A stretch of DNA of 64,000 nucleotides. It comes from Alphaproteobacteria bacterium (lineage in GTDB: Bacteria > Pseudomonadota > Alphaproteobacteria > MPNO01 > UBA830). The stretch lies in assembly GCA_964291215.2 (NCBI GenBank), contig OZ219791.1, positions 3,104,001-3,168,000 on the forward strand, written 5' to 3'. Below, one piece after another: positions 1 through 64,000 of the stretch (the stretch's first letter is position 1; every line of letters begins with the position of its first letter). The translations under genes were made by a program, and so were the position numbers. The notes under the pieces are model-generated. The model saw only the letters and a program-made list of their open reading frames with translations, searched no databases and was not told the origin of the DNA.

Positions 1-97
1 GGAGCGCCAGGCTGCCGAAGAAGGGCTGCTCCCGCAGCAGCGCCGTCACGCAGCGGCTCACCCGCTGCGCCGATTCCGGGCAAGGGCGGGCGGCCAT
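1..97 (-). CDS. N-terminus (partial, runs off window) of putative DUF2201/VWA-associated metallopeptidase
   Basis: ATG at 97-95 overlaps the upstream TGA. Reads MAARPCPESAQRVSRCVTALLREQPFFGSLAL, and this PFFGSLAL-type start is typical of peptidase/VWA genes following MoxR-like ATPases. Confidence 0.55.
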   Translation of the reverse strand, partial: MAARPCPESAQRVSRCVTALLREQPFFGSLAL

Positions 98-989
98 CAC
101 GCGGCCTCCCGCGCCGGGGAGACCGCCGCCGCGAAATATCCCGCGAACCTCTCCACCAGCGCATCCGCATCGCGCTTCACCCGCGCGCGGGCGACCGGAT
201 CGAAACTCTTCGACGGCCTGAGCGCGTCCGGCTCGACGCCGGCGATCTTCTCCTTTACCTGCCCGCAGAGCCGGGCGAGTTCGTCGTCGCCGAAGATATT
301 CAGCCGCGGCACGATGTCGACCAGGTCGCGGATGTTGCCGATCATCGAGTCCCGGAACACCAGCGGCTTGCCCTCGCCGTCCTCCCGCAGGCGTTCGGAG
401 ACCCGCTCCACGGCCTCGCCGAGGCGCCGGTAGAGGTCGCCCACCGCATCGTGCAGCCGCTCCTCCACCTGGCTCTCGATGTCGCGCTTCACCCGGTCGG
501 TGTCGTCGGAGGCGAGCTTCGCCATGAAGTGGTCGGCACCGGGACGATCCGCCAGCGCAGGCCGAACCTGTCCCGGAGCGCCTCCTTCGAGGGATAGTCC
601 CCGATGCGGAACAGCTTGCCGAGATCGAGCCGGGCCTTTTCGATATTGTCGTCATAGTCCTCGATGAAGCGGGCGCGCTCGCGCACCATGCGCTCGCGCA
701 AGCCGTCCATCAGCCCGGTGTAGCGCTCGTGGTTGGCGACGGGGAGCAGCCGGCTCCCCCGGTCGTCCCAGGGCAGGGTCTGGGCGTCGTGGGCCGCGCG
801 CGCCGCGCTGACGGTGGCATTGAGGGCGGCGAAGGCGGTTCGGGGCAGCAGGCACTTGTTGTAGCGCCCGGCGCTGACGCTCGCCTCGTAGTGGACGGCG
901 ACATGGGTGCTGGCCTGGCGGTCATGGAGCCGGCCCGACCAGGCAGCGATGCGCAGGCTGACCAGCATGGCGTCGTGGCTGAGATTCAT
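97..989 (-). pseudogene. DUF3150-like ICE/phage protein, frameshifted near 530
   Basis: SD-led MNLSHDAMLVSLRIAAWSGR...QTLPWDDRGSRLLP (frame of ORF 489..1265) continues in ORF 97..525 (...ERLREDGEGKPLVFRDS...LNIFGD). Confidence 0.6.
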
Positions 990-1011
990 GGGTGTTCTCC
1001 TGAAGGGGCGG

Positions 1012-2004
1012 TCATTGCGTGCGTGCGGCGGCCCAGCGGATGAAGGCGGGCGAGTGCTGGAGGGCGGCGGATGCAGGACCCGACCAGGAACTCGCCGACC
1101 TCGCGGCGCAGCCGTCCGGCATAGGTGACGATGGCGTCGAGCGTGATGTCGTCGGCCATGCGGTAGAGCGCGCCGCAGAGCGCGATCAACGCGCTCGCGT
1201 TGTCCGGCACGACCGCGTTCCCGGGATCGTCGAGCACGGCCCGGGGATGGGGCAGTTCGCGCCACACCTTCAGGAAGGCCGAGAACTCGACCGCCGCCGC
1301 CTCGCCCGCCGTGCCCCGGAACAGCGCCCGCTCGACCGAGGGGTCGGGACCGGCGCGCCGGTTGACGATGCCGGAGACCATCTCCCAGGTGCGGGGGCAG
1401 CAGAACGCCTTCTCCTGCGAATCGAAGCAGTGCAGCAGGTCGGGGCGCATCCGGATGTAGAACAGCACCTGGGGCGCGATGCCGTTGGCCGCCCCCCAGG
1501 CGAGCCAGTCTTCCGCGTCCACCCGGACCTCCAGATGGACGAAGCGCGAGGCGTCGGCATGCGGTGGACCACGCCGCGGTCGCTCTCGCGGTTGCCGCAG
1601 GCGATCAGCGAGGCGCCCTCGGGCAGTTCGTACTCGCCCACCTTGCGGTCGAGCACCAGCTGGTAGAGTGCCGCCTGCACCATCGGCACGGCGGACGGCA
1701 GTTCCTCCAGGTTGATGAGCCAGCGGCCGGGGTCGTCCGCCGGCGGCAGGAAGGCGGGCGGCGCCCAGCGGGTGCGCCTGTCCGCATCGCGCCACGGGAT
1801 GCCGCGCAGGTCCACCGGATCGAGCAGCAGCGCGCGTACGTCGACATAGCTGCGCGAGCCCTCGGCGGCGGCCTGCTGCGCGAGCGCGCTCTTGGCGCAG
1901 CCCGGCGCGCCCCACAGGATGCAGGGCTGGCGCGCCTCGACCAGCAGCGCCAGGGTCGGCGCAAGCTCGCGCAGCGTGTAGTCGGCGGAAACGGTGTCGG
2001 TCAT
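1012..2004 (-). pseudogene. MoxR-like AAA+ ATPase, frameshifted
   Basis: Walker A WGAPGCAKS, DPVDLRGIP, Walker B INLEEL and ACGNRESD. The frame switches near 1555 to ASRFVHLEV...CPRTWE. Confidence 0.8.
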
Positions 2005-2367
2005 CGGCAGCCTCCGGATTGGCGGAAATGCGGCGCGGGCTCCCTCCGGGCGCCCGGCCGTTCACCGAAACCTCCGCGGCCCTTTCCTCATCGTGCCGGG
2101 GGAGCTTGTGCCGGCGCGCCAGGCGGGGGGCCGGCGCAGGACGGGAATGTGCGGTCAGGCGCCGACCGGATCCGCCGGGGTCTTCGAGGTCGCCAGCCAG
2201 GGAAACGCCGGTCGGTTCCGGAAGCGCTTGCCGATGGCAGGATGTCCGGCTTTCGGGCGCGGCGTGTTGAAACCGGCCTGCGGACGGGTTATGGGTTGCA
2301 CCGGCGGGTTCGCTGCGGCCGTGCGGGCGCGGCGCATGCTTGGAATTCGGGACGGGAGGATGAGGTC

Positions 2368-2495
2368 ATGACGCGGATGCCGGGCGATATCGGGATGCAT
2401 GACCTGCGGCTCTCCGGGCGGAGCGCCTCACGCGCGCGCGAACTCGTTGTACCCCCCCCCCCCCCCCCCAAGAGTCAGGGCGCGGGGCTGAGCCG
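2368..2495 (+). other. Out-of-frame 5' leader of the autotransporter (SD + ATG2368)
   Basis: GGGAGGATGAGGTC precedes ATG2368. The frame reads MTRMPGD...RELVVPPPPPP and stops at 2529 unless the C tract changes by +1 or -2. Confidence 0.6.
2452..2469 (+). repeat. C18 homopolymer (candidate slipped-strand phase-variation tract)
   Basis: 18 consecutive C between GTA and AAG. Confidence 0.9.
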
Positions 2496-5400
2496 GTGGG
2501 TGCCCTCGGGAGAACCGCCCGCCGCCTGAAGGCGGGACTCGCTGCCCTCTTCCTCATCACGCTGGCCGCCGCCCTCGCGCCGCAGGACGCGCAGGCGCAA
2601 GTGACCGTTACCCTCACCGCCACGCCGGGGCCGGGGCAGGTGACACTCACATGGACCACTTCTTCGCCGACGCCAGCCGGATTCCTTGTTACAAGACTCT
2701 CTCATAGACCCGCCGGTGGATCCTACCAGAGTAAGACACTGACTAGCGCGAACTCCGGCAGCTACACGCTGACCGGGTTGACACCTGGCACGTCCTACGA
2801 CTTCTTTCTCAGCAATAACTGGTCCGGTCATGGCCAGGTGGATTCGAATACAGTTTCCGCGACCCCGACGGCGGTCACGACGCTCGCCGCCCCGACGGGT
2901 CTGACGGCGACGGGGGCCGGCACCACACAGGTGTTGCTGACGTGGACCAAGCCGGCCGGCACGATCACCGGCTACAAGCTGCGCTACGCCAAGACACCGG
3001 CAAAGGGCAGCGCCACCTGGGCCGCCATGGCGGGTTCGGGCGCGAACACCGTGAGGCACATGGTAACGGGGCTGGAAGACGACGCCGAATACAGTTTCAT
3101 GATCCGCGCCGTGAACGCCTCCGGCGACGGCGCCGCCACGGGCTGGGTGACGGCGACGCCTATGGACAGCTGCCCTTCCGTGCTCAGCCCGACGAACCTG
3201 AGCCTCGCGCCGCGTTCGGACGGGTTTGTCGTCACCTGGACGGCGCCGACCGATGTATTCCGCAACGGCTGGACGTTTTCTTACGGCAAGACCGGGGAAA
3301 GTTCGACTTCTGTCACCATCTCGAATGCCGCCGCGACCAGCCGCACGCTGACCGGCCTGGAGGCCGGCACCGAATACGAGATCAGTCTTACAGCGACCCA
3401 TTCTACTTATAATCCTTCTGCGGTCTGTCCTCCAGGCTTCCGTGTAAAAGCCACCGGCACGACCCTCGCGGCCGCTTCCACGAAGACGATCACCCTGTCG
3501 GCTACCTCGACCTCGATCACCGAGGGCAACACCGGTTCGACGGACGTGACGGTGACCGCCACGCTCGGCGAGGGAGCGCCGGCGGACTTTTCGATCACCC
3601 TTGGTTCTGACATCACCACCGGCACGGCCAAAGGCTCCAACAAGGGGAGCGACCAGTGCACCGCGCCCCTGAACCCGGCGGATACCGACTGGTGCTGGCC
3701 GAACAGTGACGCTTCGGTCTCCATCGCCGCAGGCGAGACCGAGGGCACGAGGACCCTTCGCATTCTCGGCGACACCCGGGACGAGCCGAACGAGACCATC
3801 AAGCTGCTTGGTTACAAGTCCGGCTGGACCGCCGGCAAACTCACTCTGACCATCACCGACGACGACGATCCCCCCACCGTTGCCGTTCCCGCGGCGCCGA
3901 CGGGGTTGTCGGCGGAGGCGGGCAACCGTCAGGTGAAGCTGACGTGGACCGACCCGGACGACGATTCGATCACGAGGTATCGGGTGCAGCAGAGGAAGGG
4001 CAGCGCCGCCTGGGGCAGCTGGACCGCGATTTCCGGTTCGGACGCGGACACCACGACCCACACGGTGACGGGTCTGGACAACGACAGCGAGTACCGCTTC
4101 CGCATCCGGGCGCGGAACAGCGGCGGCAACGGCGCCGCGTCGGCGGTGGTGGAGGCGACGCCGTCGGCGTCGGCAGCGGTTCCCAAGCCGGTGCTGAGCG
4201 CCGAACCGGGTTACGCCAGGGTCACCCTGAGCTGGAGCGCCTTGTCGGGTGTGACGGTTGCGAGCTGGGGCTATCAGTACAAGCCCGCGGGCGGCAGCTG
4301 GATCAGGACCCGGACGGTCACCGGCGGCAGCACGACGAGCACCACGGTGACGGGGCTGACGATCGGCACGGAATACACGTTCCGGCTGTTCGCCGCGGTC
4401 GGTCCCGGTGTGCAGTCGGTGTGGTCGGACCAGGTGAAGGCGACGCCGACGAATACGGTTCCCAAGCCGGTTCTGACGGCGGCCGGAGGCGATGCCTCGG
4501 TCACCCTGAGCTGGAGCGCCTTGACGGGCATTCCGATAACGAGCTGGGGCTACCAGTACAAGAGCACGGGCGGCTGGAACACGACCACGACGGTCACGGG
4601 CAGAAGCAGGACGAGCGTCCGGGTGACGGGGCTGACGAAGGGCACGGACTACACGTTCCGCCTGTTTGCGGCGGTCCGTCCCGGGGTGCAGTCGGTGTGG
4701 TCGGACGAGGTGACGGCGAAGACCGATCCGGCGGCCCCGGTTCTGACGGCGGCGACCTCGACGACGAACGGGCAGATCGACCTGACCTGGACCCATGCCG
4801 GCGGCTCGAACGAGTTGTCGGATGCGGACGACTATGTGAAGGACGCGGCCAAGTTCCATTGGTGGAGAGCGCAGACCCGGCTGAAGGGGGCCAGCACCTG
4901 GACGGATCGCAGTCTCAACCAGGCGAGTGCCAGACAGAACCCGGGCTCTCGCAACAATCGGCTTCTGCTGGACTATCCCGACGGGGCATCGGTCGAGGTC
5001 CGGGTTCGGGCAACGGGCTATCGCATGGCGGGTGTCGCCGGGGGAACGGGCAACCTTCAGGGTCCCTGGTCGAACATTCGTACGGTGACCTTCAAGGACG
5101 ACACCACGGCGGCGCTCACGCTGACCGGGACGCCGGTGACGGTGGCGCCCGGTTCCACGGCGACCTACACGGTGGCGCTGACGAAGGCGTATGCGGGGAC
5201 GCTGCGGGTGACGAGCGATGCCACGGCGGCGGCGCGGGTGAGTCCGGCGAGCCTGACATTTACCACCAGCAACTACAACACGGCGCGGACGGTGACGGTG
5301 ACCGGTGTGGCGAACGGCACGGCGGTGATCAACCACGCTTTCCGGCTGACGGGGGCTTCTGCGGATGCGGTCCCGGATGCGGGCACGGTGGACGTGACGG

Positions 5401-8078
5401 TGGCCGATACGCCGGGGGTGACGGTGTCGACGGCGGCGCTGACGGTGGCGGAAGGGGGCAGCAGGACGTACACGATGCGGCTGAACACGCCGCCATCATC
5501 GGATGTGACGATAACGGTGGCAGGCGCGTCGGGGGACGTGACGGTGGAACCGGCCAGCCTGACCTTCACCCGGACCGACTGGAACCAGCCGCAGACGGTG
5601 ACGGTGAACGCAGGCACGGACACGGACACGAACACGGACCCCGCCGTGACGCTGACCCACGGCGCGTCTGGCGGCGGCTACGGCTCGGTGAGCATCGCCG
5701 ATGTGGTGGTGAGCGTGGCGGAGAAGGATGCGGCGCCGTTGAAGCCGGCCGGCCTTGCCGGCGCGGCGGGCAGCGGCTCGGTGACGCTGAGCTGGACCGA
5801 CCCGGACAACCCGACCATCACGAAGTGGCAGGTGCGGCGGAAGGCCGGCAGCGGCGAGTGGGGCGAGTGGGAGGACATTCCCGGCTCCGGTGCGGGCACC
5901 ACCAGCCACGAGGTGAGCGGTCTGACCAACGGCACCGCCTACCAGTTCGAGGTGCGCGCGGTGAACGGGGCCGGCAACGGGGCGGGTCCGGATGCGCCGG
6001 TGACGGCGACGCCGGTGGCGCCGGCGGCGCCGCCGTCCGGCGGAGGCGGCGGCGGCGGCGGCGGTACGACCCCCGCCGGAAGCGTGACGGTGACGCCGAC
6101 CGCGCTGACGGTGGCGGAGGGCAGCAGTGCGGCCTACACGGTGGTGCTGGACGCGGAACCCTCGGGCGATGTCACGGTGACGGTGGGCGGCGCGTCGGGC
6201 GACGTGACGGTGGAACCGGCCAGCCTGACCTTCACGACAACCAACTGGGACACGGCGCAGACGGTGACGGTGCGCGCGGCCCGTGACGAGGACACGACCG
6301 ACGACACGGCGACGCTGACCCACGGCGCCTCGGGCGGCGGCTACGGTTCGGTGACCATCGATTCGGTGGCGGTGACGGTGACCGACACGACGCTGTTGCC
6401 GGTGCTGACGCTGGCGCAGGATCCTGCGGCGGTGACCGAGGGCGACGACATCCGCCTCGCGGTGACCGCCGACCGGGCGCTGACGGGCAGCCTGACGGTC
6501 AGCCTGACGCTGTCGGCGCGCAACGCAAGCGGCTTCGATGCCGGTGACGTTCCGGGCGGTCTGGGGCCGCGTTCGTTCGATGCGGTGTTCGGCGCCGCGG
6601 CGCGCACCACGGGGGTGGTGACGATCCCGACCGCGGCCGATGCGGATACGGAGGGGACGGAAGCCTACCGCATCACGCTGAACGACGGTGCGGACTACGC
6701 GGTGGGGAGCGACGCGACGGCTGCGGGCGTGCTGCGCGACCGGGGTTCCGCGGCGCGGGCGAACCGGGTGAATGCGGCGGTGCTGCCGCATGTGGCGGCG
6801 GCGGCGATGTCGCAGACCCTGGGGGCGGTGACGGGTCGCATCGAGGCGGCCGGCAGGCCGGGCAGCTCGCTGCGGTTCGGCGCCCTGCCGCCGGTGGAGG
6901 ACGAGTGGGCGTCGCCGCGCCCGGAGGAGCCGACGCTGAGCGAGATGCTGGACGGGGCGTCCTTCACGCTGGCGGCGGGCGCCGGGGAGGACGGGGCATC
7001 CGCGCCGCCGTTGGCGGTGTGGGGCCGGGGCGAGTGGCTGTCGCTGTCGGGTTCGGAGAAGGATGTCACCTGGGACGGCGGCCTGTGGTCGGCGCAGCTG
7101 GGGGCGGACCTGCGGGTGCGCCCGGACCTGCTGGCCGGGGCGGCGCTCTCCCATGCGCGGGGCGAGCTGGACACGCAGACGGGCGGGGTGAAGGGCGTGC
7201 ACGAGACCACGATCACGTCGGTGCACCCCTATGCGGCGTGGCTGGCGCCGGACGGCTCGACCCTGTGGGCGAGCCTCGGCTACGGGACCGGCGAGGTGCG
7301 GATTACCGAGGAAGGCGCGGCGGCGCGCAGCGCCGGGCTGACGCATTGGAGCGTGTCTGCGGGCGGGCGCAGCGTCCTGGCCGAGGATGCAGAGCTGATC
7401 GAGGGCGGGATGACGCGCCTTGCGGTGAAGGGCGAGGGTTCGGCGGCGCGTCTGCGCACGGAGGCCGATGACGGTCTGGAGGGGCTGACGGCGAAGACGA
7501 CGCGGCTGCTGCTGGAGGGGTCGTACGAGCACGCGCTGGCGGGCGGTGCGACGCTGACGCCGGCGCTGGAGGCGGGGGTGCGCCATGACGGCGGCGTTGG
7601 CGAAGGGGCGGGCCTCGAGGCCGGGGCGGGCGTGACCTGGCGGGACCCGGCGGCGGGTCTGACGGCGGAGCTGCGCGCGCGGCTCCTGGCGGCGCACGAG
7701 GCGGAGCGCGACGAGTGGGGGGTGAGCGCGCTTGTGCGCCTCGACCCCGGGGCCGACGGGCGCGGGACGTTCCTCGCCTTCGGTCCCGCGCACGGGCGCA
7801 CGGAGAGCGGCCTCGGGCAGCTGTTCGACCTGCCCGCGGCTGCATCCGGCGCGGCAGAGAGCCGTCTGGAGGCGGAGGTGGGCCACGGCTTCGGCCTGCC
7901 CGGTCCGGGGCCGTTGGCGGTGCTCACCCCCTGGGCCGGCTTGAGCCTGGCGGGCGCACGCACCCTGCGGCTCGGTGCGCGCTACCGCCTCGGCGCGGGG
8001 CTGTCTCTCGGCCTCGAGGGCGCGCACCGGCCGGGCCCCGAAGACAGCCTCATGCTGCGCGGCGCGCTCCGCTGGTAG
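2496..8078 (+). CDS. Large adhesin-like autotransporter: signal peptide, multiple fibronectin type III and Calx-beta-like repeats, Gly linker, C-terminal beta-barrel
   Basis: Signal ...LAALFLITLAAALAPQDAQA. Repeated VTLSW...VTGL...Y.F.(I/V)RA.N FN3 motifs, LTITDDD Calx-beta ends, barrel LAVWGRG...PYAAW...LTPALEAGVRHDGG, and terminal aromatic W. Confidence 0.9.
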   Translation: MGALGRTARRLKAGLAALFLITLAAALAPQDAQAQVTVTLTATPGPGQVTLTWTTSSPTPAGFLVTRLSHRPAGGSYQSKTLTSANSGSYTLTGLTPGTSYDFFLSNNWSGHGQVDSNTVSATPTAVTTLAAPTGLTATGAGTTQVLLTWTKPAGTITGYKLRYAKTPAKGSATWAAMAGSGANTVRHMVTGLEDDAEYSFMIRAVNASGDGAATGWVTATPMDSCPSVLSPTNLSLAPRSDGFVVTWTAPTDVFRNGWTFSYGKTGESSTSVTISNAAATSRTLTGLEAGTEYEISLTATHSTYNPSAVCPPGFRVKATGTTLAAASTKTITLSATSTSITEGNTGSTDVTVTATLGEGAPADFSITLGSDITTGTAKGSNKGSDQCTAPLNPADTDWCWPNSDASVSIAAGETEGTRTLRILGDTRDEPNETIKLLGYKSGWTAGKLTLTITDDDDPPTVAVPAAPTGLSAEAGNRQVKLTWTDPDDDSITRYRVQQRKGSAAWGSWTAISGSDADTTTHTVTGLDNDSEYRFRIRARNSGGNGAASAVVEATPSASAAVPKPVLSAEPGYARVTLSWSALSGVTVASWGYQYKPAGGSWIRTRTVTGGSTTSTTVTGLTIGTEYTFRLFAAVGPGVQSVWSDQVKATPTNTVPKPVLTAAGGDASVTLSWSALTGIPITSWGYQYKSTGGWNTTTTVTGRSRTSVRVTGLTKGTDYTFRLFAAVRPGVQSVWSDEVTAKTDPAAPVLTAATSTTNGQIDLTWTHAGGSNELSDADDYVKDAAKFHWWRAQTRLKGASTWTDRSLNQASARQNPGSRNNRLLLDYPDGASVEVRVRATGYRMAGVAGGTGNLQGPWSNIRTVTFKDDTTAALTLTGTPVTVAPGSTATYTVALTKAYAGTLRVTSDATAAARVSPASLTFTTSNYNTARTVTVTGVANGTAVINHAFRLTGASADAVPDAGTVDVTVADTPGVTVSTAALTVAEGGSRTYTMRLNTPPSSDVTITVAGASGDVTVEPASLTFTRTDWNQPQTVTVNAGTDTDTNTDPAVTLTHGASGGGYGSVSIADVVVSVAEKDAAPLKPAGLAGAAGSGSVTLSWTDPDNPTITKWQVRRKAGSGEWGEWEDIPGSGAGTTSHEVSGLTNGTAYQFEVRAVNGAGNGAGPDAPVTATPVAPAAPPSGGGGGGGGGTTPAGSVTVTPTALTVAEGSSAAYTVVLDAEPSGDVTVTVGGASGDVTVEPASLTFTTTNWDTAQTVTVRAARDEDTTDDTATLTHGASGGGYGSVTIDSVAVTVTDTTLLPVLTLAQDPAAVTEGDDIRLAVTADRALTGSLTVSLTLSARNASGFDAGDVPGGLGPRSFDAVFGAAARTTGVVTIPTAADADTEGTEAYRITLNDGADYAVGSDATAAGVLRDRGSAARANRVNAAVLPHVAAAAMSQTLGAVTGRIEAAGRPGSSLRFGALPPVEDEWASPRPEEPTLSEMLDGASFTLAAGAGEDGASAPPLAVWGRGEWLSLSGSEKDVTWDGGLWSAQLGADLRVRPDLLAGAALSHARGELDTQTGGVKGVHETTITSVHPYAAWLAPDGSTLWASLGYGTGEVRITEEGAAARSAGLTHWSVSAGGRSVLAEDAELIEGGMTRLAVKGEGSAARLRTEADDGLEGLTAKTTRLLLEGSYEHALAGGATLTPALEAGVRHDGGVGEGAGLEAGAGVTWRDPAAGLTAELRARLLAAHEAERDEWGVSALVRLDPGADGRGTFLAFGPAHGRTESGLGQLFDLPAAASGAAESRLEAEVGHGFGLPGPGPLAVLTPWAGLSLAGARTLRLGARYRLGAGLSLGLEGAHRPGPEDSLMLRGALRW
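4179..4722 (+). repeat. Tandem duplication of an FN3 module within the autotransporter
   Basis: Two ~280-bp units begin GTTCCCAAGCCGGT and encode VPKPVL...VTLSWSAL.G...SWGYQYK...YTFRLFAAV.PGVQSVWSD. Confidence 0.85.
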
Positions 8079-8334
8079 GAAAACACCCGGCGTGTCCTGC
8101 CGATGGCGCAGGACAGGGGCCGCCGCCCCGGCCGTGACAGGGAGGCCGCGCCGCTCTCGGGAAGGCCCGCGCCGTGTGTTGACCATGACTCTTCTTTTGT
8201 CCGGTTTCGTCCGACGAGGGGGCGTTGTAGGCAGATCTGGAGGTCCATTCGGGAGCGGATTTCGTTGTCGATATGCCGGTTCCGACCTTGAGACGGTGCC
8301 ACCAACTTCAAGAACGGCCACTCTGACACCAAGG

Positions 8335-8554
8335 TGATCCCATGCTTGTTGATGTGATGTGATCGGAGTCCTGATCGCGGCGCGGGTCGACGCGTTCGAG
8401 GCTGCGATTTTGAGATTTGCTGACGCGCTGTTGCGGCGCGGGGCGCGATTGGTCGGCATATCCGGGGCGAGCGAGAGGCCTGCCGGGTTTAGTTGCCGGG
8501 CTCGAAAGCTTGCGGTTTCTGTCGGGGAGAGAGGCGCGGTCAGCCGGGTCTCGT
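8335..8554. repeat. Long inverted repeat, left copy
   Basis: Reverse complement of 10219-10457 with scattered substitutions and short deletions. Confidence 0.9.
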
Positions 8555-10218
8555 GATTGCGTGCAGGACCTGCTTGCGCTTGTCAGCATAGTGGCGTCGA
8601 CGAAGCTGTTGAAGGGTTTGGGCAGCTTGCGTTTGTTGCGGATGATGATTGCGAGGGTGATCGCGTTGTTTGCGGGCGCGTTCGGAGCATGGAGTCGTCT
8701 TCGCGGAAGGTGGCGTCGCGGACATGATGATGGCTCTCGACTACCCAGTGTCCGCGATTCCATGCGAGCAGCTGTTGCGGCGAGGCGCGCTTGACCGAAG
8801 TCATGGCGTATTCGGTTGTCCGTTTTCCGGATTTCTTGAATTCGACGCGCCGGGTGACGCGGAAGATCTGCTTGACTAGTTGATCATCTTCGCCAGCGGG
8901 GTGAAGATGGTGCGCTGGCGGCCATGCGCGGGCTTTTCGTTGTAGCGCTGGCGGTCTTCCAGTTGATGCTCTCTCGAAGGTGCGTTGCCCTTGACCATCA
9001 GTCCGCGCGATGGGTCTCGATGATCAGCCTCGCGGGTGGTGTGGAGCGCGTCGAGGGTGAGCAGACGGCCGGCGCCGTCGCGGCGTGGACGGCACGATCT
9101 CCCCGTCGTGATAGTTGAGGATCGAATACCGGCCAGCGAGACCGTCTCGTAATGATCCTCGCCGGTGCGCTTGCCGTCGACCGCGTTGCCGACCTGCGGC
9201 TGCGCGCCGCATCCTCGATCCATCCCGGGTCGGTGTTCTGCAGCACCCGGTGCACGGTGGAGACCGGCTTGTCCCTGTTCTTCCATGCTGCTCCAGCTCC
9301 TTCTGCGTCGTAGTGCGCCGCCGCAACCGTGCCGGTTCGCAAGCCAGCAAAATCACGCACAGCACCGAGGCGATGCCCCTGCGCGCGCCGGAAAGCGCCG
9401 CTGATAAATCGAGCGCAATTCCTGCGCCGACCAGCGGCGCCCGCAACTCCCACGCCACAGGAAGCGGCGAACGATCCCGCAGCCGGCATCGCGACGCAGC
9501 GGAAACACGTAAAGATCCTTCGCCTCCCCGGTCGGTATAGCGCCCGCTGGCGCGCGCATAGCTCCTGCCAACGCACTCCCAGTTCGCCGCCTTGTACATG
9601 GTGCCGCTGAACTTCGTCGGCAAGACAAACGACTCCGCAACAAGCAACGGCAGCCTCCCAGTCGCCGCCGCACCATCCGCGACAACGCAAACGAGGCCCG
9701 GAAACGACCACCAAGAACAACAAACCTCGTGTTGTTCCCGGCAACCGCCTGAACTGTTCCTCGCGGCGCCAGCCAACGGGTGCGCAGCTGAGGGCGCCCG
9801 TCTGCCAGCCTGCAGTGCCAATCCACCGCCCGCGCCAAGTGAACACGTAGCGCAGACCTCGACCGGCAAACTGCTTGAAACCAAGATACGGTCAACAACA
9901 CGGTTCCAGCGACATCAGGCCGCGCAAGGCGCACAACCACATCCCGGAGCGCAAAACCCTCCGGAGTCGTCTCAAAAAAATCCGCTGCCCCCACGACAAC
10001 GGATACTACGCCGCTTCACAAAAAGCCAGCGAAAATGCGAATCATCCTGAACAAGCAAAACCGACCCTTCCAACAAACCTAGCGTGGGATCGCCGTGCCC
10101 ACAACCCGTCCACGCGCCGGCAATGCCGCCGGCGACGACCGCGGACGGCCCCGAAGCCAGAAAACCCGGCACGCTGTGAAACCTCCGGACAGCAGAAGAC
10201 AGCAAAATTGAATGCAGC

Positions 10219-10457
10219 ATGAGAAACGCCTGGACCGCACCTTTCTCCCCAACAGAAACCGCAACCATCCGAGCTCGGCAACCAAACCCGGCAGGCCTCT
10301 CGCTCGCACCGGATACGCCGAAGTCGATCAATCGTGCCCCGCTCGACGCCGCAACAGGGCATCAGACGTCAGCAAATCTCAAAATTGCAGCCTCGAACGC
10401 GTCGACCCGCGCCGCGATCAGAACTCCGATCACATCACATCAACAAGCATGGGATCA
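10219..10457. repeat. Long inverted repeat, right copy
   Basis: Reverse complement of 8335-8554. Confidence 0.9.
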
Positions 10458-10607
10458 TCGTAAAGCTGAAAGCCCGGCCATGGACTTCATCGCTCTGATC
10501 GGTAACAATGGCGATCGTCGGGCTCCGTGACCGTCCCCCGCACATTCAGGATGTGTCCGGGAGCACTGCCCAAGCTGGCGCCTGCCCACACGGAACTGGA
10601 GAAAATC

Positions 10608-11480
10608 ATGGCACGGTTCATCGTCTCGCCGCATATGCGCCTACATGAATGGGTGGCAGAGGAAAAGGGTTTCTTCCGCGAAGCCGGGCTCGACTACGAG
10701 TTTCGCGAACAGCTTACCTCGGATGACGGCAGCTATCATGATCTCGGCGACAAGGTCGGCGCCTACCAGACCTTCGAGAGCGGACGCAACTGCGATGTCA
10801 GCGCAGCGTGCCACTGGACAGTCAACGCGGCCGCTGCGTCCGGCCACGGCAAGCTCTATTCCGGCTGCTATTCGGTCTCGCCCTGCGGCATCTTCGTTCC
10901 GGCCGAATCAGAAATCGGGCGACCCGAGGACCTCGCCGGGGTTCCCATCTCCGTCGGCTACCAGTCCGGAAGCCATTATTCGACCATCCAGACGCTCGAA
11001 GAATTCCTGGCGCCGGACGACATCCGGCTTTCCTTCGCCGACGGCCTCTTGTTCCACCGGCTCGAACTTCTGGTCGACGGCAAGGCACCTGCAGTCAGCC
11101 TGTTCAGCGGGCCATTCTATTTTGCAGAGCAACTCGGTTTCCGCAAGGTGGTAGACACCAGCTTCATGATGGCCTCGATGATCACCGGCAATCCCGATCC
11201 CGACGATGTGACGAAGTATTTCAGTGCTTTGCGCCGCGCCCAAGTCGAGATCGACCTCCGGCTTGAGCTCTACCGCCATCACTACAGGCGGGAATTCCCA
11301 AAGCGCTTCCACCCGGATATGGATGTACGACGCTTCGGCCCAGGCGAGCGGCTTGTGTTCGAGCCCTACACCGAAGACATGTTCGAACGTTCACAGAACT
11401 GGGTCACTCAACGCGGGATCTTTCCGGACGGCGGGCCCGGGACCGCGCCCTATCAGGAATCGATCTACGCCACCGCCTGA
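10608..11480 (+). CDS. SsuA/THI5-like substrate-binding-protein fold protein without a signal peptide
   Basis: GGAG SD before ATG10608. WVAEEKGFFREAGLDYE and SEIGRPEDLAGVPISVG...SGSHY are typical of NMT1/THI5-like proteins. The N-terminus is not hydrophobic. Confidence 0.7.
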   Translation: MARFIVSPHMRLHEWVAEEKGFFREAGLDYEFREQLTSDDGSYHDLGDKVGAYQTFESGRNCDVSAACHWTVNAAAASGHGKLYSGCYSVSPCGIFVPAESEIGRPEDLAGVPISVGYQSGSHYSTIQTLEEFLAPDDIRLSFADGLLFHRLELLVDGKAPAVSLFSGPFYFAEQLGFRKVVDTSFMMASMITGNPDPDDVTKYFSALRRAQVEIDLRLELYRHHYRREFPKRFHPDMDVRRFGPGERLVFEPYTEDMFERSQNWVTQRGIFPDGGPGTAPYQESIYATA

Positions 11481-11688
11481 ACGGAGGGAGCAGGTCCGGC
11501 CGCCCCGCCTGCGGCTGATGCGGCACCGTTCTGCATCGTCGAGGATTTAGGGTGGGTCGGTGCCGATGATTTCGAATCCGGAAACACGCGTAGCATTCGC
11601 TACAGCGTCACTGCCAACATTCCTGTCGAGCGTCAAAGGCAGAGGGTAGTAGGCACCGGGAGATCAGACCACCGTTTCGTGTTCGGCC

Positions 11689-12196
11689 TCACTTGCGCCC
11701 TTCGCGGCGCAACGCCGAAGGCTGGACCTCCCGGGTCCGCTCCCGGTACCGGAAGTCGTAAGGCGGATACTCGTTATCGATGCCGACGACAAGATAGCGC
11801 TCCGACTGCAGATCACTATGGACCTCAAGAGTAGTCCAGAGCAGCGGCTTTTCGTAGTAGTTGACCACATGCCCTTCCGGGACACGCCAGAACTCGTCAC
11901 GGTTGTCGTAGAGGTCCACCAGGAGGATCTGCCAGGAATCCTGGTCGACCTAGAACGTGCGGCGCTTGTACACGGGTACCTTCCTTGAGCCTGGCTTCCA
12001 CCACCCATACCCAGTGCAGTTCGTAGCGCACATATTCGGGATTGATGTGAAGCGGCCTGACGATGTCCGAGAGCTTCAGCGCGTCGCCGTGCAACCGGTA
12101 GGAATTGTAGGGGACGTATATCTCGCGCTTGCCTGCCAGTTCCCAGTCGTACCGGTTGGGAGCGCCGTTGAACGTGTCGTACTGATCTGCGGTCCG
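11689..12196 (-). pseudogene. 3' fragment of DUF1329 (outer-membrane lipoprotein-sorting-like) gene
   Basis: RTADQYDTFNGAPNRYDWELAGKREIYVPYNSY...RYELH.VWVVEA, DLYDNRDEFWRV and end SALRREGRK. Frameshifts are present. Confidence 0.8.
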
Positions 12197-12393
12197 GTCG
12201 ATGTGACTGGTGCGCAGCACACAGGCGCCCGCGTTGTCATCTGCCTTGTCGTCTGTGGCTGAAGCGCACGGCCGTTGCGTTGGCGCCGGCCTTCTCGACA
12301 GTGATCTCGTAGTGCCGGGCGACGGTGAAGAAGCGCTGCTTGAGACCGCTCTCCGGCACCTTGTCGTGGCGCCGGCCCTTGGCCGAGAGGTGG

Positions 12394-14033
12394 GAGCGCC
12401 AGGCTAACTGGTAGGATGTCGCCGGGTGAGAGTCCCGGCAGGAAGAGAGGCTAACCACCACTTCCTCCGTGAACCATGCGTCGTGAGGCGAAGCGTTGGG
12501 GAGCGGCAAGCCGGGCTATTGAGCCACGAGAAACTGTGAAACCGGAGTGCCGAGGTCGTGGCCGAAGGCAACACCCTGCGAGCCGCGTTTGGTGAGGCGA
12601 GCAGGGGCTCCGCGGGGTCTGAGAACCATGGCTGAAGCAGGGACCTGGGAGGTCTTGCCCCACTGTCGTAGAGGGGTCGCAGAGGAAAGGAACTATTCCG
12701 TAACCCGATGATGAACGAGAAGTCAGATTCGGCCATAGTACCGTCGAAGGCGGCGAACAAGGGCTCCTCGGAGCCTGCGGAGCTGCTGGAGGGAGAGGAA
12801 ATGCGGTTGACCCGCGCCGCGCGCAGAAGCGGGTCACAGGCGGCGCATACGACAAGTTGCGAAGAGGAATCCGGAAGAGCGTCTTGTGACGTTGCTCCAC
12901 CACGTGATGTCCTGCACGCGGCGTTTCACTCCTTGAGAAAGGACGCGGCAGCGGGCGTGGACGGAGTTACGTGGCACGCGTATGCGGAAGGTGTGGAACT
13001 GGTCGACCTGCCGTGTGCACAGGGGCGGGCGCCTCCGTCGGGTATACATACCCAAAGAGGATGGAGGGCAACGACCGCTCGGCATTGCCTCGCTGGAGGA
13101 CAAGATTCTTCAGCGGGCAGTGACGGACACGATTCTGGTACCGCGAAACGGAGTTCCTCGGGTTCAGTTATGGTTTCCGGCCGGGGCGCACAATGCGCTC
13201 GATGCAGTCACGGTGGAACGGCGGAAGGTCAACCGGATCGTTGACGCCCCTTCGACAACCGCTACCACTTGGTCGCGATGCTCGAGAGACAGATCGGGGG
13301 GTCTGATCATCAAGTGACGCTGGCGTCATGGAGCGACACCGATGCTGGTTCGCCGCAGAGCGCAGCCCCTGTCTGGCGAACGTTTACCTGCACTACGTGA
13401 CTGGTTTCAGAACCATTGGCGCAAACGGATGACTGACACGATCATCGTGCGCTATGCGGATGATTTTGTGTGCGGCTTTCAGTATCAGGGCGATGCGAAG
13501 CGCTGGGACCTCGGGGAGAGGTTGGCTCACTTGAACTGCACCCGGACAATCATCGAGTTCGGTCGGTTTGCGAGAGCGAACCGCCGGAAGCGGGGGCAAG
13601 ACGTTCGACTTCCTCGGTATGACGCACTATTGCGAGCAGACGAGGAAGGGCAAGTTCAGGGTTGGCCGCAAACCATCCCGGAAACGGGCACCCTGCGGCG
13701 GATCAAGGAGGCGTTGCGCAAGCGGTGGCACGACAACCGGCACAAGACGGCCAAGTGGCGAGTGATCAAAGGCTGCTACTACGCCGTTCCGGGAAGCAGT
13801 GAGTCCCTGCAGGGGTTCATATACCAATGCAAACGGCTGCGTGCCCTTCGGCGGCGTTCCCAAAAGGATCGCACCGAATGGAGGGACATGGACACCTTCA
13901 TCGAAGCTTACTGGCCTAAGGCCAGCATCCGTGGCCAAACCAGCGCCTTGTCGTCAGGGGAGGAGCCGGATGCGAACAGCGCAAGTCCGGATCTGTGCGG
14001 GGGGACCGGGGAAACCCGGTTCCCTACCGCGAT
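12394..14033 (+). mobile_element. Group II intron (decayed RT/maturase ORF)
   Basis: 5' GAGCGCCAGGCTAAC. DV/DVI GAGCCGGATGCG...CGCAAGTCCGGATCTGTGCGGGGG...CCCTACCGCGAT. Removing the intron restores the IS1634 frame. Confidence 0.85.
12830..13957 (+). pseudogene. ltrA: Group II intron reverse transcriptase/maturase, multiply frameshifted
   Basis: AAGVDGVTW, RRVYIPKEDGGQRPLGIASLEDKILQRAV, IVRYADDFV, FDFLGMTHYC and RRRSQK occur in different frames. Confidence 0.9.
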
Positions 14034-15409
14034 AGCTTTGCCGCCTCGAAGCCCTGCGGCCAGGAATGGCGTCCTCGGCCCTCTTCCTGCTCTCGCTGAC
14101 CACGCCTCGCCATCCTCGCTGGCGCCTGCACCTCGCGGTTGGTGATCAGCCTCGGGCCCACCCTCGGGCGGCGCCGCCCGCGATCCAGCCGTGCTCGCCA
14201 CGCGATGTTCGCCTCGGTGCCGGCGTCCATGACTGCCGTCGGCTTCGCCGCCCGCCTCCAGCCTCGCCAGCGCATCCGTGCCCGGCCACGTTGCCCGGCA
14301 AGACCTCGTAACTGCGCCGAAAGCCCGCGCCGCGCAAGCGTGGGGCAATCATTGCGCTTCTGCTTCGAGCGCCCGAAGCGGGGGAGCTTGCCGTCGGCGC
14401 GGCCGTGAACATTGGTGAGGTCGCAAAAGGCGATGGTGTCGGGGATGCAGCGCGCGCTCGCGGTTGAACAGCTCCTGGCGGCCCGGTGGCGCAGGTCGCC
14501 GATGCGGTACAGCGTCTTGCGCGCCTTGCGCTCCAGATCCGGAAGCTCCGCGATCGCGCTGTCATCGCGCAGCCGGCGCTCGCTGGCGGATCATCCTGGC
14601 GACGATCAGCGCACTCGTGATGCCGAGGTCGTGAAGCGCCTCGAGGCACAGGCAGCCGACCGAACGCGGGTTCTCGAGGCTGTCGAGGTTGACGGTCGCA
14701 ATTTGCGTGCGTCTTCCTCCGGAGCGTCGGCGCGGAACCTCCGGGCCCCTGTTGACGATGTCCTTGGCTGCGGCCGGCACGCGGCTTCGAACAGCGGCGG
14801 GCGGCCAGCGCTTCGGCGGCAACCTCCTTCCAGTTCTTGCGCGCCACCGGACAGTCGGTACCGAGGCAGGGTGCGCTGTCTGACCTTGTCGCCGATGCGT
14901 TGAGAAAGCACGAGTCGGTGGACGGGTTTGCCGTCTGCGGTGCTGCGGGTTTTGGTTGCCCTGATGAACATGTTGTCTGGAGCCTTTTGTGTTGACGAGG
15001 CTCCGGATATACCGGGTTTGGCGGCGGGGTCGAGCGAATCTGCAATATCCTGGCACTGCACCGGCCATCCCGGGCAGGAAATCGCAAATACTGTGGGAAA
15101 CTGCACATGGAAAACCAGTATATGGTGTTTCGGACGGGGCTGCCGCATCAATTTCGCCTTCAACTGACGCAAAAAGTGCCAACTTGGGAAATGAAATCGT
15201 GCCGGCAGTGAGCTTGGGCAGCCCCAGCGAATGGCCGGGCCGGCAAATTCCACCGGCAGCTGCCCGCGGGCCTGGCAGGACGCGCGAGCTTCGCCTGTAA
15301 GTTGCAAGAAGAGGCGACGGTCCTTAGTATTCGGGTGCGGAAACATTCGTCCGGCTGGGCCTCCTTGTCAGAGACCGCGCCTAGCTTCCAAGAATGATCG
15401 GTATCGCTA

Positions 15410-17071
15410 ATGTCATACCATCGTCCGGTGACGGTGTCGGCCGTCCCTGACCTTCAGACACATCTGAAAGCACTGGACGATGCCGGGCTGCTGTATCGGG
15501 TGGACCGGCCGATAAACAAGGACACCGAGCTCCATCCCCTCGTGCGTTGGCAATATCGTGGCGGAATTTCCGAGGACGCGCGCAAGGCATTCCTCTTTAC
15601 CAGAGTTACGGACAGCCTCGGGCGCGACTACGGGATTCCGGTCGTCGTCGGCGCGCTGGCGGCCAGTCAGGATGTCTATGCCGTCGGAATCGGTGTTCCG
15701 CTCGAGGATATAGGTGCGCGCTGGAATCGGGCCCTTGCCGCGCCCGTCGAGCCCGAGGAGGTCGCGCACGCGCCATGCCAGGAGGTCGTCGTCACCGGCG
15801 ACGACCTCGTCGGGGCGGGGCGAGGCCTCGATGACCTGCCGGTTCCGATATCGACGCCGGGCTTCGATTCTGCCCCCTACATCACCGCCGGGATGGTTGT
15901 GACCCGCGACCCCGATACCGGCGTGCAGAATCTCGGCACCTACCGGGCCGGGCTCAAGGCGTCGAATCGCCTTGCAATCCGCATGGCGACGCGCGCAGGC
16001 GGCGCGGGCGGCTATCTGCATTGGGAGAAATACCGGGCACTGGGAGAGCGCATGCCGTGTGCGATCGTCGTCGGCTGCCCGCCGTCCGTCGCCTATACCG
16101 GACCCCAGAAGATCTGGCGCGATGTCGACGAACTTGGAATCGCGGGAGGCCTTGCCGGCGCTCCGATCCCGGTCGTGTCCTGCCAGACCGTCGATCTCAG
16201 GGTGCCCGCCCAGTCGGAAATCGTGATCGAGGGGATGATCGACACCCGCTATCTCGAGCCCGAGGCGCCCTTCGGGGAATCGCACGGGCATATCGCGCTC
16301 GAGGATTTCAACATGGTGCTCGACGTGACCGCGATCACGCACAAGGCGAACCCCGTCTTCTGTTCGATCATCAGCCAGGTAACCCCGTCCGAATCAAGCG
16401 TCATCAAGCGTGTCGCCTACGAACCGATGTTCCTCGTTCACATTCGCGATCATCTCGGCGTGAAGGCAATCCGCGGAGTTCACATGCACGAGCCGCTGAC
16501 CAACCTGCGCCGGGTCATCTTTCTCCGCATGGCGCCAGGTGCCCCGAGGACCGAAATCTGGCGCGCCCTCTATGGCGCAGCCAGCCTGCGCGCGGATTGC
16601 GGAAAGTATGTCATTGCGGTAAATGAGGACATTGAGCCGGACAATGCGGACGCGGTATTCTGGTCGCTGGCCTACCGGGCGGATCCCGACCGGGATGTCG
16701 AAGTCCTTCGCCACCGGGATGCTGGCCATGGCCCCAAGGGTGCGGGCGGCAGCCGTCCCGAGGAATCGACATTACTGATTGACGCTACCCTGAAGCAGGA
16801 AACCGCGCCTCTTGCGCTGCCGAAACGCGAATACATGGAGCGCGCACGCGAGATCTGGGACGAGTTGGGCCTGCCGCAACTTGTGCCCGAAACCCCGTGG
16901 CACGGATACAGCCTGGGCGACTGGAGCGACGAGTGGGACCGGCTGGCCGAGCGGGCGGCAGAGGGGCGCTACCTCGAGAACGGCCGGCGGAGCGCCCAGC
17001 GCCGCCGCGCCGGTATCAAGCCCAATACCCATGTCCGGTCCGTTGAGGACTGGGACGAATTCGACGATTAG
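15410..17071 (+). CDS. UbiD-family (prFMN-dependent) (de)carboxylase, paralogue 1
   Basis: DLPVPISTPGFD.APYIT, QNLGTYR, VPAQSEIVIEG, EAPFGE and LLIDAT. Confidence 0.92.
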   Translation: MSYHRPVTVSAVPDLQTHLKALDDAGLLYRVDRPINKDTELHPLVRWQYRGGISEDARKAFLFTRVTDSLGRDYGIPVVVGALAASQDVYAVGIGVPLEDIGARWNRALAAPVEPEEVAHAPCQEVVVTGDDLVGAGRGLDDLPVPISTPGFDSAPYITAGMVVTRDPDTGVQNLGTYRAGLKASNRLAIRMATRAGGAGGYLHWEKYRALGERMPCAIVVGCPPSVAYTGPQKIWRDVDELGIAGGLAGAPIPVVSCQTVDLRVPAQSEIVIEGMIDTRYLEPEAPFGESHGHIALEDFNMVLDVTAITHKANPVFCSIISQVTPSESSVIKRVAYEPMFLVHIRDHLGVKAIRGVHMHEPLTNLRRVIFLRMAPGAPRTEIWRALYGAASLRADCGKYVIAVNEDIEPDNADAVFWSLAYRADPDRDVEVLRHRDAGHGPKGAGGSRPEESTLLIDATLKQETAPLALPKREYMERAREIWDELGLPQLVPETPWHGYSLGDWSDEWDRLAERAAEGRYLENGRRSAQRRRAGIKPNTHVRSVEDWDEFDD

Positions 17072-17088
17072 GATGAGGAGCAAGCGCA

Positions 17089-18822
17089 ATGGCGGTCAGA
17101 TTCGCAGAAGCCGAGGCACGGGCGCGAGGCTATACCGATCTTCACGAACATATCGAAGAACTGCGTCGGCAGGGGCTCCTGATCGAGATCGACCGGAAAA
17201 TCAACAAGGATACCGAGATGCATCCGCTGGTCCGCTGGCAGTTCCGCGGCGGCATCGCAGAGGAGGACCGGAAAGCATTCCTGTTCACCAACATCACCGA
17301 TGCCCGGGGCCGCAAGTTCGACATTCCCGTTCTCGTATGCGGCCTTGCCGGCAACCGCGCCATCTACCGGACCGGCATCGGCTGCAAACTCAGCGAAATC
17401 AAGGACACATGGATCCGTGCCATCGGCAATCCGATCGCGCCGCGCGTGGTCGATAGTGTGGATGCTCCGTGCCACGAGATTGTCCACCAGGGTGAGGATC
17501 TGGTCAACGGGCATGGGCTCGACGCCATTCCGGTGCCTATCTCCTCGCCTGGATGGGATAACGCGCCCTACTTCTCGTCGTCACACTTCATCACCAAGGA
17601 TCCGGGCACCGGCGTCCAGAACATGGGCAACTACCGGGGCATGATCAAGGCGCCGACGCGGCTCGGCATGAACCCGTCCACGGAACTGCGTACCGGCGGC
17701 TACATGCACTGGCTTGAATGGAAAAAGCTCGGCAAGCCGATGCCCGCGGCCGTCGTTGTCGGCGCGCCGCCCGTGGTCTCGTTCACCGCCGTCCAGAAGG
17801 TTCCCGAGGCCATCGACGAACTCGCGGTGTCTGGCGGGCTGGCCGGCGCGCCGCTCAACGTTGTCGCCTGCAAGACGGTGGATCTCATGGTGCCGGCGGA
17901 ATCGGAGATCGTGATCGAGGGCTACATCAGCACCGAAATGCTCGAGCCCGAGGCACCGTTCGGCGAGTCCCACGGCCATGTCAATCTCCAAGAATACAAT
18001 GCCTACATGGATGTCACCGCGATCACCCGTCGCAGCGACGCCGTCATGACGTCGTGGGTAAGTCAGGTCACCCCGTCGGAATCGAGTACGATCAAGCGCC
18101 CCGCCTACGAGGCCCGGCAGATCGAGCATCTCCGGGATCACCTCGGAATCAAGGGAATACGGCACGTGGCGACGCATGAACCGCTGACGTCGCTCCACAA
18201 ACTCATCATCGTCGTCGTCGAGCGCGGCATTCCGCGCACCGAGATCTGGCGCGCCCTCTACGGCGTAGCGTCGCTGCGTCAGGCAGAAGGCAAGTGGATC
18301 ATCGCCGTCAATGAGGATATCGATCCCGACGACACCGACGCCGTGTTCTGGGCGATGTCCTACAGATGCAAGCCTCACAACGATGTCGAGATTCTCAAAC
18401 ACAAGCACGAGGGGCACGGCCCGCGCAGTCTGCTCGATTCCGAAGACAGCGCGGTGCTCATAGACGCCACCCTCAAGGAGAATTTTCCGCCGGTGTCGCT
18501 GCCGAAACGCGAGTTCATGGAAAAGGCCAAACGCATCTGGGAAGAGCTGGGGCTGCCCAAGCTGACGCCGAAGGCGCCGTGGTTCGGCTACGACCTCGGA
18601 GAGTGGAACAGCGGGCTCGAAGCGATGGCGCGGCGCGCGGTGCACGGCGAGTACTGGACAACCGGCCAGATCATCGCCCAGCACCGCCGCGGCGACGTGC
18701 CGATCAACACCGAAATCCGCACGCTCGACATCGGCAATCCGGGCGCCGGAAGCGAAGGCGAGGAGGCCCTGGAATGGGACGTGCTCGAAGATGCCTCGCA
18801 GGTCCGCGAGACCGATGACTGA
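17089..18822 (+). CDS. UbiD-family (de)carboxylase, paralogue 2
   Basis: QNMGNYR, VPAESEIVIEG, EAPFGESHG and VLIDAT. Confidence 0.92.
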   Translation: MAVRFAEAEARARGYTDLHEHIEELRRQGLLIEIDRKINKDTEMHPLVRWQFRGGIAEEDRKAFLFTNITDARGRKFDIPVLVCGLAGNRAIYRTGIGCKLSEIKDTWIRAIGNPIAPRVVDSVDAPCHEIVHQGEDLVNGHGLDAIPVPISSPGWDNAPYFSSSHFITKDPGTGVQNMGNYRGMIKAPTRLGMNPSTELRTGGYMHWLEWKKLGKPMPAAVVVGAPPVVSFTAVQKVPEAIDELAVSGGLAGAPLNVVACKTVDLMVPAESEIVIEGYISTEMLEPEAPFGESHGHVNLQEYNAYMDVTAITRRSDAVMTSWVSQVTPSESSTIKRPAYEARQIEHLRDHLGIKGIRHVATHEPLTSLHKLIIVVVERGIPRTEIWRALYGVASLRQAEGKWIIAVNEDIDPDDTDAVFWAMSYRCKPHNDVEILKHKHEGHGPRSLLDSEDSAVLIDATLKENFPPVSLPKREFMEKAKRIWEELGLPKLTPKAPWFGYDLGEWNSGLEAMARRAVHGEYWTTGQIIAQHRRGDVPINTEIRTLDIGNPGAGSEGEEALEWDVLEDASQVRETDD

Positions 18823-18852
18823 CGGGTTCACCGCCGCGCACGCCCGGAACGG

Positions 18853-20502
18853 ATGATGGAGCTGGTTTCGATGTCGGATGCCAACGCCCCGCGCGCCTAT
18901 CCCGACCTTCACGATCACCTCAAGGCGCTCGATGAACGCGGCCTCCTCGTGACGGTCGACCGCGAAATGAACAAGGACACCGAGATCCATCCCTTGGTGC
19001 GCTGGCAGTTTCGTGGCGGACTCGAGGAATCCGAACGCAAGGCCTTTCTGTTTACCAATGTCGTCGATTCGGCAGGAAGGCGGTTCGACATCCCGCTCGC
19101 CGTTGGCGTGCTGGCAGCGAACCGGGACATCTACCGCACCGGCATCGGGTGCGAGTTTGACGAGATCGAGAGTACATGGAACCGGGCGGTCTCCGCCCCG
19201 GTCGAGCCGGTCGAGGTTCGCGATGCGCCATGCCAGGAAATCGTGATTGCAGGCGCGGCGCTGGATGCGCCCGGCCAGGGGCTTGACGGCATTCCGGTTC
19301 CGATTTCGACGCCGGGATGGGACAACGCGCCCTATACGACGCTGTCGCAGTACATCACCAAGGATCCCGATACTGGCGTCCAGAACATGGGAAACTATCG
19401 CGGCCAGATCAAGGGGCCGCGGCGGATGGGGATGAATCCGTCCCTCGAACTGCGTCCCGGAATCTATGTTCACTGGGAGAAGTACCGTGACCGCGGCGAG
19501 CGTATGCCGGCCGCGGTGATCCTTGGCGCGCCGCCTGCCGTGACCTTCACCTCTGCGGTCAAGCTGCCCGAGACCGTCGACGAGCTCTATGTAGCTGGTG
19601 CGCTCGCCGGCGCTCCCATAAACGTCGTCCGGGCGAAAACCGTCGATCTCCTGATTCCGGCGGAGGCCGAGATCGTTGTCGAGGGCTACATCGACACCGA
19701 ATATCTCGAGCCCGAGGCGCCGTTCGGCGAGTCCCACGGCCATGTGAACCTGCAGGAATACAATGCCTACATGGACGTGACCTGCATAACCCGCAGGCGG
19801 GATGCGGTGCTGACGTCGATCATCAGCCAGGTGACGCCCTCCGAGTCGTCCCTGATCAAGCGCCTGGCCTACGAGCCGATGTTCACCCGCCATCTTCGGG
19901 ACCATCTCGGCATCAAGGGGGTGATCCGGGTCTCCATGCACGAGCCGCTGACCAACATCCGCAAGCTCATCGTCGTCGTATGCGCGCGCGACATGGCACG
20001 CACCGAGGTCTGGCGGGCGCTCTATGGGGCGGTTTCGCTCCATCGCGCAGCAGGCAAGTACGTGATCGCGGTCAACGACGATATCGATCCGACTGATGCC
20101 GACGCAATCTTCTGGGCCATGGCCTATCGTGCCAATCCGGCACTGGATGTCGAGGTCCTCAAGCATCGCGACCAGGGACACGGGCCCCGAAGCGCGCGCA
20201 ACGGGGGTGAGGACGCGTCGGTGCTGTTCGATGCGACGCTGAAAGAGGAGTTCCCGCCGCTGTCGCTGCCGAAGAAGGAATACATGGATAACGCGCGACG
20301 CATCTGGGACGAGCTCGGCCTGCCGGAGCTCAAGCCCAAGATGCCGTGGTATGGCTATTCGCTCGGCGAGTGGGATGACGAGTTAGAGGTGATGGCGCGC
20401 CGCGCCGTCGCCAGCGACTACTTTACGACCGGGGAGATTATCGCGCAGCGCCGGCGCAGTGATCTCGTCATGAACACGGAGGTGCGGAAGCTCGAGGACT
20501 GA
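18853..20502 (+). CDS. UbiD-family (de)carboxylase, paralogue 3
   Basis: QNMGNYR, IPAEAEIVVEG, EAPFGESHG and VLFDAT. Alternative start at 18871. Confidence 0.92.
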   Translation: MMELVSMSDANAPRAYPDLHDHLKALDERGLLVTVDREMNKDTEIHPLVRWQFRGGLEESERKAFLFTNVVDSAGRRFDIPLAVGVLAANRDIYRTGIGCEFDEIESTWNRAVSAPVEPVEVRDAPCQEIVIAGAALDAPGQGLDGIPVPISTPGWDNAPYTTLSQYITKDPDTGVQNMGNYRGQIKGPRRMGMNPSLELRPGIYVHWEKYRDRGERMPAAVILGAPPAVTFTSAVKLPETVDELYVAGALAGAPINVVRAKTVDLLIPAEAEIVVEGYIDTEYLEPEAPFGESHGHVNLQEYNAYMDVTCITRRRDAVLTSIISQVTPSESSLIKRLAYEPMFTRHLRDHLGIKGVIRVSMHEPLTNIRKLIVVVCARDMARTEVWRALYGAVSLHRAAGKYVIAVNDDIDPTDADAIFWAMAYRANPALDVEVLKHRDQGHGPRSARNGGEDASVLFDATLKEEFPPLSLPKKEYMDNARRIWDELGLPELKPKMPWYGYSLGEWDDELEVMARRAVASDYFTTGEIIAQRRRSDLVMNTEVRKLED

Positions 20503-20628
20503 ACCTGGCGTTGGACATCAGGCGGCGATGGCAGATAATGCGGGTGCTGGGCGTCGTCGTTTGTCCGGCCAGGCCCCGTGAGCAACTGTCGAAGGCGCAA
20601 GGGCTTCGGCGGCGAAGGAAAGGAAGCT

Positions 20629-22443
20629 ATGAGGCGTCTCAGTGAATTCGATCGTCCGGTGCCGGGCGGCAACAAGCCGATGGAGTGGGTCAGCGATGTT
20701 GCCGCCGAAATGCTTCGGCGGCTCGGGATCAAGTATGTGTCACTCAATCCTGGCGCCAGCTATCGCGGCTTTCACGATTCGCTGGTCAACTATCTCGGCA
20801 ACGCCGATCCGCAGATCCTTCTATGCCTGCACGAGGATCATGCCGTGTCGATAGCGCACGGCTACGCGTCGGTCACCGACGAGCCGATGGGCGTCGTCCT
20901 GCACTCCAATGTCGGGCTGATGCACGGGCTGATGGGGGTGTTCAACGCCTGGTGCGACCGTGCGCCAGTCCTCGTCATGGGCGCGACGGGTCCGGTTGAC
21001 GCGCCGCTCAGGCGGCCGTGGATCGACTGGATCCACACGGCCAAGGACCAGGGGGCGCTGCTCAGGAACTTCGTCAAGTATGACGATGAGCCTCGGTCCG
21101 CCGAGGCGATCGTGGAGACCATGCTCCGCGCAAACCTCATGGCCCGCCAGGACCCGAAGGGGCCGGTTTACGTGTGCCTTGATGCCGGGCTTCAGGAAAC
21201 CCGGCTTCGCGACGGGGAGGTCGAGATTCCCGATGTCTCCCGGTTCATGCCGCCGCCACCACCGCCTGCCGACGCCGCGACGGTGGAGGCGGTCGCCGAA
21301 CTCCTGGTCGGAGGCGGCCGCGCGGTGCTGATGTTCGGCCGCATGAGTGCGCGCGCAGAGGACTGGCAGCGGCGCTGCGAGCTTGCCGAACTCCTTGGCG
21401 CCGGCGTTATCACCGATCTCAAGAACCGGGCCGCGTTTCCCACCGGCCACGCGTTGCATGTCGGTGCGCCATCGAACTGGATAGGCGCGACGGGGCAGGA
21501 GGAGCTGATGGCCGCCGATGTCGTGGTCGCCTTCGACTGGGTCGATCTCGCCGGCTCGCTAAAACCGTTGGCGCCACGTGGTGGTGTGCCGGGAAAGATC
21601 GTGACCTGCACGCTTGACTCCTATCTTCACAACGGCTGGAGCGCCGACCATTTCGGGCTGCCGGCTTCCGATATTCCCGTGCTTGCCGATCCCGATATCT
21701 TCGTTGACCAGCTTCTCGACGCGGTCGGCTCCCGGCTCGGCGGCGTCTCGCGGTGGGACGGCGCGGCGAAGCCCAAATCCGCGCCGCCTGAGAACAGGGA
21801 GAAGTCCCCGGACGACGCGATCAGCCCGCGCGACATCGCGCTGGCGCTGGCCGAGGCGCGCGGCGGGCGGGCGCTCACGCTGACCCGGGTGCCGCTTGGC
21901 TGGGCTTCAGACTCGTGGGAATTCAACGAACCGCTCGACTATCTCGGAAACGACGGCGGCGGCGGGTTGGCGTCGGGTCCCGGAAATGCGGTTGGCGCTG
22001 GCCTTGCCCTCATGGACAGCGAACGCACCGTGGTCGCCATCCTCGGCGACGGCGATTTCATGCAGGGCGGTTCGGCGCTTTGGACTGCGGCGCATTATGG
22101 CATCCCGGTGCTGTTCGTCGTCTCGAACAACCGTTCGAACTTCAACGACGAGGTGCATCAGGAGGCGATGGCGACCCAGCGCGGCCGGCCGGTCGAGAAT
22201 CGCTGGATCGGGCAGCGCATCGACGAACCTGCGATAGATCTTGCCGGCTATGCCAAGGCCCAGGGCCTGCGGTCCGGCGGTCCCGTGACGAGGATCGGCG
22301 GGCTTGCCGACGCTCTCCGCCAGGGCCTCGAAGCGGTTGATGGCGGCGAGCCCTATCTGATAGATGTCGTCGTCAAGCCCGGCTATTCTTCTCCGATGGT
22401 GACGCGGGCAAGTGGTGAAGCCTCGACGGGGACGGCGAGCTGA
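20629..22443 (+). CDS. Thiamine-diphosphate-dependent enzyme (acetolactate synthase/benzoylformate decarboxylase superfamily)
   Basis: NPGASYRG, catalytic LHE, KGPVYV and ThDP motif GDGDF...VSNN. SD GGAAAGGAAG. Confidence 0.9.
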   Translation: MRRLSEFDRPVPGGNKPMEWVSDVAAEMLRRLGIKYVSLNPGASYRGFHDSLVNYLGNADPQILLCLHEDHAVSIAHGYASVTDEPMGVVLHSNVGLMHGLMGVFNAWCDRAPVLVMGATGPVDAPLRRPWIDWIHTAKDQGALLRNFVKYDDEPRSAEAIVETMLRANLMARQDPKGPVYVCLDAGLQETRLRDGEVEIPDVSRFMPPPPPPADAATVEAVAELLVGGGRAVLMFGRMSARAEDWQRRCELAELLGAGVITDLKNRAAFPTGHALHVGAPSNWIGATGQEELMAADVVVAFDWVDLAGSLKPLAPRGGVPGKIVTCTLDSYLHNGWSADHFGLPASDIPVLADPDIFVDQLLDAVGSRLGGVSRWDGAAKPKSAPPENREKSPDDAISPRDIALALAEARGGRALTLTRVPLGWASDSWEFNEPLDYLGNDGGGGLASGPGNAVGAGLALMDSERTVVAILGDGDFMQGGSALWTAAHYGIPVLFVVSNNRSNFNDEVHQEAMATQRGRPVENRWIGQRIDEPAIDLAGYAKAQGLRSGGPVTRIGGLADALRQGLEAVDGGEPYLIDVVVKPGYSSPMVTRASGEASTGTAS

Positions 22444-22455
22444 CGGGAGTATGTG

Positions 22456-23262
22456 ATGGCAGACATACTTCAGATCAGGAATGTCTCCAAGACCTATGAC
22501 GTGGATGGGAGCAATCCGGTCCACGCCCTTGACGGCGTCGACCTGACGGTGGCGGAAGGAGAATTCGTTTCCGTCATCGGGCCGTCAGGCTGCGGCAAGT
22601 CGACGCTTTTCAACATCATCGGCGGCCTCATTCCCGATTACGAGGGGTCGGTGCAGATCGACGGCCATTCGGTCGATGGCGCGCACAAGGATGTGGGCGT
22701 CGTGTTCCAAGAGGAATCGACCTTTCCGTGGCGGACGACCCTCGACAATGTCGCGTTTCCGCTCGAGGTCGAAGGCGTCGACAGGGCGACGCGGACCGAT
22801 ACCGCGAAGAGGTTTATCCGGCTGGTCGGTCTCGACGGCTTCGAGAACCACTACCCGGCGCAGCTTTCCGGCGGCATGAAACAGCGCACCGCGGTTGCCC
22901 GCACGCTTGCCTATGAGCCGCGCATCATGCTGCTCGACGAACCGTTCGGCGCGCTGGACGAGCAGACCCGCATGCTGCTCGGTGACAAGATGCTTGAGAT
23001 CTGGACCGAACTGAAGCAGACCATGCTTCTGATCACCCACAACATCACCGAAGCGGTCCAGCTGTCCGATCGCGTGGTCGTCATGACGTTCCGTCCCGGG
23101 GTGATCAAGGAGGTGGTTCCGATCGAACTGCCGCGACCACGGACATCGGAAGTCATCGCAACTCCGGAATTCGGTACTTATGTGGGCAAGCTCTGGACGC
23201 TTCTTCGCGAGGAGGCGTCCCAGGGCATGATCGAGACGGAGGCGCAGATCGCGGCGAGTTGA
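22456..23262 (+). CDS. NitT/TauT-family ABC transporter ATP-binding protein
   Basis: GPSGCGKST, YPAQLSGGMKQR and LLDEPFGALD. Confidence 0.95.
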   Translation: MADILQIRNVSKTYDVDGSNPVHALDGVDLTVAEGEFVSVIGPSGCGKSTLFNIIGGLIPDYEGSVQIDGHSVDGAHKDVGVVFQEESTFPWRTTLDNVAFPLEVEGVDRATRTDTAKRFIRLVGLDGFENHYPAQLSGGMKQRTAVARTLAYEPRIMLLDEPFGALDEQTRMLLGDKMLEIWTELKQTMLLITHNITEAVQLSDRVVVMTFRPGVIKEVVPIELPRPRTSEVIATPEFGTYVGKLWTLLREEASQGMIETEAQIAAS

Positions 23263-23353
23263 TATACTGTTCGCCGGCAAGGCGTGAAGTCTGCAGGGTC
23301 CGGCCCGGTAGACTTCGCGGTTGCAAACCAGGGAAATCGGGAGGACTCGACAG

Positions 23354-24319
23354 ATGCACGCATTGTTCAGGTCTATGTTGCTGGCAGGCACGGCCGCGGC
23401 CGTCGCCGCCGGCCCGGCGCTTGCCGCTGACAAGGTACGGCTGATTCTCAGCACCAAGGTCGTCTTTGAAATGGAACACGGCTACGCGGCCAAGGAAAAC
23501 GGCATCTTCAAGAAGCACAACCTTGACGTGTCGATTATCCACGGATCGGGCGGCGCCGCGACGCTTCAGACAATCATCACCGGCAGCCAGGATATCGCCT
23601 TCGGCGTCGGCTCGCTGTCCGTCATGGGCGCCTTTGCCAAGGGTGCGCCGGTGCGGGTGCTCGGCAGCACGAAACGCGGCGCCGGCGACTTGTACTGGTA
23701 CGTGAAGTCCGACAGCAAGATCATGAAGCTTCAGGATCTTGGGCCAAGTGACGGGCTTGCCTATTCACGGCCGGGCTCGACCACTCACCTGGCGACGCTG
23801 TTCCTCAAGGACTCGCTGAATCTCAAGGCCAAGCTGGTTTCGACCGGCGGACCGCCGAGTTCGCGCACCCAGGTGATGTCGGGGCAGGTCGCCACCGGCT
23901 GGTCGGTGTTTCCGCTGAACGCGAATCTCCTTCGCGAAAAAAAGATCCGCGTTGTCGGTACCGGCAGCCAGGCAGAAGACCTTGAGGGGCTGACGATTCG
24001 CATGATCGCGGCCAACTCGAACTGGCTCGACAAGAACCGAGATGTCGCAAAGCGCTTCATCGCGGCGATGAAGGAGGGCCAGAAGATCTCCTATACCAGC
24101 GAGAAGCAGATGAAGGCCTATGCCAAGCGCTGGAACCTCGACTACAACGATCTGGGCGACATGGCCAAGTTCGTGCCGCTCGACCAGTCGACCTTCCTGC
24201 CGATCGGCAAGATCGACATGCTCAACGAGCTGTCGCTCAAGTACAAGCGGATCAATAAGCTGCTGACCAAGGAACAGCTTCAAGAACTGGTCCATCCGGA
24301 CGGTAACAAGCCGTCCTGA
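23354..24319 (+). CDS. NitT/TauT-family ABC substrate-binding protein
   Basis: Signal peptide ...AAAVAAGPALAA, then GIFKKHNLDV and SRPGSTTH. Confidence 0.9.
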   Translation: MHALFRSMLLAGTAAAVAAGPALAADKVRLILSTKVVFEMEHGYAAKENGIFKKHNLDVSIIHGSGGAATLQTIITGSQDIAFGVGSLSVMGAFAKGAPVRVLGSTKRGAGDLYWYVKSDSKIMKLQDLGPSDGLAYSRPGSTTHLATLFLKDSLNLKAKLVSTGGPPSSRTQVMSGQVATGWSVFPLNANLLREKKIRVVGTGSQAEDLEGLTIRMIAANSNWLDKNRDVAKRFIAAMKEGQKISYTSEKQMKAYAKRWNLDYNDLGDMAKFVPLDQSTFLPIGKIDMLNELSLKYKRINKLLTKEQLQELVHPDGNKPS

Positions 24320-24368
24320 CGCGGACCGGCATGATCGCGGCAGTTCCACCATGCGGTGGTGACGTCTC

Positions 24369-25121
24369 GTGAAAGGGCTCTCGCGGTCTCCGGTCCTGGT
24401 CGGCCTGCTCGGGGTGCTGGCGCTTGCGCTGGTCCTTGAGCTGGCCGTGTCCCAGGGCCTGGTGATGGAGCTTATCGTGCCGCGTCCGTCTGATGCGGTT
24501 TTGGCGTTCCCGCCGGTACACGCCGAGATGGACCTGTTCGGCAACTTCCTGGTTACTCTCGGCATGACCGCCGCCGCTACCGGACTTGCGATCGTCGTCG
24601 GCGTGCCGTTCGGTTATTTCCTCTATCGCAGCGCCCGCTACGGGCTCGCCTATGAAGGCTGGCTCGCGGCTGCCTTCGCCGCGCCAACGATCCTGCTCTA
24701 CCCGCTGTTCCTCGTCATTTTCGGACGCACCCATATGACCCTGATAGCGATGGGGTTCATCCCGGGTTCGATTCCCATCATCATTCAGACCCGTCAGGGG
24801 CTTCTCGGGGTGTCGCGGACGCTGGTAAATGTCGGGCGCAGCTTCAACATCTCGGACCGCGAGATGTTCTGGAAGATCCAGCTTCCGAGCGCGGTTCCTA
24901 CCATCTTCACCGGCATCCGCATTGGCGTGATGTACACGCTGGTCAATATCGTGGCGATCGAGTACCTGGTCGATTTCGGCGGCCTTGGCCGCATCGTTTC
25001 GGAAATGTACTTTCGATTTGATACGCCGGGCACCTATGCGAGCATACTGAGCGTGATTCTGGTCAGCGTTTTCTTCTACTGGGGATTTGGAAGGATCGAG
25101 AAATGGCTCAGACCGGTTTGA
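24369..25121 (+). CDS. ABC transporter permease (NitT/TauT)
   Basis: Hydrophobic, with KIQLPSAVPTIFTGIRIG and GGLG motifs. Confidence 0.92.
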   Translation: MKGLSRSPVLVGLLGVLALALVLELAVSQGLVMELIVPRPSDAVLAFPPVHAEMDLFGNFLVTLGMTAAATGLAIVVGVPFGYFLYRSARYGLAYEGWLAAAFAAPTILLYPLFLVIFGRTHMTLIAMGFIPGSIPIIIQTRQGLLGVSRTLVNVGRSFNISDREMFWKIQLPSAVPTIFTGIRIGVMYTLVNIVAIEYLVDFGGLGRIVSEMYFRFDTPGTYASILSVILVSVFFYWGFGRIEKWLRPV

Positions 25122-25969
25122 TGGCCAGACTCACGGGCGGCGATGAAGCCTCCGTCGAGCGCATTCGGGTGGTGACGGTCATCGCACTGTTCGCCGCATG
25201 GGAGATCTTCGCGACCCTGGGCACTGTCGGGATCTTCTACGAGGACGTGATCCCCCATATCTGGACGATCCTGATCGCGGTCGGAGCGGAGATCATGTCG
25301 GCGAGTTTCTACCGCGATCTCGGCATCACGTTTGCCGAGCATATCGTCGGTTTCGTCGCCGGATCGATCATCGCGCTGTTTCTCGGCATCTGGATGGGAT
25401 CGAGTTCCCTGCTTCGCGGTGCGCTTGAGCCCTATCTCAATGCAATCGGGTCGACGCCGAAGATCATATTCCTGCCGATCCTGTTTCTGATGTTCGGAAC
25501 CGGCATCGAATCGAAGATGGCGAAGGGTGCCCTGTCGGCCTTCTTCCCGGTGGTCTTTACCACGACGCTCGGCATGATCCTGATCAGCCCGGTACTGATC
25601 CGGGTCGGAAGGAGTTTCAATCTCGGGAGCTTCCAGATGATCACCAAGGTCTACATCCCCGCGATGCTCAACCCGGTGATCACCGGTCTGCGCCTCGGCG
25701 TGGCGATCACTGTGATCGGCGTTCTCGTGGCCGAGCTCAAGTTCGCCGACGGCGGTCTCGGCTACCGCCTCGGCATCTATTACGAACAGTTCCGGATCGC
25801 CCCCATGTACGCGATCATCCTCATCATCTTCTTCCTCGCTGCGGTTGCCAACATGGGAATGACGCGGCTCCAGGATCGCGTCAACCGGCACATGGCGCCG
25901 ACGGTTGCCAAGGGCAGAAAGGCAAGGGTCTCGGCCTCCGGCGGCCTCGGTGTGGTCGCCACGAACTGA
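25121..25969 (+). CDS. ABC transporter permease (NitT/TauT)
   Basis: TGATG coupling to the previous gene. PKIIFLP, ITGLRLG and GGLGY motifs. Confidence 0.92.
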   Translation: MARLTGGDEASVERIRVVTVIALFAAWEIFATLGTVGIFYEDVIPHIWTILIAVGAEIMSASFYRDLGITFAEHIVGFVAGSIIALFLGIWMGSSSLLRGALEPYLNAIGSTPKIIFLPILFLMFGTGIESKMAKGALSAFFPVVFTTTLGMILISPVLIRVGRSFNLGSFQMITKVYIPAMLNPVITGLRLGVAITVIGVLVAELKFADGGLGYRLGIYYEQFRIAPMYAIILIIFFLAAVANMGMTRLQDRVNRHMAPTVAKGRKARVSASGGLGVVATN

Positions 25970-25987
25970 CTGAAAGGGCAACGGGAA

Positions 25988-26359
25988 ATGGCGAGAAAAG
26001 AACTCTTCGTAGCGAAACAGGCGGACCTGCCGGATGGCGAGCGCAAGATCGTGCCCAACGGCAACTACGAGATCGGCGTCTACCGGGTCAACGGGGAACT
26101 CCACGCCTACCGCAACGTCTGTCCGCATCAGGGCGGCCCCGCGTGCGAGGGGCTGCTGATGGCCAAGGTCGAGGAGGTCATTGCCGAGGACAAGACCTAT
26201 CAGGGCATGAGGTTCAATCACGACGAGATGCATATCGTCTGCCCGTGGCATGGCTGGGAGTTCGATCTCAGGACGGGCGACATGGTCGCTGACCGCAAGT
26301 TCCGGTTGCGCAAGCACGATGTCGTGGAAAGGGACGACGGGATATATGTCGTCGCCTGA
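25988..26359 (+). CDS. Rieske [2Fe-2S] ferredoxin
   Basis: CPHQG...CPWHGWEFD. Confidence 0.95.
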   Translation: MARKELFVAKQADLPDGERKIVPNGNYEIGVYRVNGELHAYRNVCPHQGGPACEGLLMAKVEEVIAEDKTYQGMRFNHDEMHIVCPWHGWEFDLRTGDMVADRKFRLRKHDVVERDDGIYVVA

Positions 26360-26705
26360 GGACACGTCGCCGTTCCACGGCGAGGCGACCGAACGCATCG
26401 CCTCGGAGATCGGCAGTCCGCTCGCCGATGTCGATGCGGAGACCGTGAAACTCAAGGCGCTGGCCGGGAGGATCGCGGCGCTCGGCGAGGGCGAGAGCCC
26501 GTCGCCGGAAATGATTGCGGAGGGGCTGACGATACTGACACGCCTCTATACAGTGCACTACCAGCAGGGCGAACGCTGGGACCCGCTCGTGGGCGGCCGC
26601 GCGATGCCGGTCACGGCGGTGATGATCATGACGACCGCGATGCTGAAGTCGGTGAACATCGAACTGTTCGAATTGGGCATGTGGCAGGCTTGGTCGACCG
26701 GTTGA
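26346..26705 (+). CDS. Small hypothetical protein coupled to Rieske and amidohydrolase genes
   Basis: Overlaps the Rieske stop. C-terminus TAVMIMTTAMLKSVNIELFELGMWQ. Confidence 0.7.
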   Translation: MSSPEDTSPFHGEATERIASEIGSPLADVDAETVKLKALAGRIAALGEGESPSPEMIAEGLTILTRLYTVHYQQGERWDPLVGGRAMPVTAVMIMTTAMLKSVNIELFELGMWQAWSTG

Positions 26706-26737
26706 CGGGCGTCCGCGCGGCGCCGGGGAGCATGAAA

Positions 26738-27970
26738 ATGGAAATTCCCACAGATCACCTTCACAAGATGGCTGTCGAGGAATTCGACACCTCGAAGCTT
26801 CTGATCAATGCGGCGCGCCAGCGCGATCAGCGCAAGTTCGAGGATGTCCTGATCATCGACTGCGACTGCCATCACTACGAGAACGAATCGATCAAGGACA
26901 TCGTCGAGTTCATTGAGGATCCCGTTCTCCGCCGCACCGGGCAGGTCTATACCAGCGCCGGCACGGGCGCGAACAGCCCGTTCATGATGGGCAGCCCGGG
27001 CGCCCAAGATGTCGCCGGGCGCGTGACCCGCTATCCGCTGCGCAAGCTGGAAAAGACGCCGGAAGACGACACACATCGCGATATCCATCTATCGCTCCGG
27101 TGGATGGACGCCATGGGCGTCGATTACGCCATGCTGTTTCCGACCCCGATGCTGCTTCTCGGCCTCCATCCGGTGCCCGAATACGAGGTCGGCATGGCCC
27201 GGGCCTACAACCGGTGGCTGACGGAGAAGATCCTGGTCGAGGAAAAGCGCCTCAAGACGATGCTCTATCTCCCGTTCAACGATCCGGACGCCACCTACAA
27301 GATGGTCCAGGATTTTGGCGGCGCGGAGGGCGTGTGCGGCTTCATGGTGGTGTCGACGCGCTACAAGCCGGTCTATGACAACAGCTACATGAAGACCTAT
27401 TCGCTGATCGAGGAGATGGGCAAGCCGCTGGCGTTCCACGGGTCCTACAGCTGGAATGACCAGTTGCTTGGCAACACCAACCGGTTTCTGGTAACCCACG
27501 CACTCGGCTTCACCGTCTTCAATGCGGTACATCTCTCGAACTGGATCGTCAACGGCCTGCCCGAGCGTTTTCCGAACCTCGACGTGATGTGGATAGAATC
27601 GGGGCTGGCCTGGGTTCCATGGCTGATGCAGCGGCTGGACAACGACTACCGCATGCGCTCCTCGGAGGCGCCGCTCCTCAAGCGCCTGCCCAGTGAATAC
27701 ATGCGCGAGATGTACTACTCCTCGCAGCCGATGGAGATGCCGCACGATCTCGAAGTCCTCGAGATGACTTTCAAGATGATCAACGCCGAGACCCAGCTCT
27801 GCTGGTGCTCGGACTATCCGCACTGGGACATGGACCTGCCGAGCGTGATCTACGACCTGCCGTTCCTCTCCGAGCAGCAGAAGCGGAACATCCTCGGCGA
27901 GAATTCGCGGCGGTTATACGGCATGGACGTCAGCGACCGTTTCCCGAACTACCAGATGGCGGCGGAATAG
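26738..27970 (+). CDS. Amidohydrolase_2-fold protein, candidate dinuclear-metal monooxygenase
   Basis: IDCDCH, RAYNRW, LAFH, ERFPNL...IESG.AW and SDYPHWD. Confidence 0.85.
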   Translation: MEIPTDHLHKMAVEEFDTSKLLINAARQRDQRKFEDVLIIDCDCHHYENESIKDIVEFIEDPVLRRTGQVYTSAGTGANSPFMMGSPGAQDVAGRVTRYPLRKLEKTPEDDTHRDIHLSLRWMDAMGVDYAMLFPTPMLLLGLHPVPEYEVGMARAYNRWLTEKILVEEKRLKTMLYLPFNDPDATYKMVQDFGGAEGVCGFMVVSTRYKPVYDNSYMKTYSLIEEMGKPLAFHGSYSWNDQLLGNTNRFLVTHALGFTVFNAVHLSNWIVNGLPERFPNLDVMWIESGLAWVPWLMQRLDNDYRMRSSEAPLLKRLPSEYMREMYYSSQPMEMPHDLEVLEMTFKMINAETQLCWCSDYPHWDMDLPSVIYDLPFLSEQQKRNILGENSRRLYGMDVSDRFPNYQMAAE

Positions 27971-28036
27971 CTGCATCCGGAGCGACGACGCGTCGGTTCG
28001 CAGGCTGGTGGTTCGCCAACGAACGGAGTTGCAACC

Positions 28037-29356
28037 ATGAGCACTAACGTCAGGTTGCAGGAACTGGCAGAGCCTCGGGACACGCTCACCGAAGGACTCG
28101 TCGCGTTGATCCGCAACAGGCCCGTCGGACAGGCGGATCTCGATGCGACGGCGCTCCTTGTTCTGGACGGCGTCGCCAACATGCTGGCGGGGCGCCGGAC
28201 CGAACCGGGGCGGAAGCTCCTCGCCTTTCTCGAACGCCATCCGGGAGACGTCGGACGGCGCGCCCTCGTGATGGGCGGTCTGATGCATATTCTCGAAGTC
28301 GACGACCTGCACAAGGCGTCCGTCGTGCATCCGGCGTGCGTGACCATTCCGGCGGCGCTCGCGCTGGCATCCGAGACCGGCGCAGGCGGGCGCGACTTTC
28401 TTGAGGCGGTGCTTTTCGGCTACGAGGCCTGCGCCCGAGTCGGCATGTCGGTTGGCGGCGGCCATTACAGGACTTGGCACAATACCGGAACCTGCGGGAC
28501 GTTTGGCGGAACCATGACAGCTGCGCAGATGCTCTGGCTGTCGGACGGCGAGGTGGTGCACGCGCTCGGCAACGCAGGTACGCAGTCCGCCGGGCTGTGG
28601 GAGTTTCTCGACACCGGTGCGATGAGCAAGCACCTTCATGCCGGCCGTGCGGCAGAAGCCGGCGTGGTCTCCGCCGAACTGGCGGCGCTCGGTTTTACCG
28701 GACCACCGGCGATTCTTGAAGGGCCCCGAGGCCTCTATGCCGGCGCCTGTCCGGATCCGGATCCCGGTGCGGTGCTGCGCGATCCGGACAGCCCGTGGCA
28801 GGTGCATCTGACCTCGATAAAGCCGTGGCCGTCCTGCAGGCATACTCATCCCGCCGTCGACGCGGCATTGGAGTTGGCTGGCAGGGTCGACATGTCGGCG
28901 GTGGAGCGGGTCGAGATATCAACCTATCAGGCGGCTATCGATGTCTGCGACCGGCCGTCCCCGGAGAGCGAGTACGAGGCCAAGTTCTCGCTGCAGCACT
29001 GCGTTGCAATCTCTCTGCTCGACGGGAAGTGCGAGTTCGCGTCCTTCGGTCCTGAGGCGCGGGCACGTGCGGCCGGACTGTGCGCGGCGACCGAGGTCCG
29101 GGCAGGAGACACCTACAGCGAGGCGTACCCGCGGGACTGGGGCGGAGAGGTCACGGTCCGTCTCGCCGGAGGCGGGGCGGTGACGGCCGCGCGCGGCGCT
29201 TGCAAGGGCGATCCTGAGGCAGCCCTCTCTCGTGACGAGATGATAGCCAAGGCGGGAATCCTGCTGGCGTTCGCCGGGTTCAACGATGCGGACCGCCTTG
29301 TCGCCGATCTGCTGGCGATGGCATCGGGCGGAGCCGTCCCCGAAATCGCGCTCTGA
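28037..29356 (+). CDS. MmgE/PrpD family protein
   Basis: HILEVDDLH...VHP, WHNTG, SKHLHAG, KPWPSCRHTH, AKFS and KGDP. Confidence 0.92.
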   Translation: MSTNVRLQELAEPRDTLTEGLVALIRNRPVGQADLDATALLVLDGVANMLAGRRTEPGRKLLAFLERHPGDVGRRALVMGGLMHILEVDDLHKASVVHPACVTIPAALALASETGAGGRDFLEAVLFGYEACARVGMSVGGGHYRTWHNTGTCGTFGGTMTAAQMLWLSDGEVVHALGNAGTQSAGLWEFLDTGAMSKHLHAGRAAEAGVVSAELAALGFTGPPAILEGPRGLYAGACPDPDPGAVLRDPDSPWQVHLTSIKPWPSCRHTHPAVDAALELAGRVDMSAVERVEISTYQAAIDVCDRPSPESEYEAKFSLQHCVAISLLDGKCEFASFGPEARARAAGLCAATEVRAGDTYSEAYPRDWGGEVTVRLAGGGAVTAARGACKGDPEAALSRDEMIAKAGILLAFAGFNDADRLVADLLAMASGGAVPEIAL

Positions 29357-29629
29357 CAGCGATGGCGGCGGAGCCGGGTTAACTGAAGCATCTGTCAAGC
29401 GGAATCGGGGGGCTTCCTGATCGGCGGTCGTGCGACGGCTGTCTGTTCCGGATTCGGAAGGCTGACGTTGCTGCCGGATCGCTGATGCTGTTCGGCGGTC
29501 TGACCGGACAGCACATGACGTCGCATTACGACCTCTCCCCGACGGGTCGAATTCCTGCTCTCCATCTGATCTCTCTCCCTTCCGGACAGGTGGCCTCGAT
29601 AAACTGGTCCACCGACATGATCATTTGGG

Positions 29630-30599
29630 GTATCTACTCACCCCTTCTGATGACGAATCGCTTTTCCTGACGGGGTTCGGATTCGGCATTTTCTCTTGCT
29701 TCCTTCACTCGCTCACTGCCGATGACCGCATGTGCGGGTTCCGGCTGGCAGGAAGCGGTTGGTCTTCGGCTTGAGCTCCACTTTCCGGCCTTTTTTGGGG
29801 AGGGGTCTGCAAGCGATCCGACACCCCGCGCCGACATCGCGTGTCAACCGTGCTGTCCGGCGGTGCCAGTTCCGTTGGCTGCCTTTCCATTCCGCCGGAA
29901 ATTTCCGTTTGACACTGTAGGAGAAACATTCTGCAGGACTGGCCATCGGGGCGGATCGCGTCGGAGGCGGTGATGGCGGCATGGTAAGGATCGAAGGCGA
30001 CGACGGGTCTCTGCCAGGCGATCGTTGCGGCCATGCCGCCGCATGACGTGTACATCAAGGCGTTCCTTGGGGGCGGCGCGATCATGAAGCGCAAGCCGCC
30101 GGCACTGCGCAGCATCGGCCTCGACCGCCGGGCGATCGACACTTTCCGTTGCGACCACCCGGTCGAACTTCACCATGGCTGCGCCCTGCGCTTTCTCGAG
30201 ACCTTCGCGTTCCAGGGCTGCGAACTGGTCTACTGCGACCCGTGCAGTCGACGCGCAGATCGCAGCGCCGCTACCGCTTCGACTGCACGGACGACGACCA
30301 TGTTGCGCTCCTCGACATCCTGAAGTCGCTGCCGTGCCAGGTGATGATCTCCGGCTATCCCTCGCCGCTCTACGACACCCACCTCGCTGGCGGGCGCTCG
30401 GCCGAGATCCAGGTCAACAACCAGGCCTGCGTTGTCACCGAGAAGCTGTGGCTCAACTTCGTACCGGGCCGGCCGCACTGGCACAGCTGCGCGGGCAGAA
30501 ACTCGATCGACCGCCAGCGCATCAAACGCCTCGCAGAGAGCCGGGCGCGGCGCTGCCGGGCGCGATGCCCGAAGGCGAACGGCTTGCCGTGCTGGCGGC
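29630..30599 (+). mobile_element. IS66-type end followed by Dam-like (D12 class) methyltransferase pseudogene, truncated by IS256
   Basis: GTATCTACTCACCCCTT (29630) is identical to the IS66 IR at 59762-59778 (rc). TTGACA at 29909. MTase motifs GSKATTGLCQ...PPHDVYIKAFLGGG, VYCDP and VMISGY from 29981. Confidence 0.65.
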
Positions 30600-33500
30600 G
30601 ATTACGCAACCTGATGTCTGGAAATTGTCGTGAAGCTCTCAGTCATCGAGCTGTTCCCATTTGATGTATGCCTTGGTTTCGGTTTCCCATTTTTCGTCGA
30701 TGAGGACCGCGGTTGAGAGGCGCTCCAACGAGGCGAGGTTCGGAAAGACCCTGACTTTGGAGGTGCGCCGCTTGAGCTCTTGCTGGATCGGTCGCTCGAT
30801 GCCGTTCGAGGTTCGCATACGTTTGCGGTGAGCATCGGGCAAGGTGAAGACAGCGAGCCCCGCATTCTTTTCCAGCCAGTCTGCGAAGCTTGGATGCTTG
30901 TCGCGATAGCTGGCCACGAGGGCGCCCAGTTCAGCCTCGGCGGTTTGGAGTGAGGACGCATGGCTCCGAGCTGTTTTCCAATACGTTTCCTGATGTCGTT
31001 GTTCGGTGCACGGCGTTTTGCGCCAGGTGGAACTGGCAGCGCTGCCATGTCGCCGCGCCCAGCACCGCGCGTCGTGCTGCTTTCAGCCCAGCATGGTCAT
31101 CCGAGACGATGAAGGTCGTACCATGCAGGGCTAGCAAGCTTTCCAGGAAGGCTCTCCAATGGACCTCGGTCTCGGAGAGCGCCACAGAGAGCCCCAGAAC
31201 GTGCCTGCAGCCCCTATTCCGATGGCCGAGAGTACTGCGACATCGCGCACAACGCCGTCATGGCGGGCTTTTTCATAGCGCGCATCCAGGTATTTCATCA
31301 GGGGCCGGTTGCGCGGCGAGTTCTTCATCGAGCAACCTGGTGGCCCCCTGAGAAGAGGACAGGCTCCCGAACTCGCGCATTACATCCTGCCGCGTGGAAA
31401 CACCCTTGATGTACATCTCGGCTACGGCGCGAGAAGATCGCTGGCCGCGTTCAAGCGACTGGGGGATCGTCCCCGTGACCGTTTGGCACCTGAACGGCAA
31501 CAGGGGGGTGTCGATCCGTTTGTAGCCGTTGGCATAGCCCTGTCGCTCCGGTGTCCGTTCGTAGTGGCCCGCTTTCAAGTACTGCTCGCGCTCGATTTGC
31601 ATCGCAAGCTCGAAGAGCTGACCAAAGACCCGCCCCAGATCCGTTGCTCCGTTTGCGATCAGATGTTCCAAAACGGCCTCAATCGTCGTAGTGTGTCGCA
31701 GCTCCATTCGCTTCCTCCATGAATGTTTTTCAACTCCATGGGATAGCACGATGGCGCCGCGTTTCACTGGGGGGCTAGCCCTCGCATGTCACGGAAATTT
31801 TAGCTGAACAACGGTGTTTCGGCGTGGCATAAGTGTCCCATGTCACAGTCTCAGATCAGCCGCACATTGCGGGACGAGGCAGCAGTTGCGCGGATCGCGT
31901 CGCTGCTGTCCTGTGAGCAGTTCGACAGCCGGTCGGCTCTGGGTCGTCTGCGAGGAGTTTGCCTTTGTCGACGCGCGCGGCCGTCTGCAGCTTGCCGGCT
32001 GCATGAAGGCGCTGAGGGCGCCCGGAGATTGTCCTGCCGGCGCCGAAGTCACCGACAATCGACCGCCGGCCTCGCCTGTTGGTATCGCTGCAGAGGTTCC
32101 GGCGCGCGCATTCGGGATCATCGTGGTCGGGGATCGTATTGACCGAGCGGTCACGCTGATTGCGCGTGAACACCCGCGACGACCTTCGCCGGCTGCCAAT
32201 ATCTCGTGGGCTCGGCGCACGGGTGGCGCAGCGGGGTTTGCCGCCGCCGCGCGGCGCGGGACCGCTGGATGGAACGACGGGCAGCGCCGGAACCACCTGC
32301 AGCGGATCGTCTGTCTGAGCCGTTTCTTGATCAGGTGCTCTGCCCGCATCTAGCCAGCCATGTGCGCATCCTGCGCCGCGTGACTTCGAGGACCGTTTCG
32401 ACCATGGCTCAGTTTTGCCGATGAAGGTTACCCTGCCTGCGCGCGGCCAACTTCCTGTGCAGGACCGAAGGCCGGCAGGATCGGGAGCACTGGGAGACGG
32501 TGAAGACGGTCTTCGTGGCCGAACTGGAGCGCGCAGGAAGCTGGGGAGGTCGATCATGCGCCCTCGCCGGGCGAAGGTCTGAACGACTGGGCGCAGAACG
32601 AGTTTGGAGGGGGGTGACAAGCGACTTTCTGCGCGCCTGGAGCGCCGGCCTTCTGGCGGCCGGTCAGAAGATCAATGCGTCTCCCAGCGCCGACAACACC
32701 GCGATCAATGCGTTTTACCGGATGGTCGCCCTCGGAGATCACGCCGGCGAACATTCTTGCGCCGCACCGTGAGCGCAGCATCCGGCGCATCCGTGGCCAG
32801 AAGACGGTTCTTGCGGCACGGACCTGAACTTCTCCCGGCTGCGACGGCCTGCAGGTGATCGGGACGAACCAGACCGGGGCCTCAAGCCTGCACCTGCACG
32901 CGACCCTGGCGGTGACTGACGCCGGCCTGCCACTCGGGGTGCTGGGTCCGGTGAAGCCCCGGTCGCAGGAGACACGCCGCAGCGCTGGCTCGAGGGGTTC
33001 AAGGCGCTGCCACCCCGGCGGCAAGACGCGCGTCATCTCCGTCGGGAAGCCGACATCTTCGAGCTGTTCGACACGCGCTTGCCCCGCGTCGATCTGCGCG
33101 CCAAGCATGACAGGGTGCTGAAGGAGGGAAGGCTGTTCGCCGTCATGGCCGGCGGCCTGATTGAGATCGAGGGACTGACGGAGCAAGCCAGCCGGAAGAA
33201 GGCCCGCGCGACAGAAGCGCCTGGCGAGTTGCGGTCCGTCACGCTGCCCGTGACGGGCACCGCCCCCAGCGCGAAGCCGGTGTCCCTGCACGGGGTCAGG
33301 GAGCGCCCGAGGGTGAGGATCCCGGTGCCTGCTGACCACCGTGCGGGTTGGCGAAGGAGGCGGCCGACATCGTCGGCTTCTACCTTCAGCGCTGGCGAAT
33401 CGAGGATTACGTGCTCAAATCCGGATGCAGGGTGGAACACCTGCTGTTCCGCACCGCCTGCAGCGGGCGATCAACGCCGTCATCGCATGGCGCATCATGG

Positions 33501-33874
33501 TCATGACCCTGCTCGGCCGCCAGGTGCGAGCCGCAGCTGATGTTCACCGACAGCGAACTCGCCTTCCTGCGCGACTACGCACACAAGTACGCCCTGAAGG
33601 AACCGGAGCGTCTCGCCGATGCGGTGCACCTGGTCGCCCATCTCGGCGGCTACCGCAGCACGCCCGGGTCACCAGATCATGTGGCCAGACACACCAGCGC
33701 CGCACTGGGTCACCAAATCGGCCGGGAAATCGGGTTCCGGGATGGACAAAGACACGCGTGAACACGTAAACCATTGTCAACCAGATTTGTCATGACACGG
33801 CAGGGCTAGCCCCCCAGTGAAACGCCTCAAAGCGCAAACCTCAGACAAATTTCCAGACATCAAGTTACAGTACC
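30600..33874 (-). mobile_element. IS256-family element (decayed), interrupted by an IS4 element
   Basis: IRs GATTACGCAACCTGATGTCTGGAAATTGTC / GGTACTGTAACTTGATGTCTGGAAATTTGTC. Transposase motifs EMYIKGVSTR, LDARYEK, SDDHAGL...WQRCQFH and RTSNGIER. Confidence 0.9.
31779..33805 (+). mobile_element. IS4-family (IS50/Tn5-like) element with N-terminal DUF4338-like domain, decayed; CTAG target duplication
   Basis: CTAG at 31775-78 and 33806-09. TIR CCCTCGCATGTCA / CCCTGCCGTGTCA. Motifs WNDGQRRNHLQRIVCLSRFLI, GDKRLSARL, LHLHATLAVT, INAVIAWR and VAHLGGY. Confidence 0.85.
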
Positions 33875-33903
33875 GAATCGAGAGGGGCAGAGGGGAAAAG
33901 TTT

Positions 33904-33970
33904 GTGCAACACCCGGCCCTCATCGCAGTGAGGTCGTAGCCCGAACGGAGATGAGGGCCGGGTGTTGCAC
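33904..33970. repeat. Perfect 21-bp inverted repeat, probably the 5' region of another IS256-like remnant
   Basis: GTGCAACACCCGGCCCTCATC ... GATGAGGGCCGGGTGTTGCAC. Confidence 0.75.
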
Positions 33971-33987
33971 TTCAGACTGGAAGTGGG

Positions 33988-34322
33988 GCTCCAAACCGCC
34001 GAGGCCGAACTGGGCGCCCTCGTGGCCAGCGACAAGCATCCAGGCTTCCTGGCTGGAAAACAATGCGGGGCTCGCTGTCTTCACCTTGCCCGATGCTCAC
34101 CACAAGCGTATGCGAACCTCGAACGGCATCGAGCGACCGATCCAGCAAGAGCTCAAGCGGCGCACCTCCAAAGTCAGGGTCTTTCCGAACCTCGCCTCGT
34201 TGGAGCGCCTCTCAACCGCGGTCCTCATCGACGAAAAATGGGAAACCGAAACCAAGATCAAATGGGAACAGCTCGATGACTGACAGCTTCACGACAATTT
34301 CCAGACATCAGGTTGCGTAATC
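33988..34322 (+). mobile_element. Second IS256 3' fragment (inverted copy of 30600-30955)
   Basis: Near-identical RTSNGIERPIQQELKRRTSKVRVFPN and the same terminal IR. Confidence 0.9.
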
Positions 34323-34828
34323 GCTCGGTTCACCTGCGCATGGTCGACTCCTCGTCGGTGCGCGTTCACAAGCACGGTGCCGGGGCGTCCCGGGACGACG
34401 AGCCTTCGCAGATCGGACTGAGCCGTGGCGGACGAACGACGAAGGTCCATCTTGGCGAGAACGAGAGGGTGAAGACCGTGTTCCTGACCCCGGGCCAAGC
34501 GGCCGACTGCGCGCAGGCGGAGGCGCTTCTCGCCGACCTCAAGCATGGCGAGACGGTGGTCGGCGACAAGGCCTACGACACCGACGCCATCTGATCGAGA
34601 CGGCAGGAGCAACCGCAGTCATGAAATCCAACCGGACATCGCCACGGCCGCTCGACCGCGAGATCTACAGGATGCGCAACCTGGTCGAGCGGTTCTTCGG
34701 CAAGATCAAGGAGTTCCGACGAGTCGCCACCCGTTATGACAAGGAACTTCCTCTCCGCCGTGCAAGTGGCTGCCAGCCGATTCTTGCTCCGCAGAATCGC
34801 AAACCAATTATTTGAGTCCACAACCTAG
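34323..34828 (+). mobile_element. IS5-family transposase 3' remnant
   Basis: VDSSSVRVHKHGAGA, GLSRGGRTTKVH, GDKAYD and RNLVERFFGKIKEFRRVATRYDK. Ends at CTAG. Confidence 0.85.
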
Positions 34829-34843
34829 GCGATGCCCACTGCA

Positions 34844-36034
34844 TCAGCGATATCGCTCACCCTGCTCTTCGCAGTGAGATCTCACCTGTTCGACCCAGCA
34901 GTCGTACCAAACCCACGTGTTCCGATAATCGCCCTCACGGCCAAAACCATTACCTGGATTCTTTGCGTCCAATTCCTTCCACAGGCGCGTGTGACCGTGC
35001 TGGTTGAAACGCGGAAAGCCATTTTGGTTCATCAACCGCACTACTTCAGTCGTTGTGAAACGGTTCCTTTCGACTTCCTTTAGTAGGATGCGATTAATCT
35101 CAGCCGCGTCTTCCGAATCAGATTTTACGAACTGGACGGCGGAGTCTGCCGCTGATGCGCGCTGTTTCACTACGGGTACGAACGCTACGCGGTACCTATA
35201 GGCGGGATCGCGGTATTGTTCATCGGTGAGCATGTCCTCAAAGGTGTTAATTGCAGCCTCGATATAACCAGGAAGCCCGGACGCCTTTTTGAGAACGGAC
35301 CTCTGATCAGCGCCGAACGTGACGAATTGCAGCGCTATCGGTAAACGTCGTTCGAGGCCATATTGCGATCCGAACCATGTCTTGATCGCATTATTGAAGT
35401 TGATACAGCATGCCTGAAGCTTGGCGCTCAACGCATCGTCTATTCGGCTAGTTGCGCGATGCTCGATCTCATGGCGAAGCTTCAGCAAAAATTCGAGGTT
35501 ATTGGTCGCGCCAATCGATACCGGCGATTTCACTTGTCTTAGGCAGGCGCCAAGGTCAAGGTATTTGTCAGCTCCTTCACGAGTTTTCTGCACTTCGCCG
35601 TTGACAATATGGCGATACTCGATCCCTTCGCGTTTGAACCAGGCGTGCAAGAGGTACGACCATGCGATGATCGCAGTAACGATGAAGAGTTCCGCACGGA
35701 AGGTGAGACCAGCCCCGTTAAAAGTATGCACAGCGGCGATCATCGCTTCGCGCGCCTTCACGAGCAGTTCATCGCCGGTTAAGCTTAGACCCGTCTCGGG
35801 ATCGAGATTTGGCCATGACGCCAGAAAGTCATCGAGGTTGTCGCTCGACGCAGGCGGCACCGCGCGGTGCTTGTGCCCTTTGCGGATTTCGAGAATGCGT
35901 GCGTGGTTAATTGATCGTGTGGGTCTCGTGAAATACGCTTGGATACCTTGATCATTGTATCCGCCGCGCGCGAGCATCGCTTTTACTATCGCGATCTCCC
36001 AACGTTCAAGTCGGTTACCTCTTTTTCCTGCCAT
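34844..36034 (-). CDS. DUF3644-like protein with HEPN-type RxxxxH motif (putative defence RNase)
   Basis: KAREAMIAAV..FN...RAELFIV..IIAWSYLLHA and LRHEIEH. Lower GC than flanks. Confidence 0.75.
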   Translation of the reverse strand: MAGKRGNRLERWEIAIVKAMLARGGYNDQGIQAYFTRPTRSINHARILEIRKGHKHRAVPPASSDNLDDFLASWPNLDPETGLSLTGDELLVKAREAMIAAVHTFNGAGLTFRAELFIVTAIIAWSYLLHAWFKREGIEYRHIVNGEVQKTREGADKYLDLGACLRQVKSPVSIGATNNLEFLLKLRHEIEHRATSRIDDALSAKLQACCINFNNAIKTWFGSQYGLERRLPIALQFVTFGADQRSVLKKASGLPGYIEAAINTFEDMLTDEQYRDPAYRYRVAFVPVVKQRASAADSAVQFVKSDSEDAAEINRILLKEVERNRFTTTEVVRLMNQNGFPRFNQHGHTRLWKELDAKNPGNGFGREGDYRNTWVWYDCWVEQVRSHCEEQGERYR

Positions 36035-36066
36035 AACTTGACTCGACGGTTTCGCTCGTCATCGGT

Positions 36067-36618
36067 GGGAATGTTCCGCTCTGTGTTGAAATTCGCCTGA
36101 GCGGCGCTGCGTGATGGAAGGTTATGCTGCGTCCTTGATCTGGTCAAGCGGGCGGTTCTTGCGATGCGCAATCAGGGCCTTCTTGAGCAGAGGCATTTGC
36201 TTGTATGCGTTGATGGGCCGGAACCCTTTCCTGGCTTCGAGCATTCCAGCGGCGGTCCAGCGCAAGGCCATTTTGGCGTTCCTCCATCGCTTCACGTTCC
36301 GGCAGACCTGGCGGATGACGCTGTTCATCGATTCGATGATATTGGTGCTGGCCAGTGATCGCCGCAGTTCAAGCGGCAGCCTGACAAGGGTCAGGATTTC
36401 ATCAAGACCTTCCAGGATCGAGCGCGAGACATCGGGAGCCTCCTGCTCAAAGCGCCGCGCGAGATTGCGCATCAGGCGTTCGGCCTTGTCGGCATCGTCT
36501 ATCTTCAAAGGCCTGCTTCAGGGCGCGGCGGACAGCGGCATGGTGCCGGGGAGCGAGGCGGTGTTGCGCGCCTTCTGACAGCGCTGGATTGGAATGTCCG
36601 CCCCGAAGGTCCGCTCGA
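36067..36618 (-). mobile_element. IS256-family 3' remnant (different subtype)
   Basis: RRSLASTNIIESMNSVIRQVCRNVKRW...MALRWTAAGMLEA. Confidence 0.85.
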
Positions 36619-38376
36619 TCATGGCTCGTTGAAAGAGCCCGGGGCATCTATCTGTACAGTCACGATGTCGAGCCCGTGATACTGCTGGTGGCTGACCGTG
36701 GACGCAAGATGCCTCAACAGGCGAAGGGAGACTTCGCGCTCCACCGGCGCGCCTGTCGTCGGCTCGCCGAGCAGGGCGATCCGATCCTGAAGGTTCTCTT
36801 CACTGGTCGAGGCGATGAACTCAAGGATCGCGCCGCCATCTTCCTTTCGCGCGATGATCTGAAAATGCCGCGCATCCTGTTCGGAGCGGGCGTCTTCCTC
36901 TCCGAGGAGGGTCAGCAGCGTTTCCTCGCTGGCCGCATCAATGCGGCCCGTCATTTCGGGATCCCAGCCGTGGCGGGCAGAGAAATCGTTCAGGAACATC
37001 CGGATTTCCGGCAGGGCGGAGAGATCGAATTTCGTCCTGAGCCGGCGCGGGCGGGATTCGGTCAGCTCCACGGCGAGCGTGAGGAAGATGGCGACGAGAC
37101 CGCCGGCCGTCATGCCGTTCTGCAGCAGGCCGCCGATGAGACCCGAGAAATATTCGGGGAAGATCGCCCCGCTCTGGAAACCGACGCCGATCCAGAAGGA
37201 AACGCCCGCGATAAGGCTCTTGCGGTGGTCGGCGCCATCTTGGACGATGATTTTCAGCCCGACCATGAAGAGCATGGCCAGCAACACGGTGGCATAGGCC
37301 CCCACGACCGGGTCTGGAACCGCCAGGACCAGCGCGAGCATCTTGGGCAGAAACGCCAGCACGACGAATATCACGCCGATGACGACCCCGATTCTGCGCG
37401 CTGCCACGCCTGTCAGTTCAGTTACCGAAATGCTGGTTGAATAGGTCGTGTTCGGCACCGTTCCGGCGAGGCCGGATAGGAGATTGCCAGTGCCATCCGC
37501 GGCGACGGCCCCTTGCACTGACCGGTAGTCCACAGCGCGTGGGCGGCGCCAGGACACGCGCTGTATGGCGACCGAATCGCCGATGGTCTCGATTGCACCG
37601 ATGAGGGTGACGAACACGAAGGCGGGCAGGAGGGTCCAGAAAACCGGTCCGAAGCTCAGGTCGAAGCCGGGCCAATCCCCGTGCGGAAGGCCGATCCAGG
37701 AGGCTCGCGCTATGCGGTCGACATCGTACAGTCCGAAGAAACCCGCGACAACGGAACCCGCGACAACGCCGATGACTGGCGCCCAGAGGCGCAGGCTGCC
37801 CCTTGCCCTCAGCGCTATTCCGAGCATGACGAGCACCGTGACAAGTGCGCTCACCGGGGCGCCCGTCGCGGCCACACCCTCCGGGGACTGGCCCAGCATC
37901 TTGAAGATGATCGGCATCACCGTGACCGGTATCAGCATGAGCACGGTACCGGCGACGGTCGGAGTCAGGATGCGCCGGAACAGCGAGAGGCGTCCCGCAA
38001 GGGCGAACTGGAACAGTGACGAGATGACGACAAGGGTCGCCAGCATCGCGGGTCCGCCCTTGGCGAGCGCTGTCACACAGACGGCTATGAAGGCGCCCGA
38101 CGTCCCCATGAGCAGCACGTATCCCGCGCCGATGCGCCCGACGCGCACCGCTTGCACAATCGTGGTGGCGCCGCTGATCGCGACTGCCGCAAACACCGCC
38201 CAGGACATGTAGGCCTCGTCTCCGCCGGAGGCACGGACCACGATCGCTGGCGTTAGCACGATTCCTGCTATGCAGAGGATGGCAAGTTGAAGACCAAGCC
38301 CGAAACTGAGCGCGGCAGGCGGCTTCTCGTTGGCCTCGTAGCGGATGTGGTGCTGGATCGACGGCTGATTGGTCAT
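36619..38376 (-). CDS. NCS2 (xanthine/uracil) permease with extra ~140-aa soluble C-terminal domain
   Basis: GLQLA, MGTSGAFI, TPTVAGTV, IETIGD and PNTTYS motifs. C-terminal AASEETLL...REVSLRLLRHLASTVSHQQYHG. Confidence 0.85.
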   Translation of the reverse strand: MTNQPSIQHHIRYEANEKPPAALSFGLGLQLAILCIAGIVLTPAIVVRASGGDEAYMSWAVFAAVAISGATTIVQAVRVGRIGAGYVLLMGTSGAFIAVCVTALAKGGPAMLATLVVISSLFQFALAGRLSLFRRILTPTVAGTVLMLIPVTVMPIIFKMLGQSPEGVAATGAPVSALVTVLVMLGIALRARGSLRLWAPVIGVVAGSVVAGFFGLYDVDRIARASWIGLPHGDWPGFDLSFGPVFWTLLPAFVFVTLIGAIETIGDSVAIQRVSWRRPRAVDYRSVQGAVAADGTGNLLSGLAGTVPNTTYSTSISVTELTGVAARRIGVVIGVIFVVLAFLPKMLALVLAVPDPVVGAYATVLLAMLFMVGLKIIVQDGADHRKSLIAGVSFWIGVGFQSGAIFPEYFSGLIGGLLQNGMTAGGLVAIFLTLAVELTESRPRRLRTKFDLSALPEIRMFLNDFSARHGWDPEMTGRIDAASEETLLTLLGEEDARSEQDARHFQIIARKEDGGAILEFIASTSEENLQDRIALLGEPTTGAPVEREVSLRLLRHLASTVSHQQYHGLDIVTVQIDAPGSFNEP

Positions 38377-38642
38377 GTTGACGCGCTCCTTGGTCGACTA
38401 CGGATTGGCCGGTCGCCGTGCGGCCGGGAAACTCCAGATTTTCGCTTGGCCATCGTTCAGTTGCGCCTCGACGCGGTTTCCCGGTGTCGGGAAAAGATGG
38501 TCACGCGACTTCGCGGTTCGCATTGCCGGCACCCGCCGTGCGAAACCGTACGCTTGGAACTGCCGAGCTCGTCCCATCGTCCGGGCGCCGGTAGCGGCAC
38601 TTCCGGTAAGCTGTTCCCGGCGTCCCGAAGGCGCGGGGGGTA

Positions 38643-39220
38643 TCAGGTGCTCACCGTGAACGGTATCAGCTTGATGCCCCGGTGGTTCATGTTAGTCGTG
38701 CCATCAGGAAAGAACATGTCCTGCCCGTAACCGCCGGGCCTTTCTGTTCGTACGGTGATCGCGACCGACCGCTCTCCGTTGTTCGATTCCGCGTGAATCT
38801 GCCAAGGCCTTGCCAGGTCGACGTGCCCCGTTGGTGCTTGGTAACGGCTCGAAATCTCGATCGTTGCCCGTCCCGGCTCCTTGCCGCCGTCTGTGCGGAT
38901 GGTACAGGGTCGTGATCTCGGTCCCGTCAAGAACGCCATAGGCGGTCCAGGTATGTGCGTGATCGTGCGGCAGCGCTTCGTGCCGGCCTGACGAGGCCCC
39001 CGACAAAGAAGCCGTAATCGGGGTCGTGATGGAGAAGGAGCTCTTCGCCCCGGCCGCCCGGCCAGCTGCGGCTGGCAAAACGCAGCTTGCCCTGATCGAT
39101 AAATATGCCCAACCGGTCCTTCACAGGGAGCCAGTGGTCTTCTTCATCCAGCCCCTCGCCCCAGAGCGTGTGGAGATCGTCGATGAATGCCTCGAACGCA
39201 GGATGGGCAGGTTCGTTCAT
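38643..39220 (-). pseudogene. Cysteine-dioxygenase-like cupin, two frameshifts
   Basis: LLHHDPDYGF, PHDHAHTWTAYGVLDG.E and PWQIHAE lie in three successive frames. Confidence 0.7.
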
Positions 39221-39587
39221 TTGCATCCTTTTCGGTCGCATCGGTCAGATCGTCTTTGTCGCCCGCGTTTGCAGCAGGTGCCGGAACTTGATTCGCGGTT
39301 GGTGGATATCGCGGTCGATCGCCGCCCGGACACGTTATTTCGATGAGGATACGCAGTCTGAACACCCTTGACAAGCGGGAAAGGAATACCGGTACGAGCT
39401 CCTCGTTTCAACAGAATAGAAAATATATTTCAAATGTTTGTATCATTTATCTCATTAATAAAAGTAACTACTTGTCCCTTCTTATCATGGATCGCCCTTC
39501 CTGACGGTGTTCGGATCAGGCCTCTTCTGTTGCCATGTTCACTCGCTCGCTGCCGGTGACCGGCGGGCGTCCATCTGGCGCGGGGGT

Positions 39588-40730
39588 TCAGTTCCAGAGC
39601 TCGCCGGTCGCGATCTCGGCGCCGGCGATCAGCGCTTCGAGCTTGGCGAACGCGATTTCGGCGTCGACGGCTCCGAAGCCGGCGAAGGTCGCAAAACCGC
39701 AGTCAGTCCCGGCAATCACACGCTCGCGCCCGACAATGTCCGTGAACACGCGGATGCGGTCGGCGACGAGACGCGGATGCTCGACATAGTTCGTCGTGCT
39801 GTCGATCACGCCCGGGATCAGGATCAGATCATCGGGCAGGCGAGCGTCCCGCCACGCCCGCCATTCATGGGCGTGACGCGGATTGGATGTTTCGAACAGA
39901 AGCGCCTGGGCTTTTGCCGTGACGAGAAGTGGCAGGATCTTCTCCATCGCCAAGTCATGAGTGTGCGGCCCCTCGTAGTTGCCCCAGCAGATATGCAGGC
40001 GAATCCGTTCGCGGGGCACATCCGCGAGCGCTGCATTCAGGAGTTCGATGTGAAGTGCGGAAACCCTTAGGAAATCCTCCTCCGGGCGGTCCGAAAACAG
40101 GACATGGCGGCCGAGCGCTAGATCCGGCGCATCAATCTGCAAGACGAGTCCGGCGGCCGTGATCGCCTCGTATTCGGCTTTCATGGCGTCGGCCAGGTCC
40201 GCAACATACGCCTCGTGGTTCGAATGATAGCTTGACGGCTGGAACTGGGCGATGACGCCCGGCGATGCGGCGTTCATGAAGCCGTGCGTGTAGCCGGCCG
40301 CGCCGAGTGCGCCGCGGAAGCGCGTCACATCGTTCTCCAGCGGTTGCAGATTCTTGACGGCGACCGGGCCCACGCAACAGGGGCGGCGGTAGGTCGGCGT
40401 GCCGCCGCTCTGGCCCAGCCGCGCCATGTAGGACGGGTAGTCGGCCAGATCCGCGGGCGGGCGACGAGGGCTGTCGCCCTCGAAACCGCTCAGCCGGTCC
40501 TTGATGTAGGTGGCGTAGGAAATCTTGCTGAACTCGCCGTCGGACGGAATGTCTATCCCGATGCTGCGCTGCCGCACCACCACGTCCCGCACGGCGGCAT
40601 CGACCGTAGCGGTAAAGTCCGCGTCCGCCACCGTTTCTCCCTTCTCGCGGGCAAACAGGAGGTCGGCGACTTCGGCCGGCCGCGGCAGGCTCCCGACATG
40701 GGTGGTCTGTATGTGATCGGTATTGAACAC
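39588..40730 (-). CDS. Cobalamin-independent methionine synthase II family (MetE C-terminal-like Zn enzyme)
   Basis: TTHVGSLPRP, SDGEF, LQIDAPD, HICWGNYEGPH and AGTDCGF. GTG start after GAAGGAG. Confidence 0.9.
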   Translation of the reverse strand: MFNTDHIQTTHVGSLPRPAEVADLLFAREKGETVADADFTATVDAAVRDVVVRQRSIGIDIPSDGEFSKISYATYIKDRLSGFEGDSPRRPPADLADYPSYMARLGQSGGTPTYRRPCCVGPVAVKNLQPLENDVTRFRGALGAAGYTHGFMNAASPGVIAQFQPSSYHSNHEAYVADLADAMKAEYEAITAAGLVLQIDAPDLALGRHVLFSDRPEEDFLRVSALHIELLNAALADVPRERIRLHICWGNYEGPHTHDLAMEKILPLLVTAKAQALLFETSNPRHAHEWRAWRDARLPDDLILIPGVIDSTTNYVEHPRLVADRIRVFTDIVGRERVIAGTDCGFATFAGFGAVDAEIAFAKLEALIAGAEIATGELWN

Positions 40731-40789
40731 GCTCGTTCTCCTTCGTCGATGAACGGGCCGAGCCGGCCCCCGTCGCCGCAGGATGCGGC

Positions 40790-41848
40790 TTAGTTGCGCG
40801 CCAGCCGCTGCTGCGTATCGGCGTCGAAGAGATGCGCATGCGAGATGTCGACGCACACGCCGACGGTCTCCCCGATGTTCTTGCGCAGGTGCCGGGGTCC
40901 CCGCGCCGAGACCAGTTGTCCGCCGACGGTCACGGTGACGAGAACCGCGTCGCCAGTCAGTTCCATGGTGTAAACGGGGGCATCGAAGTCGCCCGCTCCC
41001 GCTTCGACGACGGCAAGGTCCTCGGGTCGGACCCCGAGCACCACGCCGCTGCGGGTACCGCCGCCGACGTCCGGTACAGAGACGCCTTCGGCGACGAAGT
41101 CGCCAGCATCGGTTGCGCCCCTGATCAGGTTCATCGGCGGCGAGCCTATGAATCCTGCGACGAACAGGTTGGCGGGATTGTCGTAGATCTCCTCCGGGGT
41201 CGCGAGCTGCTGGATGATGCCAAGATTCATCACCGCTACGCGGTCGGCGAGGGTCATCGCCTCGATCTGGTCGTGGGTGACGTAGATCGTGGTCGTCGCC
41301 AGTTCGTGCTGCAGATGCTTGAGCTCGGCGCGTGTCGACACCCGGAGTTTCGCGTCGAGGTTCGAAAGCGGCTCGTCCATCAGGAATACTCGTGGTTCCC
41401 GCACGATGGCGCGGGCCAGCGCCACGCGCTGGCGTTGGCCGCCGGACAGCTGCCGGGGCTTGCGGTCGAGAAGTTCGCCGAGCTGGACGCGCGATGCTGC
41501 GAGATTGATGCGTTCGTCCCAGTCGTCCTTCGGGATCCTGCGCACCTTGAGCGGGTAGGCGATGTTCTCGCGCACCGACATGTGCGGATAGAGCCCGTAG
41601 TTCTGGAACACCATCGCCACGTCGCGATCCTTGGGCAGATCGTCATTGACCATGCGATCGCCAATCCAGATCTCGCCCTCGGTCGGATCCTCGAGCCCGG
41701 CGATCATGCGCATCGTCGTGGTCTTGCCGCATCCCGACGGCCCCAGCAACACGAGGAATTCGCGGTCGCGAATCTCGAGCGACTGGTTGTCGACGCCGAC
41801 CACATCGCCCCATCGCTTGGTGACATTCTTCAGCGAGACGTTTGCCAT
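40790..41848 (-). CDS. Sugar-type (CUT1) ABC ATP-binding protein
   Basis: GPSGCGKTT, VFQNYGLYPH, LSGGQRQR and DEPLSNLD. Confidence 0.95.
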   Translation of the reverse strand: MANVSLKNVTKRWGDVVGVDNQSLEIRDREFLVLLGPSGCGKTTTMRMIAGLEDPTEGEIWIGDRMVNDDLPKDRDVAMVFQNYGLYPHMSVRENIAYPLKVRRIPKDDWDERINLAASRVQLGELLDRKPRQLSGGQRQRVALARAIVREPRVFLMDEPLSNLDAKLRVSTRAELKHLQHELATTTIYVTHDQIEAMTLADRVAVMNLGIIQQLATPEEIYDNPANLFVAGFIGSPPMNLIRGATDAGDFVAEGVSVPDVGGGTRSGVVLGVRPEDLAVVEAGAGDFDAPVYTMELTGDAVLVTVTVGGQLVSARGPRHLRKNIGETVGVCVDISHAHLFDADTQQRLARN

Positions 41849-42675
41849 CAGCGTACAGCTCCCATGGTCATGCCCTGCACGAAATGCTTCTGGATGATCA
41901 GCGCCAGGATGAACATCGGCACCATGATGATAATTCCCGCCGCTGCGAGCAGGTTCCAGAGATCGCCCTCCTCAGCCTTGAACAGCGCGAGGCCGACCGG
42001 CAGCGTGACCGCCTCGTTGTTGGTGAGGATGAGCGCAAACAGGAAATCGTTCCAGGCAATGATGAAACAGAAGATCGACGCGGTGATGATTCCTGGCGCT
42101 GCCATCGGCAAGACGATGTTGCGGATAACCTGGAGGCGGGTCGACCCGTCGACGAGCGCGGACTCCTCGGTGTCGATAGGGATGCCATCGATGAAGCCCT
42201 TGATCATCCAGACCCCGAATGGCATGACGATCGAGAGATTGACGATGATCAGGCCGAGGCGCGTGTCGAGAATGCCGAAGTCTCGGAACATCAGGAAGAA
42301 CGGCAGCACGATGACGACGGCGGGCAGGAACTGGGTCGCCAGGATCATCACAAACATGACGCGCTGGCCACGCAGCCGGAAGCGGGAGAAGCTGTAGGCG
42401 GCCATTGTCGCCAGCGGTATCGCGATTGCTACCGTAACCAGCGCGACGATGGTACTGTTCCACAGCTTATCGTGCAGGTTGTACGGAGAATCAAAGACTT
42501 GGAGGAAATTCTCGAAAGTCGGCGTGAAGAACAGCTTCAGCTGGTAGACGTCGACATGCGTCTTGAATGCCGCCATTGCGATCCAGATGATCGGCACCAT
42601 CATGACCGCGGCGGCAATCAGGATGAGCGCAATCCTGACGGCCTCTCCCGCGGTTTTTTTCTGACGGTTGTTCAT
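41848..42675 (-). CDS. Carbohydrate ABC permease
   Basis: EESALVDG EAA motif and AWNDFLFA. Start MNNRQKK. Confidence 0.93.
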   Translation of the reverse strand: MNNRQKKTAGEAVRIALILIAAAVMMVPIIWIAMAAFKTHVDVYQLKLFFTPTFENFLQVFDSPYNLHDKLWNSTIVALVTVAIAIPLATMAAYSFSRFRLRGQRVMFVMILATQFLPAVVIVLPFFLMFRDFGILDTRLGLIIVNLSIVMPFGVWMIKGFIDGIPIDTEESALVDGSTRLQVIRNIVLPMAAPGIITASIFCFIIAWNDFLFALILTNNEAVTLPVGLALFKAEEGDLWNLLAAAGIIIMVPMFILALIIQKHFVQGMTMGAVR

Positions 42676-42683
42676 CGTCCCGC

Positions 42684-43556
42684 CTAGTTCTCGCGGAAGA
42701 CATAGCGCGTGTAGAAAAACGTGAGGACGATCATCGGGATGACGAGCACCCACGCGACCGATGCCGCAAAGCCCATGTCGTAATACTTGAAACCGCTGAA
42801 ATAGGCGTAATGCGCCAGCGTCTGGGTCGCTGTGCCGGGGCCGCCGTTGGTCAGCATGTAGATTTGGTCGAACGTCTTGATCGAGAAGATCGATTTCAGG
42901 ATCACGACGATCGCCAGTACCGGCGTGAGCTGGGGCAGGGTGATGTCCCGGAACGCCTGCCAGGCCGAGGCGCCGTCGACGTGTGCGGCCTCTATGGTTT
43001 CCCTGGGCAGCGCCGCGATGCCGCCGATCAGGACAAGCGTGATGAACGGGATCCAGCCCCAGATGTCGGCCATGACCGCGACCGAGAAGGCGAGGGTCGG
43101 ATCCGACAGCCAGGAAACACCCGCAAGTGGCGGGATCAGGAGGCCGAAGAAAGCGTCGAACAGGCCGAATTCGGGGTTGAACATGAACCGGAACGAGACC
43201 CCGACCAGTGCCGGGCTCATCGCGAAGGGCAGGATCAGGAGCGTGCGCACGGTCAGCCGCAGCCGTCCGCCGGGAGCGAGCAGGAGCGCGATGCCGAGCG
43301 CCAGCAGCGTGGTCAGGGCGACGGTCAGCACCGTGTAGACGGAGGTAACCACCGTCGCATTCCAGAAGTCCGGATCCTCGAACAGCGCCCAGCTGTAGTT
43401 CTCGAAACCGACAAACGGGCCGGGCACGGTAGATTTCGAGAGTTTCCAAGTGCGGAAGCTGAGGATAAGCGATTGCAGGAGCGGCCAGATCGCGGTCGCG
43501 AACACCACCACCACTGCGGGCAGCACCATCAGGTACTTCAGATGACGGTCGCGCAT
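42684..43556 (-). CDS. Carbohydrate ABC permease
   Basis: FVGFENY, EAAHVDGAS and TNGGPG. Confidence 0.93.
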   Translation of the reverse strand: MRDRHLKYLMVLPAVVVVFATAIWPLLQSLILSFRTWKLSKSTVPGPFVGFENYSWALFEDPDFWNATVVTSVYTVLTVALTTLLALGIALLLAPGGRLRLTVRTLLILPFAMSPALVGVSFRFMFNPEFGLFDAFFGLLIPPLAGVSWLSDPTLAFSVAVMADIWGWIPFITLVLIGGIAALPRETIEAAHVDGASAWQAFRDITLPQLTPVLAIVVILKSIFSIKTFDQIYMLTNGGPGTATQTLAHYAYFSGFKYYDMGFAASVAWVLVIPMIVLTFFYTRYVFREN

Positions 43557-43592
43557 CGGAGGGGGGCCTCCCGTCTGGGCAACCGACCGGAA

Positions 43593-43632
43593 TGCGGAGG
43601 TTCCGGCGCGCGGGGCCGCCGGAACCTCCGCA
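43593..43632 (-). terminator. Strong stem-loop after the SBP gene (mRNA-stabilising or partial terminator)
   Basis: TGCGGAGGTTCCGGCG-N8-CGCCGGAACCTCCGCA, a 16-bp perfect stem without a clear U-tract. Confidence 0.6.
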
Positions 43633-43643
43633 AACGCTCTGGA

Positions 43644-44984
43644 CTACTTGTAGTAACCTGCCCGCTTGAGAATCTTCTCGGTGCGTGCGGAGGCTTCCGT
43701 CATCAGCTTGCGGACATCGCCGCCGGCCGCCGCCTTGGCAATGGCGGCCGAGAGGATGTCGCCGACCTCGGTCCATTCGGGAATCTGCGGCATGATGTCC
43801 GAATTCTTCAACGAGTCCCAAGCCGCCATCTGGATGTTGGCGTTGGCCGCGTTGACCTCGGGATCCTGCAAATTGACCTTGTGGGTGACCACGTTGTTAA
43901 TGATGGTCTTGCCTGCGACCTTGCGTTCGGTCGCATTGGCCTTGTCCATCTTCGGGTTCGAAAGCCACTTCAGGAACTCCCAGGAAGCTTCCTGATTCTT
44001 GGAATGTTTAGAGATCGAGAACGGCATCGAGATCGCGTAGGTCACCGAGCGGCCCTGGTAGGTGGGCAGACCGGTGAACGCCACTTGGTCGGCCTTCAGC
44101 ACCGAGGACTTGGGATTGATCATCGACGAATAGGCCCACCACCAGACCGGGATCATCGCCGACTTGCCCTGCATGAAGGACTGCCTGGCATCCTGTTCCA
44201 CGAACGAGAGCGATGCCGGGTTGGTTGCCTTCAGCGAGGTGTGCAGCGCGATATAGTCCTCGGTCGCCTTGAGGCCGGCCTCCGTTGCCCAGGCCGGCTT
44301 GAATTGCTTGTCGAACACATCGGCGCCAGCGGACCAGAGATAGTTCAGCCAGATGAACAGGTTCTGCCGGTTTCCGTCATTGTGGTAGTAAAGCGCCAGC
44401 GGCTCGATCTTCTCGCCCGAAGCGCGGATCTTCCTGCTCGCGGCGATGACGTCGTTCCAGCTCTTCGGTGCCGCGAGGCCGAGCTTGTCGAAGATGTCCT
44501 TGCGATAGAACATCAGCATCGCGTGCGCGCGCAGCGGGAAGCCGAGCACCTTGCCCTGGAAGCTGGCAGACTTCGCGAACGCCGCGGGATAACGATTCAT
44601 CGAGATTCCGTCCCGCGCCAGCTTGTCGTTGAGCGGCACCAGCCAGTGCGAATTGGGTGGCCCCCAGCTGTCGAGATAGTTCACGACATCGAAGCTGCCG
44701 TCGGCGGCAACGCCGACCGCGGACACCTTCTCCTGAAGGGCGGTGAAAGGAATGAATGTCCATTTGGTCTTGATGCCCGTGAGGTCGGTGAACTCCTTGT
44801 CGCGCAGCATCAGGCCGTCGAACTGCGGCGTGACGACCGAGAGAATGTTGATCTGCGTCCCGGCGTAAGGCTTGCCGGGTTTGAGGTTGTAGGACATGTC
44901 CTTGGCGACGGCGGCACCCGCGACACCGGCCGCTAGCGCGGCGCCCGTCATCGTCGCCACGAGGCGACGTCTGGTTAGCTGCAT
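43644..44984 (-). CDS. Carbohydrate ABC substrate-binding protein (Tat-like signal)
   Basis: MQLTRRRLVATMTGAALAAG, FYRKDIF..LGL..PKSW and ASWEFLKWL. Confidence 0.92.
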   Translation of the reverse strand: MQLTRRRLVATMTGAALAAGVAGAAVAKDMSYNLKPGKPYAGTQINILSVVTPQFDGLMLRDKEFTDLTGIKTKWTFIPFTALQEKVSAVGVAADGSFDVVNYLDSWGPPNSHWLVPLNDKLARDGISMNRYPAAFAKSASFQGKVLGFPLRAHAMLMFYRKDIFDKLGLAAPKSWNDVIAASRKIRASGEKIEPLALYYHNDGNRQNLFIWLNYLWSAGADVFDKQFKPAWATEAGLKATEDYIALHTSLKATNPASLSFVEQDARQSFMQGKSAMIPVWWWAYSSMINPKSSVLKADQVAFTGLPTYQGRSVTYAISMPFSISKHSKNQEASWEFLKWLSNPKMDKANATERKVAGKTIINNVVTHKVNLQDPEVNAANANIQMAAWDSLKNSDIMPQIPEWTEVGDILSAAIAKAAAGGDVRKLMTEASARTEKILKRAGYYK

Positions 44985-45022
44985 CGTATCCTCCCTGATT
45001 GGGGTCTGTTCCCGCGTTGGTT

Positions 45023-45038
45023 TTGCATACGCATGCAA
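45023..45038. promoter_or_regulatory. Candidate LacI-family operator
   Basis: TTGCATA-CG-CATGCAA is a palindrome with central CG (1 mismatch), ~40 bp upstream of the SBP start and between the divergent SBP and LacI genes. Confidence 0.55.
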
Positions 45039-45408
45039 CATTCCATAGCACGGCCGGTATTCCTGTGCAACGCTGCTGCTACGCCGCCGCAGGACTTTCC
45101 CACGCTGCATTCGATCTTGCCGACTGCTGATGGAGGGAGGTTGCACAGCCTGCCGGGTTTTCTGGCCACGGGGCCGTCCACGGGTCGCCGCAGCTGGAAA
45201 ACCTGGCAAGAATGCGGAAATTTGTGCCCTGTTCAGCGGTCATTCAAAACACCAACCACAGCGTGGGAAAATCCTGTACGCCTCCGTCGCGCCAATCTGG
45301 TCCAAGCTTGGCTACATCTGGCCCGGGCTGCGGCCGTGCGGATTTGCATTCGCATTCAACGGAACTTATCCTGTCGGCAGGGAAGGCAGTGTCGGCGGAC
45401 AGTGGCAG

Positions 45409-46521
45409 ATGTTGAAAGACGCGACACCGGGCCGGGCCGCCGGTGATCTCGGAACCCGCTCCGGAAGCAGGGAAAGAGGCGCGCGCAAGGTGACATCCTA
45501 CGATGTCGCCGACCGCGCCGGCGTGTCCCAGTCCGGCGTGTCCCGGGTCTTCAAACCCGGTGCGAGCGCGTCGGCGGCGATGCGCGCCAGGGTGCTTGCG
45601 GCCGCGGACGAGCTCGGTTACCGGCCGAACGCCATAGCCCGCAGCCTGACCACCGGCCGTTCCAACATGGTCGGAGTCATCATTTCCGACCTGACCAATC
45701 TCTACTATCCGGAGGTGCTGTCGGAGCTTTCCGCCCGCTTCTCCGGGTACGGCAGGCGGGTGCTGCTGTTCACCCTCGCGCGCGAAGCCGGCGTCGACAG
45801 CATCCTCGGGGATGTCGTCGGCTACCAGCTCGACGGGATCGTGTCGGCGGCGCGGCTGTCGGCCGGCCAGGTCTCGGATTTCCTCGATCGCGGATGTCCG
45901 GTCGTGCTCTACAACCGGTCGTTCGACGATGTTCCCGCGAGTTCCATCTGCTGCAATCACGTCCATGGCGCGCGCCTGCTGGCGACCAGGATGGCGGAAT
46001 CTGGACATCGCCGCTTCGGGTTTGTCTCAGGCCCCACGGATTCCTTCGTCAGCCAGGAGCGGACCCGCGGCTTCCTCGGCCGGCTCGCCGAGGTGGGTGT
46101 CGCTGAGCCCGCAGTCGTCGCCGGCGACTACGGTTATGCGAGCGGCCATGCCGCCGCGCGGGAGCTTGCGCGTGAGGCAGGCCCGGCACTCGACGCGATC
46201 GTGTGCGCCAACGACATGATGGCCCTTGGCGCCATCGATGCGGTTCGCGGCTCGCTGGGCCGGCGGGTGCCTCGTGACATCTCCATTGCCGGCTTTGACG
46301 GCATTGACCCGGCGCGATGGGACAGCTACCGACTGACCACCGTGCGTCAGCCGGTGCGGCGGATGACGCAGGCCGCGGTCGAGATGCTGCTCGATCACAT
46401 GACAGACCCGTCACGCGCCCCGGAAAGGCGCGTGATACCGGGAGAACTTGTCGTTCGCGCCACCGTGCGCGGTCTCGACGGCCGCCCGGTGGCGGAACTC
46501 GGGGCGGCTGATGCCGCATGA
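45409..46521 (+). CDS. LacI-family transcriptional regulator
   Basis: VTSYDVADRAGVSQSGVSRV...LGYRPNAIARSL, CANDMMALG and LTTVRQP. Start uncertain. Confidence 0.93.
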   Translation: MLKDATPGRAAGDLGTRSGSRERGARKVTSYDVADRAGVSQSGVSRVFKPGASASAAMRARVLAAADELGYRPNAIARSLTTGRSNMVGVIISDLTNLYYPEVLSELSARFSGYGRRVLLFTLAREAGVDSILGDVVGYQLDGIVSAARLSAGQVSDFLDRGCPVVLYNRSFDDVPASSICCNHVHGARLLATRMAESGHRRFGFVSGPTDSFVSQERTRGFLGRLAEVGVAEPAVVAGDYGYASGHAAARELAREAGPALDAIVCANDMMALGAIDAVRGSLGRRVPRDISIAGFDGIDPARWDSYRLTTVRQPVRRMTQAAVEMLLDHMTDPSRAPERRVIPGELVVRATVRGLDGRPVAELGAADAA

Positions 46522-46568
46522 CGGGCGCAAAGCAACGGGCCGTCGTGCACGGTCGGTGGGAACGCACG

Positions 46569-47603
46569 ATGGATGATCACGCTCCGGCGCTGATCGACGA
46601 GGCCGAAATGGCGCGGAGATGTGTCCGATACGAAGATCTGGTTCCCTGCACCGAGGCTTTCATCGACCGGCGCACACCGGGCTGCGAGGGCAACGAGAAC
46701 TTCGCCGTGGTCGGGCCGGGGGTCGCCGAAGCCGTCGGCCAGTTCGTGCATGTCGGGATTCCGCACGGCTTCAATGTCGGCGGGGCGCGTCAGATGCCGG
46801 AAACCTTCAACTCCCAGCACAGCCACGAACGCGAGGAGATATTCGTCGTTCATTCCGGCGTCTTCCGGTTTCACTTCGGCCCCGACCGGCAGGACGGATC
46901 GATCGTGCTGGGCGAGGGAGATACGGTTTCCGTGCCGGTTCGGATCTTCCGGGGTTTCGAGAACATCGGCCCCGGCTCGGGCTATCTGATGGCCGTGCTT
47001 GCCGGCGACGATCCCGGACCGGTGACCTGGGCGCCCTACGTGTTCGAGGCGGCGCGGGGCACCGGCCTGGTGCTGCTCGAGGATGGCCGCCTCATTGATA
47101 CCGCCGCCGGGGATCGGCTGCCGCCCGGAAGCGCCGTCATGCAGGCGGTGACGGAGGAGGAGATGCGGCGTTTCCGGCGCATCCATGCCGATGACCTCGG
47201 GCGCTGCATCGCGCGAAACAATGACCTGAAGGCCGACCCCGACTCGCCGCTTGCCGGTCCCGGCGTCGGTGAATGTCCGATCATTGGCGAAGCGAGCCCG
47301 GCCGAGGGGCTCGCGGCGGCTCCGATCGCCGAGCGGATCGGCCTTCAGATGCGGCGGGTCCGGCTGACCGCCGGCGCCGGGATTGCGCCGCACGCCCGCA
47401 TGGAGGAGGAGGTCCTGTTCGTCCATCGCGGCGGCGTCGACATCGTCTGGGATCGGGGGACGCTTTCGCTCGCCGAAGGCGACCATTTGACGGTGCCCAA
47501 GGGCCTCGTGCGGAGCTGGAGGAACGCCGGTCAGCGGGATGCTGACGTCGTCGTCGTGCGCGGCGGCGACCGGCCGGCCGGACCGGTCTGGGTGGCCGCG
47601 TGA
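46569..47603 (+). CDS. Bicupin-domain protein
   Basis: HSHEREEIFVVHSG...GDTVSVP and HARMEEEVLFVHRG...GDHLTVP. Confidence 0.85.
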   Translation: MDDHAPALIDEAEMARRCVRYEDLVPCTEAFIDRRTPGCEGNENFAVVGPGVAEAVGQFVHVGIPHGFNVGGARQMPETFNSQHSHEREEIFVVHSGVFRFHFGPDRQDGSIVLGEGDTVSVPVRIFRGFENIGPGSGYLMAVLAGDDPGPVTWAPYVFEAARGTGLVLLEDGRLIDTAAGDRLPPGSAVMQAVTEEEMRRFRRIHADDLGRCIARNNDLKADPDSPLAGPGVGECPIIGEASPAEGLAAAPIAERIGLQMRRVRLTAGAGIAPHARMEEEVLFVHRGGVDIVWDRGTLSLAEGDHLTVPKGLVRSWRNAGQRDADVVVVRGGDRPAGPVWVAA

Positions 47604-47652
47604 CGGCCCACGCCGGGAGGCCGGGAAGGTGAACGCGGAGGCGCCGGCCGGC

Positions 47653-48636
47653 ATGCGCGGGTTCGATCCCGAGTTCGCGGATCTGCCGGACTACATACTC
47701 AAGATCACCGAGCGCATCTGGGAAGGGCGGCGCCCCGACCTGATCCGCCGCTACTACACCGAACGTTGTGTCGTGCGCGGCCCCGATGCCGTCGTTGTCG
47801 GCGCTGACGGCGTCGTGAAGACCACCCTGGAAATGCTGCACGAGTTTCCTGACCGGCGCCTGCTCGGCGAGGACGTGATCTGGGCCGGGAACGACGATGA
47901 TGGCTACTTCTCCTCGCATCGCATTCTCTCGACCATGCATCATCTCGGCGACGGCGCCTTCGGGCCAGCCACCAACCGTCCCGTCCGCGTGCGGACGATC
48001 GCCGACTGCGCCGTGCGCGAGAACCGGATCCACGAGGAGTGGCTGGTCCGCGACCGGGGAGCGATCGCCCGCCAGATCGGCCTCGACGTCAGGACGTTTG
48101 CCGCGGGACTGCTGCCGCTCGGTGACGACGACCCGCCCGAAGAAATTCCGGTCGGCAGCCATGTGCCCATAATGGACGATGACGCCGAGGCGCGGGCCTA
48201 TGCCGACGGCTGGCGCAGCCTCTTGCAGGAACAGCGGCTCGCGACACTGAACGAGACCCGCCATCCCGCCGTGGCGCTCGAACTTCCCGGCGGCGAGACC
48301 GCGACCGGGATCGCGGCCATGGACCGTTTCCTGGTTGGCTATCTTGCGGCGTTCTCGGGAAGCTGCTTTCGGCCCGAGCATCTCGTCATTCGCCGCGACC
48401 CGGGCCTGCCGGCGCGTGTGGCCATGCGGTGGACCGCGGAGGGCACGCATGACGGCCGGGGCACCTTCGGGCCGCCCTCGGGCGCGCCCGTCAGGATCGC
48501 CGGCATCAATCATGCCCATATCACCGGCGGCCGGGTCATCGCAGAGTGGATCGTCGTCGACGAGGTCGCCGTCTGGAGCCAGATCCTGCGTGGCGGCAGC
48601 CCGGCGGACCGCCGGGGGAGCTCCGGCGCCACATGA
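47653..48636 (+). CDS. Tandem SnoaL/NTF2-like (ester cyclase) protein
   Basis: Two halves, H.GDGAFGPATNRPV...EEWLVRD and GTHDGRGTFGPPSGAPV...EWIVVD. Alternative GTG start at 47629. Confidence 0.8.
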   Translation: MRGFDPEFADLPDYILKITERIWEGRRPDLIRRYYTERCVVRGPDAVVVGADGVVKTTLEMLHEFPDRRLLGEDVIWAGNDDDGYFSSHRILSTMHHLGDGAFGPATNRPVRVRTIADCAVRENRIHEEWLVRDRGAIARQIGLDVRTFAAGLLPLGDDDPPEEIPVGSHVPIMDDDAEARAYADGWRSLLQEQRLATLNETRHPAVALELPGGETATGIAAMDRFLVGYLAAFSGSCFRPEHLVIRRDPGLPARVAMRWTAEGTHDGRGTFGPPSGAPVRIAGINHAHITGGRVIAEWIVVDEVAVWSQILRGGSPADRRGSSGAT

Positions 48637-49328
48637 ACGACGCGCTCCTCCAGTTGTTGTGCGGCGTCGACACCCCGACCGTCTGCAATGCCGTAGAGGT
48701 CGCCCAGGGCCGGCGCGGCTTCGGTACCTTCACGCGCGGAACGATGATCAGCAGCGCGCCCGGGAAAAGCCGCATGGTCGGCTATGCGCGGACCGCCCGC
48801 ATCGCCGGAGCGGAGCCGCCGGCGGGTCCTCCCACGGTGGTACGGCAGCGACGGATAGACTATTACCGCTACATGGCCCAAGCGCCGTTGCCGGCGGTTG
48901 CGGTCATCGAGGATGTGGATTTTCCCGACTGCGTGGGCGCCTACTGGGGAGAAGTCAACGCGACCGTGCACAAGGGCCTCGGGCTGGCCGGCGCCGTCAC
49001 CAACGGGGTGATGCGCGACCTCGACGGCATGCCGCCGGGCTTCCCCGTGCTTGCAGGTTCCGTCGGACCCAGCCATGGCTTCGTGCATGTTCGCGACTTC
49101 GGCGAGCCGGTGACGATTCACGGCCTGACGGTGCACGAAGGCGACCTCGTCCATGCAGATCGTCACGGCGCGATCGTGGTACCGCCCGAAATCGTTGATG
49201 ACCTTGCGGCGGCGGTGGACAGGCTGCGTGCAAATGAAGCGCTGATCATCGGTCCGGCATGCGAGCCGGGATTTGACTTCGAGGCCCTGGAGCGCGCCTG
49301 GATCGAGTTCGAGAACGCGCGGACGTAG
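48633..49328 (+). CDS. RraA/HMG-aldolase family protein
   Basis: TPTVCNA, VGYARTA, AYWGEV...GAVTNGVMRD and GDLVHADRHG. Confidence 0.85.
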   Translation: MNDALLQLLCGVDTPTVCNAVEVAQGRRGFGTFTRGTMISSAPGKSRMVGYARTARIAGAEPPAGPPTVVRQRRIDYYRYMAQAPLPAVAVIEDVDFPDCVGAYWGEVNATVHKGLGLAGAVTNGVMRDLDGMPPGFPVLAGSVGPSHGFVHVRDFGEPVTIHGLTVHEGDLVHADRHGAIVVPPEIVDDLAAAVDRLRANEALIIGPACEPGFDFEALERAWIEFENART

Positions 49329-49714
49329 CTCCGGGTGTCCGGGGGCGCTGTGGTGAGGGGTGGTTTTTCAGAGGTGCTCCGGGCCCATGCGTCACGGGTG
49401 AGACTCTCGTATGGCACGGTTGCAGGCTCAGTACCATTTGTTCATCTCATGCGGCCAGTGCCGGGGTGTGATTTGGGCTGATGTTGTCGTTAGCCGGTGC
49501 GTCGTCTGCACCGATCATGGCCGTCCACGCGCTCTCGAAGCGGCCGGTTTCGAGCAGGGCGCGGAAGGTGATTGTCCGCCGACGATGCGCCAGCGCATGC
49601 CGGAGCGTTTCATGCGCTGTGTGACGAGGGTCGCCGCCTCGACAATTCCCGAGCCGGTTGCTTCAGCGCGTGGTAGCGCATGCGGTGGCGATGCTTGCGG
49701 AAGAAGGACAGTTC

Positions 49715-49966
49715 CCTGTCGATGTCGGCCTTGCCCGAGGTGCGTTCTGGCGCTCAGGGTCGTTCATGCCGAGGAGATACCGCCCGATCTTCTGGACGAG
49801 ATGACGGGCGGGCCGGTTGCGGGGAGCGCGTTCGAGCGTCATATTGTGCGCTACATTGCCGAGCGCATGAACCTGACGCCGCCTTTGCTGGAGGCGTCGC
49901 TGCGCCGGACGAAGCCGGACCGCTGGGAGGTGCTGATGGGAACGGTCGCGCAAGCCTGGATCGAAC
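49715..49966 (+). pseudogene. Probable Rpn/PD-(D/E)XK transposase-like C-terminal fragment
   Basis: ...LEASLRRTKPDRWEVLMGTVAQAWIE resembles an Rpn tail and is cut by IS66. Confidence 0.45.
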
Positions 49967-50516
49967 GTAACTGCTCACCCCCTGGTTCCGGCTTGATGTC
50001 GGGGTAGAGCAACGAACGGGTTTTCGTGGAGATTTGACACTGCAGGCCGATTCGTTTAGTGGTGGTCATCGAGAACGACGGGGACCGCCAGTGGGCTACT
50101 TTGGATCGAAGGCGACGAGCGGGCTGTGCCAGCTGCTTCCGGGGCTCCGGCCCCCGCATGATCTGTATGTGGAAACGCATCTCGGAAGCGGCGCGCTGAT
50201 GAAGCGCAAGGCCGGGTGATGGCGACGGGCGGCGCGCGAGGAGTTCGAAGCGGCCAAGACCGCGGCGCTGCCGGCAAGGTGCCGAAAGAGGCCGTGATCC
50301 GCGTCTTCGTCATCCTGCTCGACATCCTCATCGTCGTCCTTCTGGAGAAGACCACGCACGAGCCGGAACTCCGGTCTGCCGCCGTCACAGACGGACAAGG
50401 ACGAGAGCGTGCCGGGAGCAACGGCAAGGGCCCGAAGCCGAACCAGCAGATGGGCGACAACCTGCGCAAGACCATCGTCGAGGAGACGGTCGCGGCCTGC
50501 GACGCCTGCGGCGCCG
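49967..50516 (+). mobile_element. IS66-family left-end fragment with methyltransferase stub
   Basis: Begins GTAACTGCTCACCCC and is near-identical to 58284-58815. Confidence 0.85.
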
Positions 50517-51765
50517 ATTGCGCCATGGTCTGCGCCCGCTTCAACCCTTCTTCCAGGCGTCTCGCCCGGTTCTCGAGCGAGCGGCGCATCGCGCAGGTGC
50601 TGGAGGCGAGGCGCCTCTGGTAGAGCGCCATCAGGAAGCCGACGGCACGGGCCCGCGGATCATCCCCCTGGTCCGCCGCCTTCCTGCTCTGCCGCTTCAC
50701 GAAGCGGGTGATCTCCTTGTACAATTCCAGTTCGGCATCGTCGATCGCGAACCCGACCGTGCGGGGAATGCGCCGGGTGAACACCGGGCGCGCCTGCCAT
50801 TCGCCGTTCGACTGGCGCTCCGGAAAATAGACCATCGCCTCCTTGGTGCGCCGCAGGTAGAAGGGCGCCCGGCGCTGGGCCATCGCCGCGCGAATGGACT
50901 TGACGTCAGCATAGGCGTCGCGGTCGAGAAGTTGCAGGAACCGGGTGAAGTTCTGCGGGTCGCCCTTGTGCGGCGTCGCGGTCAGCAGGAGGATGTGGTC
51001 GGCACGGTCGCGGAGCAGTTCGCCGAGGGCGTAGCGTGCGGTCTTCCCGGCCGGCGGCGACCAGGACATGCGGTGCGCCTCGTCGACGATCACCAGATCC
51101 CAATGCACCTGGCGCAAACCGGGCAGGATGTCGTTCCGTTTCGCAAGGTCGAGGGAGGTGAGAACCTGTGGCTGCTCCAGCCACTGGTTGACGCCGAACT
51201 GGTCGCGGATATCGCCGCCCTTGAGCACCAGGAACTTCTCGTCGAACTTCTCCCGCAACTCCCGCTGCCACTGGAAGGTCAAGTTTGCCGGGCAGACGAC
51301 GAGAATGCGCTCCGCCAGACCGCGCAGCTTGAGCTCGCGCACCAGCAGGCCGGCCATGATCGTCTTGCCTGCGCCGGCGTCGTCGGCGAGCAGGAACCGG
51401 ACGGTCGACAGCTTGAGCAGGTGCTCATAGACGGCTTCGAGCTGGTGCGGCAGCGGGTCCACGCGAGAGATCGAAAGGCCGAAATACGGATCGAACTCGT
51501 GGGCAATGCCGAGCGCGTGGGCCTTCAGACCGAGCCGGAGCAGGCGGCCGTCGCCATCGTAGAACATCGCAGAGCCCGAAATTGTGAGGCTGGCGATATC
51601 GTCGGTGGTGAGAGCGACACTGCGGAAGCGCTCCGTCCGCGTTCCGACCAGGCCCGCAACCCAGGAACCGGCGCCGTTCGCGCGCACGGTCTCGACCCGC
51701 ATCGGTTCGCTGAACAGCGCGCCGGTCAGTATCTGTCCGTCGCGAATGGGGGGCGGGTCGCTCAT
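50517..51765 (-). pseudogene. SNF2-family helicase, C-terminally truncated
   Basis: PLPHQ, LLADDAGAGKT, IVDEAH, LLLTATPH and LRRTKE. No helicase C domain; fused to IS66. Confidence 0.85.
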
Positions 51766-51773
51766 CGAGACTG

Positions 51774-52223
51774 TCAATCGCCATGACCCGGAGGGTGGAT
51801 TGCGGCGCTCGTCGGCAGACCCAGCGCCTTCCCCGCCGCGACCATGCGCTTGTCCAGGCTGTGGATTGCTGCCGCCCCGCGGTTGCCCGCAACGGCAAGG
51901 TGCAGTGCATCTCCGGCCCTCAGCCCGGTCTCGAAACGGCCGAGCCAGTCCCTGGCCCGATCGAAGTCGTCACGGTTCGGCAGCACGACGATAAAGGACT
52001 CTTCGACCAACGCCTCGAATCGCGTCCCCGCCTTCCGTACGCTCGCGGCGTTCAGATGGCCCATGCGCGCCTCACGGGCAAGCAGCGAGGCGAACTCGAC
52101 CCGCGTCCAATGGCTGACCGCCAGATCGTCCTGCGGCAAAACCGCGAAAAACGCCGCGACCGATTCGCTGGTGGCCTCGGGGAGGATGAGGGGAACGAGG
52201 AAACTGGTGTCGAAATAGCGCAT
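51774..52223 (-). CDS. vapC: VapC-family PIN toxin
   Basis: YFDTSFLV, VEFAS, LRAGDALHLA and SLDKRM. Confidence 0.9.
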   Translation of the reverse strand: MRYFDTSFLVPLILPEATSESVAAFFAVLPQDDLAVSHWTRVEFASLLAREARMGHLNAASVRKAGTRFEALVEESFIVVLPNRDDFDRARDWLGRFETGLRAGDALHLAVAGNRGAAAIHSLDKRMVAAGKALGLPTSAAIHPPGHGD

Positions 52224-52241
52224 TGGAGCCGACCGCCGATC

Positions 52242-52547
<306 letters not shown>

Positions 52548-52579
52548 TTAACCCGCGAAAGCATCGGCGGCGCGCCATA

Positions 52580-52969
52580 TCATGCAAGGCTCTGCACGAA
52601 GCCAGGCTGTCGAAGGGAATTTTCTCTGCCCGGCGACGGCAAAGAAGCAAACCGGGTACGCCGGTCCTGTTCACCGATATGCTTGGTGGCCTCGGACACC
52701 AGCGCCGAGGCGAACTGTAGAATCTCCTCGATTTCATTCTCTCGTCCGTCGGCAATGAGGTCCCGGGCAATGGCCTGGGCGGCGAACAGCGAAACCCGGG
52801 CCACCTTGATTTCGGCCCCTGTGCCGGGCCATTCGCGCCGGTCGAGGGCCTGGATGGCGAGCTCGACGACGAGCCGATTGGGCGAAACCTGCCGCTCCCT
52901 GGCCGCCGTTTCGATACGCTTCCACTGGTCTGCGGTGATCCGGATGTTCTTCTGGAGTGACGATGTCAT
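52580..52969 (-). CDS. Putative ribbon-helix-helix protein (true C-terminus uncertain)
   Basis: KNIRITADQWKRIETAARERQVSPNRLVVELA shows a beta-alpha-alpha pattern. Confidence 0.55.
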   Translation of the reverse strand: MTSSLQKNIRITADQWKRIETAARERQVSPNRLVVELAIQALDRREWPGTGAEIKVARVSLFAAQAIARDLIADGRENEIEEILQFASALVSEATKHIGEQDRRTRFASLPSPGRENSLRQPGFVQSLA

Positions 52970-54222
52970 GCGGTTTTGCCCGTTCTTGCGTATGGATTCG
53001 AGAGAGTTCCGGTTCGGGTTCTGTCAGATCCCCGGGGCCGCGCCGCCCCCGGTCGTTCGGCGGGGCGGGCCGAGGTCGCGGGCGAATAGGGCCTTCGGAC
53101 AGCGACCGGACCGGTAGCTGTCATGGTGCAGCGTATGCGAGGCCGATACCAGACTGGTAGTTTCGCAGGAGCAAGTCCATGTCCAGCGGGGGCGGAAGGG
53201 GCCTCCATGTCAGGCGGGGTCCGGCGGAGCGGCGCCCAACCTCCCGATATCGCGCATGTGTTTGCAGCAAACACGGGAGCTACCAATCCGGTGCGACCTT
53301 TCCCGGCATGACAGGAGCGGACAGACCTGCGCCCGCCCGCGGCATGGGCGGCCAGCAGCGGACACGTGCAGCCATGGCAACGCCTGCATCAAGGATGCGT
53401 CGGGTGTGACGGTAAAACTCCGAACGGAGTCGAGATCGGGCGAGGTTGCCCTGCACACCACCATCGCCTGAAACGCCGGCGTCACAAGGGACGGGAGCCG
53501 TCGCGGCGATTGAGCGAGACGACCGGTCCGCGATCTTCGGGCGCGTTCCGCGTTGTCGTCCGGTCGCAGAGGTAACAGAACGCGGCGCGGCGTGCAAACG
53601 GCGGAGGGCAGTCTTCACACATGGCGCACCGGAGCCGGCGGCGTTACCTCGGCGACACGGGCGCCGCCGCACATGTTCCGCGGAGCCGAAGGACGCCGCG
53701 CACATGTTACCGCGATACAGGCGTGCTGGACGAAAGCGGGGCTGTTCAGGGTGATCGCGTGCTGCTCACACATTGCCGCAGACGCAGACGGGGATGGCGC
53801 ACCCGTTACCGCGGCGTCGGCCGCGCGGGTGCGGTGACGGTTGCGATAGCCGTTGCGATCGGAGGCGCCGACGGCGGCGCCTGCACGACTGCGGGCAGCG
53901 GTGCGAAGCACGGTGTCGTGCCGGTCCGGCAGCAGCGCCGGCAGTGGGCGGGTCAGCAGTGCCTGCGGCCCTGCGCCGGGCTCGGCGCAGCCCGCGATGC
54001 ACCCATGCGAAGCATGGTGCAGCGGCGCGTGATGCGGCAGCCCCGGATCGCAGTCCGGGGCAGGTGCCGCAACGGCGAGCGGCGAGCGACAGCGAGCCGG
54101 AGCACGAACGCGGCGCGGAGCGCGCGCGAGGTGTCGGCGGCGCAGCGCGACGGGTGTGCGCATACGGAGACGGACCGCGCCGCCGCCGGAGCGGAGACGA
54201 CGCGGCCCGTGGGTGCTGCGTG

Positions 54223-54843
54223 TCAGGCGGGGCAGCGCATGACCGGGATGCCGAGGCTGCGGGCCTTGTCGACGAGGTTGTCGGTGATGCCGGAGCCGGG
54301 GAAGGCGATGACGCCCTTCGGCAGGAGGTTGAGCAGGTCGTCGTTGCGGCGGAACGGAGCGGCGCGACCGTGGCGGTCCCAGTCCGGTTTGCAGACGACC
54401 TGGTGGACGCCGTTGCGCTCGGCCCAGCTTGCGGCGATCTTCTCGACGCCGGGGCCGCCGCCATGGACGAGGACGAGGTCGGCATACTTGGCGCGGACCT
54501 TGTCGAGGCGCTCGATGACGGCCGCCGGGTTTGCGATGTCCTTTCCGCCTGCGATGGCGACGAGGGTTCCCTGGGGCAGGTGGGCCTGTGTCTTGCGGTC
54601 CTTTCGGGCGCGGACGAAGTCGCGGGCGTCGATGGCTGCGGAGGTCAGATGTCCGGTCTGGCTGGCGTGGCTGCCGCGCCGGGGCCGCCATGTGTTGCCG
54701 GTGACGGTGCGGTAGGCTTCGGCGGCCTCGTCGCGGAGAGCCTCGAAGGCGTCGCGTCGGTCGCCGAAGAGTGCGGCGTTGTCGCAGACGATCGCGGTTG
54801 CGGACTGCGCGGCGGTCTTGATGGTGTCGGTATGGAAGGTCAT
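54223..54843 (-). CDS. DUF2493 / YspA-SLOG family protein of conjugative elements
   Basis: LVLVHGGGPGVEKIAASWA...PDW..HGRAAPFRRND...GVIAFPGSG. SD AAAGGA. Confidence 0.85.
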   Translation of the reverse strand: MTFHTDTIKTAAQSATAIVCDNAALFGDRRDAFEALRDEAAEAYRTVTGNTWRPRRGSHASQTGHLTSAAIDARDFVRARKDRKTQAHLPQGTLVAIAGGKDIANPAAVIERLDKVRAKYADLVLVHGGGPGVEKIAASWAERNGVHQVVCKPDWDRHGRAAPFRRNDDLLNLLPKGVIAFPGSGITDNLVDKARSLGIPVMRCPA

Positions 54844-55229
54844 GTCGTTTTCCTTTCGGTTTTCACGTTCGGGGCCGATCCCCGTTGTGATGTCCTGTCG
54901 GGACACGCGCGCGGACCGCAGCCACCGGGGCCGGAATGAATGGCCTGGCGGGATGCGCGAGTGGTGCGGGCGCACAAGCGAGCGCAGCAAGCGCGGAGCC
55001 ACGGTCGCGCATTCCGCTAGGCCCAGGCGCGCCCGCGCCGTTTCATTCCGAGTCCCGGCCGGAACGGAGCGCGAGCGGAGTGGAGGACCCCGCAGGGGTT
55101 GGCGGAGGGAGCCCGTGTGGCACAATGGGACAGCACAGCACCCGGCCAATTCTCTCGCCCTGCACGGACCCCATCGGCGGTTCGGCCGGCACGGTGCCGG
55201 AGCGGGAGGCGCCGTTGCCCGCCCTTGCG

Positions 55230-55457
55230 TCAGTTCCACAGGGGATGGGAGTCGACCCGCTGCCGGGCGACCTCGCGGATGCGGGTGCGGTCGTGGAGAT
55301 ACACCGGCCCGCGCGGGTCCTCGTCGAGATGTATGGCGAACACCCTGCGCCCCGGCCGGGTGCTGTCGTCGAAGGCGTGGACGTCGCCGACATGGTCGCC
55401 GTCCCGGTAGATGCGGGATTCGTCGGGGGCGATGCGGCGAAAGGTGATGGTGCTCAT
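55230..55457 (-). CDS. Small hypothetical protein
   Basis: GGAGAACCCG-ATG start; MSTITFRRIAPDESRIYRDGDHVGDV... Confidence 0.6.
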   Translation of the reverse strand: MSTITFRRIAPDESRIYRDGDHVGDVHAFDDSTRPGRRVFAIHLDEDPRGPVYLHDRTRIREVARQRVDSHPLWN

Positions 55458-55639
55458 CGGGTTCTCCGGGTAGCGTGACGGGTGCGCGAGCGGGCTCCCT
55501 CTCCTCCTCGCGCGGTTCACCCGCTTTCCAGCCTCGCTCCCACTCCCGTATGCGCCGCGGCGAGACTCGAACCTGCCCGCATGAGAAAAGGGCCGGCGCG
55601 CGAGGCGCCGACCCTGTGGGGAGGGAAGAACGGGAAGCT

Positions 55640-56086
55640 CTAGAACGGGATATGGTTCCCATCCATCGGGTCGCCACCGGCCGGCGCGGCGCAGCCCGCC
55701 GCGTCCGGGCCGGGCTGCGCGGCGTTGCCGTTCGCCTTGTCGAGGAACTGGACGCGCCCGCCGGGCACGAGCAGGATCTCGGTCGAGAAGCGGTCCGAGT
55801 CCTCGCCCGGCTTCGACCAGCACCGGGTCTGGAGCTTGCCGTCGATGTAGACCAGCCGGCCCTTCATGGCGTGCCTGGCGAGCATGTCGATCAGCCCGTC
55901 CTGGAAGGTCACGACCCGGTGCCACTCGGTCCTGTCGATCCGCTCGCCGCTGCCGTTCCGGTCGATGTAGCTCTCGTCGGTGGCAACGCTCAGATTGGCG
56001 ACGCGGCCGCCGTTCTGCAGGTGGTTGATGGTGACGTCCGCGCCGAGGCGGCCGATGATCTGCGCCTTGTTCAGTCCGAAGCTCAT
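55640..56086 (-). CDS. ssb: Single-stranded DNA-binding protein
   Basis: NKAQIIGRLGAD, TEWHRVV, KGRLVYIDGKLQTR and C-terminal IPF. Confidence 0.93.
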   Translation of the reverse strand: MSFGLNKAQIIGRLGADVTINHLQNGGRVANLSVATDESYIDRNGSGERIDRTEWHRVVTFQDGLIDMLARHAMKGRLVYIDGKLQTRCWSKPGEDSDRFSTEILLVPGGRVQFLDKANGNAAQPGPDAAGCAAPAGGDPMDGNHIPF

Positions 56087-56617
56087 TGCGATACTCCTTC
56101 AGGTTCGCGTTGATGACGATGGGATGCGAACGACCGGAGCCGGGGTCACTCCCCCGAACCCCCGCCCGTTCAATCTCTTCAGGCCCTCCTCCCCTCTATG
56201 CCGCCGGAGGGAACGACGACCACGGGTTCCGGGGCTCCGCCGCCTCTTGGAGGGACATCCCGAACGCCGGTTCCGGGAAGAGGCTCGCGAAGCCGTGCTC
56301 CGGACAGGCCGCGCCCCGGTCGGGACAGCGGATGGCGCGCTCGTCCCCGGCGATCTCGCGGACGGTGCGACGCCGAGTTCGGCGAGCAGGTCGCAGCCGA
56401 GCGGAAGGTCGAGGGGTGTATCGGGATGGAACATGGGGGGCTCCTTTGCCGTTGCCCTGCGACCTGTGCCGGACATCGATCCGGCATCGGCGGGGAGTCC
56501 TCTCCTCCGTCCTGCCGGACACTCGCCCGGCAGGCGCTTCACCCCTCTCCACGACACAGGGACGGCGCGGCGGATCGCGGCCAGGCGAGCGCCGCCATCG
56601 CCGCCCGGGACAGCATG

Positions 56618-57631
56618 TCAGATCCAGGCGGTGAAGGAGGCGGTGACGGGGGCGTCGGCGACGATCTCGACGCGGTTGCGGTCGAGCTTCCCGAAGGCGA
56701 GGCAGAGGGCGACATCGGCCGGATCGTCGAACGGACCGTGCTCGCGGCCGGTCTCCAGTTCGATCACGGTCCAGACCGGCTCGTGGACCGGGGTGCCCCT
56801 GAAATGCGCCGAGCCTTGATACGACCTCTCGGCACAGGGCGCACAGCGCGCCGCCCCCTGTGACGGCGCCCCGCAGGCCGTGCACAGGCCGGCGGCCCGG
56901 CGTCGGGCGTACAACTGCCGCGAGCGTGCGTTCTTGCGCTCCGGGTTATGGCTGGCCTCCTCGATGGCGGCGCAGGGGCCGCAGCGCGAGAGGCCGGCCG
57001 GCTGCCCGCAGCGTGTGCAGCGGCCCCCGGCCCTGCGTTCGTCATATTGCCGCCGTTCCGCCGCCTGCCTCCTGTCCCGGCAGGGCTGGCAGGTGGTTCC
57101 GCACTCGACGGGGGGACGCCTGCCGCAGCGGATGCAGAGGCCGGCCTCGGCCCTTGCCTTCTGGCGGCGCCTGCTCTTGAGGCGGGCGGCCTTGCGTTTC
57201 GCCTCCGCATTGGCGCCGCCATAGGGCAGCCCGGCGGCCTTGCAGGCGGCGTAGCGGGCGCGGTCGTCGGCGCGGCGCTTCTCCAGGCACGGCTCGCACG
57301 ACGCGCGGCCATCGGCGGCCGGCTGCTTGCCGCAGCGGGTGCAGAGGCCTTTGGCGGCCCTTTGTTCCCTCTTGCTGCGGGTGCGCTGGCGCTCGGACTG
57401 CCGGACGGTTTCGGGGTCCCTTCGCGGCATGCCCGCGGCGCGCGGGCGGGCATCGCGGGCGCGGCCGGCGCGGTTGCGCTTGGCGGCGCACCCGGCGCAG
57501 ACGCTGCGCCCCGGCGCGGGCGGGACCTTGCCGCAGCGCGGACACAGGTCTTGGGCGATACGCGATGCGGTGCGCCGGGCGATACGCTCGCGGTCGCGGG
57601 CCTTGCGGACTTCCGGGTTGCGGCAAGCCAT
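56618..57631 (-). CDS. Arg-rich protein with five CxxCG-x(6-11)-CxxC repeats
   Basis: LCPRCG..VCAGC, LCTRCG..SCEPC, LCIRCG..TCQPC, RCTRCG..RCGPC and LCTACG..RCAPC. GGAG SD. Confidence 0.75.
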   Translation of the reverse strand: MACRNPEVRKARDRERIARRTASRIAQDLCPRCGKVPPAPGRSVCAGCAAKRNRAGRARDARPRAAGMPRRDPETVRQSERQRTRSKREQRAAKGLCTRCGKQPAADGRASCEPCLEKRRADDRARYAACKAAGLPYGGANAEAKRKAARLKSRRRQKARAEAGLCIRCGRRPPVECGTTCQPCRDRRQAAERRQYDERRAGGRCTRCGQPAGLSRCGPCAAIEEASHNPERKNARSRQLYARRRAAGLCTACGAPSQGAARCAPCAERSYQGSAHFRGTPVHEPVWTVIELETGREHGPFDDPADVALCLAFGKLDRNRVEIVADAPVTASFTAWI

Positions 57632-57717
57632 GGCCATTCTCCCGGTGGATGATGCGGGGTCGGGCAGGAGACGCCCGGCCGGCGGCGGGCCGGCCGGACG
57701 TCCGGCGAGGCGGGCGG

Positions 57718-58044
57718 TCAGCCGCGCTGGCGGCGGTCGGCGAAGATCCCGAGACTGCGCCAGCCCCACAGCTGCACCCCGCAATGCCGCAGTCTGACCC
57801 CTGTCGCGATGATGATCTCGTCCCGGGCCGGACGCATCTCCTCAAGCGCCTTCGCGGTGACGATCGTGCCCCGGGCCTTGCGACGGCCCTTGCATTCCGT
57901 GCCGCCGGACCGGACGGGAACGATCTCGCCGTCGGCCTTCGAGACGTAGCGCTCGACGACATAACGGTCGTCCTCGAGACCGCCGCCGACGAAATGGATG
58001 AGATAGGTGCGCGCGTCGCCGCGCGGTGCGATTGCCGCCTGCAT
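57718..58044 (-). CDS. Hypothetical protein
   Basis: AAGGAG SD before ATG58044 and globular-looking composition. Confidence 0.5.
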   Translation of the reverse strand: MQAAIAPRGDARTYLIHFVGGGLEDDRYVVERYVSKADGEIVPVRSGGTECKGRRKARGTIVTAKALEEMRPARDEIIIATGVRLRHCGVQLWGWRSLGIFADRRQRG

Positions 58045-58283
58045 CGTACCGTGCTCCTTCGACAGGTGAATGGGAACGGCGGCAGCGCTACTCTCCCTCC
58101 GGAGCGCCGACCGCCGCCCCGCTCACGGCCAGACCTCGCCTCCTGCCGGTGGAAGACGCGTGGATGGAGACGCCGGCAGGACGGCCATGCAGCGGACAGG
58201 AGCGCGGCGCGAGTTGAAAAGCCACACCCGGCATCATAAAAAGCACTTCCAAACAGCGCACACGCCTCAATGCAAGGAGAAAG

Positions 58284-59778
58284 GTAACTACTCACCCCCT
58301 GGTTCCGGCTTGATGTCGGGGTAGAGCAACAAACGGGGTTTCGTGGAGATTTGACACTGCATGCCGATTCGCTTAGTGGTGGTCATCGAGAACGATGGGG
58401 ACCGCCAGTGGGCTACTTTGGATCGAAGGCGACGAGCGGGCTGTGCCAGCTGCTTCCGGGGCTCCAGCCTCCGCATGATCTGTATGTGGAAACGCATCTC
58501 GGAGGCGGCGCGCTGATGAAGCGCAAGGCCGGGTGATGGCGACGGGCGGCGCGCGAGGAGTTCGAAGCGGCCAAGGCGCTGCCGGCAAGGTGGCGGAAGA
58601 GGCCGTGATCCGCGTCCTCGTCATCCTGCTCGACATCCTCATCGTCGTCCTTCTGGAGAAGACCACGCACGAGCCGGAACTCCGGTCTGCCGCCGTCACA
58701 GACGGACAAGAGCGTGCCGGGAGCAACGGCCCGAAGCCGAACCGGCAGATGGGCGACAACCTGCGCAAGACCATCGTCGAGGAAACGGTCGCGGCCTGCG
58801 ACGCCTGCGGCGCTGACGGCCCCGTCGATCGGGAGCGCCGCGTCCTCTATGACATCGTGTTCGAGGTCGTCGAGCGCCGCGCCGAGGAATGCCCGAAGTG
58901 CAAGGCCCGGGGCCGGTTCCCCGACAACATCCCGTGCAGTACGGCATCGGCATTCAGGCCCTCGTCATCAACCTGCTGGTCGCCCAAATGCTGTCCCTGC
59001 GCCGTGCCGTCGCGTTCGTGCAGGTGATCTCCGGCATCAAGCTCTCCGAGGCCTCGGCTATGCTTTCACGATGCGTCATGGGAGGCCGCCGCCGTGGCGC
59101 ACCTCCTGCAACGCCCAGCCCTGCATGTCGACGAGACCGGATTTCGGATCAACAGTAAGTGGCTCCATGTCGTGGGACCCTGACGTGCAAGTTCCCGCAC
59201 CGCAAGCGCGGGCAAGAGATCGGCCCGTGCTACAAGGGCGTCCTGACTGCTGGGCCTCGTATATGGGCCAGTGTAGCCACCAGCTGTGCGGTAGCCACCT
59301 GCTGCGCGAACTGACCTTTGTCGTCGAGGCTACCGCGCGACTGATGAAGAGCCTGCTCCCTGCCACAAGGTCAACAAGAGCGCATCCAAAACCCTGAACG
59401 ACGCCGGGCGCAAGCGCTACCGCACCATCAGGGCGCCAGGGAACTGCCCGACATCCCGACGAAAGGAAAACGTGGACGCAAACGCGCACAACCTGCACGA
59501 ACGTCTCGTGAAACACGAAAACCTGCGCTTCACAGACGACCCTGATGTCAGCTTCACCAACAATGCCGGAGAACAGAAGATCAGGATGGCAAAGGTCAAG
59601 GTGTCCGGATGCTTCCGCTCCACGCAAAAGCATGGTGCCGGGGCTCAAGCTACCTCACCTCCATGGCCGCACTCGGCTACAACCCACTCGTCGCCACCCA
59701 GATCGCCCTCGACGGAAAAGCCGCAGACATCATCAACGAGCACTATGAATCAGAACCCAACAAGGGGTGAGTAGATAC
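58284..59778 (+). mobile_element. IS66-family element (single transposase, decayed) with 8-bp TSD GGAGAAAG
   Basis: IRs GTAACTACTCACCCC / GGGGTGAGTAGATAC. TSD at 58276-83 and 59779-86. Motifs HVDETG, HQLCGSHLLREL and FTNNAGEQKIRMAKVK.SGCFR. Confidence 0.92.
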
Positions 59779-59793
59779 GGAGAAAGCTACATC

Positions 59794-60201
59794 ATGGGGT
59801 ATTTTGAACTGGAACCCTTCGGTAGGGAACCCGACGGACACGAAGGATTTCCAAACTCGTACAGAGTGTACGACACCTTTCGGGGAAGAGTCTTTGTGGG
59901 GACCATAGTCTATATGACGGAGCTAAAGGTGTTTAGGTCTGCCAGCGTATATGATTCGGCGGAGGATCTAGAAACAGCTTTTAGCGTCTCAGTTAAGTCC
60001 AATGAAGAGTGGAAGGGGGATGTGTCCTACAAAGACACTACCCCAATTAGGGAAGCTAGGAAATTGTACAAACTGTATATGGCAAAATTAAATTTTAGGG
60101 AACGTCTGGCTAGGGCATTTGGTTATTGGTGGCCCACTTTCGTGAGTATTTGGGCGATAATTGAGATAATAGCATCAATCATCGCGATCACTTTGAAATG
60201 A
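59794..60201 (+). CDS. Low-GC hypothetical protein with C-terminal transmembrane helix
   Basis: SD GGAG in the TSD, AT-rich codons and hydrophobic end FVSIWAIIEIIASIIAI. Confidence 0.65.
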   Translation: MGYFELEPFGREPDGHEGFPNSYRVYDTFRGRVFVGTIVYMTELKVFRSASVYDSAEDLETAFSVSVKSNEEWKGDVSYKDTTPIREARKLYKLYMAKLNFRERLARAFGYWWPTFVSIWAIIEIIASIIAITLK

Positions 60202-60391
60202 TCACCAAAGTCAGACTGTGACACTACCCAAATCCGACCGTTCACACTACCCCGAGACAGCGATCAAGCCGTCAACTGCCGGATTTAGGGTCAACGGCGG
60301 CATGAACGGGCGGGGATCGATGGCGGGGCGCGGGTTCCCGGCCGCCGGCGCTTCTTCGGCTGCCGGCCGGGACGGTCGGCGCCCCCGGATA

Positions 60392-60661
60392 CCCGCGGCC
60401 GCATCCGGCACGGCATCGGCAGAGGCCGGGAGCCGTCTGGAGGCGGAGGTGGGCCACGGGTTCGGCCTTGCCGGTCCGGGGCCGCTGGCGGTGCTCACCC
60501 CCTGGGCGGGCTTGAGCCTGGCGGAGACGGACAGGCGCACCCTGCGCCTCGGCGCGCGCTACCGCCTCGGCGCGTGGCTCTCCCTCGGCCTCGAGGGCGC
60601 GCACCGGCCGGGCCCGGCTCTCGAAGACAGCCTCATGCTGCGCAGCGCGCTGCGATGGTAG
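60392..60661 (+). pseudogene. Orphan copy of the autotransporter 3' end
   Basis: SRLEAEVGHGFGLAGPGPLAVLTPWAGLSL...EDSLMLRSALRW matches 7832-8078. Confidence 0.9.
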
Positions 60662-60663
60662 TG

Positions 60664-60850
60664 TGAGGGCGGCGAACAAGGGAGTGCCAGCTTCTGCGGA
60701 GCCGATGGAGGAAAGGGGCTCGACCGAGGGGAAGCGGAATTGCCAGGCACGCGCGGAACCCAGTGTCGGGAAAGCGTGTACCGAGCGGCAGCGTGGATAC
60801 GAAAAGCTGCAGAGAGAAACCCGAAAGAGCGTTTCACTGCACTCCTCCAG
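60664..60850 (+). mobile_element. Group II intron internal fragment (pre-ORF region and RT N-terminus)
   Basis: GGCGGCGAACAAGGG...TGCGGAGC..TGGAG resembles 12749-12793, followed by IRKAAERNPKERFTALL. Confidence 0.7.
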
Positions 60851-60907
60851 GGCTCGGTAACGAACCCTCCTGCCCGACCTCCGCGGCAGTGCGCACGGGG
60901 CTGCCGG

Positions 60908-62278
60908 TCAGGTGATGGAGGGAGCGCCGGGCGCCGGCCCCATGTCGTCCGCGAGGCTGTCCGCGACGGTGGCGGCGGCGGTCTTCACCGGTTGCCGTGC
61001 AAGGTGGGCGTAGCGGGCGGTGGTCTGGATCTGGCTGTGGCCGAGGAGCCGGGCAATCGTCGGCAGGCTCTCGCCGAGCGCGAGCGCCCTGCTGGCGAAG
61101 CTGTGGCGAAGGTCGTGAAGCCGCATGTCCTCGAGTCCGGCCTCGCGGCGGACCACCCCCCACGACGAGTTGAGATTGGCGAGGTGCGTTCCGGGTCCGC
61201 GCCCGAAGATGACCCAGGGATTGCCGGGCGTGCGGGGAAGGCAGGCGAACACTGCGGCCACCCTTGCCGGCATCGGCACCATCCGCGCGCCGGTTTTCGA
61301 GTCGCGCAGCCGCATCTCGCCGGTGTCGAAGTTGAGGTCGTCCCACCGCAGGCCGAGGATCTCGTTGCGCCGGCATCCGGTCAGCACGAGAAGGTAGATG
61401 GCGGCCGCCGCATGGGGGGACGCCCGGCGGGCGCGGCCCTGAGCGCCTCGCCGGGAGAGTTCCTCGCGGGTGAGGAAGCGCTCGTGCTTCTCGACCCTGA
61501 AACGGGGCACGCTCCGGGCCGGGTTGCGCCCCGAGGGACACCAGCCCCACTCGTCGGCCAGATTGAACATCTTGACCAGAATGTCGGCCGCCCGGTTGGC
61601 GACGGTGGGGCTGTGATGCAGCGCGTCGTGGAAGCGCAGGATGTCCTTGTGCCCGACCTCGGCGACGAGACGCCCGCCGAGTGCGGGCACGATGTGCTTG
61701 CGCAGCGTGATCCGGTAGCGGGAGACGGTGGCCGGCTTGCAGTGCATCTCGACATGTTCGCGGAAGTAGCGGTCCGCGAGGTCGGCGACGGTGGGATCGT
61801 TGGCCGGGTCCTGCGGGGGCTGCCCCGTCTTGATGCGGACGATGACCTCGGCGCCTCCTTGCGGGTCGGCGGAGAACGGGTTGCCGTGCTCGCCGAGGGT
61901 CACGCGCCTGGAACGGCCGAAGGCTCGCGTCTGGACGACGAAGACCTTCTTGCCGCTCGCGTAGACGCGCAGGCCGAAACCGGGCAGCTCGCGGTCCTAG
62001 TGTTGTGTCCCGTAAATACGCGCATATAACCTTTCAAGCTTGTCGAAGATCGAATCTGCGGTTGCGACCCATACGAAAGGGGATGTGGATTTTCGGTGGG
62101 CAACCAGAGGGAAAGTTGGCGGCCGCGGGGCATATCGAAAGGCCTCCTGTTGCGAGAGAGACCGAGAATATATCACACTTATTTACGGGACACAACACTA
62201 GTAGACGGTGTCCCTGCCATCGGCGGGAAGACTGTCGACGATACGCTTGGAGAGGGTGCGGTACTGGCGTTGCGTCAT
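60908..62278 (-). pseudogene. Tyrosine integrase with Arm-DNA-binding N-terminus, disrupted
   Basis: MTQRQYRTLSKRIVDSL...DRELPGFGLRVYASGKK, LTGCRRNEI, RLHDLRHSFAS and LLGHSQIQTTARYAH. Contains a MITE insertion and deletions. Confidence 0.88.
61998..62200 (-). mobile_element. IS630-derived MITE (internally deleted)
   Basis: TIR TAGTGTTGTGTCCCGTAAATA at both ends in a CTAG context. Retains the IS630 C-terminus FVWVATADSIFDKLERLYARIYGTQH. Confidence 0.85.
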
Positions 62279-62764
62279 GGCGTCCTGCTCCGGAGACGAG
62301 GGCGTTCGGTCATGGCGACGATGAAAACGACGATGCCGGCTCCGCGTTCCGGCAGGTCCGGTCCGAATTCGGTCTGCGCCATCGCTCCCTCCGTCACGGC
62401 CTCGCCGAACCGGATTCGACGGATGGCGTCCTGCGGCGGAACGGGTCGATTTTCTCGTAAGCGCAGCGGGAATGCGAGCGTGCGAAACGGGTCGTAAGCA
62501 CTCGCTCTCTTGTCTCGTTTGGCGACTGTGGGTTCCATGGCCGCAATCTAGCGGACTGAAATAACCCTGTCAAAGCAAGCGCTTATGTCACACATGCCTC
62601 GAATGGAAGACCCTGGCAAGGATGCCGAAGCAGGTGCTTCATGGGAAGTTATTTACTTGCCCCAGATGTCTTCCGCGATCCCGCGCGTCGTCTTGCTAGC
62701 CCCGAGCCCGGCCAGCGCCGCCACCAGACGGCGGAAGGTGTGGGCGTGAGGGGGGGGGCGCAGC

Positions 62765-62862
62765 GACCGTCGCCGTCACCCAGGCCGTGGCGGCACCATC
62801 GCCGATAGCGTTCACCGCTCGCAGCTGTATTCGCTGCCGTTCTCCAAGCCCTCACCACATGG
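62765..62862 (-). pseudogene. Decayed FN3 module fragment
   Basis: The reverse complement reads HVV..GLENGSEYS..RAVNAIGDGAATAWVTAT across frameshifts, similar to autotransporter 3058-3158. Confidence 0.6.
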
Positions 62863-62922
62863 ATGCAGGCTAATTCAAAATACTATATTGATTTAGACTC
62901 AAAAATCACTATACTACGTGAC

Positions 62923-64000
62923 ATGATCACACGCGACCTCGCCCCCAGGCTGACGAAGGCGGCGCAGACTTGGCCGTCCATCACGCTCACCGGACCTCGG
63001 CAGAGCGGAAAGACGACCTTGTGCCGGGCCCTGTTCCCACAGCATCAGTACGAGACGCTGGAAGCGCCCGATATGCGGTCCTTCGCCGCCGAAGACCCCC
63101 GCGCCTTTCTGGCGCAGTTTCCGAAAGGCGCGATTCTCGACGAGGTCCAGAGGGTGCCGGACCTGCTCTCCTACCTACAAGGCATCATCGACGCAGACCC
63201 GGCTCCAGGCTGCTGGATTCTCACGGGCTCGCAAAATCTCTCTCTGCTCGAATCGGTCAGCCAGTCGCTGGCAGGACGGACGGCAGTATACAACCTCCTT
63301 CCGCTGACGAGAGGCGAGACGATCCGATTTCCCCGGCATCCCGAGACTCTCGACGAGACTCTCTTCACCGGTTCCTACCCGCGCATATTCGATGAAGAAC
63401 AGGAAGCCTCGGACTGGCTCGGTTCCTACATCGCCACCTACATTGAGCGCGATGTGCGGACGATCAGCAATGTAGGCGATCTCACGACCTTTCAGCGTTT
63501 CGTGACCCTTTGTGCGGGCCGGACAGCGCAATTGCTCAACTACTCGTCGCTCGCAGGGGATTGCGGCATCTCGCAACCGACGGCAAAATCCTGGCTAAGC
63601 ATCCTTGAGACCAGCTTCATCGCTTTCCGCCTTCCGGTCCTTCACACGAATCTTCGCAAGCGCTTGGTGAAGATGCCGAAGCTGCATTTCTATGATACCG
63701 GGATCGTCTGCTGGTTGCTGGGCATCCGCACCCCCGAACAACTCCGCACGCATCCGCTTCGCGGCCCGATCTTCGAAACCTGGGCAGCTTCGGAGATCGC
63801 CAAACATCGGGCCAACCAGGGTGAGGCCAATGGGATTTCGTTTTATCGTGACCGGAACGGCGCGGAGGCCGATCTTCTGGTGGAAAGCCCCGCCGGCACC
63901 ATGATCGTGGAAGCCAAGACTTCCGAGACAGCATCGTCCACCCTGTTCGACGGTGCCAAACGCGTCCGAAAGTACCTTGCCCGATCGACCCACCGATGCC
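62923..64000 (+). CDS. AAA_14 + DUF4143 ATP-binding protein (partial, runs off window)
   Basis: MITRDL...TGPRQSGKTT, ILDEVQR, ILTGS, GSYP, TYIERDVR, PKLHFYDTG and FYRDRNGAEADL. Confidence 0.9.
   Translation, partial: MITRDLAPRLTKAAQTWPSITLTGPRQSGKTTLCRALFPQHQYETLEAPDMRSFAAEDPRAFLAQFPKGAILDEVQRVPDLLSYLQGIIDADPAPGCWILTGSQNLSLLESVSQSLAGRTAVYNLLPLTRGETIRFPRHPETLDETLFTGSYPRIFDEEQEASDWLGSYIATYIERDVRTISNVGDLTTFQRFVTLCAGRTAQLLNYSSLAGDCGISQPTAKSWLSILETSFIAFRLPVLHTNLRKRLVKMPKLHFYDTGIVCWLLGIRTPEQLRTHPLRGPIFETWAASEIAKHRANQGEANGISFYRDRNGAEADLLVESPAGTMIVEAKTSETASSTLFDGAKRVRKYLARSTHRC

Follow-up and report, generated by a model that had tools for sequence, protein, structure and literature searches.

A hypervariable poly-C leader as a candidate three-position translational switch for a giant FN3 autotransporter-like protein in an alphaproteobacterium

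In the window, a 64,000-nucleotide stretch of DNA from an alphaproteobacterium (G000:C2:3104001-3168000; genome of 6.15 Mb in two contigs, 99.3% complete), a giant gene for an FN3 protein is preceded by a short leader with its own Shine-Dalgarno (SD) region and a tract of 18 cytosines. The reading we favour, with a confidence that stays somewhat short of even, is that this leader acts as a translational switch with three positions, the number of cytosines deciding between fusion of the leader to the giant protein, re-initiation at a GTG codon behind the tract (GTG2496), and silence, with C18 as the silent setting. Taken jointly with a classical two-state reading of the same tract, in which C18 is likewise off, it is probable that the allele of the window represents an off setting.

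In this switch, ribosomes would start at the SD-led ATG2368, and replication slippage would alter the number of cytosines that they meet further on. In the first setting (C16 or C19) the leader would be fused in frame to the giant protein, extending the signal peptide to about 77 aa; such fusions occur naturally in homologs, and export of the extended form is presumed. In the second setting (C17 or C20) the leader would stop 4 nt before GTG2496, so that ribosomes may re-initiate there and produce the protein with a normal signal peptide of 34 aa. In the third setting (C18, the allele of the window) the leader would overrun GTG2496 and stop 34 nt beyond it, and little protein would be made because this stop falls outside the range reported for re-initiation. 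Silence would be the favoured default for costly proteins of ~2000 aa, and about a dozen mosaic paralogs switching independently might give rise to a varied display of adhesin-like proteins.

The leader and its reading frames

The SD region of the leader (2354..2366, forward strand), identified by anti-SD energy and by a motif search of homologs, consists of GGGAGG at 2354-2359 and GAGGT at 2362-2366, and is followed by a leader ORF (2368..2529, forward strand) that runs in the C18 allele from ATG2368 to TGA2527-2529 and encodes 53 aa. The C18 tract of the assembly sequence, the likely switch element (2452..2469, forward strand), starts 84 nt after ATG2368 inside an open, coding-like frame, and directly before it lies a (CG)5 repeat (2431..2440, forward strand) whose length and 6-nt units differ between homologs in the homolog listings. 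Behind the tract, a linker (2470..2495, forward strand) that is open in the frame of the giant ORF leads to GTG2496 and a 34-codon Sec-type signal peptide (2496..2597, forward strand), read by eye from its basic n-region, hydrophobic core and A-Q-A end. The giant ORF (2496-8078) comprises 1860 aa, its own frame being closed upstream by TGA2400, and the leader joins it only with one C more or two Cs fewer. Out of frame, the leader ends early at one of two stops: TGA2489-2491 within the linker, which would close it 4 nt before GTG2496 were the tract one C shorter, or TGA2527-2529, which in the C18 allele ends it 34 nt beyond the first base of GTG2496. The first-pass annotation had described an SD-led ATG2368 frame that crosses the C18 and stops at 2529 and that one C more, or two fewer, would fuse to the 1860-aa ORF; all of these elements are present, the frames agree, and natural in-frame alleles give full-length proteins, with ORFs of 2223, 1846, 1914 and 1602 aa in four other genomes and two further in-frame ones truncated. 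Natural alleles are known in all three states.

Several features argue for translation of the leader. The SD at ATG2368 pairs with the genome's own 16S 3' end at -12.4 kcal/mol, an energy reached by 0.2% of 3000 random 17-mers, whereas that at GTG2496 pairs at -7.8 kcal/mol, reached by 6.7% of random 17-mers; the earlier statement that GTG2496 lacks a convincing SD thus holds, although a weak SD does exist there. The codon-usage score of the ATG frame in the window is +1.9, against -16.9 and -20.3 for the other two, and the ATG frame is the best one in 43/46 homologs by a score that ignores stops. Motif search identified an ATG with a purine-rich SD in 46 of 47 homologous leaders; no stop interrupts its frame before the tract in 44/46, and none interrupts the linker in the ORF frame in 47/47. 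The strong SD, the codon usage and the conservation together suggest that ribosomes translate the leader from ATG2368. Among 37 database proteins, 16 carry an upstream extension and 21 start at the GTG, where gene callers place the start and so hide the switch.

Two other roles for the tract were considered and rejected. A promoter spacer is not indicated, as positions 1900-2700 are without a sigma-70-like site or terminator and the tract follows an SD-led ATG, and a role in RNA structure is not indicated either, as positions 2445-2515 do not fold more stably than shuffled sequences (z=+1.46). Consecutive CCC codons might also delay translating ribosomes or allow some leakage through frameshifting. 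The sole Rfam match in the window is a piece of a group II intron.

Tract variation and spread of the leader

The leader occurs in 12 copies in the window's genome, and a survey of these paralogs for 5' poly-C tracts, which the first-pass annotation had proposed, found one of C9-C33 in all 12. Eleven copies lead into a signal peptide and an FN3 gene, with an ORF intact to the barrel in six of those 11 (6/12 when all family copies are counted), and the twelfth is truncated. The paralogs are mosaic, sharing their 3' parts and differing in their 5' modules; five of them on C2 share the 3' part at >95% identity. Upstream of the leader in the window, a block containing a divergent, frameshifted AAA-type gene and its neighbours (1..2353, no strand assigned; AAA_5 match weak, E 4e-4, below cut-off) has been duplicated along with it, its copies elsewhere in the genome being 99.8%, 98.8%, 94.4% and about 96% identical, so that this 2.4-kb block accompanies the leader at five places. 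Near-identical leaders differ in their tracts (C18, C19, C22), and the length variation among paralogs and homologs suggests that this particular locus may slip as well.

Outside this genome, the leader is found in seven others, five from Alphaproteobacteria, one from Gammaproteobacteria and one from Ca. Binatia, with tracts of C8-C23, one of them interrupted; one of the seven, G084 (same coordinates as G037), belongs to the window's order. The search that returned them gave 30 matches, 21 of which were leaders and nine of which looked like chance. Searches of 25 same-family genomes (four from the same genus, three of these single-contig) and of 60 relatives of G082 did not find the leader, viral contigs gave no leader match, and JGI metagenome contigs gave two, neither with a C run of at least 7 nearby. 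This patchy spread suggests horizontal transfer of the leader, which is a conserved, portable module.

Poly-C tracts also accompany other leaders. A second family in the window's genome, family B, comprises eight related leaders with C17-C31, which sit about 600 nt before the gene for a roughly 600-aa protein that has no Pfam hit and looks lipoprotein-like by eye. In G002, G004, G049 and G003, giant barrel genes have further leader families, and 13 of 20 regions fetched for these carry a C run of at least 8 near the gene start, about half of the regions having been picked because a C run was already known there. In G026, 27 lasso-like precursor genes have tracts of C8-C30, and in 18 of these genes no in-frame start follows the tract. 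The lasso-like precursors and the leaders of unrelated giant barrel genes have their tracts at the same place.

C runs evidently do slip in the window's genome, because IS-borne C6 runs have there expanded to 9-23 in 35/223 copies. Loss of mismatch repair was rejected as the cause of long tracts, the MutS_V and MutL_C matches lying in open frames of 981 and 670 aa. The genome has 22 C/G runs of at least 18, against 0.0007 expected from a first-order Markov model, and only a small excess of runs of at least 9 (133 seen, 89 expected). Given the IS-borne expansion, tract length alone is no sign of selection, and expansion despite open MutS and MutL frames is what would be seen if the tracts were a neutral by-product, C runs expanding by themselves in an eroding genome and the family decaying rather than switching. 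This reading, to which we give very little credence, also draws on the number of C runs of at least 11 in the window's genome (102, the most among 78 genomes of its order), on the half of the paralogs that are broken, and on many 6-8-nt deletions upstream, which recall the deletogenic slippage of Ca. Sodalis pierantonius (PMC4948707). It does not account, however, for tracts being long at every leader: a tract of at least 9 Cs is present in 12/12 leader copies and in 35/223 IS-borne runs (Fisher p about 1e-9, the copies not being independent). In genomes where long C runs are few, moreover, they cluster at leaders, which hold 6/11 (G084), 8/23 (G079) and 7/23 (G078) of all C runs of at least 11; the architecture of the leader has persisted across three classes or phyla, and unrelated giant-barrel leaders and lasso-like precursors share the position of the tract.

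Long homopolymers are error-prone in long-read consensus. The C18 is the length in the assembly, contigs of four runs mix paralogs and other organisms, and frame states taken from single assemblies need read-level checks. A miscall of the length of a tract that is itself real, for example by one C, would make the actual allele in frame or mixed and the off call an artefact; the in-frame share of leaders falls with tract length, as deletion-biased miscalling would also produce. Such a miscall is nonetheless highly improbable, since, of the coding C/G runs of this assembly that passed a coding filter, 19/19 at lengths of 7-8 and 3/3 at lengths of at least 9 (one of them C15) are in frame, the latter a thin control for long runs. 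The lasso-like tracts of G026, which come from a different genome and library, are without a one-base skew, and complete genomes of the order (G003, G030, G045 and G038) contain 0-12 such long runs, so that long runs are no general artefact.

GTG2496 as a candidate second start

In the preferred three-position reading, the codon behind the tract is a start in its own right. A GTG stands at the aligned position in 46/46 homologs scoring over 80 in a protein alignment, a count preferred to the 47/47 of the leaders, which follows from an anchor motif that itself contained the GTG; one weaker homolog (L126) and the in-frame database protein P0015, with Lys at this position, are without it. A tree test found 28% of nearby sites to be invariant too, one Leu codon being as fixed as the GTG, and the invariance by itself is weak evidence (about p=0.02). 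In 47/47 homologs a stop lies 4 nt ahead of the GTG, reading TAG in two G082 copies, and its T is retained through an Ala-to-Ile change in L147. From stop to start, the spacing is +4 nt in the one-C-shorter state and -34 nt in C18, and the 34-nt overlap recurs in 45/47 homologs in the C18-type frame, the window's copy included. Re-initiation has been seen with overlaps or very short gaps, a spacing of -8 to +10 nt being predictive of it, and is nearly lost at about 20 nt, whereas long overlaps are described as uncoupled (PMC10666635). The one-C-shorter state is thus compatible with re-initiation and C18 is not, because +4 lies inside and -34 outside that window.

Other leaders show a related arrangement. 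An in-frame ATG or GTG precedes the hydrophobic core in 12 of 16 leaders examined, and in 11 of those 12, which represent about five independent families, an off-frame stop falls inside the -8 to +10 window, compared with 40% for internal codons. At the second-start position of a G004 family, ATG and GTG alternate. In L121, L129 and several unrelated leaders, it is the C18-type frame that ends in a GTGA/ATGA overlap, and linker codon usage favours the C18-type frame in 38/47 homologs. An overlap of this kind arises unaided when the second codon begins with A, and easily so at Met-Lys/Thr starts. The overlaps and the codon usage would nevertheless suit a gene that is not off at all, GTG2496 working in the C18 allele too, either independently or opened by ribosomes transiting the leader, with the tract as a dimmer or nearly neutral. 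This is rather unlikely in our view. The GTG does open a complete signal peptide, the C18-type state is the commonest one (23/43), and six ORFs of the window's genome have stayed intact though none is in frame; its SD is weak, however, there is no special structure around it (z=+1.46), and the 34-nt overlap of 45/47 homologs belongs to the long overlaps described as uncoupled (PMC10666635).

The distribution of frame states was counted over 43 of the 47 leaders, from 8 genomes, kinship making the counts overstate independence. Four were dropped beforehand (a duplicate, two in which a stop precedes the tract, and one that has no SD-led ATG), and the truncated twelfth copy of the window's genome and the divergent L126 are not among the 47. 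Nine leaders are in frame, 23 are of the C18 type and need one C more, and 11 need one C fewer (p=0.018); in the window's genome none of 11 is in frame (p=0.012). The in-frame share declines with tract length (6/18, 2/12 and 1/13). The lasso-like control of G026 is flat (9, 7 and 11; p=0.64), and the C18-type share is 7/27 in this control and 23/43 in the leaders (Fisher p=0.028), although the three-class comparison of leaders and control is not significant (p=0.076). Under random switching, one third in frame is expected (PMC5472700), and because 9/43 lies below this chance share, the existence of in-frame alleles does not prove that the fusion is used.

These counts bear directly on classical two-state phase variation, in which protein comes solely from the fusion that starts at ATG2368, GTG2496 just encodes a Val, and C18 is the off length. 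This would be the simpler switch and has an appreciable, if clearly minor, probability: whatever argues for translation of the leader and variability of the tract applies to it equally, the most variable linker site changes synonymously or conservatively in the ORF frame (GAG/GAA/GAT, 6 changes), P0015 does without Val at the GTG position, and tract leaders without a second start exist in relatives (L223, L240 and most lasso-like precursors). Against it stand the scarcity of in-frame alleles overall and their absence from the window's genome, and it leaves unexplained why the GTG and the stop 4 nt ahead of it are fixed and why the two out-of-frame states are unequal. Against the three-position reading, in turn, we count the weak phylogenetic weight of the GTG, the linker codon usage, the reverse skew of family B in the window's genome (5 in frame, then 3 and 0), and the fall of the in-frame share with tract length.

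The earlier proposal of a phase-variable protein with C18 as its OFF state is therefore kept in part. The leader looks translated, copies that are otherwise nearly identical differ strongly in their tracts, and under both leading models no length would be expressed less than C18; less certain are the fusion as the only on state and the off state of this copy in the population. GTG2496 opens a complete signal peptide and looks like a coupled second start, so that translation starting there would refine the switch model, not overturn it.

The switched protein and comparison with known systems

The signal peptide is followed by a passenger of FN3 and other Ig-like modules (2598..6749, forward strand; PF00041 in 7 stretches, E 6e-67) and by a linker helix and predicted outer-membrane beta-barrel ending in Trp (6750..8078, forward strand). 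The C-terminal part has partial matches to PF03797 (35.3 bits against a cut-off of 26, covering positions 3-120 of the 255 in the profile) and TIGR01414 (23.3 bits against a cut-off of 16), and an Atlas feature match of 0.96 for a beta-domain. An AlphaFold2 model of the last 442 aa, based on a 51-sequence alignment (pLDDT 83.8) and used in preference to a single-sequence model (pLDDT 36.9), contains a helix at model residues 2-34, a terminal Trp, and 18 strands as counted from the secondary structure of the prediction. The top VIA-align matches of this model are EstA, AIDA-I and NalP over residues 1-364 (Z 16.8-17.0), autotransporter matches overall reaching Z 16.5-17.0 with rmsd 3.3-5.5 over 227-264 aligned residues and ending at 352-364; maltoporin and OpdQ align over 84-442 with Z about 13. 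Foldseek gave weak barrel matches only, a PDB sequence search with the barrel alignment returned only Calx-beta relatives, the barrel showed only a weak match to itself when examined for internal duplication (57% over 31 columns), and no ESPR Pfam motif was present in the leader or in the four natural in-frame proteins.

Type Va autotransporter barrels have 12 strands. With the classical members EstA, AIDA-I, NalP and Hbp the protein shares a signal peptide, a passenger, a linker helix and a C-terminal barrel with a terminal aromatic residue, but PF03797 covers only profile positions 3-120 and the model has 18 strands. The term autotransporter, chosen in the first-pass annotation, is hence apt in that both domain models score over cut-off and too narrow in that the barrel is predicted to be 18-stranded; the protein would be autotransporter-related and function in that manner, but not be a canonical type Va member. 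Its label as an adhesin and its association with a host may also apply, the latter by analogy with a sponge symbiont, Ca. Synechococcus feldmannii, which has FN3/cadherin autotransporter-domain proteins (PMC6506613). In the main text of that paper, the terms phase variation and homopolymer do not occur.

Homopolymer phase variation itself is of a known kind, and is known mainly from pathogens. In Neisseria meningitidis, NalP and AusI/MspA are likewise autotransporter genes subject to poly-C slippage in the coding region (PMC5472700); here, in contrast, the tract lies in a separate SD-led leader, the signal peptide behind it is complete and has a conserved GTG of its own, and this leader, a candidate switch, recurs on a paralog family and across phyla. 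The PmpG subfamily of Chlamydia resembles the present family in its expanded autotransporter paralogs, polyG/C length variation, frameshifts, probable gene conversion and pseudogenisation (10.1101/506121), but the passengers here are FN3/Ig modules rather than Pmp repeats, a single leader cassette is shared, a second start is likely, and the barrel is predicted to have 18 strands. With termination-reinitiation coupling (PMC10666635) the leader shares a spacing of +4 nt in the C17 state, or of -4 nt where some homologs have GTGA/ATGA, both inside -8 to +10, with the difference that slippage of the tract would here determine the spacing. A full-text search of mostly non-subscription literature returned no report of this leader, of homopolymer switches in sponge-type symbionts or of an 18-stranded autotransporter barrel, nor any combination of a tract-set stop-to-start spacing with re-initiation. 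What differs from the known kind is thus the shared portable leader, the likely coupled second start and the wide barrel.

In its broadest form, the proposal is that a portable three-position switch moves between Alphaproteobacteria, Gammaproteobacteria and Binatia on mosaic FN3/Ig proteins with 18-stranded autotransporter-like barrels, in uncultured bacteria that are probably animal-associated, and would give these a pathogen-like means of varying their eukaryote-like surface proteins; we put this forward as a speculative extension that is less likely than not to hold. If true, a tract with fusion, re-initiation and silence as its alternatives would extend the on/off picture of phase variation to three states, and uncultured bacteria rich in FN3 'eukaryote-like' surface proteins would switch these stochastically through one shared leader, by means of which the deployment of such proteins could be put to the test.

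Related leaders, giant barrel genes and lasso-like precursors

The source genome carries eight homologs of the window leader, here called family B (for example L001 and C2:1844805), in which the signal peptide is degenerate, a second run of C6-C14 follows about 300 nt downstream and a lipoprotein-like gene lies farther downstream. A unit resembling this arrangement is present in a second bacterial genome, G082 (locus L148). Open frames ending in related barrels reach up to 14,049, 11,901 and 10,471 aa in the genomes G004, G002 and G049, respectively, several of these giant genes being headed by unrelated poly-C leaders. Poly-C tracts also occur in at least 27 small genes of another genome, G026 (regions L168-L185), each combining an SD-led start and a C8-C30 tract with a core that resembles lasso precursors in its motif; the tract is in frame in nine of these genes. 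At L170, the precursor-like genes are adjoined by a gene resembling lasso cyclases (NF033535 at 292 bits, below the cut-off of 525), an HPr-kinase-like gene and two sulfotransferases.

C runs in mobile elements and across genomes

An element with C6-type ends adjoining CTAG occurs 172 times in the source genome, often back to back, and 24 of these ends are expanded to C9-C17. Expanded C runs are likewise found at two transposase starts of this genome that resemble IS1634. Runs of exactly C9 number 92 in the genome G083 versus two in G084 and two in G081, and the leaders of G083 themselves carry C9-C10, which suggests that tracts either settle at an equilibrium length particular to this genome or are capped by the assembly.

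Possible erosion and other features of the window

Compared with a sister copy, the upstream block (window 1-2400) shows several discrete deletions of 6-8 nt, none in homopolymers, which are common to two further copies. The IS-like repeat downstream (8330-10100) is present in dozens of copies, and these contain many small gaps. Such losses suggest deletion-prone erosion. Farther along lie a match to group II intron domains D1-D4 (RF02005, 12429-12627) and a fragmented reverse-transcriptase-like reading frame recognised by eye (about 12700-14150), for which no Pfam match was found, followed by three tandem UbiD-family genes and a TPP-dependent enzyme (15410-22443). A further FN3/barrel gene survives on the minus strand (60400-62800) as remnants that flank a phage-type integrase and include a G9 run at 62750-62758 and a barrel fragment near 60400.

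C runs between promoter-like boxes

At four sites of the source genome (C1:1121776, C2:37038, C2:921828 and C2:2939169), directly behind FN3 genes and ahead of an RTX-repeat gene (PF00353), a C13-C15 run lies between TTGACT and TATTGT, the spacers measuring 16-20 nt. The window counterpart, at about 8175, is interrupted by an IS-like repeat. Placed between the two boxes, the C run could possibly act as a promoter-spacer switch.
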